Shown: positions 1 to 64,000 of the stretch, piece after piece
Position numbering within the stretch: position 1 is the first letter of the stretch
How the letters are laid out: each line of letters begins with the position of its first letter
From: a bacterium
Lineage (GTDB): Bacteria > Zhuqueibacterota > Zhuqueibacteria > Residuimicrobiales > Krinioviventaceae
Direction of reading: 5' to 3'
NCBI GenBank assembly: GCA_963693055.1
Contig: OY843751.1
Coordinates: forward strand, 3,616,001 to 3,680,000
DNA length: 64,000 nt
Translations under genes and position numbers: made by a program
The notes under the pieces: generated by a model
What the model saw: only the letters and a program-made list of their open reading frames with translations
Database searches by the model: none
Told to the model about the DNA's origin: nothing

Positions 1-1247
1 GTAATATCTTTAGGTGCATTATTGTTATAATACATATTGAACCGGATAGCATCGGTTGGGATGTTGATCATGTCAATATTTTTACACCAAATGTTCTCAA
101 CAACACCACCTCTACCGCGAGTGCTTTTAAAGCGCAAACCCACATCTGTTCCAATAAATGTACAATCAGAAATATAAATATCTTTAACGCCGCCAGACAT
201 CTCACTGCCAATGGTAAATCCGCCATGCCCATGATAGACAATACAGTTGGTTATGATCATTTTTTCGCTGGCAATACCACGTTCACGTCCGGCTTTATCC
301 TTGCCGGATTTTAAACAAATTGCGTCGTCTCCAACATCAAAGCTGGAATTATAAAGATATACATTTTTACAGGATTCGAGATCAAGTCCGTCACCGTTTT
401 GCGAGAACCATGGATTACGAACGGTAATATTGCGAATGGTAATATTCTCACACACCATGGGATGGATGTTCCAACCGGGAGAATTCTGAAAAACCGGGCC
501 ATCCAACAGCAAATTCTTGCAATTGATAAAGCTGACCATTACCGGACGGAGATACTGTTTTGCTTCAGCAAAAGCTTCCAAAGGCGAATTGGGATCAGCG
601 GCGAGTTTACGTACAATATTTCTTCCGTCACGCGCTGCTTTTGTAGGCCACCACTGTTCACCGGAAGGTTCCAGAGCCCCACCCGATTCCAGCAATTCGT
701 TCCAACGGTTTTCTGTCATTTTCATTTTCTTAACCGGCCGCCAGGCTTGCCCGTTTCCATCAAACACACCTTGTCCGGTTATGGCGATATTTTCAAGATC
801 AACAGCCATTATGGGAGATGTACAGCGAATAATCCGTCCTCCCTGGTATGGACGCTCCAGCAGGGGATAATCCTCAAATTCAGGACTGAATAACACCAAA
901 GCACCATCCTCTACATGCAGATTGATATTACTCAAGAGATGGATGGGGCCGGTCAGCCAAATACCTCTCGGAATAACAACGGTTCCCCCACCTTGTTCCG
1001 CACAGGCTTTTATGGCTGAATTGATGGCTATTGTGTTCAATACTTTGCCGCCAGGTACTGCATCAAAATCAAGAATATTGACCTGTCTATCAAAAAACTG
1101 CGGAACTTGAAATACATCTATTTCAAAAGGAACATCGATTGCCTGAATCGGAGTTTCAGCCAAACCTTGCAAAGCGAATGCAAACAACAAGAGCATAACC
1201 AAACATAAGAAATATTGTTTCTTTATAACAGTCAATTGGATTTTCAT
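1..1247 (-). CDS. Glycoside hydrolase family 28 (polygalacturonase-type), runs off the left edge
   Basis: Not in the ORF track because it is truncated. Manual translation from ATG at 1247 (AGGAG upstream) gives MKIQLTVIKKQYFLCLVMLLLFAFALQGLAE... with GH28 motifs NGDG, GDDAICLKSG, GHGG, IGSEMSGG and RFKS. Confidence 0.92.
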   Translation of the reverse strand, partial: MKIQLTVIKKQYFLCLVMLLLFAFALQGLAETPIQAIDVPFEIDVFQVPQFFDRQVNILDFDAVPGGKVLNTIAINSAIKACAEQGGGTVVIPRGIWLTGPIHLLSNINLHVEDGALVLFSPEFEDYPLLERPYQGGRIIRCTSPIMAVDLENIAITGQGVFDGNGQAWRPVKKMKMTENRWNELLESGGALEPSGEQWWPTKAARDGRNIVRKLAADPNSPLEAFAEAKQYLRPVMVSFINCKNLLLDGPVFQNSPGWNIHPMVCENITIRNITVRNPWFSQNGDGLDLESCKNVYLYNSSFDVGDDAICLKSGKDKAGRERGIASEKMIITNCIVYHGHGGFTIGSEMSGGVKDIYISDCTFIGTDVGLRFKSTRGRGGVVENIWCKNIDMINIPTDAIRFNMYYNNNAPKDI

Positions 1248-1261
1248 ATCAAAATCTCCTG

Positions 1262-2839
1262 TTATTGCTCCAATACAGCATCTGCGTTAACATCAGACGC
1301 AATTTCGACCGGATTTTTAGAATATCTAAAATTATTACCACCTAGTGTTATGTCCCGGGTATTTTCTCCGGATATTTTCAAATAGGTTTCTGTTCCCGGT
1401 AATGTAGAATTTCCATAAAAATAAGCATTTTTCACATCACTCAACTCTATAACCGGTGTGTCCTTGTGTGGTGCCAATGTTTTAACGCCATTGATCTCTA
1501 AATTCTCAGTCTGTTCGGCAAAAACAGCGGGACCATTCTCTGTATTTACCTGTACATGATGGAATTCTATGTCCTGCGCGTCTTTGATGCTAAAGCCGAT
1601 TTCGGCATCGATATTGATATCATTAAAGGTAATACCCTGAATGGGCATTTCTTTCAGTCCCAACAAATACCCCGCTTGTTTGGCTTGCGCTGTGATATTG
1701 CTGAAATGCATGTTTCTAAAAATGGGTGTACGTTCCGAAACCGGTTCGTCAGGAGTTTCATGGTAAAACATGTTTAGCTTGATCGCTTCCATGCGGATAT
1801 TTTTCATAATCACATTGCTTACACGAATATCCTCAACCGTGCCACCGCGACCGCGCATGGATTTAATGCGGATGCCCCTGTCCGTGCCATCAAAAACACA
1901 GTTGGATATGGTGATCTTTTTTACTCCACCCGACATTTCACTGCCTATAACCACACCACCATGCCCGGAAAGCATGGTACAGTTGGTAATGGTATAATCT
2001 TCGGCAGGAACACCTTTTAAACGTCCCGGTTTATCGCGACCGGATTTGATAGTAATACAGTCATCTCCCACGCTGATATGACAATTTGAAATATGTACAT
2101 ATTTACAGGATGATGGATTGATCCCGTCGGTATTGGGAGAGATGGGATTATTGATAGTTACACCAGTTACCGTTACATTTTCACAAAATTCAGGATTAAT
2201 GGTCCAAAAGGGTGAATTGGTAATGGTGATACCTTCAATCAGAATATTCTTGCAATATATGGGCTGAATGAACGGTGGACGCAAAAATCCGCGGTCCAGG
2301 CCTTCAGACGCATCCGGTTTTACAATATTCTTATTCATTTCTACAAACATATTTTGCCATTTACTGCGTGATTTGGGGCCATCTTTGACATATTTTTTAT
2401 TGGCTTCATACATGAATGCCCACCACTTTTTTCCCTGACCGTCAATGGTGCCCCGTCCACGTATCGCAATATTTTCAACTTTGTACCCGTAAAACAAGGG
2501 TGAGAAATTGGTCACATCAATCCCCTCCCAACGGGACTCTACCATAGGCAGGTAATCATCAAAATCATCACTGAATTTCAGTACTGCACCAGCATCAATA
2601 TAAATGGTAATGTTACTTTTAAAATGAATGGGGCCAGTCAGGTACACGCCCGCGGGGAAATAAATGGTACCACCGCCAGTCTGGGAAGCATCATCTATTG
2701 CTTTTTTTACCAAATCAGTAATCTTGGCAGAACCATCATTGGCTGCACCATAATCCAGTATATTATAAAAAGTAGAATGTTCGCCACCAAACGCCAAAGT
2801 TGAGAAATATAATATAAAAACAAACAAAATCTTTTTCAT
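1262..2839 (-). CDS. Glycoside hydrolase family 28 (exo-polygalacturonase-like), secreted
   Basis: Motifs NTDG, GDD, GHGG and RIKS. Signal peptide MKKILFVFILYFSTLAFG. Start moved to ATG 2839, which has GGAG upstream (ORF track starts at 2863). Confidence 0.95.
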   Translation of the reverse strand: MKKILFVFILYFSTLAFGGEHSTFYNILDYGAANDGSAKITDLVKKAIDDASQTGGGTIYFPAGVYLTGPIHFKSNITIYIDAGAVLKFSDDFDDYLPMVESRWEGIDVTNFSPLFYGYKVENIAIRGRGTIDGQGKKWWAFMYEANKKYVKDGPKSRSKWQNMFVEMNKNIVKPDASEGLDRGFLRPPFIQPIYCKNILIEGITITNSPFWTINPEFCENVTVTGVTINNPISPNTDGINPSSCKYVHISNCHISVGDDCITIKSGRDKPGRLKGVPAEDYTITNCTMLSGHGGVVIGSEMSGGVKKITISNCVFDGTDRGIRIKSMRGRGGTVEDIRVSNVIMKNIRMEAIKLNMFYHETPDEPVSERTPIFRNMHFSNITAQAKQAGYLLGLKEMPIQGITFNDINIDAEIGFSIKDAQDIEFHHVQVNTENGPAVFAEQTENLEINGVKTLAPHKDTPVIELSDVKNAYFYGNSTLPGTETYLKISGENTRDITLGGNNFRYSKNPVEIASDVNADAVLEQ

Positions 2840-2871
2840 TGTATCTCCGATATCAGTATTCACAAGTAAAA

Positions 2872-4995
2872 TTAAGGAAGTGGATTAATTCCTTCCCATT
2901 TTACTTTCCAGCTCCCATCCTGAGGAAATCCGGGGGCATTTACATCTGGTGCATCATCCCATCCTGCGGCCATCAATGCAGTTGCAGAAAGCAAAGAACA
3001 GTTGACCGGCAGATATGCGGGACAGTTTTTAGGTTCTTTGGGACGTCTTACATGTCCATTGGGTAAATAGCGAGCACGTTCATGAGTATTGCATAAAATA
3101 TCAACCGCTACATCTGTTTCGCCCAGCCTTGCCGCGGTCATGGCCATTTTACCGGATGTCCAGCTTACAAAGGCATCAATTCCCTGTATCTCTTTGAGCG
3201 TGTCAAATGTATTTTTCATTATGGCTTTATCTACACGTTCGGTCTTGGGTAGAAATCCCAATGCCATCACCATAGATGAGGATAATCCCTTGCGGTTGTC
3301 TTTAAAAATATCTGGATTGGTTTCAATATCCAGATACAAACTATCTTGAATAGGAAGCAGGGATAACTTTTTATAAACATCATCCCATTGGGGATCAGCT
3401 TCCAAGCCTAAACGTTCACGCCATTGTCTGGCAACAGATAATCCGTAATACCAATAAGCCAATTCAAATGTTGGATTTTTTGTATTATTTTCGCCATGAT
3501 CTTCTGAAACACTTTTAATGGGCGGCCCCAATGTATATCGTTTTTCATTTTCATTGTAAAACGCATAGGTTGCCAGATAATCAGCAGATTCAAAAACCAG
3601 GTTTTTATATTTCTCCAACGTCTCTTTGTCCTGCCTAACCCGATAAATCAGTTCAGACAAATATATCACATTCGGCTGGTTCCAAATGATAAAAGGATTA
3701 ATATTACCGGGACTGGGCTGTCCATGCGGACCAGTCATCTTGGGCCAGCGTGCACCTTTAATGCCCTGTTTTTCAGCAAGATCTTTGGCAACAGGCAAAA
3801 TGGATTGGTACCAGGCTAAACTTTTTTCAACCACATCTATATGGCCCCACTGAATAAAATGGGCCATATGCCACCAATACATTTCCGTATTGTGTTTGCC
3901 ATACCAGCTAATATGCGTCAAACCGGTTTCCTGGGGAGGAAACGTACTAGCATAATTGACCCGTAACAGATATTGTGACAAAACAATGCGGCGCTCTAGC
4001 TCCATAGCCCGGGGCTCTGTGCTTTCTGAAAGATCTATTGCCCCACCGGTCGTCCAGTATTCCTGCCAGGCATTTGCACTGGCGTCAAGGGTTTCTTTAA
4101 ATTCAGATAAAGGTGTTGTTTGTTCTTCAGCGGTAAAATCACAATCAAATTCCAGCACATCACCATCCACAGGAATTGAAAACCGATGCTTGCTGTCAGT
4201 TATAATAGATTTTTCATTGTTCCAACTTAAACGCGCGTAATAAACATCATCATCCAGAATGCGCTTGAACAGAACACCATCTGATAATTCATTCACCTTT
4301 GTGGAATGGAGTTCAGGATGGTCCCAGTCAATGGGGGGTTTATTTTTTATATTCTGGTCATAGTCAAAGGGGAAATGTATAAATGGTGTTAATTTGCCAC
4401 TTTTTAAAAGTGAAGATTCTATACGGACCGCTATCATATCCCTATCCGGGTGACAAACCGTTTCTACTGTTACAGGGCTTCCCTCCAGTTCAAAATGACT
4501 GGTAATGCAGCCTGTCCACAAATCCAATGTTTGATCAATTGCAGTCAGGTCTGTATAGGTTGCAATACTGCCATCCGCTTTTAAAAGCTTCATCCCTATA
4601 CGCCCCATGGGAATTCGGTGAGGATTTTTACGAAAATATTGCCCCGCCGGACTCTTTTCTTTACGCGCATATTGAAGCACGCGCCATTGAAATTCATAGG
4701 GTTCGGATGCATCTTCCAGGGCATAATTGTCTATATTGGGAGTCGTATGCCACGCCCAACTGGACATGGTTTCAAGGGGGATGCCCTCATTATAATAATA
4801 ATCCGTAAAGGACTGCAAACCGGTTACATCTACCGTAAATGCAAACTCTCCATTACCCACAGTAAATGGAGATAAAGGATCTACTTTATTAATTTCAGGA
4901 TTGTGACGGTGTACAAGTGCATATCGATCTATAGGTTTATTACAAGCTGCAAAAAATACCAATAATAGGGCTAAAAGTAAAAGTTTTTTCTTCAT
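2872..4995 (-). CDS. GH65-like (alpha/alpha)6-barrel glycosidase, lipoprotein, specificity unknown
   Basis: Lipobox FFAAC. IDRYALVHRHNP..SPFTVGNGEFAFTVDVTGLQ, ELERRIVLSQYL, PQETGLT and MAAGWD..PGFP are typical of uncharacterised six-hairpin glycosidases usually annotated as GH65-like. Confidence 0.7.
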   Translation of the reverse strand: MKKKLLLLALLLVFFAACNKPIDRYALVHRHNPEINKVDPLSPFTVGNGEFAFTVDVTGLQSFTDYYYNEGIPLETMSSWAWHTTPNIDNYALEDASEPYEFQWRVLQYARKEKSPAGQYFRKNPHRIPMGRIGMKLLKADGSIATYTDLTAIDQTLDLWTGCITSHFELEGSPVTVETVCHPDRDMIAVRIESSLLKSGKLTPFIHFPFDYDQNIKNKPPIDWDHPELHSTKVNELSDGVLFKRILDDDVYYARLSWNNEKSIITDSKHRFSIPVDGDVLEFDCDFTAEEQTTPLSEFKETLDASANAWQEYWTTGGAIDLSESTEPRAMELERRIVLSQYLLRVNYASTFPPQETGLTHISWYGKHNTEMYWWHMAHFIQWGHIDVVEKSLAWYQSILPVAKDLAEKQGIKGARWPKMTGPHGQPSPGNINPFIIWNQPNVIYLSELIYRVRQDKETLEKYKNLVFESADYLATYAFYNENEKRYTLGPPIKSVSEDHGENNTKNPTFELAYWYYGLSVARQWRERLGLEADPQWDDVYKKLSLLPIQDSLYLDIETNPDIFKDNRKGLSSSMVMALGFLPKTERVDKAIMKNTFDTLKEIQGIDAFVSWTSGKMAMTAARLGETDVAVDILCNTHERARYLPNGHVRRPKEPKNCPAYLPVNCSLLSATALMAAGWDDAPDVNAPGFPQDGSWKVKWEGINPLP

Positions 4996-5023
4996 AATCA
5001 ACCTTGGTAAATCAGGGTGAGCA

Positions 5024-6046
5024 TCAAATTCGGTTTAACAGATTATCAACAATATTAGGATCAACAATAAAGACATGACCATGTTTGGCGCCTTTCGGGA
5101 AATTCAACTTTTCCGAAATATCCTGCCAATTTTTCAAATCTGTTGATACAACTGCACCGTAATAAGGTTGGCTGCCATGGTGATCATAATACACAAACAC
5201 AGAATCACTTTTTTGAATAGCACAAGGGCCTTCGTTTTGCCAATTACCTGGTCCGGGACCTTTACCTGTAATGGTCTCTGAAATATTCGTATAGGGTCCA
5301 TAAGGGCTGATGCTCTCTGCCATGCGAATATTCTGGAAACCAGGATGGTAATCCACAGCATCATTACCACGTTCATCTTTAAAAAAAAGACAATATTTAT
5401 CATCAGATTTCAGGATGAAAGCATCAATACAGCTATGTCCGGGATTAAAAAGCACCTGCGGTTCTGAAAAGGATTGAAAATCACGGGTTGTAACGTACCA
5501 GATACGATGATTTCTTGTAGTAGTGGGATCATCATCCCGAGGAAAGGTATTGTCAGACAAGGTTGTAGACCAGTAAACAATCCACTGCGATTGTTGATTA
5601 TCATAAAACAGTTTTGGGGCCCAGCAATTTTCAGCCGGTTTTTCTTTCATTACCGGAATCAATTTCTCATCTGTCCAATGAATCAAATCTGTAGAATGGG
5701 CATACCCAATATCTTTACGGTCCCAGCCGCTTGTCCAAATGAGATGAAAACCTGCATTTTGAGGATCAGGAGCAACAAACGCATCACGCATGATTTTAAA
5801 AGAATGGTCTTGATTTTTAATTTCGGTGCCAACAGAAGGTTCAAATATAACACCCGGTATCTCTTGCCAATTGTACAAATCTGTACTGTATTCAAGCTTT
5901 AATCCGCCAATACCGTTAGGTTCTCTAAAATTAGAGTGCAAATATACTTTATCATCAGATGACGTATTCGACTCTTTGCTGTTAACACATGCAAGAGATA
6001 AAATAAACAATAAAACCAAAATCCGGATTAATAAAACTCTTTTCAT
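5024..6046 (-). CDS. Glycoside hydrolase family 43-like five-bladed beta-propeller, lipoprotein
   Basis: Lipobox LSLAC. Motifs MRDAFV, STDLIHW, CWAPK, CIDAFI, NEGP and STDLKNW. Start ATG 6046 has GAGG upstream. Confidence 0.8.
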   Translation of the reverse strand: MKRVLLIRILVLLFILSLACVNSKESNTSSDDKVYLHSNFREPNGIGGLKLEYSTDLYNWQEIPGVIFEPSVGTEIKNQDHSFKIMRDAFVAPDPQNAGFHLIWTSGWDRKDIGYAHSTDLIHWTDEKLIPVMKEKPAENCWAPKLFYDNQQSQWIVYWSTTLSDNTFPRDDDPTTTRNHRIWYVTTRDFQSFSEPQVLFNPGHSCIDAFILKSDDKYCLFFKDERGNDAVDYHPGFQNIRMAESISPYGPYTNISETITGKGPGPGNWQNEGPCAIQKSDSVFVYYDHHGSQPYYGAVVSTDLKNWQDISEKLNFPKGAKHGHVFIVDPNIVDNLLNRI

Positions 6047-6258
6047 TTCCTCAACCTCTTGAGAATAAAACATGATTACAATTTTCCGGGAATTTCGAAT
6101 ATTATTTTACAATTGAATTGTCTTTTCTTCCAATATATCTCAAACTCGTATATGACAGATTCATCGTCTGATCAAGGGGCATTAATATAATATATTCTTC
6201 ATGATATGAAAAGCAACCGCAAAATAACTTGATTCGTTAAACATTACAATTTAGATAT

Positions 6259-6305
6259 AAAAAAGCGCCGGAATAAGCAGGCATATTTCATTATTATTCC
6301 GGCGC
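6259..6305 (-). terminator. Intrinsic terminator after the TBDR-CTD-PorV module
   Basis: 12-bp inverted repeat GCGCCGGAATAA (6265-6276) / TTATTCCGGCGC (6294-6305), followed by a T run on the minus strand. Confidence 0.75.
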
Positions 6306-6316
6306 CGTGTTACGTA

Positions 6317-7330
6317 TTAATAAGCGATTTTAATAGAAAATCTGTTTACACTGTCAAACACGTCAAATGCTGAATAAGAATAGCTGATATCAACTTTCTT
6401 TCCTGCTACTGATGGACAAACTCCAAAACCAGCAGACAAGCCACCAAAGTCAAGATTTGACTGGTAACCACAACGTACAGAAAGCATTTGCATCAGGGTA
6501 TATTCTAAACCAACGTTTACACGTTCAGTATAGTTATTGGGATGAGAAAACTCTACAGCCAATGTCATTACATTGTCTTGGCTGTGATCAGGAGCAACTA
6601 TATCAAGAACATCAATTGCTGCACCCAAAGCAAAAGTCAGGGGCAATTGAGCAGTAATTTCCTGGTGCTTCACAGCAGTTGCAAAGTTGCGAATACTCAT
6701 ACCAAAACGAAAGCTTTTAAAACCGGGATAATATTTCAAACCCAAATCAAAAGCAAGTTTGCCAGCTTCATTATCAACAGAACCGGTTGAAATTGTGCTT
6801 TGACCCAACTGTTGTCTAACATAACGCATATTAGCACCAATCAAGAACTTGGCACTAATGGCACGTGCATAAGAAACACCTATAGCAAGTGCGCCAACAT
6901 TGTCCATCAAACCATTATCAATATAACCAATATCATCTGAAGATGCCTGAGAACTGGGCATCAGACTTGTACCATAAATATCACCATAATCAACAGACAT
7001 AAAACTAACACCAACTACACCTATAGTGTTCAAATTCCATGAAGCTGCTGCTGCAATATATTGAATGTCCGCAATCCACTGAGTAGAAGTAAAAAAAGCG
7101 TCCATTTTTGTGTCTAGTTCTGCCAAACCGGCAGGATTGTAAAAAATTGCTTCTGAGCCGGTACCAACACCGGTGTAGGCATCACCAAAGGAACTTGCTC
7201 TGGGTGATAAACTGACCTGCAGAAAGTTCATGGTGCTTTGTCCTACTTTCTTTAAACCGACTTGAGCCATAAGAGGACTGGCCATAGCGCCGATTAAAAG
7301 AATAATTAGAAATATATAAAGACGTTTCAT
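6317..7330 (-). CDS. PorV/PorQ-family (UPF0164-like) outer-membrane beta-barrel
   Basis: Signal peptide. FLQVSLSPRASSFGDAY...AIFYNPAGLA N-terminal signature, alternating beta-strands and C-terminal aromatic residue (RFSIKIAY). Confidence 0.85.
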   Translation of the reverse strand: MKRLYIFLIILLIGAMASPLMAQVGLKKVGQSTMNFLQVSLSPRASSFGDAYTGVGTGSEAIFYNPAGLAELDTKMDAFFTSTQWIADIQYIAAAASWNLNTIGVVGVSFMSVDYGDIYGTSLMPSSQASSDDIGYIDNGLMDNVGALAIGVSYARAISAKFLIGANMRYVRQQLGQSTISTGSVDNEAGKLAFDLGLKYYPGFKSFRFGMSIRNFATAVKHQEITAQLPLTFALGAAIDVLDIVAPDHSQDNVMTLAVEFSHPNNYTERVNVGLEYTLMQMLSVRCGYQSNLDFGGLSAGFGVCPSVAGKKVDISYSYSAFDVFDSVNRFSIKIAY

Positions 7331-7354
7331 AATAATATTTCTCCTATTAGTGAA

Positions 7355-9532
7355 TTAACGAACCACAACAAGTTTTTGGTAAGACAGTTCGCCATCAGGT
7401 TTTTCAAAAATAACGATATATACTCCGCTCGCAATAACCTGCTGGCTGGAGGTAAGCATGTCCCATCTTGTCGAACCGGCAAGAACCGGGCTATCATGCT
7501 CGATAGTTTGTACCAGATCACCAAATTCGGTACAAATTTTAATCGTCACTTTAGGAGGAAGATTAAAAAAGATGATTCCACGTTGATCAGTCCAACCGTA
7601 TGTCAACAGCGCCGGATCATTAATGTTATAAGGATTAGGCACGATGCGAATTTTAGACAAATCGTCCTGCGAACGACGTGGAGGATCAATCCATTGAGTT
7701 GTAGGATTATAAACACGACCGCTCCAGATAATATTACCTCTTTCACGGGGTGATGCATTCATATCATTTTCAGATACTCTTACACCTGCCTGAACATAGT
7801 AATAATAAGATGCACCCGGCAGTACACTGGTATCCTGGAAGATATGTTCACCATTTGTACCATCGCTGCCATCTGTAGTATAAGCTACATCATAAAATGT
7901 AGTATCTTGATTGGAAATTTTACGCATGATACGGTAACCCGCAAAATTTTCCATTTGTTCAGCTTCAGCATCTGACCATTTTACTTCAGCATATTCCGGG
8001 TAACCGGTAATGGTTACAGACGGAGGTGGAGGTGACATGGGTACCATGTATTTGTGATCATAATTCCACTGTGCTTCATAAGCGGCTTTATGCAAAGAGT
8101 CAATACCCGTACTGATCCAAAGATCTTTATTGATATCAAATTGATTTGCACCATTTGGAAATTTAAAATTATCTGGAAAGTATCCCGTTTCATCATTGGG
8201 AAGATCTTCCGGAGCTTCCAGAGTTTGGTTATACCAACCGTTACCAACTTCTTTCATCTTTTCTATACCAATACCAGATTCACCACTTGCATATGCAATG
8301 TGCAGTGACTGACCGGGTTCAAAAGTATAAGGACCAAATACAACATAACGTCTTGGAAAAGCACCATCGTGACTGTGACCAACACCCATTGCATAACAAT
8401 CCGGGCTGCCATATTCATCAGTATTCATACGATGATATGTACCTTCATAGTTACCTTCCATTTTAAGGGCACCTTCTTTACCAAAATATCCCTGCAGGTA
8501 TTTTTGGTATTTTTCACCCAATGGATCGTTGGGGTAACCAGAAGGATCATCAATTGGCAAATTTTGAGATGTCATGGTAAAGGTTACTTTGGGTTGCAAT
8601 GGATCATTTACAGAATTATCAGCAGCACCACTAAATGGAGCTTCAGAAGCATGCAAAATGGCCCACCATTCAAAACCGGTTTCAATCATACGGCCTTTTT
8701 GTGATACAACAGGGCCACCCATCATATCACCAGATGTGCGTGGATCATCTGCCATGTACTGATAGAAAATACGCAGGCTGTCACCAGGTTTTGCACCATA
8801 ATAATGCAACCATTCAGTTTGGTCTATCCAACCTTCATTATCATCCGGAGAAGGATTACGACCATTTGCGCGCTGTGTACCCGATTCCTGCTGCCACATA
8901 AAAATCACAAAATCATTCAGAGTCTGATCACCCTTGTGGGTAAAATCAAGTTCTGTGATAATATAATCATCATGATATTGATTTGAAAAAGCAACAACTT
9001 TACGACTCAGTTCAACACCATTCTCATAACGAGTTGTATAAGTAACGGTTTGATCACTGTTACCAATCATTTTAGAAGCATCAATATCTCCATACCAGTC
9101 AAGGGTAACATCTTCAAAGTTTACATAACTTTGTTTGTAACCATATCGGGTATAACTCTGCAACGGTTCAACATTATCACCTTCAGGTTTATCAGGAGGT
9201 GAAGGAACAAACAGTGAATATGGAACGGTTTCACCTTGATAATTATAATTACTGGCAGCCAGAAAGATATTACCACCAGTATAACATTCTCCCCATCTCA
9301 TATTATTACCAATGGCGTTGATATCTGCAGGGAACCATCCACTGGTAAAATCCGCAGATACATTGCCACCACCGTCACTTGCATTTGCCCAGTAACGGCC
9401 CACTTTAATCAATGTAGACTTTACAGCTGCTGTGGCGGGATCCCAAAACAACAGTGTAAATAATAACAAGATTACCATTCCCAGACTTAACGGGGAAAAT
9501 AGTAGTCTTTTATGTAAAATCTGTTTCCTCAT
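7355..9532 (-). CDS. Secreted/surface protein with FN3-like domain and C-terminal T9SS-CTD-like (FlgD-Ig-like) domain
   Basis: Signal peptide. PPPP linker, then FN3-like W..GYRI..FQDTSVLPGASYYYYV. C-terminus IRIVPNPY...WDMLT...IASGVYIV...QKLVVVR. Confidence 0.75.
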   Translation of the reverse strand: MRKQILHKRLLFSPLSLGMVILLLFTLLFWDPATAAVKSTLIKVGRYWANASDGGGNVSADFTSGWFPADINAIGNNMRWGECYTGGNIFLAASNYNYQGETVPYSLFVPSPPDKPEGDNVEPLQSYTRYGYKQSYVNFEDVTLDWYGDIDASKMIGNSDQTVTYTTRYENGVELSRKVVAFSNQYHDDYIITELDFTHKGDQTLNDFVIFMWQQESGTQRANGRNPSPDDNEGWIDQTEWLHYYGAKPGDSLRIFYQYMADDPRTSGDMMGGPVVSQKGRMIETGFEWWAILHASEAPFSGAADNSVNDPLQPKVTFTMTSQNLPIDDPSGYPNDPLGEKYQKYLQGYFGKEGALKMEGNYEGTYHRMNTDEYGSPDCYAMGVGHSHDGAFPRRYVVFGPYTFEPGQSLHIAYASGESGIGIEKMKEVGNGWYNQTLEAPEDLPNDETGYFPDNFKFPNGANQFDINKDLWISTGIDSLHKAAYEAQWNYDHKYMVPMSPPPPSVTITGYPEYAEVKWSDAEAEQMENFAGYRIMRKISNQDTTFYDVAYTTDGSDGTNGEHIFQDTSVLPGASYYYYVQAGVRVSENDMNASPRERGNIIWSGRVYNPTTQWIDPPRRSQDDLSKIRIVPNPYNINDPALLTYGWTDQRGIIFFNLPPKVTIKICTEFGDLVQTIEHDSPVLAGSTRWDMLTSSQQVIASGVYIVIFEKPDGELSYQKLVVVR

Positions 9533-9581
9533 AATTGTCTCCAGTCGGTTAAAATGAAAACCAATTTACATTTCAGGTTCA

Positions 9582-12500
9582 TTAAAAGTCCACCTTTAAA
9601 CCAAACCATATCTGTCTCTGTTCACCATACATCAGAAAAGTTCTATCAGGATCGTTGATATAAGGCTTGTCATCAGATCTCAAGTCTCCGGGTTTGTCAT
9701 CACCGGCAATGTATTGGCCAGGATTGAGTTCACGCAGTTTATCAAATTCAGGTGAATCATACATGGGCAAATGTAATGATCTGAGATATTTGTTTGTATC
9801 ATCGCCATTCGAAAATGGATAACCATAAGCCATCAGGTTGACTTTGTAATTGAATACATTGTCAACATCCATATAGAATGTAAAATTGGTATGTTTGGCG
9901 GTAAAGGTTTTGCTGAGACGCATATCGACCATAAAATAATCTGGCCAGTTCATATTGTCTTCAAGATGAAGTTTGCTCAATGGGTTCCAGGTAAAGAATT
10001 CACCTTTTCTCCATGTGGGTAAAATACTGAGATGGAAATCACTCAATACATGATTACCTGCAACTTGAGGACCGAATTCAGCAGGAGTATGGAAAATAAT
10101 ATTTGCAGTAAAATCAGGTTGTGGTTTTGGACGAGATTCATCACCCTGGTACAAACCTTCCTGATCACTCATTACATTATCTTCGGTAATCATACTACGA
10201 CCGGTAGTACCGCTTTTTGTAATCATGTAACGGAAATTCAACCAACCGGAAATCCAGGTACCTGTCTGCTTGGTAATAGTTAATTCAACACCTTGAATAT
10301 CTTCATAATTGTTGTTTGCTCTGTAATCATAATTTAACAAACCAGAAGTATCTCTGTAATTGATATCACCATGCTGACCGGTAATATCTTTATAAAAACC
10401 AGCCACGTGTACCAAATATTGATCAACCAGATTATAATCTACACCCAATTCGTAAGCAATTGTTCTGGGTGGTTCAAGATTGGGATTACCCAATTCTTCC
10501 AAATTATTTTTGCTTGAATTACGATAGTGGTTCAAAAACATTTTTGAATAAGGAACGGTTGAACGGAAATGTCCATAGTTGAAATAGATTTTTGAACGGT
10601 CAGTTACTGGAAAAGAAACACCTAAACGTGGACTGATAGAGAGATGGTTCTCAATATCTTTGAACAATTCAGGATGATCTTTGGCATATTCATCCAATTG
10701 TGCCCAAATATGTGATTCACGATCTTGCAACATACCGATCAAAGTATCAGAATCTTTTACTTCCCAGGCTTCTGTAGCAAACAAATCGCCATCAGGCCAT
10801 TGGCCGCCGCCAGAGTTGTAATAATCCATACGCAAACCAATGTTTGCAACCATACCCTCAAACGTCAATTGATCTTGAATATATGCACCAAACTGTTTGG
10901 GTTTTCTATGATAAGCAAATTCAAAGGTATTATTGACATATGCAGGTCTTTCTTTCCACTGGAACATATCAATATCAAAATAATTATATTCAATACCGGT
11001 TTTCAGATAGTTGTGATCTGTAACCTGGCTGCCCAAATGGAATTTAACACGGTATTGCTGTTCTTTAGAATCATCATACAAGTTACCACCTTTATTACCA
11101 AAACGTTCTGAAACACCTGGCACTTGTTCATAATAATTCCATTCCCAATCTTCAACATAATAACTGCTTTCAGCAGAGTAACGACCATAAGGCATCTCTG
11201 TAACTGAAATTGGGCCGAAACGTGCTTTAACATCGGTATTACGGGTATCTTCCGGGTAAGATTTATTATTACTTGCCATATAACTCATTGTCAATTCCCA
11301 GAAAGTTTTGGGACTGAGAATATGGTTCAAAGTAATACCACCCATTTTTGTGTAAACATCCATTGCAGTATAATAAGTAGGATACAACCAATAAGCAGTT
11401 CCATCACCTACCCAAGTGTTAAGGTTATTAACTCTCATCAAACCACCACGGCCATCACCACTAGGAACATCACCAGCTGCAGAACGGCTTGGGCTTACAC
11501 CAGCAATTTTGCGATAAAAGCCATTGGCTTTTAAAGACAGGTTGTCAGTAATATTGGATTTTACCGTTAACATGGTCATAGTTGTAAATTCATTATCACG
11601 TATGACGGGTTGAGTATAGTAGTATTTCGAAGTCTGGTTAGACAAATAAAAAGTAGCATTTCCCAACGCTTTGCTAACTAGTGGAACAGGGCCACCAAAA
11701 CCAGCATCAAACTGATAATCAGAAGAAGAACCCTCTTCATCGTGAGCATGATCAATTAAAGCTTGTTGCAGATTAGAAGGAACACTGTAACCGGCAGCAC
11801 TTAACGCATTAAAATCCGGAACAGCCTGGAACATCCACGCAGAAGCCAAGTATAAATCAAGAGGAGTGACTTGATCCGCAGGATCTTTACCAGCGTTATA
11901 ACTTTCTGCCTGCGCGTTCCATCCGCTGAATGTACGGAATTGCTCCTGCATATTACTATCACCGGCCCATCCTGCAGCAGTACCTACAAATGCTACCTGA
12001 GGATCGTAGTAAGAACGGAGCAGCCAGTTATTTGTGTCATAAGCAGATTGGCCAAACCGTTTAGGAGAACCGGTTGACATTGAATAATTCAATTGTCCAT
12101 GATATTTCGGAGAGCCATCCTTGGTTACTACATTGATAAGACCAGAACGAAAGTTACCATATTCTGCGTTAAAACCACCGGTCAAAACAGATACCTGCTC
12201 AATTGCGCTGAGCGGTATTGTAGATTGCGCGTTACCCAAGGTAGCGTCAACAAAAGTTAGTCCATTGATCATGGTACCAGTCTGGTCAGCTGAGCCTCCG
12301 CGAATTCCCAAATTTTCAGCATCTGTAATACCAGCCTGTTTTGACAAAAAATCGCCAACAGAACGAACACCCGCGGCATCTTCAATCAGCTCACCAGTGA
12401 TTACCTGTTGACTATTAGATACGTCTTTTTGAAGGATTTGACGATCAGCAACTACGGTTACCTCCTGCCCCTCAATAACGGCAGTCTGTAAATCGAAATT

Positions 12501-12827
12501 TACTGTACGGATTTGGTCAAGAGAAATTAAAACATTTGTTTTGATTAATTTTGTATACCCCATCATTGATGCTTCAACATTGTAGGTTCCAACCGGAATG
12601 TTCACAATTGAAAAACGACCTTCAATATTTGTTGCGGCCCCTATCATGGTGCCTTGAATGGTAACATTTGCTCCAGGTAATACTTCCTGAGTTTCAGCAT
12701 CCCGAACGATACCAGTAAGTCTACCGGTTGTTTGGGCATGCAAAGAGAAAGAAATCAGCAGCAATAGAAATACTGAAGCCAACTTCATTTGAAAATGTTT
12801 GGAAATTAATCGAGTTATCATTCCCAT
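9582..12827 (-). CDS. TonB-dependent receptor with N-terminal carboxypeptidase-regulatory-like domain (non-SusC type)
   Basis: GRLTGIVRDAETQEVLPGANV, plug motifs IRGG and GGFNAEYG..SGLINVVTK, SPRLGVSFPVTD, GNPNL.P, C-terminal FGLKVDF. Confidence 0.92.
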   Translation of the reverse strand: MGMITRLISKHFQMKLASVFLLLLISFSLHAQTTGRLTGIVRDAETQEVLPGANVTIQGTMIGAATNIEGRFSIVNIPVGTYNVEASMMGYTKLIKTNVLISLDQIRTVNFDLQTAVIEGQEVTVVADRQILQKDVSNSQQVITGELIEDAAGVRSVGDFLSKQAGITDAENLGIRGGSADQTGTMINGLTFVDATLGNAQSTIPLSAIEQVSVLTGGFNAEYGNFRSGLINVVTKDGSPKYHGQLNYSMSTGSPKRFGQSAYDTNNWLLRSYYDPQVAFVGTAAGWAGDSNMQEQFRTFSGWNAQAESYNAGKDPADQVTPLDLYLASAWMFQAVPDFNALSAAGYSVPSNLQQALIDHAHDEEGSSSDYQFDAGFGGPVPLVSKALGNATFYLSNQTSKYYYTQPVIRDNEFTTMTMLTVKSNITDNLSLKANGFYRKIAGVSPSRSAAGDVPSGDGRGGLMRVNNLNTWVGDGTAYWLYPTYYTAMDVYTKMGGITLNHILSPKTFWELTMSYMASNNKSYPEDTRNTDVKARFGPISVTEMPYGRYSAESSYYVEDWEWNYYEQVPGVSERFGNKGGNLYDDSKEQQYRVKFHLGSQVTDHNYLKTGIEYNYFDIDMFQWKERPAYVNNTFEFAYHRKPKQFGAYIQDQLTFEGMVANIGLRMDYYNSGGGQWPDGDLFATEAWEVKDSDTLIGMLQDRESHIWAQLDEYAKDHPELFKDIENHLSISPRLGVSFPVTDRSKIYFNYGHFRSTVPYSKMFLNHYRNSSKNNLEELGNPNLEPPRTIAYELGVDYNLVDQYLVHVAGFYKDITGQHGDINYRDTSGLLNYDYRANNNYEDIQGVELTITKQTGTWISGWLNFRYMITKSGTTGRSMITEDNVMSDQEGLYQGDESRPKPQPDFTANIIFHTPAEFGPQVAGNHVLSDFHLSILPTWRKGEFFTWNPLSKLHLEDNMNWPDYFMVDMRLSKTFTAKHTNFTFYMDVDNVFNYKVNLMAYGYPFSNGDDTNKYLRSLHLPMYDSPEFDKLRELNPGQYIAGDDKPGDLRSDDKPYINDPDRTFLMYGEQRQIWFGLKVDF

Positions 12828-12882
12828 CTCCTTTTAATTATTGTCAAAATGGATTATTTGTTGCATGCATGTAATGTTGGAA

Positions 12883-13022
12883 ATCACCTCCTTTTGCTAT
12901 TTTATTTTTTACATTTTTAGGTTTTACTGCTGTTGCTATCTTCCTATTCAGCAACAGCAGTAAATATATGTAGTATAAATACTGCCTTAGCTAATCCTGC
13001 TCCAAAAATCAGGAGCAGGATT
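12883..13022 (-). promoter_or_regulatory. Structured 5' leader of the TBDR operon: two hairpins and an orphan extended Shine-Dalgarno
   Basis: 15-bp perfect stem (12923-12937/12950-12964), 11-bp perfect stem (12993-13003/13012-13022), and AAAGGAGGTGAT at 12894-12883 on the minus strand. Confidence 0.5.
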
Positions 13023-13193
13023 TAGGGTAAAGGAGACGTTCAACTGCCACGAGAAATGATAATTGGGTAGTATTATCCAAATGACAACTTAAACGTTATA
13101 GTAGGAATTTTGTGTTTTTTGGGGATTTTATCAACGCCAGATCACGTATTTCTTTCACCAAAATGCGAATTGTTAAATGAGGGGAAATTTGGT

Positions 13194-13235
13194 AAAAAAA
13201 CAAATGTGTGCGGTAAAATTAATTACCGCACACAT
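13194..13235 (-). terminator. Probable intrinsic terminator downstream of the xylR-like gene
   Basis: 13-bp inverted repeat ATGTGTGCGGTAA / TTACCGCACACAT, followed by TTGTTTTTTT on the minus strand. Confidence 0.65.
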
Positions 13236-13366
13236 GTTACATTTTAACATAACATGTTAATTATATTAAAAATAGACTACAATGGCCCAAAATTAGAAGA
13301 AAAATGAACAAGCTACTGAATATATATTCAGTACAATATTTTACCAATTTACGCACACTTGACAGT

Positions 13367-14539
13367 TTACAATTTTTTACAAGTATGCTCTTTTCTAAAT
13401 TCCAGAGGAGTCATACCCACCATGTCCCGAAAATATCGAGAAATATGAGCTACATCCGGAAAATCCAACTGACATGCGATTTCTGTTATAGTCATATCAG
13501 ATTCTACTAACAATTTTCGTATTCGTAAAATACGTGCTTGTTTTATTTCAAAATGCACTGATCTGTCAAGTTCACGTCTGAATTTCTTTTCAAGTTGACG
13601 CCTTGATATTGCTACAGCACGCGCAACCTGATCAACTTTGAGTGCCTTTTGATTATGTTGATGTATATATTTCACTGCCTGTGCTACAGTCTCATCCTGC
13701 ACTGTTAGAATATTAGATGATTGCCGAACAATGACTTTTACCGGTTGTATAGATACAAGATTATCCTCATCTTTTTTTCCATTAATCCAGTTGGCTAATT
13801 TTTGAGCTGCTTCATAACCAGATTTTTCCAAATCAAGTTGAATACTGGATATAGGAGGATACGATGTATCGCAAAGGGTTATATCATTCCCAACACCTAA
13901 TATTGCAACATCATCGGGCACACGCATTCCTGCAATTTTTGATGCTTCAACAAGCTGTGCTGCCCTGTCATCATTACATGCCATAATAGCAACAGGTTTG
14001 GGTAACGATTCTAACCATTGCGCAATTAATGTAGGTTCTTCAAACCATGCAGCATGACTATTATTCAAAGGCGGCGTATAAAAACGAATATCATATCCGG
14101 CATCAATTATAGCTTGTGAATACCCCAATTCCCGCTCCAGAGACCACCACCATTCATTAAAACCGCAAAAAGCAAAATGCTTGAAACCACGCTCCAGCAT
14201 GTGCTTTGCGCCCATTTCTCCAATAGCCTTATGATCTGCAACAATATTTATAACATCATTAATTTTACGTTTAGAATAAGGAGCACTAATAATTGGAATA
14301 CCTGATTTCACATATTCTTCAAGATTCTCGGGTTCGCGCAGAAAAACACCCTGAACCATTTTCGAATGAACCATGTCCATTAAATGTGAATTTCTTTCGG
14401 AATTACGATAATCAAATGACCGACATATAGCCCAATCGTGCGCACAGGATTTTGCATACTCGGTAAATCCTTGTATTAACCCAAATGTATACTTTCTCTT
14501 GGGTTGAATTAACAATAAAATATTTTTTAAATTTTCCAT
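13367..14539 (-). CDS. XylR-type regulator (periplasmic-binding-protein-like sensor + AraC HTH)
   Basis: WLESLPKPVAIMACND, VPDDVAILGV, VRQSS, and a C-terminal AraC HTH (SRRQLEKKF...ITEIA...GMTPLEFR). Confidence 0.9.
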   Translation of the reverse strand: MENLKNILLLIQPKRKYTFGLIQGFTEYAKSCAHDWAICRSFDYRNSERNSHLMDMVHSKMVQGVFLREPENLEEYVKSGIPIISAPYSKRKINDVINIVADHKAIGEMGAKHMLERGFKHFAFCGFNEWWWSLERELGYSQAIIDAGYDIRFYTPPLNNSHAAWFEEPTLIAQWLESLPKPVAIMACNDDRAAQLVEASKIAGMRVPDDVAILGVGNDITLCDTSYPPISSIQLDLEKSGYEAAQKLANWINGKKDEDNLVSIQPVKVIVRQSSNILTVQDETVAQAVKYIHQHNQKALKVDQVARAVAISRRQLEKKFRRELDRSVHFEIKQARILRIRKLLVESDMTITEIACQLDFPDVAHISRYFRDMVGMTPLEFRKEHTCKKL

Positions 14540-14572
14540 AATCGTTCTGCTTTAATTATTCTAGAAACCGTT

Positions 14573-16123
14573 TTAAATATCGCAAGTTATTGATGATAGC
14601 TCTAACTGTCTGGCAACCAATTTTTTATCAACATAAACAGACAATCCTTTCCCGTGTTCGTATTTTTTTCCAGATTCATCCCAAATAATTGTCAAAAGAT
14701 GACCGCGAACTTTTAAATTATCCAAACAAAACCAATCCCACTCACTGGCAGGCAAAAGTGGTGAAATAACAACTTTATTTTTTTGAGCTTGTAAACCAAC
14801 AAGACCAGATATAACCAGATCACAAAAAGTTGAATGATTGTAAAAGATACTTCGCGGGTTATCTCCCTTTAGCCACTCTCCGGTAGTTTCATCCTGATAT
14901 TCTCCAATATATGGATATCCATTCTTTTGATGGGAATGGGCATAAACTTTTAAAGCATCAAAAAAATGCTTTCCTGACATTGAATGGTTTTTGTAATGAT
15001 GCAATAAATTTGACAATCCCTTCAACGTCTGAGAGGTTGCAAATGGCCAAATGGCCCCATCCCACTCACAACTTCCGGTTCCATGCGTTCTAAACCGGGG
15101 ATGTCTTCTCTCTGCGGTTGTTAAACCCCATGGGGCTGAAAATCCCTGCTCATCCAGAATCTGGTTCCATGCCTGGGCATATTGCTGCTCATCATAGACC
15201 AGGTCAAACATCCAGGGGATGTAACCAATCTCTTCTCTTGCATCAGACAGAATGCCATCTGTAAAACGTACTTTGAAAAAATTGGCATCAGAATCCCAAA
15301 GATTTTCATGAACCATTTTTTTTATATGCTCTGCCCTTTCCTCAAAAATATGAACAATGTCCTGACGCTTTGCTAACCTTCCAATTTCAGCAATAGCCAA
15401 AGCATTGGCATACATATAACTATTGATTGTAGGACGCGCATTCTGATCACTTCGTGAGCCGCTTATAGATTCTTCCATACCATCTTTAACATCGTGCTGC
15501 CAAAACAGCCCCGAATCCAGTAAACGCTCATCTTCCCAACGCTCATAATCTTTAATAAAAACATCCAACAGATCAACTACAAAACTAGTGTCACCATTGA
15601 CTAAAAATCGCTGATAGATTGCATCAGGTACCCAACTACTAAACTGGTGAATATGCTGCTGAGGGTCTCCATTATTTTTCCTGAACCAAAATTGGATATA
15701 TTGATCAATATATTGATCATCTCTTAGCCATCTGCCCTCTGCAATATGGTGCCCTAACGCACAACTAATTGTATTGTATTTGCCGGCATGTTTGACAGGG
15801 GTAATAAATTCAGTAAATACAAATCCATCAAGAGTTTGTTTGAGATGTTTTCTAAATGTCCACCAACGATAATAATAAATTTTTTCTATTTCTTTATCAG
15901 GACATTCAAACAAGGGGATATTATGGCCAAGCCAGGTTAGAGCGCTTTCATCAGGAATGAAATTGACTATAGCTTCTGTGTTGGTTTTATTAAATTCATG
16001 AATATATTGAGAAAAAAAAGAAGAATCCAGAACAGAGCCAGACAACTCTGCTGACTCTTTAAATTGAGTGCAGGAAGTAAAAGAAATACTGAAAACTATC
16101 AAGATCATCCAAACAAACCGCAT
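14573..16123 (-). CDS. MGH1/GH63-like (alpha/alpha)6 glycoside hydrolase, possibly GH142-like beta-L-arabinofuranosidase; lipoprotein
   Basis: Lipobox FTSC. NIPLFECPD..IYYYRWW, GHHI.EGRW, DGMEESISG, CEWDGAIWPFATSQTL and YNHSTFCDL. The GH142 assignment is recalled similarity and unverified. Confidence 0.7.
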   Translation of the reverse strand: MRFVWMILIVFSISFTSCTQFKESAELSGSVLDSSFFSQYIHEFNKTNTEAIVNFIPDESALTWLGHNIPLFECPDKEIEKIYYYRWWTFRKHLKQTLDGFVFTEFITPVKHAGKYNTISCALGHHIAEGRWLRDDQYIDQYIQFWFRKNNGDPQQHIHQFSSWVPDAIYQRFLVNGDTSFVVDLLDVFIKDYERWEDERLLDSGLFWQHDVKDGMEESISGSRSDQNARPTINSYMYANALAIAEIGRLAKRQDIVHIFEERAEHIKKMVHENLWDSDANFFKVRFTDGILSDAREEIGYIPWMFDLVYDEQQYAQAWNQILDEQGFSAPWGLTTAERRHPRFRTHGTGSCEWDGAIWPFATSQTLKGLSNLLHHYKNHSMSGKHFFDALKVYAHSHQKNGYPYIGEYQDETTGEWLKGDNPRSIFYNHSTFCDLVISGLVGLQAQKNKVVISPLLPASEWDWFCLDNLKVRGHLLTIIWDESGKKYEHGKGLSVYVDKKLVARQLELSSITCDI

Positions 16124-16140
16124 AATCTTTTCCTACTCTG

Positions 16141-17151
16141 TTATGACCCACAAGAACGGCGAATCACAAGCTTGGTTTTTAATACTACATGGACCGTTGG
16201 CCGGTCATTATTCTCAATACGCTGAAACAACATTTCAGCAGCGCGCCTGCCAATTTCATAACCGGGTTGGCTAACAGCGGTCAAAGGGGGATTTAAAGAA
16301 TTGGCCCAATACATATCATCAAATCCGACAATTGCGATATCATTGGGTATATTTAAATTTAATTGATGTATACTCTCAAAGGCTCCCAGAGTCAACAGAT
16401 TATTACCTGTAAACAAAGCCGTAGGAGGATTTTTCATTTGCAGCAATTCTTTAGTTAGCTGTTGTCCACTGTCACGTTTTGAATCGCTAAACTTTACCAA
16501 TGTTTCATCATAATCAATACCAAAATCCTGCAGAGCTTGTTTGTATCCATCCAAACGCTGCCTGCTTGTTGGTATACGTATTAATCCGGATATAAAACCA
16601 ATATGTCGATGTCCCAAATCAATCAATAATTTTGTAGCATCATAAGCGCCTTTAAAATTATCAACAACAACAGCATCAACGTCAATGTCGTTCAATCCTC
16701 TATCTACACAGACAATTGGTAAACCACGTTTTACAAGCTCAATAATGGTTTCATCATGTTCATCAAGTGGGGCTGCAATAAGCCCATCGACAGATTCAGA
16801 TTTGAGGATATCAAGATAAAGTTTTTCACGTTTTTCGCTTTGTGAAAAATTACTGGCCAATACAGCATATTCATTATCATAAGCTGTATCTTCAATACCT
16901 TGTAAAACATCAATATAAAATGGATTTTGAATATCAGGAATTACAATACCAATAATATTGCTTTTCTTTTGTTGATGTCGAAGACGTTGCGCAGTACGAC
17001 TGGGGATATAATTAAGAGAATGTATCACTTTTTCAACTTTTTTACGGGTTTCAATACTTACACTGGTATCATTGTTCAAAACACGCGATACCGTAGCAGT
17101 TGAAACGCCCGCTTTATAAGCAACATCTCTTAATTTGACCATAATTGACAT
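16141..17151 (-). CDS. LacI-family transcriptional regulator
   Basis: LRDVAYKAGVSTATVSRVLN HTH, IAIVGFDD, PPLTAVSQP, LVIRRS. The start may be ATG 17142. Confidence 0.95.
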   Translation of the reverse strand: MSIMVKLRDVAYKAGVSTATVSRVLNNDTSVSIETRKKVEKVIHSLNYIPSRTAQRLRHQQKKSNIIGIVIPDIQNPFYIDVLQGIEDTAYDNEYAVLASNFSQSEKREKLYLDILKSESVDGLIAAPLDEHDETIIELVKRGLPIVCVDRGLNDIDVDAVVVDNFKGAYDATKLLIDLGHRHIGFISGLIRIPTSRQRLDGYKQALQDFGIDYDETLVKFSDSKRDSGQQLTKELLQMKNPPTALFTGNNLLTLGAFESIHQLNLNIPNDIAIVGFDDMYWANSLNPPLTAVSQPGYEIGRRAAEMLFQRIENNDRPTVHVVLKTKLVIRRSCGS

Positions 17152-17322
17152 CGATTACATTTTGTTTTTACATAACTTACAGCAAAACAGGATCAATTGT
17201 ATGAAAATGTTTACATTATAATTTACATTTTTTCTAATAGAAATCAAGTAAAAAATATTATGGGCATTTTTTAATGAGATAATTAACAGGTATGAATTTA
17301 AGAGGTCATAACAATTGGCCAT

Positions 17323-17352
17323 AAACAAAAATAGCCCCTTTTGGGGGGCTAT
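17323..17352 (-). terminator. Terminator after tRNA-Met
   Basis: ATAGCCCC/GGGGCTAT stem followed by TTTTGTTT on the minus strand. Confidence 0.75.
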
Positions 17353-17358
17353 AATATG

Positions 17359-17432
17359 TAGCGGCGCAGGGATTCGAACCCCGGACACTCGGATTATGAT
17401 TCCGATGCTCTAACCAACTGAGCTACGCCGCC
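17359..17432 (-). tRNA. tRNA-Met(CAT), elongator type
   Basis: Reverse complement is GGCGGCGTAGCTCAGTTGGTTAGAGCATCGGAATCATAATCCGAGTGTCCGGGGTTCGAATCCCTGCGCCGCTA, a cloverleaf with anticodon CAT. CCA is not encoded. tRNA-Ile2 is not fully excluded. Confidence 0.93.
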
Positions 17433-17506
17433 GTTCTAACAAAGCCGATAAATATAATAATCTCTGTTAAAACTTGCAAGTAAAATTTTTAATTCATAAC
17501 CCAATA

Positions 17507-18124
17507 TTATAAATTTTTTAGCTGCAACAAGCTTATGGCAGACCAAGTCTCAACCGAGCTGTTCGAGTTTGTAACAATCTCTTCCAAATCAGTTACTGGT
17601 TTGTACCCACCCCAAGCAATTTCTGCATCTTTGGGTTTGATGATTTTCGATGATGTTCGAAGTAAATACAGAATACCAAAATGCACCTGTCCTACTTCTG
17701 TTTCATCATCATTTATATATCCTAAAACAATAGGTTTATCAAATTTATCTATAAATATCTCTTCATCTACTTCACGCAGCATACTGGCAATTACAGGATC
17801 GCTATCTTCCGAATCAATTTTATCAATGTGACCACCTATCCCCCACGACCATTTGCCACGCAATCTTTCCTCAGTATAAGTATCTTTTGATGCCCGCTGA
17901 TAGGCAAAAACATCACCGGTATCTTTATTCATAATGATACAATAGGCAATGGGTTGTTTTAGCTGCGGGGTATTTTCTGCAATACCGCGCTTTTTGTAAT
18001 AATAATTCTCATTTATGATCTGCTTATAATCAATACCGTCAGCGGGAGCAAATCCCTGAAAATAGCCCTTGGCAAACAATGTTGCCCGGTCAACTACCAT
18101 AATTTCTTTTTCAAACTTGTCCAA
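17507..18124 (-). CDS. Predicted NUDIX-family phosphoesterase (YmaB-like)
   Basis: KQPIAY, EERLRGKWSWGIGGHID, REVDEE Nudix-like box, GYINDD..VGQVHFG and ETWS. TTG start. Confidence 0.8.
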   Translation of the reverse strand: MDKFEKEIMVVDRATLFAKGYFQGFAPADGIDYKQIINENYYYKKRGIAENTPQLKQPIAYCIIMNKDTGDVFAYQRASKDTYTEERLRGKWSWGIGGHIDKIDSEDSDPVIASMLREVDEEIFIDKFDKPIVLGYINDDETEVGQVHFGILYLLRTSSKIIKPKDAEIAWGGYKPVTDLEEIVTNSNSSVETWSAISLLQLKNL

Positions 18125-18142
18125 AACAATCTCGTTTCTTTT

Positions 18143-19465
18143 TTATTTTCCCAACAATTCTTTACGACGATCTTCAAATCCCGGTTTACCTAGCAATGCA
18201 AACATGTTTTGCTTGTATGCTTCTACACCCGGTTGATCAAAAGGATTGATTTCCAAAAGTAAACCGCTAACAGCAACAGCAAATTCAAAAAAGTAAAACA
18301 GTTGTCCCAACGTATATTCGGTTCTATCAGCGAGCGAAATATTCATATTAGGGACATTTCCGGCAGCGTGGGCCAAAGCGGTACCTCGATATGCCTGATA
18401 ATTAACGTCAGAAAGATCCATACCAGCTAGAAAATTCATCCCATCCAGATTTTCCTCAACTTTAGGAACAGCTATTTTAGTTCGCATATTTTCAATGGTT
18501 AAAAAGGTTTCAAACAAATTACGTTCACCATCTTGAATGTATTGTCCCATCGAGTGCAAGTCAGTTGTAAACACGGTACTTGCAGGAAATATTCCTTTAC
18601 CGTCTTTTCCTTCACTTTCACCGTACAACTGCTTCCACCATTCTCCCACATATTGCAAAGAGGGATCAAATGCAGACAAGACTTCAATGGTCTTGCCGGA
18701 TTTGTAGAGCAAATACCTCGCGGCTGCATAAGTTAATACGGGATTGCCCAGAACATCCTGGTTATTTCTACAAAACGCTGCCGCATCTTTTGCACCCGCC
18801 AACAATGCATCAACATCATATCCTGCTGCGGCAATCGGTAACAGCCCAACCGGTGTAAGAACGGAAAAGCGACCGCCTACATCATCGGGTATTACAAACG
18901 AACGAAAACCTTCAGCGTCAGCCATTGTTCGTAGTGCCCCTTGAGATTGATCTGTAGTTGCAACAACTCGCCTGCTGAATTCAGCTTTTGACAAACCAGA
19001 TTTTAATGCATCAAGCAGAATTCTAAAAGCAACACCGGGTTCGGTTGTGGTGCCGGATTTTGAAATCACATTTACATAGCATTTTTTGTTTTGGATAAAA
19101 TCAATCAGGTCATTCATATAATCTGCACTTAGATTGTGCCCCAAGTACAATACCTTATTGTTCGTAGTCAAAGGCTCAGACAAAAAGTCAATAGTAGCTC
19201 GGGCACCCAAATAACTACCACCAATTCCAATACAAATCACATGATCAGCATTATCTTTTATTTCCTGGGCAATACTTTCAATATCCTCAATTTCTTTCAA
19301 ACTTACATTATCAGGCAGATCAACCCAACCTAAAAAATCATTTCCGGCACAGGTTTTATCGTAAATACTTTGAGTAACATTTGCAATTAAAGACTGTAAA
19401 GCCTTCAAATCTTTTTGCGTTACATGGTCCTTTAACAGTCCAATATCTAATTTCAAATTTTTCAT
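18143..19465 (-). CDS. pgi: Glucose-6-phosphate isomerase
   Basis: GIGGSYLG, SKSGTTTE, DVGGRFSVLT, WKQLYGESEGK, DLHSMGQ, FDQPGVEAYK. Start ATG 19465 has GGAG upstream. Confidence 0.97.
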   Translation of the reverse strand: MKNLKLDIGLLKDHVTQKDLKALQSLIANVTQSIYDKTCAGNDFLGWVDLPDNVSLKEIEDIESIAQEIKDNADHVICIGIGGSYLGARATIDFLSEPLTTNNKVLYLGHNLSADYMNDLIDFIQNKKCYVNVISKSGTTTEPGVAFRILLDALKSGLSKAEFSRRVVATTDQSQGALRTMADAEGFRSFVIPDDVGGRFSVLTPVGLLPIAAAGYDVDALLAGAKDAAAFCRNNQDVLGNPVLTYAAARYLLYKSGKTIEVLSAFDPSLQYVGEWWKQLYGESEGKDGKGIFPASTVFTTDLHSMGQYIQDGERNLFETFLTIENMRTKIAVPKVEENLDGMNFLAGMDLSDVNYQAYRGTALAHAAGNVPNMNISLADRTEYTLGQLFYFFEFAVAVSGLLLEINPFDQPGVEAYKQNMFALLGKPGFEDRRKELLGK

Positions 19466-19494
19466 TATATACTCCGATATCAAATAAATAATAA

Positions 19495-21258
19495 TTAACG
19501 TTTTAAAAGTAACTTTGCTGCCTGAATAAACAACAACACAGAAACCATCACAAGTAATCCCCCAACAATAACCAGCAAAAAATTACCTTTATGATAATTT
19601 TGCACTATCAAGGTAAACAGACCGGATATAGTTATAATATACATAAAAAACATGGGGATTTTGGTAAACCAGTTTGGGCGGCTGATATTGGCCAACCAAG
19701 CGGTTACAGCAAGCAGTGCCAATGAAGCCAGTAATTGATTAGCAGATCCAAAAATGGGCCAAATTGCACCGGAAGAACCAGAAAAAATAAAAACAGCACT
19801 CAATATTACGGTAACAACAGTACCGATATATCGATTGGTGGAAAGAATTGATTTTTTTTCTTTATTGTTATCAAAAAATTCCTGAAAGGTAAAGCGTGCC
19901 AAACGGGTACAGGTATCGAGTGTGGTTAATGCAAAAGCAGAAACCGCTAATCCTGAAAAAGTTATTGCGCTGTTTTGCTGAATACCCAACAATGGAATTT
20001 TTGAGATAAATTTACCTACTCCCATAGAAAACATTGCAATAAAATCTCCATTAGCAAAAAGAGAATTGTAATTCCCTTTCAGCATGGTTGCCGCTGCCAT
20101 AAGCGCCAAAATAGCCAACAAGGATTCTATCAGCATTCCACCATAACCAATAATTTTGGCATCTGTTTCATTATTTAATTGTTTGGCAGTAGTTCCGCTT
20201 GCAACCAGTGAGTGAAAACCAGAAATAGCACCACATGCTACAGTCACAAACAAAACCGGAAACAAGTAACCAATATCTGTTTTAAAATGTGTAAACGCGG
20301 GTAAAGCAACATGGGCATTTGCAAAGAATAACCCTCCTACCCCGCCAATTAACAATGCGTATAATAAAAAAGAATTTAAATAATCACGGGGCTGCAACAA
20401 AATCCACACAGGAGTTACAGCAGCAATCATTACATAGCACAATAGTATAAATACCCACAAACGTTGGCTTTTGGTTTCGGCGGTTGTTACATCAGCAACA
20501 ATTGATTTATATTCAACATCAGTTAATACCTGTTTAATCTTGGCAGGACTTGAAATATCTTGAACTAAACCATTCATTTTCAAATCATTCAAAGTCTTGA
20601 CAGTTTCAGGTGAAACAAACTTTTCATACACCACCATGGGATACAATTGTCCCAAATAAATACTGAAAAAAAGCAGCAAAATCCCTAAAACAGATGCGGG
20701 CACCAAAGGTAAACGAGATCTATATATAGCCAATCCAAAAACAACTGCAACAATGATAAACAAAACAGATGATGTAGCTACTGAAGGTACCGTAACAAAA
20801 GTGGTTGCCACAATCTTGCAAAAAACTGCAATAACAAGTATCATAGTCAGATACGCAAACAGCATAAAAAGCAGCTTGCCCCGTGTGCCCAAATATTTTT
20901 CAATAATCTTGCCAATGGACACACCTTTATGTCGGGTAGATGCAATCATGGAAGTCATATCATGAACGCCTCCCATAAAAACACCACCCACAATAATCCA
21001 TAAATACACCGGCATCCAACCAAAAGCAGAACCAATAATGGGACCTAATATAGGTCCGGCTCCGGCTATAGATGCAAAATGGTGACCCAGCAAAACTGGT
21101 GTTTTAGCAGGCACATAATCTACCCCATCATTTAATTCGTGCGCAGGTGTAACAGTTTTGGGATCAATTTCCAATTTATTTGCGAGGTATCTTCCATATG
21201 TGAGATATGCAACAAAAAATAGAATTAATCCTGCAACAACAAGAATAACAGCATTCAT
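19495..21258 (-). CDS. cstA: Carbon starvation protein A family transporter
   Basis: TPAH..DGVDYVP, GHHFASIAGAGPILGP, LLQPRDYL, ACGAISGFHSL, FGSANQLLA. Confidence 0.95.
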   Translation of the reverse strand: MNAVILVVAGLILFFVAYLTYGRYLANKLEIDPKTVTPAHELNDGVDYVPAKTPVLLGHHFASIAGAGPILGPIIGSAFGWMPVYLWIIVGGVFMGGVHDMTSMIASTRHKGVSIGKIIEKYLGTRGKLLFMLFAYLTMILVIAVFCKIVATTFVTVPSVATSSVLFIIVAVVFGLAIYRSRLPLVPASVLGILLLFFSIYLGQLYPMVVYEKFVSPETVKTLNDLKMNGLVQDISSPAKIKQVLTDVEYKSIVADVTTAETKSQRLWVFILLCYVMIAAVTPVWILLQPRDYLNSFLLYALLIGGVGGLFFANAHVALPAFTHFKTDIGYLFPVLFVTVACGAISGFHSLVASGTTAKQLNNETDAKIIGYGGMLIESLLAILALMAAATMLKGNYNSLFANGDFIAMFSMGVGKFISKIPLLGIQQNSAITFSGLAVSAFALTTLDTCTRLARFTFQEFFDNNKEKKSILSTNRYIGTVVTVILSAVFIFSGSSGAIWPIFGSANQLLASLALLAVTAWLANISRPNWFTKIPMFFMYIITISGLFTLIVQNYHKGNFLLVIVGGLLVMVSVLLFIQAAKLLLKR

Positions 21259-21315
21259 ACCGGCATCCTGACTAATTAATTATTATAATTTAGCAATTTC
21301 ACTCACTTTTACAAA

Positions 21316-21686
21316 ATGAAAAAAGATAAATGCTCAACATTAACTTTACTTGTTTTAATACCAGATTGCCCAAGCTGGATTATGAAAAAATATTAAAAAA
21401 CCTCTCACAAACTGCCGGCAAACATTATAAAATATCATGCACTGCATTTGAAAGATATTTAAAAAATGCGGAATTTTATGGCTTTGAATACAAAGTTGCC
21501 TTGGAAATTAAAAATCACAAAATCATCAAGGTAGATATTATTAATAATCAGGATAACAATTATGCGCATTACGCGGAAGGAGTAAAATATAAAATCAAAA
21601 AAGCCGGCAACATAAATAAAGATGGTATTACCGGTGCTACAACTATAAGCAAGTGTCTATTAAAAGCAGCAGAAAATGCTTTTTAA
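21316..21686 (+). pseudogene. FMN-binding-domain protein, probably frameshifted or degenerate
   Basis: ORF 21330-21686 ends in an FMN_bind-like DGITGATTISK motif but has no signal peptide. A signal-like MKKDKCSTLTLLVLIPDC starts at 21316 in a different frame. Confidence 0.45.
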
Positions 21687-21699
21687 AAGTCCCCCTGAT

Positions 21700-22623
21700 T
21701 TAGGTCATAATATTATAAACAATTTCCTTGATATCATTCAGGTTCTTATCCAATAAACCCAGATGAATGCTGTTATCCAGTGTTTCATCCTGAAAATGTT
21801 CATTACGGATAATTTCCCAGGCATAATCCATTTCAATATCAATCTTGTTTTCTTCGCTAATCACCAAACCCAGGTCATGGTTCTGGCAGTATACTCCCGC
21901 CAAATGCACTATTGCAACCAGAGTTCGTTCGTAGATAGCGGTTTCCGGACGATGATGTCTTGCAACCACATGAGCAATTTCGCCAAAGAAATTCCACTGT
22001 TCCAATAACCAGGGACCAAAATCCGTATGACTTATACCAAAAATCTTATTTTCAGCTTGTTCAAAATTACAGTTTTCCTGTTCTACAGTTTGTAATACTT
22101 TGACATAATCATCAGAAAAATTATGGATCAAAATAATTTCACCAATATCATGTAGTAATCCTGCAAGGTAGGCACGTTCAAAATCTTTGTATTTTATACT
22201 CTTTGCAAGCAGTTTACTTACAACCGCCGTAGCAAATGAAAACTGCCAAAAAGATTTAAGTATTTTTGAATTTTTTCCGCTTGAAAATGTATTCATTAAT
22301 GTCGTTGTCAATACAACATTTTTAACTTCTTTGATCCCCAGATAAACCAAAGCCTCACGCAAAGACTCGACCTTACGCCCTAAACCAAAATAGACAGAAT
22401 TGACAATCTTGACCATCTTTGCAGTTAATACCTGGTCCATCATGATCAAATCAATCAATTCATCAATAGAAAAATCCGGATTTTTGGCCTGCTCAAGGAT
22501 CTTGATTGCAAGTGGTGGCAATACCGGAAGATCATCTATTTTGTCCAAAAAAGCCAGCAACCGTTTGTCTTTGGTGCCTTGATTATTCTGTACTTCTGAC
22601 TTTTTCACATCCTCGGCTAACAC
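21700..22623 (-). CDS. HDOD-domain protein
   Basis: LPVLPP, DQVLTAKMVKIVNS.YFG, AYLAGLLHDIG, FGISH...G..LLEQWNF and HH. GTG start with AGGAG upstream. Confidence 0.9.
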   Translation of the reverse strand: MLAEDVKKSEVQNNQGTKDKRLLAFLDKIDDLPVLPPLAIKILEQAKNPDFSIDELIDLIMMDQVLTAKMVKIVNSVYFGLGRKVESLREALVYLGIKEVKNVVLTTTLMNTFSSGKNSKILKSFWQFSFATAVVSKLLAKSIKYKDFERAYLAGLLHDIGEIILIHNFSDDYVKVLQTVEQENCNFEQAENKIFGISHTDFGPWLLEQWNFFGEIAHVVARHHRPETAIYERTLVAIVHLAGVYCQNHDLGLVISEENKIDIEMDYAWEIIRNEHFQDETLDNSIHLGLLDKNLNDIKEIVYNIMT

Positions 22624-22646
22624 AGTTTTCTCCTTTTATCCATATA

Positions 22647-23924
22647 TCAATCATACCATGCAATTTTTCTTAACGCGAGCAACATTGGGAAATGCGGGGG
22701 TTTCATATCTTTTAATCTTGGGTCCCAATGATAATTTTTTAAATATCCTTTATGCGGGCTTCCCAATTGTCCTACTGCACCACGAGCATATTGTATCAAC
22801 CCACCATACAATCTCAAATATCCATAAGTTTGGGCAGAATAATTTTCCACATAAAAATTACGTTCATAGGTATATGTTGTAGGATTCATGCACATGATTG
22901 TCGCCTGAATTGTTCTGTCTGCAAGATAATGATTATCTGCAACTGCTACATCTTTGGTTGCAACAAGGCCAATCATATCTTGTGAAGTTGGGTTTGTTGC
23001 AGGATTGTCATTACAAATCAAATCATCTATCACACGAATCTTGCCCTCAGACGCTACAGTCACCTGGCCACTCACTGTACCTTCAACATTTACTATAGTG
23101 TTTATAGGATCACTGGAAAATCTTGTATATATCACTCCGTTTGTACCAGAAAGATTATAACTTGTATATTCAGCGGCAGTTGGTGGTGTTGATACATTTT
23201 TAGCACAAATCAAAGCCGTTGAATCGCTTTGAAAATCTATCCAGACATATTTGGCATTGAAATAAAGCCCACCCGTTACACCTGCATTCGCAACATCTGA
23301 AGGAATAGATGAGGGCATTTGCAACTCGGGTACTTTCCATTCTGAACCAGCATTAAAAACCGGATTTGTGGACGAATAATATTTTTGATAAGGTGAATAG
23401 GCACTATACACACGGTGACTGGTCACTTTACCCATAAAAACTGCCTGATTTCCAGTATAACCACTTATTCTGAAATAATCATTGGTATGTGTAGGACCAA
23501 ACAAGGTATCTCCACCGGCGAACCAGATATTACCTTCAGTATTGGTAAAATATGCAAACCTTGAAAATGAAGGCCGTGTTAACAATACTGCAACCGTATC
23601 ATACGCCCCCATATATTGACCAATGGCAGTTACACGAACCATAGTCGGTCCCAAATTGGGATCCTCGGTTTGTCGTTCATATTTATATGAATAACTTCCG
23701 TTCGCCCAACTTTCATAACTAACACCATCTGTCCTTTCAATATCCAGCATTAATTCATTTAGCGCAGCATTAGCTCCGCTGTTGGCTATATTACGCAGTA
23801 CAATTTCACTATAATTGTCAATATAGGTTGACATTCCCTGCCGCACAGCGCCCTGGGTTTGCATACGAACAAACATGACACTGATCATCAACCCCAACAC
23901 CAATATTATTGAATATTTTCCCAT
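22647..23924 (-). CDS. PilX/GspK-like large minor pilin, leaderless
   Basis: N-terminal hydrophobic helix MGKYSIILVLGLMISV followed by IANSGANAAL (PilX-like), and C-terminal GYLKNYHWDPRL...PPHFP. Sits in the pil locus. Confidence 0.65.
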   Translation of the reverse strand: MGKYSIILVLGLMISVMFVRMQTQGAVRQGMSTYIDNYSEIVLRNIANSGANAALNELMLDIERTDGVSYESWANGSYSYKYERQTEDPNLGPTMVRVTAIGQYMGAYDTVAVLLTRPSFSRFAYFTNTEGNIWFAGGDTLFGPTHTNDYFRISGYTGNQAVFMGKVTSHRVYSAYSPYQKYYSSTNPVFNAGSEWKVPELQMPSSIPSDVANAGVTGGLYFNAKYVWIDFQSDSTALICAKNVSTPPTAAEYTSYNLSGTNGVIYTRFSSDPINTIVNVEGTVSGQVTVASEGKIRVIDDLICNDNPATNPTSQDMIGLVATKDVAVADNHYLADRTIQATIMCMNPTTYTYERNFYVENYSAQTYGYLRLYGGLIQYARGAVGQLGSPHKGYLKNYHWDPRLKDMKPPHFPMLLALRKIAWYD

Positions 23925-23944
23925 GTCAAACCTCTACTAAAAGA

Positions 23945-24541
23945 TTATTCACCCAAAAGATTTTTGGGTGTTATACGGGTAACGAACATAAATTTAGAAT
24001 ATTCTCCTTTAAAAGGTTCCCGGCTCTCAATACGATATGCAACACGAATTGATCGAATTCTGGACAAGGAATCTGCAACAACAGGTGTAGACAATTCTGT
24101 TCCTTGTCTGTTATAATAACGAAGACGAAAACGTGTTAATCCCAGACAATAACCATCATGATTTGAATTATTGACTTTTCTCAACAATTTTTTATCATTC
24201 GGATTGGGGGAAGCAGTATCATCTCCAAACAAATAATATTCAACTTGAACAGAATCTGAAGTATGTACGCCCAGTACAGCACGTGGATTGGTATTATATG
24301 AAAATCGAATTCGGCTTGTATCTGCAAGGGATATTGCATTATCAGGATCAGACAAACAGTGCCCTATTTTTCTAAAATCATAACTTACAATATCATTTAA
24401 AACGCTCATATTATCCTGGGTCCGGATATCCTGCTGCAAAAATATTGAACTCGCTTTTACATTAGAATCCACCTGAATAATTATCAATATCAACATTCCG
24501 GCAATAATCAGAGATGTTATAATATCCATCATACTATTCAT
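23945..24541 (-). CDS. PilW/GspJ-like minor pilin, leaderless
   Basis: MNSMMDIITSLIIAGMLILIII helix, then DFRKIG (PilW-like D.R.AG), F.L.YY and C-terminal ITPKNL. Confidence 0.65.
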   Translation of the reverse strand: MNSMMDIITSLIIAGMLILIIIQVDSNVKASSIFLQQDIRTQDNMSVLNDIVSYDFRKIGHCLSDPDNAISLADTSRIRFSYNTNPRAVLGVHTSDSVQVEYYLFGDDTASPNPNDKKLLRKVNNSNHDGYCLGLTRFRLRYYNRQGTELSTPVVADSLSRIRSIRVAYRIESREPFKGEYSKFMFVTRITPKNLLGE

Positions 24542-24552
24542 AATTTATCCTC

Positions 24553-25056
24553 TTATTCGGTAAAGAAATAATGATACGCGTACAATTTTCTCAAAATGAC
24601 TTGTCCGTCCAAAGCTCCGGAAAACGCATCTGAATCGATCGTCACGGATATTTCTTTATAGTAGGATTGAGTAGATATCTGTCGGTAATCATTATCCGGA
24701 TCCACATAATGAACAGAAATATTTATAGTAAATGGGATCGAGTTTGACAAACTGTCTGTTACTGAAAATCCATTAAAATCATCTACATCATCAAAATTTC
24801 CATATGACTCACCACTGTCTGGCCCCAGATCTCCGGGTTCCGTATAGGATGCAATGGCCTGTGCCGAATTATCTTCGTCAAACCTTAGATTTTCAGCCTC
24901 TTCAATATAGAGCTGCGCTTGTCCTATTGCTTCCAATACCTGTTCACTGTGATATATAACTGTATGATCATAAACCATGTGCGAATTCAATGTCAAAGAA
25001 AACAGCGAGAGCAGCATTAGCGCACCAATTGTTAAAATTGTTTCTGATGTGCCCAT
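24553..25056 (-). CDS. PilV/MshD-like minor pilin, leaderless
   Basis: MGTSETILTIGALMLLSLF with Glu at residue 5, A...A...IEEA, and FDDVDDFNG (MshD-like). Confidence 0.65.
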   Translation of the reverse strand: MGTSETILTIGALMLLSLFSLTLNSHMVYDHTVIYHSEQVLEAIGQAQLYIEEAENLRFDEDNSAQAIASYTEPGDLGPDSGESYGNFDDVDDFNGFSVTDSLSNSIPFTINISVHYVDPDNDYRQISTQSYYKEISVTIDSDAFSGALDGQVILRKLYAYHYFFTE

Positions 25057-25070
25057 AATAATAACCTCAC

Positions 25071-27944
25071 TTACTCACCATACCCATCAAATGTCATATT
25101 AATATATACTGTGGTACTTGTTGTACCGTTTGGACTATCAAGAGCTACTGTTACTTCCGCAAGACCAGGATCATCAATTACAGGATCCATATTATTCAGC
25201 AAATTGATCTGAAAATATGTTGAACCACTGCCATATTTTTCAGCCTCAGCCATGAGTGATGTTGCGTTCAACTTGCCTTTAGAGGTCGATGCATTTAATT
25301 TCGAACCTCTTGCTACAGGGTTACCATTGATATCATAAACTTTGATATCTATAGTAGCAACTTGTCCCCAATTCAGCTCGTCTGTGTCTGAAACCACTTC
25401 AAATTTCAACAAGGGGCCGCTAAAGATAACCGCACCGGTAGTAAATACCGTAATTGAAGAATCGGAAGCGCCTGTCTCATGGTAATATTGATCACAACCG
25501 CGGGTTGTAGCCAAAACATATGCCACACCATCATTTTCATCATAGGTATTCATTGTGTTCAACACTTCTGAAAACTCAAAATCAGGTACAGTAATGGGAA
25601 GCATTATATTCCTGTCATTGGGATTCGGAATTCTATGCGGTGCCAGAACATACGGATCTGATGGATTAAGAACTGGACGTGGATTCGCGCTAATCAATGT
25701 AGCTGAACCAATTCCATAAGCATCTGTCATAACATCTGTTGTTATAATACCTGCTGTTGAAGTCAGATAAACCGTGGTTCCCTCCTCAACAGGGTTATTA
25801 TACCGGTCACCAACATAAACCGTTACATTATAATCTCTAACGTTGTTCCAGCCATCCTGGTTGATGTAATCAAACGCAAGGGTCATATGGGGCTCAACAT
25901 GATTTTTATCAGCCGGATCAACCCACATGTATGGAGGACCAGAACGGATAACCACATTGGTGGTTCTTGCGGATATATTATAATCATCATCAAGCACTTC
26001 AGCTTCAACGCGTACCGTTCCGGAATGGGTACCCGAGCGCAGGGTAACAGTTGCCTCACCATTGATCGTCTTGATGGGTGAAGAAACAAAGCCTGAAGGA
26101 TCGTTTGATGGTAATATCTGTTCACCACCACCGGGTCCACTTAAAATCCGGAATTGTACCATCACATCACTTGAAAGCGGAGTTCCGGTTTGAGATAATA
26201 ATGTTGCAGTCAAGGTAGTTTGTTCCAGATTACCGGTTTCTTTAACCCAAATAAAACTCGGTTCTGCATCAAGCAGGAACGAAGTTGCTTTTTCAGGTGC
26301 AAAAATAATTGGAATGGATTTCACCAGACCACCATAAACCACATTTACTTCTGCAATACCAGATTGGGTTTCAGAAACCAACTCAACACTTGCTGCACCC
26401 AGTGAATTGGTTGTCGCAATATTGGGAATTGATCCCAAACTTGAATTAAAATTGATCGTTGCGTTGGAAATGACCTCTTTAGAAGTCGTTTGTTTTAATT
26501 GAACAGTAATAACCGTTTTAGAGTTGCCATCTGCCTGAATTGAATCGGCACTTGCAGATACTTGCATACTGACACCCTTTAACTCCATTGGCAATTGATT
26601 TGTAACACTGCCAAAGGTTGCGGTAATAATATCACTTGCATCAACGGTATCGGCATCTGCTTCATAAGTTACATTCGCAATACCATACTCGTCGGTCACG
26701 GCTACACTGTCTACATACCCGTAATTTGAATAAAAACGAATTTTTGTATTGGTTATTGGATTTTGTTGATTATCCAATATTTTAGCGGTAATACCCACCT
26801 TGTCCAATCCATTTCGAATTACCGATTGATTTTCAGCTTTTAAATCAAAAAGACTTTCACCTGCAGATTCAATAAAGGAAACCTGAGCGGTATCTATTAA
26901 TCCATTGAATGTTGCAATAACCTGAACATTTTCATTTATTTCGCTTCCACTAACCAGCTCAGCAATAGCATCACCTTTGTTATTGGTGTATGCTTTGGCT
27001 GTAATAGAACCATCTGTCGTTGTGAATTCTACTTCTGCTCCAATAATGGGGTTATTTTTATGTGTAAGTAACCGGGCAGTCATATACAAAGAAGACCGTC
27101 CACCGGCAGATATTTGCGCTTCTTTGGGAAGCAATTCTAAACTGGGTAAAATATATGAAATAGGAAGTGCAATACTTTCAAACGCACCATACTCTACAAA
27201 CAATGTATCAACCATTTCTTTTGTCATAGAGAGCACATTAACAGTTGCAACACCTTCATTATCAGTCAGAACATATTGAGGTACAGTGTTTTCTAATGCA
27301 CGTAGATAAATATATGAACTGCTAACTGCTTTTTTACTTGTTGTCTCTTTAACCACAACCCTGAGTTCGGATGAATTGATACCATCTGCCGGAACCTCGG
27401 TGTGGCTCAAAGTTGCGTTAAACTGAACACCAATAAACTGGAAATTGATTTTTGAGGTTACAGTAACTTCACCATCTGCTGTTGTCTTTTTCAGACTTTT
27501 ACCCTCTGCATTTTTAACCGTAAGGCTGACAGTATAGGGTTTAACAACTTTCTTTGACAGTTCAGTACTGTCTAGCAAAGATGTTGTTACAGTTACTGCA
27601 ATATCTTGTTCACTGGCTACACTGGTTAAAACAGCATACGCTTCACCATAATAATTGGTGACTGCAGATCTTGTTATTGTACCATGTGTTGTACGAAAAT
27701 TAACCCGCACACCAGATGCAGAATAACCACTGGTATCATTTACGATTGCAACCAGTGTAACATTTGATACACCATCAGCAATCAACACGGGATCTTCAGT
27801 ATCCATGTTTACTTGTTCAATTGTATTGGGACCCGTAACTTTATCTTCATCTTGATCACATTGCACAAGCATAAAGCTAATCAGGAACCAGGCCGCTATA
27901 TATAAAAGTTTATGTAATTTCATCTCGAAAACCTGTACATTCAT
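25071..27944 (-). CDS. Invasin/intimin-type Ig (Big_1) repeat lipoprotein
   Basis: Lipobox LVQC (likely start 27923). Repeated ADG.S...V.F.TT.G......T...G.A...L.S units. Confidence 0.75.
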   Translation of the reverse strand: MNVQVFEMKLHKLLYIAAWFLISFMLVQCDQDEDKVTGPNTIEQVNMDTEDPVLIADGVSNVTLVAIVNDTSGYSASGVRVNFRTTHGTITRSAVTNYYGEAYAVLTSVASEQDIAVTVTTSLLDSTELSKKVVKPYTVSLTVKNAEGKSLKKTTADGEVTVTSKINFQFIGVQFNATLSHTEVPADGINSSELRVVVKETTSKKAVSSSYIYLRALENTVPQYVLTDNEGVATVNVLSMTKEMVDTLFVEYGAFESIALPISYILPSLELLPKEAQISAGGRSSLYMTARLLTHKNNPIIGAEVEFTTTDGSITAKAYTNNKGDAIAELVSGSEINENVQVIATFNGLIDTAQVSFIESAGESLFDLKAENQSVIRNGLDKVGITAKILDNQQNPITNTKIRFYSNYGYVDSVAVTDEYGIANVTYEADADTVDASDIITATFGSVTNQLPMELKGVSMQVSASADSIQADGNSKTVITVQLKQTTSKEVISNATINFNSSLGSIPNIATTNSLGAASVELVSETQSGIAEVNVVYGGLVKSIPIIFAPEKATSFLLDAEPSFIWVKETGNLEQTTLTATLLSQTGTPLSSDVMVQFRILSGPGGGEQILPSNDPSGFVSSPIKTINGEATVTLRSGTHSGTVRVEAEVLDDDYNISARTTNVVIRSGPPYMWVDPADKNHVEPHMTLAFDYINQDGWNNVRDYNVTVYVGDRYNNPVEEGTTVYLTSTAGIITTDVMTDAYGIGSATLISANPRPVLNPSDPYVLAPHRIPNPNDRNIMLPITVPDFEFSEVLNTMNTYDENDGVAYVLATTRGCDQYYHETGASDSSITVFTTGAVIFSGPLLKFEVVSDTDELNWGQVATIDIKVYDINGNPVARGSKLNASTSKGKLNATSLMAEAEKYGSGSTYFQINLLNNMDPVIDDPGLAEVTVALDSPNGTTSTTVYINMTFDGYGE

Positions 27945-27946
27945 TA

Positions 27947-29713
27947 TTAAACGTTTGAACTGAATTTTACCACAACCATGTCGCCTGGCCGTATTGCGCC
28001 TTGAATTCGGCGACCAATGGATCGTTCATATTTTGTTTCCCTGATCAACACATTCCCAACATTGAGTGGTTTATCACTACCATTTGACCGTATTACTGAA
28101 AACCGTTTACCATTCAGCTTGTCAGTATTAAAGTCTCCCTGCCATTTGATCAAAATTATATTATCATCGACCTCTACAATCTGTCCCAGAAAATAGTTCT
28201 TTTTTGCATCAGCAGTTTGAACAGAACTTTGTGAAGCAGATTTGGGAACTGATACTATTTTTTTCTGAACAGGTGCTCTTGATGTTTGTGGTCTCGCGGT
28301 TTGCGCACTTGCTGTTTGTGTTCTCGTTGATTGTGATCTCGCTATTTGTGTGCTAGCTGCTTGAGTCGTTGCACGCGGAGTTGTCTTTACCGGAGTTGTT
28401 CGTTTGTTATAAACGGGTTTGGTTTCAACAACCGATGCACTGCGGGGCTGCTGTACAATTCTGTTACTTTCGATCGCCTGGTGTTGAACCTGCTTTTGTA
28501 TAGGAGGCGCAGAGTAAACAGAACGAATTTGTTTTTCAGGACGTACGGGTTCAATATCACCACGCTGATAGGGCCTTACTTTTAATTCAGCATCATCATC
28601 CCAATAGTCCTGATTTACAGGCAAGTCCTTACGATCAAAAACACTCGGCAGAATAGTTGCCTTGATAATTATGATCAACTCTTTTTGACTTACTTCTTCA
28701 CGATTATAGCCAAAAATATAAGACAAACCGAAAAACCATCCCGGCAAGTCTTTAATGATAGGAACGCCTTTGCGTAAAGAATTTTTCTCAGTATTATATA
28801 AACCTGCAATAATGGTTTCTTCACCATCAAATAGTTGAATATATGAATCTGCTTCTGATTTTTTCACAATAGTACTAACCGCGTCAGGAGCGGCCTGACT
28901 ACGTTCAACATGTACTTTTAAAACAATTGCGTGACTATCATCTTTATCTTGAAGAAGATAGGGAGTAACTTCCATAATTGTACCGGTGCTGAAGAATCGA
29001 TCAATAACATTTCCTGCAAAGTCTGTGGTTTTAATTGAAAAATCTTCACCAACCTGAATTTTTCCTTCATTACCTTGTGTAACAACAACTTGTGGCTGCG
29101 CTAGTACTTTACCAATATTTCTACTATCAAAAATACTGAATAGTGCTCTTACATCAATATCATATGATTCTGATGAGGTAATTTCAAAATTCAAAAAACT
29201 ATCAGTAATAGATGAAGAACCCAGCTGGTCTCCGGAAACTTTGACAGAACCATTATAAAATGTGCTCCAGTCAATACCTATCTCAGAGATAGCCGTTCTG
29301 TCACCTTCAAAAAATATAGTCTCAATCTTTATTTCACGGCTGCCAAGCTTCACATTAATATCATCATCTCCGCTGCCTTTTGATGCAGAAGGTACAACAA
29401 TTTGCAGAAAATGATCCATCTCATCGTACCATAAACCACGTGAACTCAGAATGATCTGCAACGCTTTTTCCCATTGCATTCCATTGATATCCACTCCAAT
29501 TGGCCCCTGCTGTTTTGTGGGATCAAATATGGGCTTGTTTGTAAAAGTGATCGAGTATTCGCTCAGTATACTCATCGCGTCTTGAAATTCCAGCTGGCCG
29601 TTTATTGAACACATTTCCGCCGGTGGCACAAGTTCACGGGGCATACGTTCTCTGGTTAAACCGGGCAGGGTTAATAACGCAATGATTAAACAAATATTTC
29701 TAATTCTTTTCAT
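27947..29713 (-). CDS. pilQ: Secretin (PilQ/GspD family) with long C-terminal extension
   Basis: GIDW, LAQPQVVV..G.EGKIQVG, TG..MEVTP, DGEETIIAGL, KGVPIIKDLP, ELIIII.ATI. Confidence 0.85.
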   Translation of the reverse strand: MKRIRNICLIIALLTLPGLTRERMPRELVPPAEMCSINGQLEFQDAMSILSEYSITFTNKPIFDPTKQQGPIGVDINGMQWEKALQIILSSRGLWYDEMDHFLQIVVPSASKGSGDDDINVKLGSREIKIETIFFEGDRTAISEIGIDWSTFYNGSVKVSGDQLGSSSITDSFLNFEITSSESYDIDVRALFSIFDSRNIGKVLAQPQVVVTQGNEGKIQVGEDFSIKTTDFAGNVIDRFFSTGTIMEVTPYLLQDKDDSHAIVLKVHVERSQAAPDAVSTIVKKSEADSYIQLFDGEETIIAGLYNTEKNSLRKGVPIIKDLPGWFFGLSYIFGYNREEVSQKELIIIIKATILPSVFDRKDLPVNQDYWDDDAELKVRPYQRGDIEPVRPEKQIRSVYSAPPIQKQVQHQAIESNRIVQQPRSASVVETKPVYNKRTTPVKTTPRATTQAASTQIARSQSTRTQTASAQTARPQTSRAPVQKKIVSVPKSASQSSVQTADAKKNYFLGQIVEVDDNIILIKWQGDFNTDKLNGKRFSVIRSNGSDKPLNVGNVLIRETKYERSIGRRIQGAIRPGDMVVVKFSSNV

Positions 29714-29723
29714 GGTGTACCAC

Positions 29724-30737
29724 TTACTTTTTGGTTAATGATAATTCAAGGGAATTGTAACCACCCGCCGCATTCATATAGAACCCAACTCTGCCAGATT
29801 GTACATTAATATTCCCGACAGTACCACCCAAAACCCGATCCCCTTTTCTCAACTTTTTAATACGTCCGTGCTGATCCCTGATCAACACACTATTTGGGGT
29901 TATTGCTAAGACTTCTGTAGCTGGTGAAATTTCCGGTAATCCTAACGGATTTGATACAGCTGTTACATTACTGTTACCTTGTCCTCTTTCTGCTTGAGGG
30001 TTAGAATTTTCTAAAGTTACCAGTTCGTGAGAATATTCTGTTGATCTAACATTAACAGTCGACTGTTCTGCTTTTAATATATTGTCAATTGCTTCAGATA
30101 CTGAATTATCAACAAGACTTGCCAGCATTTCCGGTTTGCCAACATTCCGTCTCAAGCTATCCATTTCAAGACCTTTTTCTTTTCTAAAGCCCCAAACGCT
30201 TAATGCAAATGTCAATTCACCGCGGTTAGCTGCCCATTCTTCCTGCTTTTTCTGTTCTATTGGTATTCTATCCATACTGACCGATTGAATATTATAGAAA
30301 ATAGGTCCGTTTTCCAGGAACCATATCAATCGATAAAAATCTTCAAATTCTGACTCTCCTGACAACAAATAAGTATTTCGTTCAAAATCTTTAAATTTTT
30401 CTTTTACAACCAACTCTTGGTTTAATACAAGTTTTGAACTTGTATGGTCAATTTCTCGCAACATGTAATCAAAAGTCTCACCAGGAGATTCATTTCCGGC
30501 CAAAGCACCCAGCTTACCCAGGCTAAGATCACGCAAGTAATCATACTCTTGTGTAAGTTCATGACGGGTGATCTGCATCATTTTCAAATCATTCACGCGA
30601 TTTGTTTTTTGTTTAATCTCGGCTTCAAGACTGGTATGTTTTTTGGCCTGATAACCGTAAACATAATACAAACCGCCTATGAGAATAATCAGCCAGAAAA
30701 CAGCTATAAATATCGTATTTCGAATTACATATGGCAT
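29724..30737 (-). CDS. PilO-like protein with C-terminal PilP-like beta domain
   Basis: N-terminal TM helix and coiled coil, PilO-like GESEFEDFYRLIWFLEN, C-terminal SVLIRDQHGRIKKLRKGDRVLGGTVGNI. Confidence 0.6.
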   Translation of the reverse strand: MPYVIRNTIFIAVFWLIILIGGLYYVYGYQAKKHTSLEAEIKQKTNRVNDLKMMQITRHELTQEYDYLRDLSLGKLGALAGNESPGETFDYMLREIDHTSSKLVLNQELVVKEKFKDFERNTYLLSGESEFEDFYRLIWFLENGPIFYNIQSVSMDRIPIEQKKQEEWAANRGELTFALSVWGFRKEKGLEMDSLRRNVGKPEMLASLVDNSVSEAIDNILKAEQSTVNVRSTEYSHELVTLENSNPQAERGQGNSNVTAVSNPLGLPEISPATEVLAITPNSVLIRDQHGRIKKLRKGDRVLGGTVGNINVQSGRVGFYMNAAGGYNSLELSLTKK

Positions 30738-30738
30738 A

Positions 30739-32331
30739 TCAATAACTATCTTTTTTTAGTTCAACTGTCTCTTCCAAAGATTTGGGTTGCACAAAACAAT
30801 CAATGGTAACATTAATAAAAGATCGGTCTTCTTCAGCTGTATAAACCGCAGAAACCAAACTAAAATCTATATATCGTTCAAGTTTAACTACCTGCTCTCT
30901 GTTTTCCATTTTCAAATCAGCAACAAGATGAGAACGGTCTCTAACTTCCATTTTATATAGACTAAACGGACCAATTTCATTATAAGCCTGAGATAAAGAT
31001 TCAAGAGTAGATGCCCAACGAATCGTCTCTTTGGTCATAGAATCTATCAATGCAGTATTGTTTTTCATTGCTGTAATTTCTGCACGCAAGCTATCAACTT
31101 CGTGCGCAACAGATTTTAATCCATTTAGCTCATTATTGAGAAAAACTATATTAGACTTTGCCTTATTAATTTCAATATTATTACTGATACTTTTGCTGGT
31201 TACAAAAAAAGCACTGATAAACAGAAATACCAGCAGCAATAAACCCGGCCAACCAATTTTATAGACAGAAGTTTTATCACGAATTCTTGTTGGCAAAAAA
31301 TTCTGATTATATACAGTAGAATCGCGTTCATCCAGAATTTTGAGTGCCATAGCAATAGCGATACCATAAGATTCAGCCTGACTTGCAAACTGGTCCTGGT
31401 TCATTCCATAGCTGGCACGTGATGCATCAAAACGAATAATTTCCAATTCCGGTAAACGGTTTTTAAAATAAGCTTCCGCGTCCAGTCTTGATATTTCACC
31501 GGTAAGAACAATATTATTTAAAGAAGTTATATTACCTGAATCCAGCTCGAACAATATCTTAGAAAAAGCCGTATCACAAACAGTTTCAGAATCTGCACCT
31601 TCATGAATTGTTGGCAAAACAGTTTCAATTTCTTCACCCTTCATGAAAAATATTTTTGTAAATCCTTCAGCAAATACAATAACTGCGGTATGGTCTTCAT
31701 TTTCAAAATCATAATTTTTAATCAGTTCATGTGCCAGGGTAAATTCTATGGTATCTACCATTGATAAACGAACAGGGTCTGTACGCAAAATGGAAGTAGC
31801 TTCATCAAACAATGCGGCAAGCACCAGTGGATCATCATGAACTACGGAAAGATAAGAACCGTCTTGACGCTTCAAGTACCCAACATTTTCAAATTTTGCT
31901 TCGTTAACTGTACTTTCATAAAAATCAGACCAGATCACCTTTTTGATTTTTTTACGGTTACTTTCCTGAATATCACTGATATTTTTATATAATGTAAATG
32001 AATTGGAAAGATTAAATCCAATACGTGTTCCTTTTGGAATCAAATGATTAATAATATCTATTGTAGTATCAATATTGGTTTTACCATCATGCTTAATGCC
32101 ATTATCATCAAAATCTGCGGGTTTATCTTCCAGATCAATACCAAAGCCCTGGTCATCAAGTGCAAGCTTTTTATCTTCTTTGGGGCTTTCCATAGCATCA
32201 CGTTCTTCAAGTTGCTCACTCAAATGATATGTTTCAAGCGCTTCAATCTCTACCTCTTTACCGTTATTAACCAGTAACGCAGCTTTTAATTGATAATCAT
32301 CAATGAATATTCCTAATGCTCTTTTTTTCAT
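30739..32331 (-). CDS. PilM-PilN-like fusion protein
   Basis: ALGIFID actin-like start, IVLTGE, YGIAIAMAL (end of PilM-like part), then NFLP (PilN INLLP-like), a TM helix and a coiled coil. Confidence 0.65.
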   Translation of the reverse strand: MKKRALGIFIDDYQLKAALLVNNGKEVEIEALETYHLSEQLEERDAMESPKEDKKLALDDQGFGIDLEDKPADFDDNGIKHDGKTNIDTTIDIINHLIPKGTRIGFNLSNSFTLYKNISDIQESNRKKIKKVIWSDFYESTVNEAKFENVGYLKRQDGSYLSVVHDDPLVLAALFDEATSILRTDPVRLSMVDTIEFTLAHELIKNYDFENEDHTAVIVFAEGFTKIFFMKGEEIETVLPTIHEGADSETVCDTAFSKILFELDSGNITSLNNIVLTGEISRLDAEAYFKNRLPELEIIRFDASRASYGMNQDQFASQAESYGIAIAMALKILDERDSTVYNQNFLPTRIRDKTSVYKIGWPGLLLLVFLFISAFFVTSKSISNNIEINKAKSNIVFLNNELNGLKSVAHEVDSLRAEITAMKNNTALIDSMTKETIRWASTLESLSQAYNEIGPFSLYKMEVRDRSHLVADLKMENREQVVKLERYIDFSLVSAVYTAEEDRSFINVTIDCFVQPKSLEETVELKKDSY

Positions 32332-32335
32332 AATA

Positions 32336-33541
32336 TTAACTTAATAATTCCTGTGCACGTTTTTTATTGTTTGCAAAATTGATTGCATTTTGTTCTGTAA
32401 TTTTGCCTTGCTTAACCAGACGGACCAGGTCTTGTTCAAGAGTATTCATACCCAGTTTTCCGCCTTCAGCAATCATCTGATAAATTTCAGTAACATTTTT
32501 ATTACGAATAGCCGCACGTACTGAACTGGTAACCAGTAAAACTTCTTTTGCAAGTACCAGTTTCTGATCAATACCCGGAATCAACTTTTGCGAAATAACA
32601 ACTCTTAACTGATCTGCCAAACGCACGCGAACACGCTCTTGTTCAAATGTGGGACATTCAGCCACAATACGGTCAATGGTTTCTACTGCTGAACCGGTAT
32701 GCAAGGTTGAAAATACTTTATGGCCCGTATCTGATATTTCAAGACAGGTTACAATAGTTTCAGGATCACGCATTTCGCCTACTACAATAATATCAGGATC
32801 CTGTCGTAATGCCTGAACCGCACCATCCTTGAACGACAATACATCTCGCCCTACTTCTCGGTGACGGATGATACATTTTTTAGATTGATGAATATATTCA
32901 ATAGGATCTCCAACAATAACAATATGAGCATTGACCGTTTGATTATTGGCATCTACTATACTGTCCATTGTTGTACTTTTACCAGAACCGGTAATACCTG
33001 TTAATAAAACAATACCCTGCTTTTCATGAGCTAGTGATAAAGCTCTGGTAATGTTGGGATGAAAACCCAAATTTTTATAAGGATAAACATTGGTATTAAT
33101 AGCACGCATATTCAACGCAAGGTGCCCCAAATCTACATACATACTGGCACGCCAGCGCATCATACTTTGTTGATCAGATACAGCATAAGAAAAATCTAAT
33201 ACTCTGTCACTTATCAATGCTTCACGTTGTTTAGTAGAAAGCAGACTCTGGCACATGATATCGGTTTGATCTGTTGACCAATGCCCCAGTTCCTGACGTG
33301 GTACTTTACGCCCCTGTAATCTGAACCAGATATAATTCTGTGCGGTTACTCCCCCCATTTCAATATCAGAAGCATTCAATTTGCGCATAACCAACAAAAA
33401 CTCTTTATATTTATTCTGAAGAAAATAGGTTTCCTGAGGAGACAATTTATCCATTGCATCACTAAGATAACGCTGACGGTCTATACCCTCAGCGTGTGGG
33501 GGCAGTTGTTTTTTTACTTTATTAAAAATTTCTGGTAACAT
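32336..33541 (-). CDS. pilT: Type IV pilus retraction ATPase PilT/PilU family
   Basis: GITGSGKST, DPIEY, HREVG.D, ALRQDPDIIVVGEMRD, TGH.VFSTLHT, ISQKL, GMNTLEQDL. Confidence 0.92.
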   Translation of the reverse strand: MLPEIFNKVKKQLPPHAEGIDRQRYLSDAMDKLSPQETYFLQNKYKEFLLVMRKLNASDIEMGGVTAQNYIWFRLQGRKVPRQELGHWSTDQTDIMCQSLLSTKQREALISDRVLDFSYAVSDQQSMMRWRASMYVDLGHLALNMRAINTNVYPYKNLGFHPNITRALSLAHEKQGIVLLTGITGSGKSTTMDSIVDANNQTVNAHIVIVGDPIEYIHQSKKCIIRHREVGRDVLSFKDGAVQALRQDPDIIVVGEMRDPETIVTCLEISDTGHKVFSTLHTGSAVETIDRIVAECPTFEQERVRVRLADQLRVVISQKLIPGIDQKLVLAKEVLLVTSSVRAAIRNKNVTEIYQMIAEGGKLGMNTLEQDLVRLVKQGKITEQNAINFANNKKRAQELLS

Positions 33542-33547
33542 GATAAA

Positions 33548-34507
33548 TTAAACCTTTTCAACCATACAATTTTCGTCAAGATACTTTTTCTGATATTCAA
33601 TAATTTTATAAGGATCTATCAAATCGTGCTCACCATCACGATAGTGTTCTTCAATTTTTTCAATGATTGCGCGTATACGCCCCACACTGTTTTGGATGCT
33701 ATCTACGCGTTCAATATATGAGCTGCCTTCATCTCGCATCATTAACTCTGCGTTAACTGCCAGAATAGCAAGTGGGTTATTTAACTCATGCTGCAGGGTA
33801 CGCAAAATTTTATCAATAAAGATTCTTTTTTCAAGTTTCAATTTCTTGGAATATGTGGAAACCATTTCATTATTTTTCCGAATATACTCTGCATTTAATT
33901 TCATCAATTCAACATTCTGCATAATCAAAGTATTTGAAAGGAATGATGAAATAAAATAAACCAGAAATAATAGACAGGTATAAGATAAAATGGATTGGAT
34001 GTTCATACGCAAAAACATCAGAAAAGCTGGTAAAAGCTCAAAACTGGGCATTACTCTATTGTATTGGGTTAGGAACAAAACAGTTATCAAACCCAGCAGG
34101 CTGATATTGCTTGCCCAAAAACCTACACTTTTTCCCATTGTAATGCTGGAGGTTAAAACAGGTATTAGATACAGCCAGATCAATGGACTTTCTGTACCAC
34201 CTGTCATATAAATAACCATTGAAAAGATGCAGACATCCAGCAGATTGTGCAACAAGATGAAAAACCGATTATTCTTTAAAGAATCCAGCCAAAAACTGTA
34301 TGCCATGTTTAAAATCATAATGCCTATCAAAGTATATACAAAAGTATACTTGGGTAGAGTCATCTGTTTCAGGGCCAGTTGTATAATACCAATTGATAAA
34401 AAGCTAATGGTAGAAAACCAGCGTACATAATTCCACCACTTTAGGGTATTATGAATACTTTGATTTTCATCAAACTGATTGGGATTATTCTTAATGGATT
34501 TTTTCAC
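33548..34507 (-). CDS. PilS-like membrane sensor with HisKA domain but no ATPase domain
   Basis: About 6 TM helices with TGGTESP. H-box QHELNNPL, with the ORF ending about 80 aa later and no N/G1/F/G2 boxes. Confidence 0.65.
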   Translation of the reverse strand: MKKSIKNNPNQFDENQSIHNTLKWWNYVRWFSTISFLSIGIIQLALKQMTLPKYTFVYTLIGIMILNMAYSFWLDSLKNNRFFILLHNLLDVCIFSMVIYMTGGTESPLIWLYLIPVLTSSITMGKSVGFWASNISLLGLITVLFLTQYNRVMPSFELLPAFLMFLRMNIQSILSYTCLLFLVYFISSFLSNTLIMQNVELMKLNAEYIRKNNEMVSTYSKKLKLEKRIFIDKILRTLQHELNNPLAILAVNAELMMRDEGSSYIERVDSIQNSVGRIRAIIEKIEEHYRDGEHDLIDPYKIIEYQKKYLDENCMVEKV

Positions 34508-34535
34508 CGTGTTACCCTTTAAATAGTTAAACCAA

Positions 34536-35534
34536 CTAGTACATTACCCCGTCGACAGGTGTTTTAAGCTGTCTAACTTCTTCATTCATCCTGGCCACTC
34601 TTTCACAAGTGAGCATAAACTTTTTCGACATACATAAAATCACGTTCGCGGCATAACGCATAGCCAGATTCTTGTTATTCTGAAAATACTTTGCAAGATC
34701 AGATTTATTAATTACTATTAAATCAAAGCTTTCTTCAGATTTTAAAAGCAGCATAAAATTTGTTTTTCCTGATATAAATACAGAAGATTCTCCAATACTT
34801 TCTCCTGCTTTAAAATAACCTATCAAACTATTTCTGTACCAGCACGAAAGACTACCACTTTTTACAATGACCATCTCTTTGGTCGCATCAAGGATATAAT
34901 TTTCCCTAACCTGAACCGTTTTTCCCGTTCCCAGATCCAAAATACCTCTCACATGCTGGTCAGGCATATTGGAAAAAACAAAGGGGGTAAACGCAACAAT
35001 TTGTTGTTCCTGCACAACAGGTCTGGGAGCAGATTCCGGTCTGGCATGACCGTTTGTACCATTCGTACCATTGCTTCCATTCGTCCCATTATGTGGAACA
35101 GGCCTGCTTTGCACGCTTGATCCATTTTGTGGTTTACTTTCATCTTCCGGTTGTATATTAACAATAGCTGATTCCTTGTTAAAAAACTTGTTAATGTTGG
35201 TAACAAGATTTTTGGCTAACCCGGGTTTGGTAACAAATTCATTAGCACCGGCTTTGATTGCCTTTTGAGAGAAATTCTGACCACTGAACCCGGTAAATGC
35301 AATGATATGCGTTTGGGGTGATCGGGTCCTTAATTTCGAAATAATCTCAAGACCATTCATCTGACCCGGCAAAACCAGGTCTACCAGGGCCAAATCAAAG
35401 TTATTTGCGCCAGATTTCATCACTGCTTCGTCACCATCGGCGGCCGTAACCACTTCATAGCCCTCTAATCTCAACAATTCAGCCGAAGTTTCCCGCAAAT
35501 CCCGTTCATCATCAACTATTAATATCTTATGCAT
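34536..35534 (-). CDS. Response regulator (REC) with C-terminal cNMP-binding-like domain
   Basis: ILIVDDE, D in LVDLVLPG, FTG and TKP. NG-repeat linker. VKSGSL...GESIGE cNMP-fold motif. Confidence 0.75.
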   Translation of the reverse strand: MHKILIVDDERDLRETSAELLRLEGYEVVTAADGDEAVMKSGANNFDLALVDLVLPGQMNGLEIISKLRTRSPQTHIIAFTGFSGQNFSQKAIKAGANEFVTKPGLAKNLVTNINKFFNKESAIVNIQPEDESKPQNGSSVQSRPVPHNGTNGSNGTNGTNGHARPESAPRPVVQEQQIVAFTPFVFSNMPDQHVRGILDLGTGKTVQVRENYILDATKEMVIVKSGSLSCWYRNSLIGYFKAGESIGESSVFISGKTNFMLLLKSEESFDLIVINKSDLAKYFQNNKNLAMRYAANVILCMSKKFMLTCERVARMNEEVRQLKTPVDGVMY

Positions 35535-35552
35535 TCATAACCTCGTTTCACA

Positions 35553-37340
35553 TTATTCCATAGTTGCCGCAACAACTTCATCCATACAAGCCCTACCCTG
35601 CAACACGCGTGTCCGTGCAGCCGCCCTCAGTGAAACCATACCATATTTTATTGCACTCGCTCGAATTTTGTCATCATCCAGATCACCGGATGCTTCCAAA
35701 ATTATTCTTCGTATATCAGGTGTAAAAGGTAATACTTCATGAATTGCAACTCGACCGGAATACCCCTTACGACAACTATCACATCCCACCGGCTCATAAA
35801 TGGTTGCATTTTGTAACTCTTCATCCTTAAACCCAATTGAATTGGCAAACGCCATATCAATATTTTCAACGGGTTTCTTGCACTTGTCACATAAAGTACG
35901 CATCAAACGCTGTGCCACAACCAAATTGATAGCATAGGCGATGAGAAAAGGTTCTATACCCATTTTATATAAACGGGAAATAACGCTAACAGCATCATTG
36001 GTATGCAATGTAGAAAAAGTAAGGTGACCGGTGTTGGCAAGTTTAATACCAATCTCGGCTGTTTTTTGGTCACGAATTTCACCCACCATAACAATGTCAG
36101 GGTCGTGACGAAGAATAGCACGTATAGCTTTATCAAAATCCATCTTGTGGCTGATCTTTAACTGACGTGCTCCCTTAATATTATATTCCACAGGATCTTC
36201 AACAGTCAGTACATTAACTTCAGGAGTCATTACCTGATGCAATGCCGCAACAAGTGTGGTACTTTTACCACTACCGGTAGGACCCGTTAAAATAACCATT
36301 CCCTGGGGTTTCTTGATAGCTTTAATAAACTCTGCTCTTGCAAAACCATCAAAACCCAGTTTACCCAGATCGGTTATAACTTTACGGTCATCAAGCACAC
36401 GAATAACAACACTTTCATACTTGCGGGTAAACGCGCTTGATACAATGGGTACAATAGAAACACGAAAACGCAGCAGGTAATGGTCAATTTCTCGTTGAAT
36501 AAAACCATCTTGCGCGGTATCCCATTCAAACCGGTCAACATTACGGGTTCTGTCTTTAACCACTGCCAGAAAAGCTTCCGGTTTAACTCCGTCCTGGCGG
36601 TGCCACAATTGCAGCTTGCCGTCAATACGGAAATGGATTTCTGTAATGTTTCCTTCTTTGGGGATAATATGAATATCACTGGCACCTTTATGTACCGCTT
36701 CGATCAAACATCCCTCAAACAAGTTTACCAACAAACTTTTGTTAATAGCTGCCGTTAACTCGTCTTCATCCAGCCCTTTATCGTCCTCTTCCTCATCCAT
36801 CGATATAGACATCTCTTCAGTAACCTCTTTGAGGTTTTCAAGGAATTGGTTTTCATTGGGCATGGCTTTCTTGAGGATCTCTTCAACCTCTTCCAGCTTG
36901 CCATAAGCAAGTTCAAAGCGCTTAAAACCGGCTTGTCTGAGTAGTTGATCAATTGTACGGTCGGTTGGATCAGGAGTAATAAAGATGGTCACTTCATTAT
37001 TTTTTTCACTATATCCAAAGGGCAAGATCTTGCGGTTTACAAATGCATCCTGAACATTCTGTGGCAAGTTTTCATACATGCTTCGAATAAATTTTAACCA
37101 GCCTTCAGAAACAGATGCAGCATCTATTTTAATTTCACGAAAAGCATAAACCCGGCAAAACGCCTGGTATACCTTGTGACGATCATAACCTAATTCATTG
37201 ATTAATACATTTTCTAGACTCTGCTTTTTATCAGAGTTTTTTACAATATCGTTGACTTTGGCAAGGTCTTCCTGATTACAGAGACCTTCTCTGATCAACA
37301 TTTCAACAACTGTATTTGGAATTTGTGTATTTGCTATCAT
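35553..37340 (-). CDS. pilB: Type IV pilus extension ATPase PilB/GspE
   Basis: ASDIHI, RIDG, QDG, GPTGSGKST, EDPVEY, LRHDPDIVMVGEIRD, TGHLTFSTLHTND, zinc motif CDKC...CDSC. Confidence 0.95.
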   Translation of the reverse strand: MIANTQIPNTVVEMLIREGLCNQEDLAKVNDIVKNSDKKQSLENVLINELGYDRHKVYQAFCRVYAFREIKIDAASVSEGWLKFIRSMYENLPQNVQDAFVNRKILPFGYSEKNNEVTIFITPDPTDRTIDQLLRQAGFKRFELAYGKLEEVEEILKKAMPNENQFLENLKEVTEEMSISMDEEEDDKGLDEDELTAAINKSLLVNLFEGCLIEAVHKGASDIHIIPKEGNITEIHFRIDGKLQLWHRQDGVKPEAFLAVVKDRTRNVDRFEWDTAQDGFIQREIDHYLLRFRVSIVPIVSSAFTRKYESVVIRVLDDRKVITDLGKLGFDGFARAEFIKAIKKPQGMVILTGPTGSGKSTTLVAALHQVMTPEVNVLTVEDPVEYNIKGARQLKISHKMDFDKAIRAILRHDPDIVMVGEIRDQKTAEIGIKLANTGHLTFSTLHTNDAVSVISRLYKMGIEPFLIAYAINLVVAQRLMRTLCDKCKKPVENIDMAFANSIGFKDEELQNATIYEPVGCDSCRKGYSGRVAIHEVLPFTPDIRRIILEASGDLDDDKIRASAIKYGMVSLRAAARTRVLQGRACMDEVVAATME

Positions 37341-37342
37341 TT

Positions 37343-38689
37343 TTACATTCCCATTCCTGGTATTTTGGGTGAGAACACTGCAGTTTCAGAAGAAACTACG
37401 GTCAACAATGTCATCACAATCATGATGATCATTGAAACAAATACCTGGATCCAGTCCACAATGGCCTGCATCTTGTATTTGGATTCTTTTTCATAATAAC
37501 GAGCTATCTGCAAACTCACTTTTTTCAAAGTACCCGATTCAGCACCAGTATTAAAACGAGTGAGCGCATTATCAGTAAATACTTCTGCTGCTTTTAATGA
37601 TTCAACAAATCCTTTACCTTCTCTTACCATCATAGGTATTGTAATTTCTTTGATCTGTTTTTCCATATATTTATTTCTGCAAGCTTCAGCAGCAGTTCGA
37701 ATAACTTCAATATTTTCACCAGATCCACTGTACATGGAATTGAATACACGGCAAAAAATTTCAATCGAAGTTTTATGCATGATGGGTCCAAGTATTGGAG
37801 CTTTTATTGATATTTTGCCAACAACAACTTGACCCTTCTTGGTCACTGCCAGACGTAATAAAACGATAGGAGGAACAACCATTGCAAGTATAATCCACAC
37901 TATATTGGCTGTTAAGAAATGACTCATTTTCAAACTAAAATCAGTCATTGGGGGAAGCTCTGCACCAAAACTGGCAAACATTTCAGCAGTTTCGGGAAAA
38001 ATGTAACCGATATAAAATATAACAGCACCCAGCAACACCAGCATTGTAATTGATGGCATTAACAAAGCGCTTTTGATACTTTTTTGAAAATCATGAACGC
38101 GTTCTAAAAAGATAGCAGTATTTTCATAAACTTCTGCCATATTACCACTCTTGGAAGCAACACCCAACATCTTTGCCGGGAACTTGCCCAAAAAGGCTTC
38201 CTGTTTTCCAAAAACTTCTTCACCATCTTTACCATCTTTTAAATCGCTCAAGATCTCTTTAATAATCTTTTTCATGGACTTGTTATTGATGTCAGTTTCC
38301 AAAAGGGTCAAAATCTCATCAAAAGGAAGTTTCTCTCTCAACAAGTCTGCTGATAGACGAATAAAAGTAATAATATCGCCCTGTGGGGGTTTCATTCGAA
38401 CATCAATAAGACTTTTTTCAACATGGACGTTATCAAAGCCCATGCGTCTGAGTGCGAGTTCAACTTCTTCTTTTGAATAAGCCTGCTGTTCACCTCGAAT
38501 TGGAGAACCGCCCTGCCGGCTTACTTTATACAAATATGTTGCTTTCTTTTGTATAGAGTTGAGCGTAAAACCCTTCTGACGGGAGATAAGCGCAATCCTC
38601 TGTTTCGCTTCAGATTTGTTTTTGGCTTCAATAAACCCCGAAACACGCTTTTGATTGGGGGTCATTCCTGTATATCTAAATTCAGCCAT
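37343..38689 (-). CDS. pilC: Type IV pilus platform protein PilC (T2SS F family)
   Basis: MAEFRYTG..GFIEA, two T2SSF repeats (SGNMAEV, GAESGTL) with TM helices. Confidence 0.9.
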   Translation of the reverse strand: MAEFRYTGMTPNQKRVSGFIEAKNKSEAKQRIALISRQKGFTLNSIQKKATYLYKVSRQGGSPIRGEQQAYSKEEVELALRRMGFDNVHVEKSLIDVRMKPPQGDIITFIRLSADLLREKLPFDEILTLLETDINNKSMKKIIKEILSDLKDGKDGEEVFGKQEAFLGKFPAKMLGVASKSGNMAEVYENTAIFLERVHDFQKSIKSALLMPSITMLVLLGAVIFYIGYIFPETAEMFASFGAELPPMTDFSLKMSHFLTANIVWIILAMVVPPIVLLRLAVTKKGQVVVGKISIKAPILGPIMHKTSIEIFCRVFNSMYSGSGENIEVIRTAAEACRNKYMEKQIKEITIPMMVREGKGFVESLKAAEVFTDNALTRFNTGAESGTLKKVSLQIARYYEKESKYKMQAIVDWIQVFVSMIIMIVMTLLTVVSSETAVFSPKIPGMGM

Positions 38690-38713
38690 GGTTCTCTATT
38701 ATCTCCTTTTACT

Positions 38714-38747
38714 AAAAAAGGGCCCAGTGTGTTGCCGGGCCCTTTTT
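38714..38747 (-). terminator. Intrinsic terminator/attenuator between the major pilin and pilC
   Basis: AAAAAGGGCCC-N11-GGGCCCTTTTT with T tracts on both strands. Confidence 0.8.
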
Positions 38748-38866
38748 GATTCGAACATGATACTATAGTAATGATAGAGCTTTATTACTCTTTTATGATG
38801 TTAATCCAATTTGCCCAACTATAATTATCAATACATTCGTTAAATATCATTAGTTATTTACGATTC

Positions 38867-39295
38867 TTAACTGCCTGAAGAAACACGGTCAATAGAAGTA
38901 ATAGAAATGCTGTTAGCTTGAACTTCCATTACAACCTGAGCCACATTGCCGTCTTTGTCCTGGTAGGTTCCAACACCCTGCAAAGAAACTGCAGTTGCGG
39001 TTCCAGCGGTAGAAATAGTATAAGCGCCATTTTCAGTAGACCATGAAGTAGCTGAGCTACCTACTGGTGCCATGTCTTGCATTGCAATACCAACAAATGA
39101 ATTGCCGCCGCCACCCATACTGGTGGGTTTTACAAAATATTGTTGTGCTTTTGCAGCAAGGTTTGTCAAGTCATTAATGACTGCTTCCTGATTTGAAGAT
39201 GCAGCAGATGCACCAAACATTTGAATACCAACTACTACTGCAATACCTACAATAATTACAGAAAGAACGATGAGTAAAAGTTGCTGTTGACCCAT
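38867..39295 (-). CDS. Putative major type IV pilin, non-canonical and leaderless (MGQQQLLLIV...)
   Basis: 142 aa with an N-terminal hydrophobic alpha1 helix and amphipathic DL..LA..AQQYF. It has its own SD (AAGGAG) and terminator, and is the first gene of the pil locus. Confidence 0.75.
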   Translation of the reverse strand: MGQQQLLLIVLSVIIVGIAVVVGIQMFGASAASSNQEAVINDLTNLAAKAQQYFVKPTSMGGGGNSFVGIAMQDMAPVGSSATSWSTENGAYTISTAGTATAVSLQGVGTYQDKDGNVAQVVMEVQANSISITSIDRVSSGS

Positions 39296-39375
39296 TATAA
39301 ACTCCTTTTGTTAATTAAATGTGTTTGTTTTGTTTTTATTTTATTTTTAATTATTTCCAATTTCACTAATGTTTT

Positions 39376-39392
39376 ATCAAACATTATGCCAG
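39376..39392 (-). promoter_or_regulatory. Putative sigma54 -24/-12 promoter of the pilin gene
   Basis: Minus strand CTGGCATAATGTTTGAT matches TGGCA-N6-TTG, with GA instead of GC at -12. It lies about 80 nt upstream of the pilin ATG. Confidence 0.5.
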
Positions 39393-39907
39393 AACTCTAT
39401 TTTTCACACCAACTTTAAAAAAATGACATTAAATCTATATTTTACAACAAATTAAAGCAACTGACAATGATTCAACATCTCTTTTTTTATTCCAAATACA
39501 TAGCAAAAGTATTGCCTGCAAGGGACAATTCATGGTTCAAATCATTTTTTTTGGGGCATTTGGGGCAACAATTACACAATTCAATCTAAAATTTGGTTTT
39601 TTTTTAGGGATTCAATTAATTTTCTGCAAAATGATTGACAAAAAGTATATATAGATAAAGAAAATCAGAAAATTTGAATTTTCTGCTACCAAATTTACGA
39701 GATTTACATAGCAAACACCGCCTAACGTGAGACAATGGGGCAACACATTCATATTGGGTGGTTACTCAATGTCACACGTTAGTCCATTCCTTTTCTTTTC
39801 TCCATTTTTAAAAACAAGCTTTCAGGGTTTACTAAATACATGCATAAAAGGATTGCTTCATTTTTGAAAAATTTGTACTTTACTCGTCTAATGAACAAGG
39901 CGACTTT

Positions 39908-41467
39908 ATGAAAGACAGCAAAAAAATATTATGGGTGGATGACGAGATTGATCTCTTGCGCCCGCATATTCTATTTCTTGAAGGCAAGGGATATGATGTT
40001 ACATCTGTAGCAAATGCAGAAGATGGTATTGAACTGGTCAAACAAACCGAGTTTGATCTCATCCTCTTAGATGAGATGCTGCACGGCATAGATGGGTTAA
40101 CAGCACTCAATGAAATTAAATCCATCAATCCTGGCTTGCCGGTAATTATGGTAACAAAGAGTGAAGAAGAAGCATTAATGGAAGATGCCATTGGTGCCAA
40201 GATTGATGATTATTTAACAAAGCCTGTTAATCCCAGTCAGATATTGCTGGTTTGTAAAAAAATTCTGGACAGTAAGAAAATAGCCAGTCAGAGAATATCC
40301 CGAGACTATACCATGGAGTTTAACAAAATTGCCATGAAATTGATGGGCCCCATGGAATGGCAAGACTGGGTAGATATTCATAACAAATTATCTGAATGGG
40401 ATGTAGAGTTGGACTCGCACCCAGATCTGGGTTTAAAACAAACCCTTTATGATCAGAAAAAAGAATGCAACGCCGAGTTTGGTAGGTTTATTGAAAAGAA
40501 CTATCTTGATTGGATCAACAGCGACGATCATCCTCCCATGTCTGTTGATGTAATACCCAAGTTTGTATTTCCACATATAAAAGAAAACAAAAAAACCATT
40601 CTCTTAATCATTGACAATCTTCGTTTGGATCAATGGATGGCCATTGAACCGTTATTGCGTTCATATTTTAAAATCCAGCGTGATCATTATTGTTCCATCT
40701 TGCCCACGGCTACACCCTATTCCAGAAATGCCATATTCAGCGGACTTTATCCTTTAGAGATTGAAAAGCAATATCCTGAAATGTGGTCAAGCGGAGAAGA
40801 TGAAGATGATATCAGCCTGAATCGTTATGAAGGCGAGTTAATGTTAAAGTTGCTGGAGAGGGAAAACATTAACCTGAAACCCGAGCCCAAATACGCCAAA
40901 ATATTAGACATGCAGGAAGCGCAAAATGTTGCCAGAGATATTCACGATTATGCCAACACCCCGTTCTCTGCAATTGTCATCAACTTTGTAGATATACTTG
41001 CTCACTCGCGTAGTTCATCTACACTTATAAAAGAAATGATTCCCAACGAAGCTGCTTTCAGATCTACAACGAAATCATGGTTTGAGCATGCCCACATTTA
41101 TTCGGCACTCCGCTCCCTGGCAGAAAATGGCAATACCGTTGTAATCACATCTGATCATGGCAGTATACAAAGTCATCGTGGAACCAAAGTAATCGGAGAC
41201 AGACACACCTCTACCAGTTTACGATATAAATTCGGAAGAAATCTCAAAGTCAGCAACAAACATGCATTATTTATCAAAGATCCCCGTGCATACCGGTTAC
41301 CTGTCCGTGGAGTAAATACAAATTACATCATGGCCAAAGAAGATTATTATTTTGTATATCCAACAAATTACCACCACTTTTTAAATTATTATGCCGACAG
41401 TTTTCAGCATGGCGGTATTTCATTAGAAGAACTCGTTTTACCGGTAATAACACTTGAACCCAGATAA
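39908..41467 (+). CDS. porX: PorX-like response regulator (REC + PglZ/alkaline-phosphatase-like domain)
   Basis: ILWVDDEIDLLRPHILFLE, IDNLRLDQW, SILPTATPYSRNAIFSG, TSDHGS, FQHGGISLEE. Followed by tsaE, as in Bacteroidota. Confidence 0.9.
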   Translation: MKDSKKILWVDDEIDLLRPHILFLEGKGYDVTSVANAEDGIELVKQTEFDLILLDEMLHGIDGLTALNEIKSINPGLPVIMVTKSEEEALMEDAIGAKIDDYLTKPVNPSQILLVCKKILDSKKIASQRISRDYTMEFNKIAMKLMGPMEWQDWVDIHNKLSEWDVELDSHPDLGLKQTLYDQKKECNAEFGRFIEKNYLDWINSDDHPPMSVDVIPKFVFPHIKENKKTILLIIDNLRLDQWMAIEPLLRSYFKIQRDHYCSILPTATPYSRNAIFSGLYPLEIEKQYPEMWSSGEDEDDISLNRYEGELMLKLLERENINLKPEPKYAKILDMQEAQNVARDIHDYANTPFSAIVINFVDILAHSRSSSTLIKEMIPNEAAFRSTTKSWFEHAHIYSALRSLAENGNTVVITSDHGSIQSHRGTKVIGDRHTSTSLRYKFGRNLKVSNKHALFIKDPRAYRLPVRGVNTNYIMAKEDYYFVYPTNYHHFLNYYADSFQHGGISLEELVLPVITLEPR

Positions 41468-41918
41468 TAAAAATAAAATCGTATTTGATAAACAATCAAC
41501 CAGTCCTGAAAACACGCAGGAATACGGTAGGTCCTTTGCTGCGTTATTAAAGCAAGGCGATATTGTTTGTTTTACCGGGAATCTAGGTAGTGGCAAAACT
41601 ACTTTTATAAAAGGATTATGTGTGGGTTTGGAAGTGAATGATAACGTAACCAGTCCCACTTTTACATTGATAAATGAATACAAAGGCAAACTGCCAATTT
41701 ACCACTTTGACTTTTATCGTATACCCCAGACTGAAGAGCTGGATGAATTGGGGTTATATGAATATCTTTATGGTGATGGTATTTGTCTCCTGGAATGGCC
41801 GGAAATTATATTGAATTCAATTAACAGTTCTTACTATATGGTTACAATGCAGCATTGCTTTGACAGCGGCAATGAAACAACAAGACAGGTCACAATAACC
41901 TTTAACGGGATCCAATAG
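41454..41918 (+). CDS. tsaE: tRNA t6A biosynthesis ATPase TsaE
   Basis: GNLGSGKTTF, VTSPTFTLINEY, HFDFYR, LEWPE. Confidence 0.96.
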   Translation: MNPDNKNKIVFDKQSTSPENTQEYGRSFAALLKQGDIVCFTGNLGSGKTTFIKGLCVGLEVNDNVTSPTFTLINEYKGKLPIYHFDFYRIPQTEELDELGLYEYLYGDGICLLEWPEIILNSINSSYYMVTMQHCFDSGNETTRQVTITFNGIQ

Positions 41919-41919
41919 A

Positions 41920-42600
41920 ATGCTGATTTTAGGAATTGAAACATCTACAAAGGTATGCGCGGTAGCCCTTGCTGATGATAAAGGTCTTGTTGCTGAAAGC
42001 CGTTTGAATATCAAAAACATCCACGCGCAAAAACTCCATTTAATGGTAGATGATCTGTTTGCAACCGCGGATTTAAATCTGAATGATCTGGATGGCATAG
42101 CTGTTTCCATAGGCCCCGGTTCATTTACCGGATTACGAATTGGACTTGCAGCCGCAAAGGGTTTGGCACTACCAACAGATATTCCCATAACAGCGGTACC
42201 TACCTTGAAGGCAATTGCCCACAAGGCGCCAATCATGGACGGAAAGGTTGCGGCTTTACTTCGGGCCCGTAAAAACGAATATTATTATGCATTATTTGAA
42301 CGTAATCATTTAATAAATGAACTGGTTAAAGATGTAACTATTATAACACTTGATGATATTGCAAAAGAGATCCCAAAAGACGCTTTACTTATAGGGCACA
42401 CAGACGAACTTGGAACGATTTTGCCGAACAAGACTACACCAGAACAATTTTCGCTGCCGGATGCATTTACTATTGCAAAGATAGGGTTGGAACATATTCG
42501 AAATAACAACATTCAACCCATTGATACAATAGAACCAGTATATCATCAAAACTTTATTGCAGGAAAACCGAAATCACCGGTAATTTCGTTTGATCAATAA
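41920..42600 (+). CDS. tsaB: tRNA t6A biosynthesis protein TsaB
   Basis: ILGIETST, GPGSFTGLRIG, IEPVY. Confidence 0.95.
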   Translation: MLILGIETSTKVCAVALADDKGLVAESRLNIKNIHAQKLHLMVDDLFATADLNLNDLDGIAVSIGPGSFTGLRIGLAAAKGLALPTDIPITAVPTLKAIAHKAPIMDGKVAALLRARKNEYYYALFERNHLINELVKDVTIITLDDIAKEIPKDALLIGHTDELGTILPNKTTPEQFSLPDAFTIAKIGLEHIRNNNIQPIDTIEPVYHQNFIAGKPKSPVISFDQ

Positions 42601-42612
42601 TAGAGAATTAGC

Positions 42613-43086
42613 TTGGAATTTTTTAAGCAGTTAAACGAGAATGTTACCCTTCAAGTAAGACGTATGCAGGAAGATGATATTGACCAGATTGCCGAATTAG
42701 AAAAAGAAATATTTCCAAACCCCTGGTCAAAGGTATCGTTTGCCGCAGAGTTATTACACAAATATTCAATATGCCTGGTGGTCCTTGACGACAAAAGAAT
42801 CATTGCCTATTCGGTTAACTGGTTCATTGAAGACGAGTTACACATTGCCAATCTTGCGGTATCAAGTGAATATCGCAAAATGGGTATTGCCTCCTGGTTG
42901 ATGGAAATCATTCTTTCCCTTTCAGAATCCATTTCAACACGTGTGATACATCTGGAGGTTAGAAAATCTAATGAACAGGCAATAAACCTGTATAAAAAAT
43001 TTGGTTTCATAGAAGTGGGTCTGCGTAAAAATTATTATGAAAAAGAACACGAAGACGCACTGTTAATGAGTTTAAATTTAAATTGA
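42613..43086 (+). CDS. rimI: Ribosomal-protein-alanine N-acetyltransferase
   Basis: FPNPWS, HIANLAV, R.MGIA, LEVRKSN..A..LYKKFGF, RKNYY...EDALLM. Confidence 0.93.
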   Translation: MEFFKQLNENVTLQVRRMQEDDIDQIAELEKEIFPNPWSKVSFAAELLHKYSICLVVLDDKRIIAYSVNWFIEDELHIANLAVSSEYRKMGIASWLMEIILSLSESISTRVIHLEVRKSNEQAINLYKKFGFIEVGLRKNYYEKEHEDALLMSLNLN

Positions 43087-43101
43087 ACAAATGGAGTTCT
43101 T

Positions 43102-43986
43102 ATGGCCTGGTTTAAACGAGGACAAAAAGGTCCAACCACGCAAACAAAAAAAGAGTTACCTAATGGTGTTTGGATCAAATGTGAGAGCTGCAATGAAGTA
43201 CTTTATATGAAAGAATTGCAAAAGAACTTGCATGTATGCTTCAAGTGTGATCACCACTTTCGAATTACCAGTGATGATTACATTGCAATCATTTCAGATC
43301 CGGGTACTTTTAAAGAAACAAACAAAAATATTCAGTCAACTGATCCATTAAAATTTAAAGATAAAAAACGCTATACAGACAGAATCAAAGCCGCAGTTCA
43401 GAATACCGGATTAACAGAAGCAATTAAAACCGGTACCTGTACGGTAAATGAATTGCCGGTAGTTCTTGCGGTAATGGATTTCAGGTTTATTGGCGGAAGC
43501 ATGGGGTCAGTTGTAGGCGAAAAAATTGCCCGCGCAACCAGAGCTGCAATAGAACAAAGGACCCCTCTTATTATCGTATCTTCTTCTGGTGGTGCACGAA
43601 TGCAAGAATCTGCACTTTCACTCATGCAAATGGCCAAAACCTCTGCATATCTTGCCAGATTGGCAGATGCCAAAGTGCCCTATATATCATTATTAACTCA
43701 TCCTACAACCGGTGGTGTTTCAGCAAGTTTTTCCATGCTGGGCGATATAATACTTGCTGAACCCAAAGCGCTTATAGGTTTTGCTGGAGAACGGGTCATT
43801 AAACAAACAATTGGGCAGGACCTACCCGAAGGTTTTCAGCGCGCCGAATTCTTGCTTGAACATGGATTTGTAGATACGATTGTACACAGGCACAAGCTTA
43901 AAGAAACATTGTATAACATACTAACATTTATGCCGCACAATGTCCCTGCAGCTGCTACCCAAATTTCTAATAATGGGGGATATTGA
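43102..43986 (+). CDS. accD: Acetyl-CoA carboxylase carboxyltransferase beta subunit
   Basis: Zinc finger CESC...CFKC, GGSMGSVVGEK, SGGARMQE, PTTGGVSAS, FQRAEFLLEHG. Confidence 0.97.
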   Translation: MAWFKRGQKGPTTQTKKELPNGVWIKCESCNEVLYMKELQKNLHVCFKCDHHFRITSDDYIAIISDPGTFKETNKNIQSTDPLKFKDKKRYTDRIKAAVQNTGLTEAIKTGTCTVNELPVVLAVMDFRFIGGSMGSVVGEKIARATRAAIEQRTPLIIVSSSGGARMQESALSLMQMAKTSAYLARLADAKVPYISLLTHPTTGGVSASFSMLGDIILAEPKALIGFAGERVIKQTIGQDLPEGFQRAEFLLEHGFVDTIVHRHKLKETLYNILTFMPHNVPAAATQISNNGGY

Positions 43987-44750
43987 TACAATTGAACATA
44001 TTATTAACAAACGATGACGGAATAAGCGCACCCGGACTGGCTGCTCTTGCGCAAGAAATGCAAAAGCTGGGTACTGTCCATGTGGTAGCACCTGAAACCG
44101 AAATGAGTGCTGTAGGGCATGCAATAACATTACATGATCCGTTGCGCGTTAGAGATTTTCATAAAAACGGCACTTATTTTGGCAAAGCTGTCAGCGGCAC
44201 TCCCGCCGATTGTGTCAAGATTGCCTGGGGCGCATTGTTAAAAGATTTGCCCAAAATTGATCTGCTTGTTTCAGGCATTAACCAGGGTTCTAATGCCGGT
44301 ATTAATACAATCTATTCTGGGACCGTTTCTGCAGCCACTGAAGGCGCAATTCTGGGTATTCCCTCTTTTGCAATTTCATTGGCATCTTTTACATTTACGG
44401 ATTTCAGTATAGCGGCACGTTTTGCAGCCAAGCTGACACCCCAAATATTAGCCAACAAACTCCCCAAAGGAGTGTATCTGAACGTGAATGTACCGGCCCT
44501 GCCTGAAGATGAAATTCAAGGTGTAGAAATTACCCGCCAGGGCATGGCAATCTATACCGAAGAATTTGAAGTACGAAGAGATCCAAGGAATCGTGAATAT
44601 TACTGGTTGACCGGGGAAAAACAAAAAATAGAAGCTGAACAGGATGTGGATGACAGAGCCATTATAAACAAAAAAATTTCAATTACTCCTGTACACTATG
44701 ACCTCACATATTATCCGTTTATGAACGAATTAAAACAATGGAACATTTGA
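43983..44750 (+). CDS. surE: 5'/3'-nucleotidase SurE
   Basis: ILLTNDDG, GTPADCV, SGINQG.N, YSGTVSAATEG. Confidence 0.96.
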   Translation: MIQLNILLTNDDGISAPGLAALAQEMQKLGTVHVVAPETEMSAVGHAITLHDPLRVRDFHKNGTYFGKAVSGTPADCVKIAWGALLKDLPKIDLLVSGINQGSNAGINTIYSGTVSAATEGAILGIPSFAISLASFTFTDFSIAARFAAKLTPQILANKLPKGVYLNVNVPALPEDEIQGVEITRQGMAIYTEEFEVRRDPRNREYYWLTGEKQKIEAEQDVDDRAIINKKISITPVHYDLTYYPFMNELKQWNI

Positions 44751-44769
44751 AAATAAAAAAGAGAGATAA

Positions 44770-46308
44770 ATGACGCATAACGAATCGATCATTGTTCTTG
44801 ATTTTGGTTCACAATATACTCAACTCATTGCAAGACGAATCAGGGAGTTGGGTGTTTATTCCGAGATCAAGCCATTTGACTATGATATTGAAAAAATCAA
44901 AAAACTGGCTCCCAAAGGAATTATTCTTTCTGGTAGTCCGTCCTCTGTTTATGAAAAAGATGCCCCCCTGCCAGACAGCAGCGTGTTTGATCTGGGCTGC
45001 CCGGTTCTGGGTATCTGTTATGGATTGCAGGTTATGGCACACATTAACGGTGGTAAGGTAGCTGGCGCCCTGCACCGCGAATATGGCCATGCAGATTTAC
45101 AGGTAGATGACCATTCTGACTTGTTTCATCAGCTGGACAAGCAGGTATCTGTTTGGATGAGCCATGGTGATCGTCTTGAAGCCCTTCCCCCCGACTTTGA
45201 GATCATTGCCCATACCCAAAACGCTCCAATAGCTGCGGTTCGACATAAACAAAAACATTATTATGGTATTCAATTTCATCCCGAAGTGGTGCATACTCCC
45301 CGTGGTAAAGATATTCTGGGCAATTTTGTTTATAAAATCTGTGGTTGTGACAATTCATGGGGTGCAACTTCATTTGTTGACACAGCCATCAATGATATAA
45401 AAAATACCGTTGGCGATGCCCATACCATCTGCGCGTTGAGTGGTGGTGTAGATTCAACAGTTGCCGCTTATCTGGTGGCCAAAGCCATTGGTAAAAACCT
45501 GACCTGTATCTTTGTAGATACCGGCATGCTGCGCGAAAATGAAGCAGAACAGGTCTGTGAATACTTTAAAGATGCAGAGTTTAATTTTATTTTTGTTGAC
45601 GCTTCAGAAAGGTTTCTCAGCAAACTTGAAGGGGTTATTGATCCCGAAGAAAAACGTAAAATTATTGGTACCGAATTTATTCGGGTATTTGAAGATGAAG
45701 CGTCTAAACTGGGTGATATTCAATACTTGGTTCAGGGTACCCTGTATCCCGATGTAATCGAAAGCGTATCCATTAAAGGTCCTTCCGCCCTTATAAAATC
45801 ACACCACAATGTTGGTGGTTTGCCGGAAAAAATGGGGCTAAAGTTAGTTGAACCCTTGCGCGAATTATTCAAAGATGAAGTCAGACGTGTTGGTAAAGAA
45901 TTACAAATTCCGGAAAATATTTTAAAACGCCATCCCTTCCCCGGTCCCGGCCTTGCCGTAAGGATTTTGGGTGAAATTACACGTGATCGGCTCAAAGTTC
46001 TAAGACCGGCAGACAGAATCTTTATTGAAGAACTGATTGCCAATGAAGAATATGATAATATCTGGCAGGCATTTGCGGTACTGCTTCCCATTCAAACAGT
46101 GGGTGTTATGGGAGATGAGCGTACCTATGAAAATGTTGTTGCATTAAGAGCTGTTACCAGTCTTGACGGCATGACAGCAGAATGGGCAATTATACCCAAT
46201 GATTTGCTGGCTAGAATTTCAAACAGAATCATCAATGAAGTAAAAGGTGTGAATCGGGTGGTTTATGATATTAGTACAAAACCCCCAAGCACCATAGAGT
46301 GGGAATAA
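44770..46308 (+). CDS. guaA: GMP synthase (glutamine-hydrolysing)
   Basis: [49 protein letters not shown]. Confidence 0.98.
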
Positions 46309-46324
46309 AAAAGGATGTTATCTT

Positions 46325-48157
46325 ATGTGTGGGATAGTAGGATACATTGGTGAACAAAAAGTTACACCAATATTATTAAACGGATTGAAAAGGCTGGAAT
46401 ACAGAGGGTATGACTCTGCTGGCCTTGCAATATTAAACAACAGCTCTATAGACATTTATAAAGCTGTTGGTAAAATTAAAGAACTAGAAAAGTCTATTAC
46501 CGGGAAAAAGATTTCCGGTACTGTAGGTATAGGGCATACACGCTGGGCAACACATGGTGAACCCTCGTTTACGAATGCGCATCCCCACACGGGTGATGAC
46601 AATAAATTGGCACTTGTCCATAATGGTATTATAGAAAATTATGAAGAACTAAAATCAGAACTGCAAGCCAAAGGGCACACCTTTAAAACAGAAACAGATA
46701 CTGAAACCCTCTGTCACCTGTTTGAAGAACTGGTCAACGAAGGCCACGAGTTTACCGAAGCTGTACGCTTGGGACTGGGCCGTGTTGAGGGTACTTTTGG
46801 TTTGGTTATTGTGAACTCGGAACAACCGGACAAGATCGTTGCAGCCAGACGTGGTAGTCCATTGGTTATAGGTTTAGGAAATGGCGAAAACTTTATCGCT
46901 TCTGATGCCGCCCCCCTGGTAGGCCACACCACCAATGTTGTCTATCTTGAAGATAATGAGATGGCGGTAATTACCCGTAATTCTATGCAGGTAAAAACCA
47001 TTCAGGATGTTCCCGTCAATAAACTGGTTGAACATATTGACACAGATCTGGCCGAGATTGAAAAATCCGGTTATTCACATTTCATGCTCAAAGAGATCAT
47101 GGAACAACCACAAACCATGTCAGATACTATGCGCGGCAGACTGTTGTTAAAAGAAGGTACCTCGCATCTGGGTGGTTTGGGTAAAGATATTGAATCTTTG
47201 CTATACGCGCGCCGTGTTATTATAACCGCATGCGGAACGTCGTGGCATGCAGCCTTGATTGGCGAATACATGCTTGAAGAGCTGGTAGGCATTCCGGTTG
47301 AAGTAGAGTATGCATCCGAATTTCGCTATCGCGATCCTGTACTGGGTAGCGACTCCGTAGTGATCGCCATTAGCCAATCCGGCGAAACTGCTGATACACT
47401 GGCAGCAATCCGTGAAGCAAAACGCAAACGCTGTAAAGTATTTGGAATTTGTAATGTAGTAGGTTCAAGCATTGCCCGCGAAACAGACGCAGGTGTATTT
47501 TTACACGCAGGACCCGAGATTGGTGTTGCATCAACAAAAGCGTTTACCTCGCAGGTAACGGTATTGTCACTCATAGCGCTGTTATTAGGACGTATGCGTT
47601 CAGTCTCCAGTGCTAAAGGAATGGAAATTGCCAAAGAATTGGCCGCAATTCCATCCAAAGTTGAAAAAGTACTGGAAAACCATGAACAGATCAAAGAAAT
47701 TGCAAAAGAGATCAAAGACATTCGCAATGTATTGTATCTGGGCAGAGGTTATAATTTTCCGGTAGCATTAGAAGGTGCTTTGAAATTAAAAGAAATTTCT
47801 TATATTCATGCCGAAGGTTATCCTGCCGCAGAGATGAAACACGGTCCCATTGCTCTGATTGATAAAGATATGCCTGTTATAGTTATTGCAACCAAAGATT
47901 CTATCTATGACAAGGTTATGAGCAATATTGAAGAAGTTCGGGCAAGAAAGGGTCGTGTAATTGCAATAGCAACCGAAGGCGATACCGAAATAGCAAAAAA
48001 AGCAGACAGGGTTATATATGTTCCATCAACCCTTGATTTGCTGAACCCACTAATTAATATTATTCCCTTGCAGCTATTGTCATATTATATTGCTGTATTA
48101 AGGGGCTGCGATGTGGATCAGCCTAGAAATCTTGCAAAAAGTGTAACTGTTGAATAA
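46325..48157 (+). CDS. glmS: Glutamine-fructose-6-phosphate aminotransferase
   Basis: MCGIVG, GHTRWATHG, SQSGETAD, EMKHGP, PRNLAKSVTVE. Confidence 0.98.
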   Translation: MCGIVGYIGEQKVTPILLNGLKRLEYRGYDSAGLAILNNSSIDIYKAVGKIKELEKSITGKKISGTVGIGHTRWATHGEPSFTNAHPHTGDDNKLALVHNGIIENYEELKSELQAKGHTFKTETDTETLCHLFEELVNEGHEFTEAVRLGLGRVEGTFGLVIVNSEQPDKIVAARRGSPLVIGLGNGENFIASDAAPLVGHTTNVVYLEDNEMAVITRNSMQVKTIQDVPVNKLVEHIDTDLAEIEKSGYSHFMLKEIMEQPQTMSDTMRGRLLLKEGTSHLGGLGKDIESLLYARRVIITACGTSWHAALIGEYMLEELVGIPVEVEYASEFRYRDPVLGSDSVVIAISQSGETADTLAAIREAKRKRCKVFGICNVVGSSIARETDAGVFLHAGPEIGVASTKAFTSQVTVLSLIALLLGRMRSVSSAKGMEIAKELAAIPSKVEKVLENHEQIKEIAKEIKDIRNVLYLGRGYNFPVALEGALKLKEISYIHAEGYPAAEMKHGPIALIDKDMPVIVIATKDSIYDKVMSNIEEVRARKGRVIAIATEGDTEIAKKADRVIYVPSTLDLLNPLINIIPLQLLSYYIAVLRGCDVDQPRNLAKSVTVE

Positions 48158-48169
48158 AAGGAGGATTGT

Positions 48170-50014
48170 TTGCGTACATCCAATCACTTCACATTACTAC
48201 TCGTAATACTGTTTTTTAGCATCACCATACAAACTACCTTGGCCCAGGATGCAGAGACAAAAAAACTATTTGATCAGGGTGTAATTTATTACCAAAATAG
48301 ATTATACAAGGACGCGTTTACCACATTCAAGTCCATTGAATCAATGACAACGCCAAATCCTTTAATTACTTCAACCTACCTCATGCTTGCCAAGACTGCA
48401 ATCAAAGTGGGTGAAGAAGAAAAAGCAGCCAGTTACATCAAATATTTACGATCTGCATATCCCGAGAGTAAATATAATGCACATGGCTATTACCTGATGG
48501 GCCAAATTGATTTTGGAAAACAGTGCTATGTAAATGCTTTTGAAAATTTCAGCAAAGCCAGAGAATTTTCAACGGATGATGAATTAACAAATTTGGCAAC
48601 TGCCGCATGTGATACCCTGCTAAGTTTGGGCATTGATCACAAAACCCTGTTAAATTTGTATTCAAGTTATCCCTGGCAGAAAAATAAAACCGTTTTCGAG
48701 TTATGGACTGCAGAATCTTATATCCGTAATGGAGACAGAGAATCAGCAAACCTCATCCTGAACCAGATACTATCAACTCAAAAAGATTCCAAGGTACTTG
48801 ATAAAGCGCAAGCATTGAAAAACCTTCAATATACACCCAAATTAAAGATTGGGGTTATCTTGCCCTTGTCCGGCTATTTTTCTGATGAGGCAAAACAATT
48901 GCTTCGTGGTATGGGGCTGGCACTGGAAGAAAACAAAGACGTTAAGAATCTGATTGATCTGGAAATTGCTGATTCGCAGGGTGAACAGGTAGGTGCAGTT
49001 CATACAGCGCTTGATATCACCCAAAAAGATTATTCATTATTAATAGGCGAACTTGAAGATAATAACTCTATAGCCATTGCAGGACTTGCGGCCCGGGAAA
49101 ACATTCCCATCATTGTTCCGGTAGGTACACAAAATGGTGTTGCAACCATTGGAGATAAAACCTTTCAAGCCAATAATGACCTCAATACCCGTGGTGCGGC
49201 TTTGGGTGAATATGCAGTAAATGTTCTGGGCATGAAAACCTTTGCAACCATAGCTCCCGCCGATGAATATGGACACGCCCTTACAGATGCCTTTACCAAA
49301 AGAATTGACAACCTGGGCGGTACCATCATCTCCCAAAAATGGTTTTACCCTGGAACTACGGATCTTAAACGTCAGCTTGATGCAATCCGCGAAGCAGGTT
49401 TCAGATATGCGTTTCGTGATTCCATAGAGGCTATGGGCTTACCGGTAACACAATCCAGAATCGACTCTATTTACAATGTAATGAACGAATGGGCCAAAGA
49501 TAAATCAACTGACAATGAAGGCCTCATCGAGTCTACCGATATTCCGGTTACATCTATTGATGGATTCTTTTTGCCGGTGTATGAAGAAGAGCTCTCAATC
49601 ATTTCTCCTCAATTGGCATTATCTAATATTGTAACTACACCCTTGGGTGGCGGATACTGGCTTGATAAACGACTGCTTAGAAGACAGAGAAACTATTTAG
49701 ACGGTTGTGTTTTTGTAGCAGGATATTATTTTTCAGAAACCGACCTGAGATATAAAAAATTTGTAAATGACTATCGTCTATTAACCGCTGCATCACCGGG
49801 CAAACTTTCGGTATATGGTTATAATGTTATGAATCTCATTATTAAGGCCGTAAGAGAAGGCAGCACAACACGTGAGGAAATTGTCAACTATCTTGATAAT
49901 GTGAAAGACTTTGATGGTATTGGCGGCAAAATCACCTTTTATCAAAGCGGACATGTAAACAAGGCAGTAAATATTTTACAATACAAAGACGGAAACATAT
50001 CAAAAATCAATTAA
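48170..50014 (+). CDS. LpoA-like protein (TPR N-terminus + type I periplasmic-binding-fold C-terminus)
   Basis: Signal peptide, TPR-like helices (YPES), KIGVILPLSG, and C-terminal FDGIGGKITF. Confidence 0.7.
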   Translation: MRTSNHFTLLLVILFFSITIQTTLAQDAETKKLFDQGVIYYQNRLYKDAFTTFKSIESMTTPNPLITSTYLMLAKTAIKVGEEEKAASYIKYLRSAYPESKYNAHGYYLMGQIDFGKQCYVNAFENFSKAREFSTDDELTNLATAACDTLLSLGIDHKTLLNLYSSYPWQKNKTVFELWTAESYIRNGDRESANLILNQILSTQKDSKVLDKAQALKNLQYTPKLKIGVILPLSGYFSDEAKQLLRGMGLALEENKDVKNLIDLEIADSQGEQVGAVHTALDITQKDYSLLIGELEDNNSIAIAGLAARENIPIIVPVGTQNGVATIGDKTFQANNDLNTRGAALGEYAVNVLGMKTFATIAPADEYGHALTDAFTKRIDNLGGTIISQKWFYPGTTDLKRQLDAIREAGFRYAFRDSIEAMGLPVTQSRIDSIYNVMNEWAKDKSTDNEGLIESTDIPVTSIDGFFLPVYEEELSIISPQLALSNIVTTPLGGGYWLDKRLLRRQRNYLDGCVFVAGYYFSETDLRYKKFVNDYRLLTAASPGKLSVYGYNVMNLIIKAVREGSTTREEIVNYLDNVKDFDGIGGKITFYQSGHVNKAVNILQYKDGNISKIN

Positions 50015-50123
50015 TTATGACTTGCGTCACACCAAATATGGAAATATTCTATTAATATAGTATGTTTAAAAAAACGAAACAACAGAAACTCAAAACTAAC
50101 AATCATGATGGAGGGCAATCCTA

Positions 50124-50675
50124 ATGAAAAAACTTTTACTGATTATGCTGGTACTCGCAACCCCGTTTATGGCAATGGCGCAACTCGACCTGGGTCTATA
50201 TGGTGTTGGCGGTCAACTCGGTTATGCAATGCCTGAGAGTGGATTTGAAAATGCTTTAAGCTTTGGTGCAAATGCTGACATTGGCTCATTTAATGAAAAC
50301 ATTAAACTTTTTGCTTACGTAAACTATTTCAGCAAATCCTATGGCAAAGAAACATGGGCAGACTTTACATTCTCTACACTTTCTATAGCCGTTATTGGGA
50401 AATACCCCTTTGAAATGCAGGGTTCATTAAAACCATACGCCGGCGGTGGTTTGGGCTTTGAAATATTCAAAACTGAATGGGATGTTGACAATTCATATAG
50501 TTATTATTGGGTTGATGAATCAGCAAGTTCAACTAGCTTGGGTATTCATTTGTTAGGTGGTGCTGAAATGGAAATTAACGAAAAAATGACCGGTTTTGGT
50601 GAAGTAAGATACACCATTTCTGATCTCGACTATTTCGGAATTTACGTTGGCGTTACCTATTCATTAGGCAAATAA
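50124..50675 (+). CDS. Small outer-membrane beta-barrel protein (OmpA/OmpW-like)
   Basis: Signal peptide, PYAGGGLG, alternating strands, GVTYSLGK end. Confidence 0.8.
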   Translation: MKKLLLIMLVLATPFMAMAQLDLGLYGVGGQLGYAMPESGFENALSFGANADIGSFNENIKLFAYVNYFSKSYGKETWADFTFSTLSIAVIGKYPFEMQGSLKPYAGGGLGFEIFKTEWDVDNSYSYYWVDESASSTSLGIHLLGGAEMEINEKMTGFGEVRYTISDLDYFGIYVGVTYSLGK

Positions 50676-50683
50676 TATTTAGC

Positions 50684-50720
50684 CCCTGTGCCTTTCCCCG
50701 GCACAGGGATTCCTTTCTTG
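50684..50720 (+). terminator. Probable terminator
   Basis: CCCTGTGCC/GGCACAGGG stem followed by a T-rich tail. Confidence 0.55.
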
Positions 50721-50841
50721 ACAATAATCCTTTTTTTCCATATATTTTCTTTCGGTGGTTTTTACATTCTGCCTTAAATTCCTTCTAGTATCTCTATTAT
50801 GTAAGAGTAATACTTAAATATTTATCTCATCCGGAGTTGTT

Positions 50842-51510
50842 ATGAAAAAGCAATCAATTATTTTATTTTTACTCATGGTACTCATTTTCACCCCTTTCAT
50901 CAACGCGCAAACCATTATTGACAAAGGTATAAGAGGCGGACTCTGCTTGTCGGACGTTACCGGTGATGACGCGGAACATGCTGAATCCATAATGGGATAT
51001 TCCATTGGTGGTTTTGTAACGTTTTCTTTAAATCAACAATTTACAATCCGTCCCGAAGTCATGTTTTCAGCCAAAGGATTTGATTTTAATCATTCTGTTT
51101 TAACAACTATTTCTGACGTTCTGGTAGATATTCATTACAATACGGAAAATAGATTTAATTACCTTGAAATACCTGTTCTGGGTGTCTATAGTTTGAATCC
51201 TTCTATTAATATTTTTGCCGGACCGTACATGGAAATTTTTCTAAATGGAAGTGAAAAATACAGTTCTACAACAAAGTTTGAATATGATTTGAACGGTACA
51301 ACATACACCGATTCTGAAATCGATTCTGGCTCGGATGATATCAAATCCGATGATATCAATTCCCCTGGGTATGGCGTCACTGTTGGCGCTGAATACGTAA
51401 CATCACAATTCAGTTTCGGTCTAAGATATTCAAAAGCATTTACCGAGGTTTATAAAGACTTTGATTTTCAATTCAGTACTATACAATTCATGTTTGGTAT
51501 TTCTTTATAA
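50842..51510 (+). CDS. Porin-family outer-membrane beta-barrel protein (OMP_b-brl_2/PorT-like)
   Basis: GIRGGL..S, RPEVMFSAKG, NYLEIPVL, FAGPY, GLRY. Confidence 0.8.
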   Translation: MKKQSIILFLLMVLIFTPFINAQTIIDKGIRGGLCLSDVTGDDAEHAESIMGYSIGGFVTFSLNQQFTIRPEVMFSAKGFDFNHSVLTTISDVLVDIHYNTENRFNYLEIPVLGVYSLNPSINIFAGPYMEIFLNGSEKYSSTTKFEYDLNGTTYTDSEIDSGSDDIKSDDINSPGYGVTVGAEYVTSQFSFGLRYSKAFTEVYKDFDFQFSTIQFMFGISL

Positions 51511-51549
51511 AATCAAAATTGCATGCATTGTTAGACCTTTAAATATTTA

Positions 51550-51582
51550 ATGGCCCTGTATTCTCTTAAATTACAGGGCCAT
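51550..51582 (+). terminator. Hairpin, possible terminator
   Basis: ATGGCCCTGTA/TACAGGGCCAT 11-bp stem with a weak U tail. Confidence 0.45.
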
Positions 51583-51683
51583 ATCCGATTTTCACTTGAT
51601 AAAGTCCCGCAAAGCTGTTATATTAATCCCAATTTAAAAATGTAAAAAATCATACCCCCTATTCTCGAACTGAAAGGATATAT

Positions 51684-52502
51684 GTGAATATAGGTCAGGC
51701 ATTATTGTTAGGCATTCTGCAGGGGTTGACAGAATTTTTACCCGTAAGCAGTTCAGGGCATCTCGTCCTTGGAAGAATTTTACTGGGCATTCCCGAAAAC
51801 GGAATCGCTTTTGAAATATTTGTTCATTTTGGTACCTTGTTGGCAGTATTGGTAGCTTTTAGAAAAGATGTATGGCAAATGATAAAATCTGTACTGGCAG
51901 CATTTAAATATATTGTATCACCTGCAAAACTCGCAGAGCAATACCATCGTGATTCTGAATTGCGGTTAGCTTTATATATTATCATTGGTACTATACCCGC
52001 TTTTATCATTGGATTGTTGTTCAAAGATAGTATAGAAAACGCCTTTAACGATCCACATCTGGTGAGTCTCATGTTAATTGTGACAGCAGCCATCTTGTTT
52101 TCAACACTCTTTATTAAAAAGACCGATAAAGATTTGACGCTGTCTAAATCTGTCATTATTGGTTTGGCACAGTCACTTGCAATTTTACCGGGTATTTCAC
52201 GCTCAGGTTCAACCATCAGCTTTGGTATGTTTCTTAAAGTAGACGGCAACCGTGCGGCTCGTTTTTCGTTCCTGCTTGCAATCCCTGCAATACTGGGTGC
52301 AACAGTATTAAAAATATCAGACCTCATTTCGGCAGGTATTGACAGCAACTATATGCTTGTACTTGCAGTTGGCACAATTGCTGCATTTATTTCAGGATAT
52401 ATTTCAATTCTATTTTTGTTAGATATAGTAAGGCGTGGTAAACTATATTGGTTTGCCCCCTATTGTCTTATCATTGGTATAATGGGGCTTTTGTTTATAT
52501 AA
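51684..52502 (+). CDS. uppP: Undecaprenyl-diphosphatase BacA/UppP
   Basis: QGLTEFLPVSSSGHL, PGISRSGST, AARFSFLL. Confidence 0.97.
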   Translation: MNIGQALLLGILQGLTEFLPVSSSGHLVLGRILLGIPENGIAFEIFVHFGTLLAVLVAFRKDVWQMIKSVLAAFKYIVSPAKLAEQYHRDSELRLALYIIIGTIPAFIIGLLFKDSIENAFNDPHLVSLMLIVTAAILFSTLFIKKTDKDLTLSKSVIIGLAQSLAILPGISRSGSTISFGMFLKVDGNRAARFSFLLAIPAILGATVLKISDLISAGIDSNYMLVLAVGTIAAFISGYISILFLLDIVRRGKLYWFAPYCLIIGIMGLLFI

Positions 52503-52529
52503 AGCCTGAACAATTTTACAGAGGGTAGT

Positions 52530-53522
52530 GTGGCAATAACAGAACAATCTCTTTTAACAGCATTAAAAAAGAAAAAAATTGCACCCGCCTATTTTTTACA
52601 TGGTAAAGAACAGTTTCTTGTAGAAAAATATATGCAGGCAATTTTAGACCATGCACTTACCCCAGGTGATGAAGACTTTAATCTTGATCTGTTATACGGC
52701 AATGAAACAGAAGGTTCACAAATTGTAAATACTGCCATGGCTTTTCCCATGATGGCAGACAGACGTGTTGTTATTGTTAAAAACATTCACCTGGTTAAAG
52801 ACCCGGGACTTGATCTGTTAATAAAGTATTTAAAGAAACCATCCTCTACTACTTGTCTGGTATTGAGCAGTGCGTCTAAAGAAAAAAAACGTCTGCGTGA
52901 CATTGCCAAGCTTTGTGACGAGCTCGAATGCAGCCCTATAAAAGACTATAAAATACCGGAATGGATTAAAGAATATTTAAAAGGTAAACATTTAAAGATC
53001 ACAGAAGAAGCACTACGTTTTTTACACGGCCACGCAGGCAGCTCGCTTCAAAACATTAGCAGTGAAATAGACAAGATAGTCTTAAATCTTGACAATAAAG
53101 ATCTGATTGATATTGGTGATGTTGAAGCGGTCGTTGGAATTTCCAAACAATATAACGTGTTTGAACTCTGCGACCGTGTAGGCCATAAAGATATTGTAAA
53201 CAGTATACATATTGTTAACCAATTGATCCAATTGGGTGAAGCGCCGGGTATGATCATAAGCCAGCTGGCACGGCATTTTCAACGGTTAATCATACTCAAA
53301 GAACTCAAAGCCGATAGAAAAAGTAATGATGACATTGCCAAAGTCATCAAATGCCATCCCTTCTTTGTTAAAAACTATACCCAGCAGGCAAATAAATTTG
53401 ACTGGGTACAAATCAATAAAGTTTTCAAACTTTTGTTGGAAACAGATGTTGAATTAAAATCAAGCAGGCAAAAACCAATACTGTTGCTTGAACTGTTTCT
53501 ACTGAAATTGAAATACTTGTAA
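52530..53522 (+). CDS. holA: DNA polymerase III delta subunit
   Basis: YFLHGKE.FL, DFNL, FPMMADRRVVIVK, EIDK, YNVFEL, D..LKSS. Confidence 0.92.
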   Translation: MAITEQSLLTALKKKKIAPAYFLHGKEQFLVEKYMQAILDHALTPGDEDFNLDLLYGNETEGSQIVNTAMAFPMMADRRVVIVKNIHLVKDPGLDLLIKYLKKPSSTTCLVLSSASKEKKRLRDIAKLCDELECSPIKDYKIPEWIKEYLKGKHLKITEEALRFLHGHAGSSLQNISSEIDKIVLNLDNKDLIDIGDVEAVVGISKQYNVFELCDRVGHKDIVNSIHIVNQLIQLGEAPGMIISQLARHFQRLIILKELKADRKSNDDIAKVIKCHPFFVKNYTQQANKFDWVQINKVFKLLLETDVELKSSRQKPILLLELFLLKLKYL

Positions 53523-53528
53523 TTTACT

Positions 53529-53553
53529 GGAACTTTTTTAAACCATAGGTGTT
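53529..53553 (+). promoter_or_regulatory. Putative ECF-sigma autoregulatory promoter
   Basis: GGAAC-N17-GTT directly upstream of the ECF sigma gene. Confidence 0.55.
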
Positions 53554-53566
53554 AGATTAATACAGA

Positions 53567-54160
53567 ATGACGGCCAAAGAAATATCAAATTCAAACTTGA
53601 CCGATGAGGAACTCATTCGCAAATTCCAGGAAGGCGAGCTTTATGCCTACGATCTCATCGTCCGCCGGTACAAGGATCAATTATTGAACTTTGCCTACCG
53701 CTTTTTGGGTAATTTGGAAGAATCTGAGGACGTCGTTCAGGAAACTTTTTTGAGATTGTATAGAAACCGGCACGCGTATAAACAGATTGCCAAGTTCTCT
53801 ACATGGATCTATACCATTGCAGGCAACCTGGCTAAAACTGAACTACGCAAACGTAAACGCCGTAAACTGGTATCCATATCAGATATGGGTTTTGAAGAAA
53901 AAGAATTCGAGATCGAAGATGAAGGTGCCAATACGGAAAGGTTGACAGATTCCGTGTTAAAAGAAAAGATCATTCAGGATGCAATCGAAAAATTACCATT
54001 CAGGTTTAAACAAGTTATCATCCTGAGAGATATTCAGGAACTTTCATATGAGGATATCAGTTCAATTTTACGAATTCCATTAGGAACGGTCAAATCACGG
54101 GTAAACAGAGCCCGTCTGAAATTACAGTCCCTGTTGGGAGACATAGTAGAAAAAAATTAA
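53567..54160 (+). CDS. ECF RNA polymerase sigma factor (RpoE/SigW-like)
   Basis: EDVVQETF, FSTWIYTIA.N, LSYEDIS..L.IPLGTVKSRVNRAR. Confidence 0.95.
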   Translation: MTAKEISNSNLTDEELIRKFQEGELYAYDLIVRRYKDQLLNFAYRFLGNLEESEDVVQETFLRLYRNRHAYKQIAKFSTWIYTIAGNLAKTELRKRKRRKLVSISDMGFEEKEFEIEDEGANTERLTDSVLKEKIIQDAIEKLPFRFKQVIILRDIQELSYEDISSILRIPLGTVKSRVNRARLKLQSLLGDIVEKN

Positions 54161-54176
54161 TAACAAAGAGGCGCTA

Positions 54177-54827
54177 ATGGCAGTTTGTTACCAATTCTTG
54201 AAACACATTAACGACTACATAGATAACGACATTGATCAAACAGATTTAAAACTGCTCAACAAACATATGGCAGAATGCGATGAATGCCGTCTCTATGTTG
54301 AACGTTCTAAAGCGGTGAAACACTCCTTATCTGCTTTACCAAGGTACAAGACCTCTTCTTCTTTTGATATTGTTTTAAAGGAACGTCTAAGAAACGAGAT
54401 CAAACAGGAGAAAACCAGCAGGTGGTCTTTCTTTCAATTCAACTTTACAAATCCTGTACGAATTCCTGCAATGGCAGCAGGTGCTTTTGCAATCGTTGTG
54501 ATTGGTCTGTTTATTTCACAGCCGCTGTTTGTCAGCAATGATTCGCGTCAACCTGCAGTTGCCGAACAGGACGCATTTAGCACAGAGTCTATTGTTGTAC
54601 CAGCATCCCAAAGCACAACTAATGACCATTCTCTTAAAATGAGAAATTATGTTAATGTTCGGGAGCAATTCCATCTTGATGGGCAATACTCAAATTATTC
54701 TTTACAATCAAATAATGCATCAGGTAGAATTGAGCGGTCCAGCAATAACGATAGCATTCGCGCTTTTCAATCGAATACAAATGACAAACCCTTAATTCGT
54801 CAGGCGAATTCGACAGTACATTTCTAA
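54177..54827 (+). CDS. Zinc-finger (HxxxCxxC) transmembrane anti-sigma factor
   Basis: HMAECDEC ZAS motif, a single TM helix, and position directly after the ECF sigma gene. Confidence 0.85.
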   Translation: MAVCYQFLKHINDYIDNDIDQTDLKLLNKHMAECDECRLYVERSKAVKHSLSALPRYKTSSSFDIVLKERLRNEIKQEKTSRWSFFQFNFTNPVRIPAMAAGAFAIVVIGLFISQPLFVSNDSRQPAVAEQDAFSTESIVVPASQSTTNDHSLKMRNYVNVREQFHLDGQYSNYSLQSNNASGRIERSSNNDSIRAFQSNTNDKPLIRQANSTVHF

Positions 54828-54851
54828 GTTGAATTTTAAATGTGGTGAATC

Positions 54852-56057
54852 ATGCAGCATAAAAAATCGACCATTTTTTATCTAATGGTGTATTGCATAT
54901 TATGGAGCACATACGTACAGGCAGATAACGGATCTTTTCTGAAACAATTTGAAAGGGAAATGACTGGCCTTGTTAAAACCATTTCCCCCTCTATTGTAAC
55001 TATTTCCGCCAAGTTTGATTATTCCTACATCCAGGACTCTAAAGGGTCTATTCTTAATTTTAAAGATACAAAAAAACAACCAATCGAAATAACCAATATT
55101 GGTTCTGGCTTTATTATTGACAGTACATTTATTATTACCAAAACTTCTGTAATAAATGGCAGTCAAGATATTCAGGTTATTTATAATGACAGTACCATTC
55201 AAAAAGCAACTGTTCTGGGCACTGATCCTGAATTGGGTATATCTATTATTCAGGTGGACTCTGTCATTCAGCATCCGTTGCAATTTGGAAATTCAGATAG
55301 CCTGAGCATGGGGTGCTGGGTCATGCTAATGGGTAATTCCATGGGCATTGCTCCATCGGTATCCTTTGGTATTGTTAATTGTATCCGTAAAGATGATATA
55401 TTCCAGGTATCTACCAATGTCGCAGCAGGCAATGCGGGTGGAGCCATTTTTAATACCAATGGAGAAATGGTGGGTATGCTTACAAGTTCAAAAGATATTG
55501 AAAGCGACTCTCCTATTTTAGGCTCTTCCTTTTTTGCAAACGAAACCGTTTTTGCCCATCCTTCAAAAAAGATACAAAATGTTGTAAAATCCATTATCGA
55601 AAGAAGCAAGCTGCCAACTGGCTGGATTGGTGTTACAGCAGAAGACTGGCCAGGACATAATGGTGGTGTACATATAAGCAAGGTTACCCCAGGTGGACCT
55701 GCTGAAAACGCCGGTTTGCGTATTGGCGATATTATCTTGACAATCAATGGCAAAAAAATCAATCATACCCTTGATCTTGCTAACCATATTAAATTTTTAC
55801 GACCGGGTGAAAAAATACAATTCAAGGTCCTCACCAGTAAAGGTATGAATGTAAAATCTGTTACTGTTGGAGAACAACCGGGACAAAATGCAAGTTACTA
55901 TACAAATGCACCGAATCCCTTTCTTGAAAATGTACCATTTCTGGAACCGGTAAATCAATCGAAAGCATCAGGACAAAGTAAACAAATATTGATGCAGCGT
56001 ATAGACATGTTGGAACAAGAGATCCATTCTCTCAAGAATATGATTGAAAAAAGATAG
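54852..56057 (+). CDS. HtrA/DegS-like trypsin-PDZ protein with degenerate catalytic triad
   Basis: GSGFII, G.S..L..G.WV..GN, VSFGIV, PDZ (WIGV, GPAENAGLRIGDII). Triad positions read S, G and A (GNAGG). Confidence 0.85.
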   Translation: MQHKKSTIFYLMVYCILWSTYVQADNGSFLKQFEREMTGLVKTISPSIVTISAKFDYSYIQDSKGSILNFKDTKKQPIEITNIGSGFIIDSTFIITKTSVINGSQDIQVIYNDSTIQKATVLGTDPELGISIIQVDSVIQHPLQFGNSDSLSMGCWVMLMGNSMGIAPSVSFGIVNCIRKDDIFQVSTNVAAGNAGGAIFNTNGEMVGMLTSSKDIESDSPILGSSFFANETVFAHPSKKIQNVVKSIIERSKLPTGWIGVTAEDWPGHNGGVHISKVTPGGPAENAGLRIGDIILTINGKKINHTLDLANHIKFLRPGEKIQFKVLTSKGMNVKSVTVGEQPGQNASYYTNAPNPFLENVPFLEPVNQSKASGQSKQILMQRIDMLEQEIHSLKNMIEKR

Positions 56058-56137
56058 CTAACCGCATACAATTATCTTGACTTTTTCAAAAAAAGTGCTA
56101 AATTATAAATCTGTTTTAAAATAGACAGAAACGTTCT

Positions 56138-56746
56138 TTGAAGAAAAATAAAATGAAAACAATATTACTGGCAACTAAAAATAAAGACAAAGTAACCGAA
56201 CTGAAACAAATCCTTGGAGATTTACCGGTTGTTTTAAAATCCGCCAGCGATATGGAACATATTCCAACGGTTGAAGAAGATCAGGATACCCTGCAAGGTA
56301 ACGCGATCAAAAAAGCAACCGAGTATTCATTAGCAGCAGGCTTGCCCGCACTTGCGGATGACACAGGCTTGGAAGTTGACGCTCTTGATGGAGAACCCGG
56401 AGTCAATTCAGCTCGATATGCAGGTTCCGAAGCTACCTATCAGGACAATGTGAACAAGCTTGTTTCACAAATGGCAGGTGTTTCTAAGGAAAATCGTAAA
56501 GCACGCTTTAGAACTGTCATTGCATTTGTTGATGGCGAAAACGTGCAAACAGTTGAAGGTGTCTGCGAGGGAGAGATTCTGGATAAACCAACCGGTGATA
56601 AAGGTTTTGGTTACGATCCGGTTTTCTACTATCCCCCACTTGAAAAAACCTTTGCAGAAATGAATACGGAAGAAAAAAACAGGATCAGTCACCGAGGACT
56701 GGCACTGCAAAACATTAGAGATTATTTAAAAGATTATATAAAATAG
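56138..56746 (+). CDS. rdgB: Non-canonical purine NTP pyrophosphatase (RdgB/HAM1)
   Basis: ATKNKDK, NA.KKA, ADDTGL.VDAL.GEPGV.SARYAG, GFGYDP, KNRISHR. Likely start is ATG 56153. Confidence 0.95.
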   Translation: MKKNKMKTILLATKNKDKVTELKQILGDLPVVLKSASDMEHIPTVEEDQDTLQGNAIKKATEYSLAAGLPALADDTGLEVDALDGEPGVNSARYAGSEATYQDNVNKLVSQMAGVSKENRKARFRTVIAFVDGENVQTVEGVCEGEILDKPTGDKGFGYDPVFYYPPLEKTFAEMNTEEKNRISHRGLALQNIRDYLKDYIK

Positions 56747-56753
56747 TACCCCT

Positions 56754-56828
56754 CGGGGTGTAGCGCAGCCCGGTTAGCGCGCCTGCTTTGGGAGCAGGAA
56801 GTCGAGAGTTCGAATCTCTCCACCCCGA
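56754..56828 (+). tRNA. tRNA-Pro(TGG)
   Basis: CGGGGTGTAGCGCAGCCCGGTTAGCGCGCCTGCTTTGGGAGCAGGAAGTCGAGAGTTCGAATCTCTCCACCCCGA, a cloverleaf with anticodon TGG. Confidence 0.96.
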
Positions 56829-57019
56829 CAGATTAAAGCCAATGTAAATCAAATACATTGGCTTTTTTAATTTTATATGCTTAATACCCGGTTTGCTCGT
56901 CCGCCGGAGGCGGAAATTAGAGAGTTCGAATCTCTCCACCCCGACAGATTAAAGCCATTGTAAATCAAATACATTGGCTTTTTTAATTTTATATGCTTAA
57001 TACCCGGTTTGCTCGTCCG
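56804..57019 (+). repeat. 100-bp direct repeat of the tRNA-Pro 3' end plus terminator (56804-56903 and 56920-57019)
   Basis: The copies are identical except GCCAATG vs GCCATTG. The 16-bp spacer overlaps the TCCGCC-GGA-GGCGGA palindrome. Confidence 0.93.
56835..56868 (+). terminator. tRNA-Pro terminator (duplicated about 116 bp downstream)
   Basis: AAAGCCAATGTA/TACATTGGCTTT stem plus T tract. Confidence 0.75.
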
Positions 57020-57347
57020 TCTTTTAGTGAACGGTTCAGGACGCTTCACAAACCCATAATCCCACTGGTTATGAGACTTTAATATGAAAGTTTTCAAGAT
57101 AGATTGTCAGCAGTTAATAGTGTGAATTTTTAGAGAAGTAGTAAGTGCGGTTTATGGTTCAAAATAATTCAGGTTTAGATTAGAAAAATCAAACATACAA
57201 CACAGATAGACGTATATAGGAAAGAAATTTGCTGCATTTATTATTAAAGGTAAAAAAAGCAAATAAATTGGAATCTGGGGTCAAATTATTTTGCATAATA
57301 ATATTAAATTAGTATATTATAATAGATATAAAATTGGGAGGTATAAT

Positions 57348-57521
57348 ATGGCAACTTCATCATTCGAGGATAAGTTTGTTATCAAGAGTAAAGATGTTGC
57401 TGATAAAATTTTATCCGAGTTCGAAAAGAAACATCCAGCAAATTTTGAATTAGTTGATATAGATAAAAAGTTGGAAAAAGGGGAAAAATTATTACAGCGT
57501 CATACGAACTTACCTCATTAG
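57348..57521 (+). CDS. Small protein, putative antitoxin of a GNAT toxin-antitoxin pair
   Basis: GGAGGT SD then MATSSFEDKFVIKS (57 aa). Directly upstream of, and overlapping the frame of, a GNAT-like gene. Confidence 0.55.
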   Translation: MATSSFEDKFVIKSKDVADKILSEFEKKHPANFELVDIDKKLEKGEKLLQRHTNLPH

Positions 57522-58057
57522 ATAATTTATTAAATAATTACGAAAAAGCCCAAGTTGAAAAATTCCTTGGGCTTTTTTCGTGTCCATTAAATGTAGATGT
57601 TGAAAGTTATTTACACAATACTGCCATAGTGCATTCACTGAAACACATGAGCAAAACATTTCTTTATTTGGGTGATAAATTGGAAATTTACACCTATTTC
57701 ACATTATCATTAAAACATGTCTCAATTATGAATGAAGAATTATCAAAATCAGCTGTTAAAAAACTAAATGGTTTAGATAAAAACTGTAAAGAATTCATTG
57801 CTGTTTTACTTGGCCAAATAGGCAGAAACTATAAAATTGATAAAGAGGATAATCCTGTCAATATGGATATAATGATGACAGATATTATAAATTTTTATTT
57901 AAAAACTCAAAAATATGTGGGCTGTAGGGTATTAATTCTTGAATGTTGTGATAACCTAAAATTGAAAAACCTTTATAATAAATTTAATTTTCATTTTTTA
58001 CAAAAAAATGATGATCCAGAAAAAGACTTGATACAAATGTACCAAATTATTGATTAA
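57488..58057 (+). CDS. GNAT-fold acetyltransferase, putative toxin; start probably a non-canonical ATT upstream of the tracked GTG 57629
   Basis: The open frame extends upstream through FSCPLNVDVESYLHNTAI. Also SKTFL, YFTLSLK, LLGQIGRN, VGCRV.ILEC and LYNKFNF. Confidence 0.65.
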   Translation: MITASYELTSLDNLLNNYEKAQVEKFLGLFSCPLNVDVESYLHNTAIVHSLKHMSKTFLYLGDKLEIYTYFTLSLKHVSIMNEELSKSAVKKLNGLDKNCKEFIAVLLGQIGRNYKIDKEDNPVNMDIMMTDIINFYLKTQKYVGCRVLILECCDNLKLKNLYNKFNFHFLQKNDDPEKDLIQMYQIID

Positions 58058-58558
58058 TATTATCAGGGATTATGAGCATAGTTGGATATTCACTTTGTAA
58101 TATTATCTTTAAAAAGAGTAATTACGATAATTTACCCCTTGATTATTTATTGAGAAAAACCTTTTAGTACAGATACAATATCCAAATCAAGTTTATTGTA
58201 AGAGTTTCATTAAAATACGAGGATTGTATTAGTAGATAGGGCTATTAATAAAATTTTTCACCTAAATGACAGATATTTATAGATGAAATATAAATTAAAC
58301 TTATGATTTAAATGTACTTGGGTGGTTGCCACTTAAACCCATGGGGTGTTCTTAGTTTTAAGACAGATTAGCAGGGGCTTTTAGCCTAATTTTGTAAGGC
58401 TTTAATCTCGTTAGGTTTAATTCTCCACAAAGATTAAATTGATAAAAGTATGATTTACTTGATAATATTCATATATATCACTATTTCATTAAAGCTGTTC
58501 AACCCAAAATTATTTATGAAAAAAGTAATTTAATCAATTCTATTATGGAGAATAAATA

Positions 58559-59467
58559 ATGAACGAAAACCCTTTACTATATATTATTTTTGCTTTAATA
58601 ATATTTCAAAATAATTCATATTCAGAACAACTTAAATATGACACAGAAATTATCATTAACATGGATAAAAATGATTATATTTTACGTGAAAGAATTACCT
58701 TAGAAATTAAAGTCTTAAACTACGATATAAAAGGTCCAAAAATCGGAAGGTTTACAGATGTTTTAGAAAAACTGTATCTCCAAAAGTCGTCTGGGGAAAT
58801 ATATCCATTTCAATTTACAATTAGTTATTCAGATGATATTCCACATATGTCACCAGGAGATTCATTAATTGATCAAGTTGACTTGTTGATGTCATACGGG
58901 GTGTTACAAAATTTAAAGAATGATTTTATATTACCTGTAGGTGACTATGAAACAAAACTTGTTTGGTATGAACGTGATAATCATGCACCAATTATTTCAA
59001 ATACAATTAAATTTACTATACACGAACCTGATGAAAATGAAAAAAAAGAACAAAATTTATTTTTAAAATTCCTGGAAAATGTATCATATCATAAAGACAG
59101 ATATGATAGTACTGCAATAAAAATGAATGAATATTATGATATATTAATTAACCAATTTCCACATAGTGCATACATAGAGAGAGCTTTAGTTTTCAAATTT
59201 CTTGTTAATACTAACAATAGAAAATTCAGTAGCAATTTATTAAAACTTTCAAGTGAAACATGTTTTGAATTTCTTAATTATTTTCCAAAAGAAATCAGCT
59301 TTCTTACCATTGATCCAATATTTGAATATTATCAGTCAATTGATGATTTTGATAAAGGAATCTCAAGGTTGCATGAGATGTACCAATCTAAAGAAATAAG
59401 TAAATACATAACAATATTAGATTCTGAAATTGAAAAGTATAACAAACGTAAGAAAATCAATAACTAA
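58559..59467 (+). CDS. Hypothetical secreted protein (Ig-like N-terminus, helical TPR-like C-terminus), very AT-rich
   Basis: 302-aa ORF with GGAG SD, hydrophobic N-terminus, GDYE...ISNTIKFTI and FPHSAY. Confidence 0.55.
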   Translation: MNENPLLYIIFALIIFQNNSYSEQLKYDTEIIINMDKNDYILRERITLEIKVLNYDIKGPKIGRFTDVLEKLYLQKSSGEIYPFQFTISYSDDIPHMSPGDSLIDQVDLLMSYGVLQNLKNDFILPVGDYETKLVWYERDNHAPIISNTIKFTIHEPDENEKKEQNLFLKFLENVSYHKDRYDSTAIKMNEYYDILINQFPHSAYIERALVFKFLVNTNNRKFSSNLLKLSSETCFEFLNYFPKEISFLTIDPIFEYYQSIDDFDKGISRLHEMYQSKEISKYITILDSEIEKYNKRKKINN

Positions 59468-59669
59468 TATTTTCGAGACATTATAAGACTATCAAGTCTT
59501 GAAAATCTATCTCAAAACCCATCCCACATCCAAATGATTTATTCATCTCCAAAACCGAGACAGAACTTTTATTACGCCATCGCCCACCACTCAAAATTTT
59601 GAATACCCTTTATTACTAAAAAAACTCTGTATTTTATTATATAATATTTTATCTTAAAAAGATAAGCAG

Positions 59670-61199
59670 ATGCATAATAACCTATATAAAGGCATTATGA
59701 TGAACCAGCTCACGCGTCGTAAATTCATAAAAATTCTCGGCAGCAGTGCAATGGCTGTGCCCTTTTCATGTTCATTATCATCAAAAAGCTTGAAAAACGA
59801 GAAACCCAACATATTGTTTATTGCAGTTGATGATCTTCGACCACAGCTCGGATGTTATGGAAATAACGAGATAATTTCTCCACACATTGACAGCCTTGCC
59901 AGCGAGAGTTTGGTATTTGATCATGCGTATTGTCAGCAGCCCATTTGTATGGCATCTCGGGCAAGTTTAATGAGCGGGTATCGACCTGATTTTAATAATA
60001 TCTATAATTGTGGCCCATTAACAGATCTTGTACCCAATGCATTAACTATCAATAAACATTTTGAAAATAATGGATACGCTATATGGGCATCGGGTAAAAT
60101 CTATCACTATGGTTCTGACCGAAAGCAGCAATTTGGTGACAGATATGTCAAACCCAAAGGAGACTGGCAGGGACGTGGGTATCTTGCAAACGAATCTATT
60201 GAAATAATTAAAGAATATCAAAATCAGGGCGGTCCCGGAGGTGGACGAGGTCCTGCTTTTGAAGCTCCGGATGTGCCGGATAATGCATATCATGACGGGA
60301 TTATGACAGAGATGGCCATTGAACAATTGCAGAAATTCAAAGACTCTGAAAATCCGTTTTTTATGGCACTGGGATTCAAAAAGCCGCATTTGCCATTCAA
60401 TGCACCCAAAAAATATTGGGACATGTATTCCGAACAGGATATCAAGCTTGCAGATAATCCGTTCTTACCAAAAAACGCTACAAAATATACTCCCTATAAT
60501 TTTGGAGAGTTGAGAAATTATTATGGAATCCCCAAAAATAGTGAACCTTTCTCCGACGATCTCAACAGAACATTGAAACATGGGTATTATGCTTGTGTCA
60601 CCTATATTGACACTCAAATTGGTATGGTTCTTACAGAGTTGGAAAAACTGAAATTACGGGAAAACACCATAATCATTCTTTGGGGAGATCATGGATGGAA
60701 ACTGGGTGAACATGGCATGTGGTGCAAGCACACCCCCTTTGAACTGGATTGCAGGGTGCCCATGATCATCAGTGTGCCGGGTAGCTCCTCTGCCGGCAAA
60801 CGTGTAACCTCTTTTGCTGAATTTGTGGACATCTATCCTACCTTGTGCGAATTGTGTGGTCTGGAATTACCAGAGCATTTACAGGGTGACAGTCTTGTTC
60901 CGGTAATCAAAAATCCGGACAAACCGGGTAAAGCGGCAGCATATACACAATGGCCCAAAAGCCACCGCACGGATCCTGAAAAAGTCATTACGGGGTACTC
61001 GGTTAAAACCAAATTCTATCGTTATACAGAATGGACCCGGAACAGTACCGGTGAGGTTTTAGCCAAAGAATTGTATAATCATGAGAACGATCCGGATGAA
61101 AATGTAAATATTGCAAACATTCAAGAGAATCAAGTGGTAGTTGCTCGTATGAGCAAGCTATTGGATGGCGGAAAAGGTTGGAAAAATAACAGACTGTAA
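59670..61199 (+). CDS. Formylglycine-dependent sulfatase (iduronate-2-sulfatase-like), Tat-exported
   Basis: TRRKFIK twin-arginine motif (likely start 59697 or 59700), PNILFIAVDDLRP, CMASRASLMSG, GKIYH, KPHLPF, WGDHGW.LGEH. Confidence 0.92.
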   Translation: MHNNLYKGIMMNQLTRRKFIKILGSSAMAVPFSCSLSSKSLKNEKPNILFIAVDDLRPQLGCYGNNEIISPHIDSLASESLVFDHAYCQQPICMASRASLMSGYRPDFNNIYNCGPLTDLVPNALTINKHFENNGYAIWASGKIYHYGSDRKQQFGDRYVKPKGDWQGRGYLANESIEIIKEYQNQGGPGGGRGPAFEAPDVPDNAYHDGIMTEMAIEQLQKFKDSENPFFMALGFKKPHLPFNAPKKYWDMYSEQDIKLADNPFLPKNATKYTPYNFGELRNYYGIPKNSEPFSDDLNRTLKHGYYACVTYIDTQIGMVLTELEKLKLRENTIIILWGDHGWKLGEHGMWCKHTPFELDCRVPMIISVPGSSSAGKRVTSFAEFVDIYPTLCELCGLELPEHLQGDSLVPVIKNPDKPGKAAAYTQWPKSHRTDPEKVITGYSVKTKFYRYTEWTRNSTGEVLAKELYNHENDPDENVNIANIQENQVVVARMSKLLDGGKGWKNNRL

Positions 61200-61217
61200 A
61201 GATTTAAAGAAAGATTT

Positions 61218-61880
61218 TTATAAAAACGGTTGATCAAATCTTTTATCAAATACACCATTTTTTTTGAGTTGATTGTCCCAGTAAAAATTGGCAAATCCCG
61301 TTTTTTGTAACAACTTGAACACCTGAATACGTCTTGCGGGCATCTTTTCCCAGGGTGTGAGTTGCTTTATTAGATCCTGGTCAAACGTATTATTTTGTGA
61401 AAAGTTCTCTCCCAGTTTGTAAAAGGTATTATATAATTTCTTGGTCATGGATGGTGGCATAATTTGGATACCCTCTACTCCGCCTTTGACAATTGTTCCC
61501 AAATAATCACACCCTAATCTTTTGGCAAGTTTCTCAAGGTATCTTTCAACATATCTTGAATGGATAGGTTCCGGAAATCCGGATTGCACAATAAATCCGA
61601 GTCGGGGATTATTTGCTCGCCCACATAACGGTTCAAGTGCATCAATAAAATATTTCACAATACCCGGCATTGCATCTGTATATAATGGAAATGCAATAAT
61701 AACGTTCTCGGCCTTTTCAAAAAGCTCTACATGTTGTTGAACATTTTTGGTATGTATGAGATAGGCAATACTAAACTCTTTGTCATTATTTTTGTTGAAT
61801 CCCTTTGTAAAATGATCCAATAAAATTGCTGTATTGCTGTTTTTCCCACGGGGAGACCCGTTAAATATTGTCAATTGCAT
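61218..61880 (-). CDS. Flavodoxin-fold (NADPH-dependent FMN reductase-like) protein
   Basis: FNGSPRGKNSNT, AFPLYTDAMPG, QSGFPE. Confidence 0.8.
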   Translation of the reverse strand: MQLTIFNGSPRGKNSNTAILLDHFTKGFNKNNDKEFSIAYLIHTKNVQQHVELFEKAENVIIAFPLYTDAMPGIVKYFIDALEPLCGRANNPRLGFIVQSGFPEPIHSRYVERYLEKLAKRLGCDYLGTIVKGGVEGIQIMPPSMTKKLYNTFYKLGENFSQNNTFDQDLIKQLTPWEKMPARRIQVFKLLQKTGFANFYWDNQLKKNGVFDKRFDQPFL

Positions 61881-62415
61881 ATATCATCTCCCCTATCTCT
61901 TGTTCTGTTGTTATAGTGAAAACCAGTTCTGATTTAAAATTCAAAGCAAGTCGTTTATAAATATCATTAATAATTTCAACATCCTCATCATCAGAATTTG
62001 CATCTTTATCAAGTAGCAAACCTAATCGGGGATAAGATTCGTAACGCTTGTGATGATGGCTTTCATTCTGAACAAATTCGATATAGGGATGAAGCAATGG
62101 AATTAGCTTGTCCTGAAGTCGCTTTAGTATAGCACTCGTAAATCCCATAATGATAGGCGATGCAAATAAAACAAAATCCGAATGAATGATTTTATGACAA
62201 ATATCATGAGAATCATCTGACACAAAACATTTTCCGGGGGTTTTGACCCAACAACTCCAACACCCAATACAATATTTTATACGTTTCTCTTCAAGCTTTA
62301 TATGTTCAAGCGTGTGATCACTATTATTCAATAAATCGACAATATTATTAAGATATTGATCTAATTTATTGTTATGATCCGTATTGCCATCAATTAATAG
62401 AATTTTCATTTTCAT
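61861..62415 (-). CDS. Iron-sulfur flavoprotein-like flavodoxin-family protein
   Basis: CIGCWSCW.KTPGKC..DD, FASP, LKRLQDK. Confidence 0.8.
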   Translation of the reverse strand: MKMKILLIDGNTDHNNKLDQYLNNIVDLLNNSDHTLEHIKLEEKRIKYCIGCWSCWVKTPGKCFVSDDSHDICHKIIHSDFVLFASPIIMGFTSAILKRLQDKLIPLLHPYIEFVQNESHHHKRYESYPRLGLLLDKDANSDDEDVEIINDIYKRLALNFKSELVFTITTEQEIGEMIYAIDNI

Positions 62416-62432
62416 ACTCGTTATGTAACAAG

Positions 62433-62449
62433 AATAGTTGACAACTATT
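62433..62449. promoter_or_regulatory. Perfect palindrome, candidate operator
   Basis: AATAGTTG-A-CAACTATT, 18 nt upstream of the flavodoxin-pair start. Confidence 0.45.
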
Positions 62450-62632
62450 ACAACCTGAAACTTTTAACCAGGAACTGTTAGATTTTACGATTCTATATGT
62501 TTTTTGTTACAATTTATTCTAAAATGAAATATCAGAAAAACATAAAAATAATACATTTTCATGTTGTTTATTACTCATAAATATCATTAATTAATATGTT
62601 ATAGAGAATGTATTCATCAAGAGGCACTCTTT

Positions 62633-64000
62633 ATGAAAAGATACGGTTTATTTTTCCTCATTCTGTTTATCCTCGCAAATCTGGTATATTCTCAAAACCT
62701 GAAAAACAACAACACGCTCAAGAGCAAATCCATTAGTCCCAATCTGTTTGGTATTTTCTTTGAAGACCTCAATTACGCGGCAGATGGCGGACTGTATGCA
62801 GAGCTGGTACAAAACCGGTCATTCGAGTATTCACCCAGTGATATAGACAACTGGCACGATGAAACAAACTGGCACCCGTTTACTGCCTGGCAGTTTATGA
62901 CAAAAGGTTTTGGCTATGGCACTATATCCTTAGAAACCAGGAATCCGGTACACCCCGACAATCCCCACTATATACAAATACACATAGAGGAAGCCGGGGC
63001 AAATGGTGTAGGCATTATGAACATGGGGTATAACGGCATGGTTATAAAATCGGGCGAGCAATACCGATTTTCGGTTTTCATAAACCAAATCTCAGACAAA
63101 CCCATCCCCCTTGTTGTTAAACTGGAAGATAAATCGGGTGAAACACTTGCAGAATCAAATTTTGCTACTGACAGTATGGTTTGGAAAAAATACGAGGTTT
63201 TGCTAACCGCAAACACCCGTTGTGATTCTGCACACCTGGTTTTACTGGCACAAGCACCTGGCAAACTTGATATAGACATGGTCTCACTATTTCCGCAAAA
63301 CACGTTTAAAAATCGTAAAAATGGCCTGCGCAAAGATTTAGCAGAAACCATTGCTGCATTGCAGCCTAAATTCATGCGATTCCCCGGAGGATGTCTGGTA
63401 CATGGTGATGGTCTTGAAAATATATACAAATGGAAAAATACAATAGGACCTGTAGAACAACGCAAAGAACAGCGAAATATTTGGCAATATCGTCAATCAG
63501 GTGGACTGGGGTATTTTGAGTATTTTCAATTCTGTGATGACATTGGTGCAATACCTATCCCTGTTATACCGGCTGCAGTGAGCTGCCAAAATTCAGGAGG
63601 TACCTGGCGAACCGGTAGCAACGGACAAAAATGCCTGCCTATGCAAGATATGGAATCATATATTCAGGATGTGTTGGATCTGATTGAATATGCTAATGGC
63701 CCTGCAACCTCTGACTGGGGCGCAAAACGTGCAAACGCTGGGCATCCTGCTCCATTTAATCTGAAATATCTGGGAATTGGCAATGAAGACAAGATCACAC
63801 CTGGATTCAAAGAACGCTTTGAAATGATATATAATGCCATAAAAAAAATACATCCAGAAATCACTGTCATTGGAACGGTTGGGCCTTTTTCTGCCGGCGA
63901 AGATTATGAAAATGGCTGGGCTTTTGCCAAAGAGCTAAAATTGGCAATGGTAGATGAGCACTATTACAATCATCCGGAATGGTTTCTAAATAATCAAAAT
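62633..64000 (+). CDS. Alpha-L-arabinofuranosidase GH51, runs off the right edge
   Basis: Manual translation from ATG 62633 gives MKRYGLFFLILFILANLVYS...LFGIFFEDLNYAADGGLYAELVQNRSFEY, with RFPGGC, LGYFEYFQFC, GIGNED and DEHYY. Confidence 0.93.
   Translation, partial: MKRYGLFFLILFILANLVYSQNLKNNNTLKSKSISPNLFGIFFEDLNYAADGGLYAELVQNRSFEYSPSDIDNWHDETNWHPFTAWQFMTKGFGYGTISLETRNPVHPDNPHYIQIHIEEAGANGVGIMNMGYNGMVIKSGEQYRFSVFINQISDKPIPLVVKLEDKSGETLAESNFATDSMVWKKYEVLLTANTRCDSAHLVLLAQAPGKLDIDMVSLFPQNTFKNRKNGLRKDLAETIAALQPKFMRFPGGCLVHGDGLENIYKWKNTIGPVEQRKEQRNIWQYRQSGGLGYFEYFQFCDDIGAIPIPVIPAAVSCQNSGGTWRTGSNGQKCLPMQDMESYIQDVLDLIEYANGPATSDWGAKRANAGHPAPFNLKYLGIGNEDKITPGFKERFEMIYNAIKKIHPEITVIGTVGPFSAGEDYENGWAFAKELKLAMVDEHYYNHPEWFLNNQN

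Follow-up and report, generated by a model that had tools for sequence, protein, structure and literature searches.

The locus described here raises the question of whether a retractable type IV pilus can be built from pilins that are synthesized without a leader peptide. In the accessible text of two reviews, an invariant class III signal peptide defines type IV pilins and the prepilin peptidase ranks among the universal core parts; the leader keeps prepilins oriented in the membrane so that they can be cleaved, and Glu5 pairs with the N-terminal amine of the next subunit in the filament core (PMC10191384, PMC4471445). Leaders span 6 to 26 residues, and a detectable peptidase is said to be missing only in Nanoarchaeota in the consulted sections of one of these reviews (PMC4471445). 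The stretch of DNA analyzed, hereafter the window, measures 64 kb, and the analysis was extended to related loci and genomes. Our reading, to which we assign a probability of about three in four, is that leaderless pilins and a type IVa-like machine give a retractable filament assembled without any prepilin peptidase.

Fourteen genes run along the minus strand from the major pilin gene at one end to an HDOD gene at the other, with 177 bp between the major pilin gene and pilC and intergenic gaps of 1 to 28 bp elsewhere (Table 1). The four pilin-like genes reported in the initial annotation were recovered with exactly the same coordinates and N termini. PilB, PilT, PilC, a PilMN fusion, PilO, and a secretin make up what is predicted, from sequence comparisons, to be a full type IVa-like machine with a retractable pilus.

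Table 1. Genes of the leaderless pilus locus, with positions in the window.
Feature	Position	Strand	Evidence and remarks
Major pilin, 142 aa, leaderless, starts MGQQQLLL	38867..39295	-	
PilC platform protein	37343..38689	-	PF00482, E 1.8e-27, over cut-off; PilC/GspF models below cut-off
PilB extension ATPase	35553..37340	-	PF00437, E 1e-100; TIGR02538 best match, E 1e-124, below its cut-off
Response regulator, receiver and weak cNMP-binding domain	34536..35534	-	PF00072; in only some relatives
PilS-like 6TM and HisKA protein	33548..34507	-	PF25323, PF00512 over cut-off; close relatives only
PilT retraction ATPase	32336..33541	-	TIGR01420, 323.7 bits vs 319.1 cut-off; AIRN motif
PilM-PilN fusion, 530 aa	30739..32331	-	Profile vs Myxococcus-model PilN 3jc8, E 1.6e-6, positions 368-490
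PilO-like, C-terminal extension, 337 aa	29724..30737	-	Profile vs PilO 3jc8, E 7e-4
Secretin (PilQ-like)	27947..29713	-	PF00263, E 1.5e-24, over cut-off
Predicted lipoprotein, about six invasin-type Ig repeats	25071..27944	-	PF02369, PF09134
PilV/GspI-like minor pilin, leaderless, Glu5	24553..25056	-	Family profile vs canonical I/V-like pilins, E 5e-5 (45-sequence set)
PilW/GspJ-like minor pilin, leaderless, Asp6 at Glu5 position	23945..24541	-	AF2 and Foldseek; offset +1
PilX/GspK-like large minor pilin, leaderless, residue 5 not acidic	22647..23924	-	Position, size, conserved linkage to V-/W-like genes
HDOD protein, 23 bp downstream of last pilin	21700..22623	-	PF08668; syntenic in 3 close relatives

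PilB, PilC, PilT, and the secretin were named through Pfam and NCBIfam models, with PilT alone passing an NCBIfam cut-off. PilB carries two CxxC motifs and clusters in a tree with the PilBs of other leaderless systems; PilT clusters with canonical PilT. The initial annotation had also listed a PilM/N/O/P-like set. Its PilN and PilO components are matched by profiles, its PilM proved to be a PilM-PilN fusion, and no separate PilP, PilY1, or FimU was identified at the locus. The PilM part of the fusion was assigned only through Atlas neighbours with PilM_2/PilN features, and the PilX-like protein has a sub-threshold match to DUF4900. A lipobox-like Cys occurs in the Ig-repeat lipoprotein in 13 of 13 homologues among those listed, and this protein may act as an anchor or adhesin.

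A type II secretion system (GspE without PilT, with GspL/M/C) does not fit: PilT is present, and the PilB model outscores the GspE model on the extension ATPase. A related reading is that no long surface pilus forms, and that the subunits either build a short periplasmic pseudopilus that serves secretion or uptake, or never leave the membrane. No pili were reported for these lineages in the literature searched, the accessible part of the I. album genome paper (PMC3362086) is silent on pili, and model systems that lose Glu5 fail to form homopolymers according to the sections available of one review (PMC4471445). The presence and conservation of a true PilT, best profile matches to PilM/N/O rather than GspL/M, and tandem major-pilin paralogues in many loci nevertheless make this outcome improbable.

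No leader is encoded in front of any of the four pilins. As the initial annotation had noted, an SD-like GGAG/GAGG precedes each start codon and an in-frame stop lies 2 to 7 codons upstream, at codon -6 (major), -7 (PilV-like), -2 (PilW-like), and -4 (PilX-like); with these stops so close, and with no earlier in-frame start ahead of any of the four ATGs, a longer leader cannot have been overlooked. The class III signal peptide, a mark of the type IV filament superfamily, is absent from all four, and none matches the N_methyl model PF07963 at E≤1, which had been anticipated. The same holds across 87 related loci. For 137 of 140 major-pilin ORFs (the other 3 had no start found; over all four families, 4 such ORFs were omitted), the upstream stop lies at a median of 4 codons, and 134 have no earlier in-frame start. 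The G-F-x-x-x-E motif was found in 0/137 major, 0/36 PilV-like, 0/34 PilW-like, and 0/31 PilX-like pilins (0/238 in total). Moreover, 119 of the best 120 homologues of the major pilin begin exactly with MGQQQLL, so the leaderless start is not a chance feature. The idea that homologues might carry normal leaders is thereby contradicted.

The pilin fold is borne out for two of the subunits. In models and structure alignment, both the major protein and the PilW-like one resemble type IV pilins, with the long N-terminal helix and beta-meander head of the pilin fold, as had been proposed. The AF2 model of the PilW-like protein has a pLDDT of 89.7, and its 12 Foldseek matches at E≤1e-3 are all to TTHA1219 or Xcp pseudopilins; the major pilin aligns with 3sok (range 4..139 to 1..142). 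Residues 1 to 27 are free of any charge in 125/134 majors. An ordinary Sec signal peptide, cut by signal peptidase I near Ala31 to free a soluble head domain, would account for the A-S-A at positions 29 to 31 of the window protein, and other proteins hold soluble repeats of the head domain. This is scarcely credible for the family, given that only 33 of 134 majors have Ala at position 29, where 48 have Asp and 8 have Glu, and that the hydrophobic segment is nearly invariant, unlike signal peptides.

The register of the N terminus was set by aligning the family profiles with a set of 45 canonical mature pilins taken from relatives. The major pilin is offset by +3, the PilV-like pilin by +3 in its best matches, and the PilW-like pilin by +1, which places Asp6 at the Glu5 position and Met1 at -1. 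For the major pilin, +3 is also obtained from an alignment with Geobacter PilA and from head-domain superpositions (28 to 25, 30 to 27), and the ungapped canonical position 5 falls on Leu8. The major-pilin helix is thus about three residues longer than the canonical one. Two readings fit the major and PilV-like pilins: Met-Gly-Gln may be a remnant that is never cut off, or the stretch from Met1 to Gln5 may keep canonical spacing, the helix being longer by one turn. Glu5, a mark of type IVa major pilins, is absent from the major pilin of the window; residue 5 is Gln in 136 and Glu in 1 of 137 majors, while among the 36 PilV-like proteins 20 have Gln there and 12 have Glu. As the initial annotation had suggested, Gln5 likely stands in for Glu5, giving an uncharged core. 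Judged from residue conservation, the near-fixed Gln5 (Gln/Glu in the PilV-like family) favours canonical spacing on a longer helix, without settling it.

Methionine aminopeptidase removes Met when a small residue like Gly follows, and 4/5 genomes tested have the enzyme; Gly2 is therefore probably the mature end of the major pilin. The earlier proposal that Met1 is itself the mature +1 residue is only partly right, as the major and PilV-like pilins are three residues out of register and the PilW-like pilin one, and Met before Gly is normally removed.

Alternatively, Met-Gly (or Met-Gly-Gln) could be a minimal, vestigial leader trimmed by a non-A24 peptidase. This would leave Gln3 or Gln4 at the N terminus, where cyclisation to pyroglutamate might remove its charge. 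Residue 2 is indeed strictly Gly/Ala in the major pilin, though in that family only, the PilX-like family has an invariant Gly close to its start, and the ungapped register places canonical +1 at Gln4. The strict Gly/Ala2 would also follow from close packing along the filament axis. Against trimming, the register makes Gly2 residue -2, not -1, Gly2 is not fixed in the PilV-like (Gly in only 20/36) or PilW-like families, and residues 3 and 4 vary where residue 5 does not. No conserved protease-like ORF was found among the unassigned ORFs of the 87 loci (within 10 kb of the pilin or about 20 kb), and PF06550 and PF04258 (SPP, A22B) were each found in 0/5 genomes. We regard such trimming by an unrelated enzyme as unlikely.

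The window encodes no A24 peptidase, in agreement with the initial annotation. The source genome has two PilD genes elsewhere (C1:2187736 and C1:1529298), each in its own T2SS-like cassette with G-F-x-x-x-E pilins, an ATPase, and a secretin; this genome itself therefore cannot show PilD independence. Its sister species (G070; 98% complete, 3 contigs) carries the locus at 92% identity over 18.9 kb. In that genome there is no PF01478 match at E≤10, no N_methyl pilin, and no DNA match to the genes of either PilD cassette, and the only two T4F ATPases are PilB and PilT of the leaderless locus.

To the same effect, A24 over the cut-off is absent from 197/266 pilin-positive genomes in three lineage samples. 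Among 133 genomes of the source organism's own phylum, 65 have the pilin, 95 have A24 over the cut-off, and 76 have N_methyl pilins. A24 is lacking in 26/65 carriers, of which 24 also lack N_methyl pilins and 23 are at least 90% complete with at most 5% contamination, figures that cover the own-phylum sample. Of 201 genomes sampled from the class of an Ignavibacterium record, 107 carry the pilin and 92 of these lack A24; of 121 sampled from the class of a Balneolaceae record, 94 carry it and 79 of these lack A24. Near-complete carrier genomes without detectable A24 thus exist. Searches aimed at divergent enzymes gave the same result. The source-genome PilD as a query returned nothing below E 0.02 in 29 A24-negative genomes, and a profile of 18 lineage-matched peptidases detected no peptidase domain in 54/54 chosen negatives, with 6/6 positive controls found. 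PF01478 detected archaeal enzymes as a control and none in the negatives. The methylase domain PF06750 was over the cut-off in 0/39 negatives, which makes PilD-type methylation unlikely there. T4F ATPases occur in 38/39 chosen negatives (exactly two in 32/39), and machinery genes flank the pilin in 10 A24-negative genomes (L089-L098; some stretches incomplete, one frameshifted).

These data bear on whether a PilD encoded elsewhere cuts after Gly2, borrowed in trans as in MSH systems. Such borrowing is documented in the accessible part of one study (PMC6668835), the source genome has two PilD genes, and A24 is commoner among carriers in two samples (15/107 vs 1/94 in the Ignavibacterium class; 15/94 vs 0/27 in the Balneolaceae class), an excess that counts against the PilD-independent reading. 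However, A24 tracks canonical pilins, being present in 70/76 N_methyl-positive own-phylum genomes, and sits beside them. When one A24 locus was taken from each of 20 of the 31 positive genomes, 18/20 contained canonical class III G-F-x-x-x-E pilins (the other two are a 1.7-kb contig and a locus with just an ATPase alongside) and 0/20 contained an MGQQQ pilin. With both PilD cassettes missing from the sister species, and with the 197 carriers devoid of A24, PilD cleavage after Gly2 is excluded as a general route, and borrowing in trans is very improbable. The co-absence with PilD predicted by the initial annotation is therefore seen in most carriers and in the sister species, and fails in the source genome, whose two PilDs belong to other systems. 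PilD independence is well supported at the genomic level, and since no prepilin peptidase is detected in most related carrier genomes, assembly of the filament likely needs none.

Under assembly without a prepilin peptidase, the uncharged 22-residue hydrophobic segment would serve as a signal-anchor and the pilin would be inserted N-in via SRP/Sec. The housekeeping enzymes deformylase and methionine aminopeptidase would finish the N terminus, probably at Gly2 in the major pilin. Without a charged leader, the subunit would not be held in the membrane and would be ready for assembly. The PilV/W/X-like complex could then prime the tip, PilB and PilC extend the filament, and PilT retract it through the secretin. 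In the core, Gln5 would substitute for Glu5 on a helix lengthened by about one turn, with hydrogen bonds replacing the Glu5-to-N-terminus salt bridge. The filament likely serves surface adhesion or twitching.

The leaderless system is real and widespread. Searches with the major pilin gave 4,327 homologues at E≤1e-3 out of 4,444 candidates, and an HMM search run without filters yielded 2,169 representatives at 50% identity. An M-[GA]-x-x-[QE] start is found in 135 of the best 150 (G in 132, A in 3), with Gln5 in 135/135 and variable positions 3 and 4; the remaining 15 comprise fragments, a single mis-called start, four starts that diverge, and proteins reusing the head in fusions or repeats. 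The nearest named relatives are KSB1, and further loci stem from records labelled Ignavibacteria, Kryptoniota, Calditrichaeota, Balneolaceae, and Zixiibacteriota. The order major-pilC-pilB-pilT-MN-O-Q is conserved among loci, and the V/W/X trio is placed variably. In a quick tree with limited outgroups, the PilBs of 38 leaderless systems lie opposite 11 canonical PilBs across one branch (SH-aLRT, 89). Leader, peptidase, and Glu5 are lost together here. We consider it reasonably likely that these loci form a single-origin type IV pilus subtype in KSB1, Ignavibacteria, Kryptonia, Calditrichota, and Balneolaceae-type genomes, which dropped the leader, the prepilin peptidase, and the Glu5 salt bridge and polymerizes subunits that leave the ribosome ready for use into a retractable filament, whose core is free of charge, lined with glutamine, and longer by one helical turn.

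The system resembles type IVa pili (Thermus thermophilus PilA4, Pseudomonas aeruginosa, Myxococcus xanthus, Geobacter PilA) in its PilB, PilT, PilC, PilM/N/O, and secretin, its major pilin with V/W/X-like minor pilins, and the lollipop pilin fold. It differs from them in having no class III leader, major-pilin Glu5, or N-terminal Phe, in the absence of PilD from most carriers, in its helix longer by about three residues, in the fusion of PilM and PilN, in the lack of an identified PilY1, FimU, or separate PilP, and, in some leaderless lineages, in the Ig-repeat lipoprotein adjoining the secretin. Like MSH (MSHA) pili, it is a clustered locus without a prepilin peptidase gene; however, MSH genomes always encode a peptidase elsewhere, as far as the available text of that study goes (PMC6668835), whereas most genomes here have none and the pilins have no cleavage site. 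Archaeal pilins and GspK/PilK-type tip pilins also lack Glu5 but keep their leaders and need PibD/FlaK or PilD, according to the accessible review sections (PMC4471445, PMC10191384). Some archaeal Tad clusters have no peptidase gene and other clusters have one, as stated in the portion consulted of one paper (PMC9563170). Full-text literature searches, with most subscription journals outside reach, turned up no account of type IV pili that are leaderless or independent of the peptidase.

If leader, peptidase, and Glu5 have indeed been discarded, prepilin processing would be a dispensable gate rather than a mechanical requirement of type IV filament assembly. A natural system without leader or peptidase opens to test why leaders exist, how topology is set, and what Glu5 and N-methylation do in membrane extraction. 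The pilin family is large and extends to lineages with cultured members. Leaderless pilins give no Pfam/NCBIfam match over the cut-off, so annotation misses them and calls their loci incomplete. For Caldithrix abyssi, the accessible text mentions a 'Pili IV cluster' (PMC5317091). In the closed genome of Melioribacter roseus, pilT, pilQ, pilB, and pilC were reported and pilA and pilD not found; the set was read as incomplete, and no leaderless pilin is recognised in the available part of that paper (PMC3534657). In two Melioribacteraceae MAG loci (L084 and L087), we find MGQQQ pilins beside pilC.

A second leaderless pilin, with the N-terminus MGQSQLL, is encoded in the source genome (G000, contig C1) and is 51% identical to the window's major pilin. 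This orphan shows no linkage with machinery genes, and the sister species G070 has it too. Among the major-pilin homologues, five proteins of 210 to 580 aa (P0121, P0137, P0138, P0220, and P0236) contain two to five tandem copies of the head domain; the N-termini of some of these proteins resemble those of lipoproteins or signal peptides. In P0211, P0238, and P0249, a zinc ribbon and extra transmembrane segments precede the fused pilin helix and head, and these are predicted to be membrane-tethered pilin-like proteins.

In the window, the N-terminal ~100 residues of PilC resemble a small domain in two tandem copies. A PilS-like 6TM-HisKA protein, in which no ATPase domain was detected, and a receiver/cNMP-like regulator lie between pilB and pilT, an insertion restricted to close relatives. 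Several Ignavibacteria-like loci (L030, L034, L045, L077, L078, and L083) have a second PilB-family ATPase just 5' of the major pilin.

The T2SS-like cassettes of G000 and of loci L162-L181 comprise a secretin, L/M-like proteins, G/I/J/K pilins, PilD, and an ATPase. Their distribution is patchy. Neither G000 copy was found in G070, and one of the two has a lower GC content (0.315 versus 0.394). The cassette is possibly a mobile secretion module serving large exported proteins. An ORF of 1,400 to 2,400 aa, RHS-like in size, often directly adjoins it. Near one copy lies a ~1.9-kb repeated element, likely an insertion sequence, that recurs at at least six further G000 sites.

Short A24 peptidases (frames of ~150 to 200 aa), probably Tad-type, occur in genomes lacking N_methyl pilins (G064-G066, G078, G079, and G084-G095).

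Locations of features in G000 and the window
Feature	Location	Other loci; strand
Orphan MGQSQLL pilin	C1:6503737-6504129	L103:9735-10130 (minus in L103)
T2SS-like cassette, two copies	C1:2178000-2193500; C1:1519600-1535900	L162-L181
~1.9-kb repeated element	C1:2174011-2175918	
PilC	window 37343-38689	
PilS-like and receiver/cNMP-like pair	window 33548-35534
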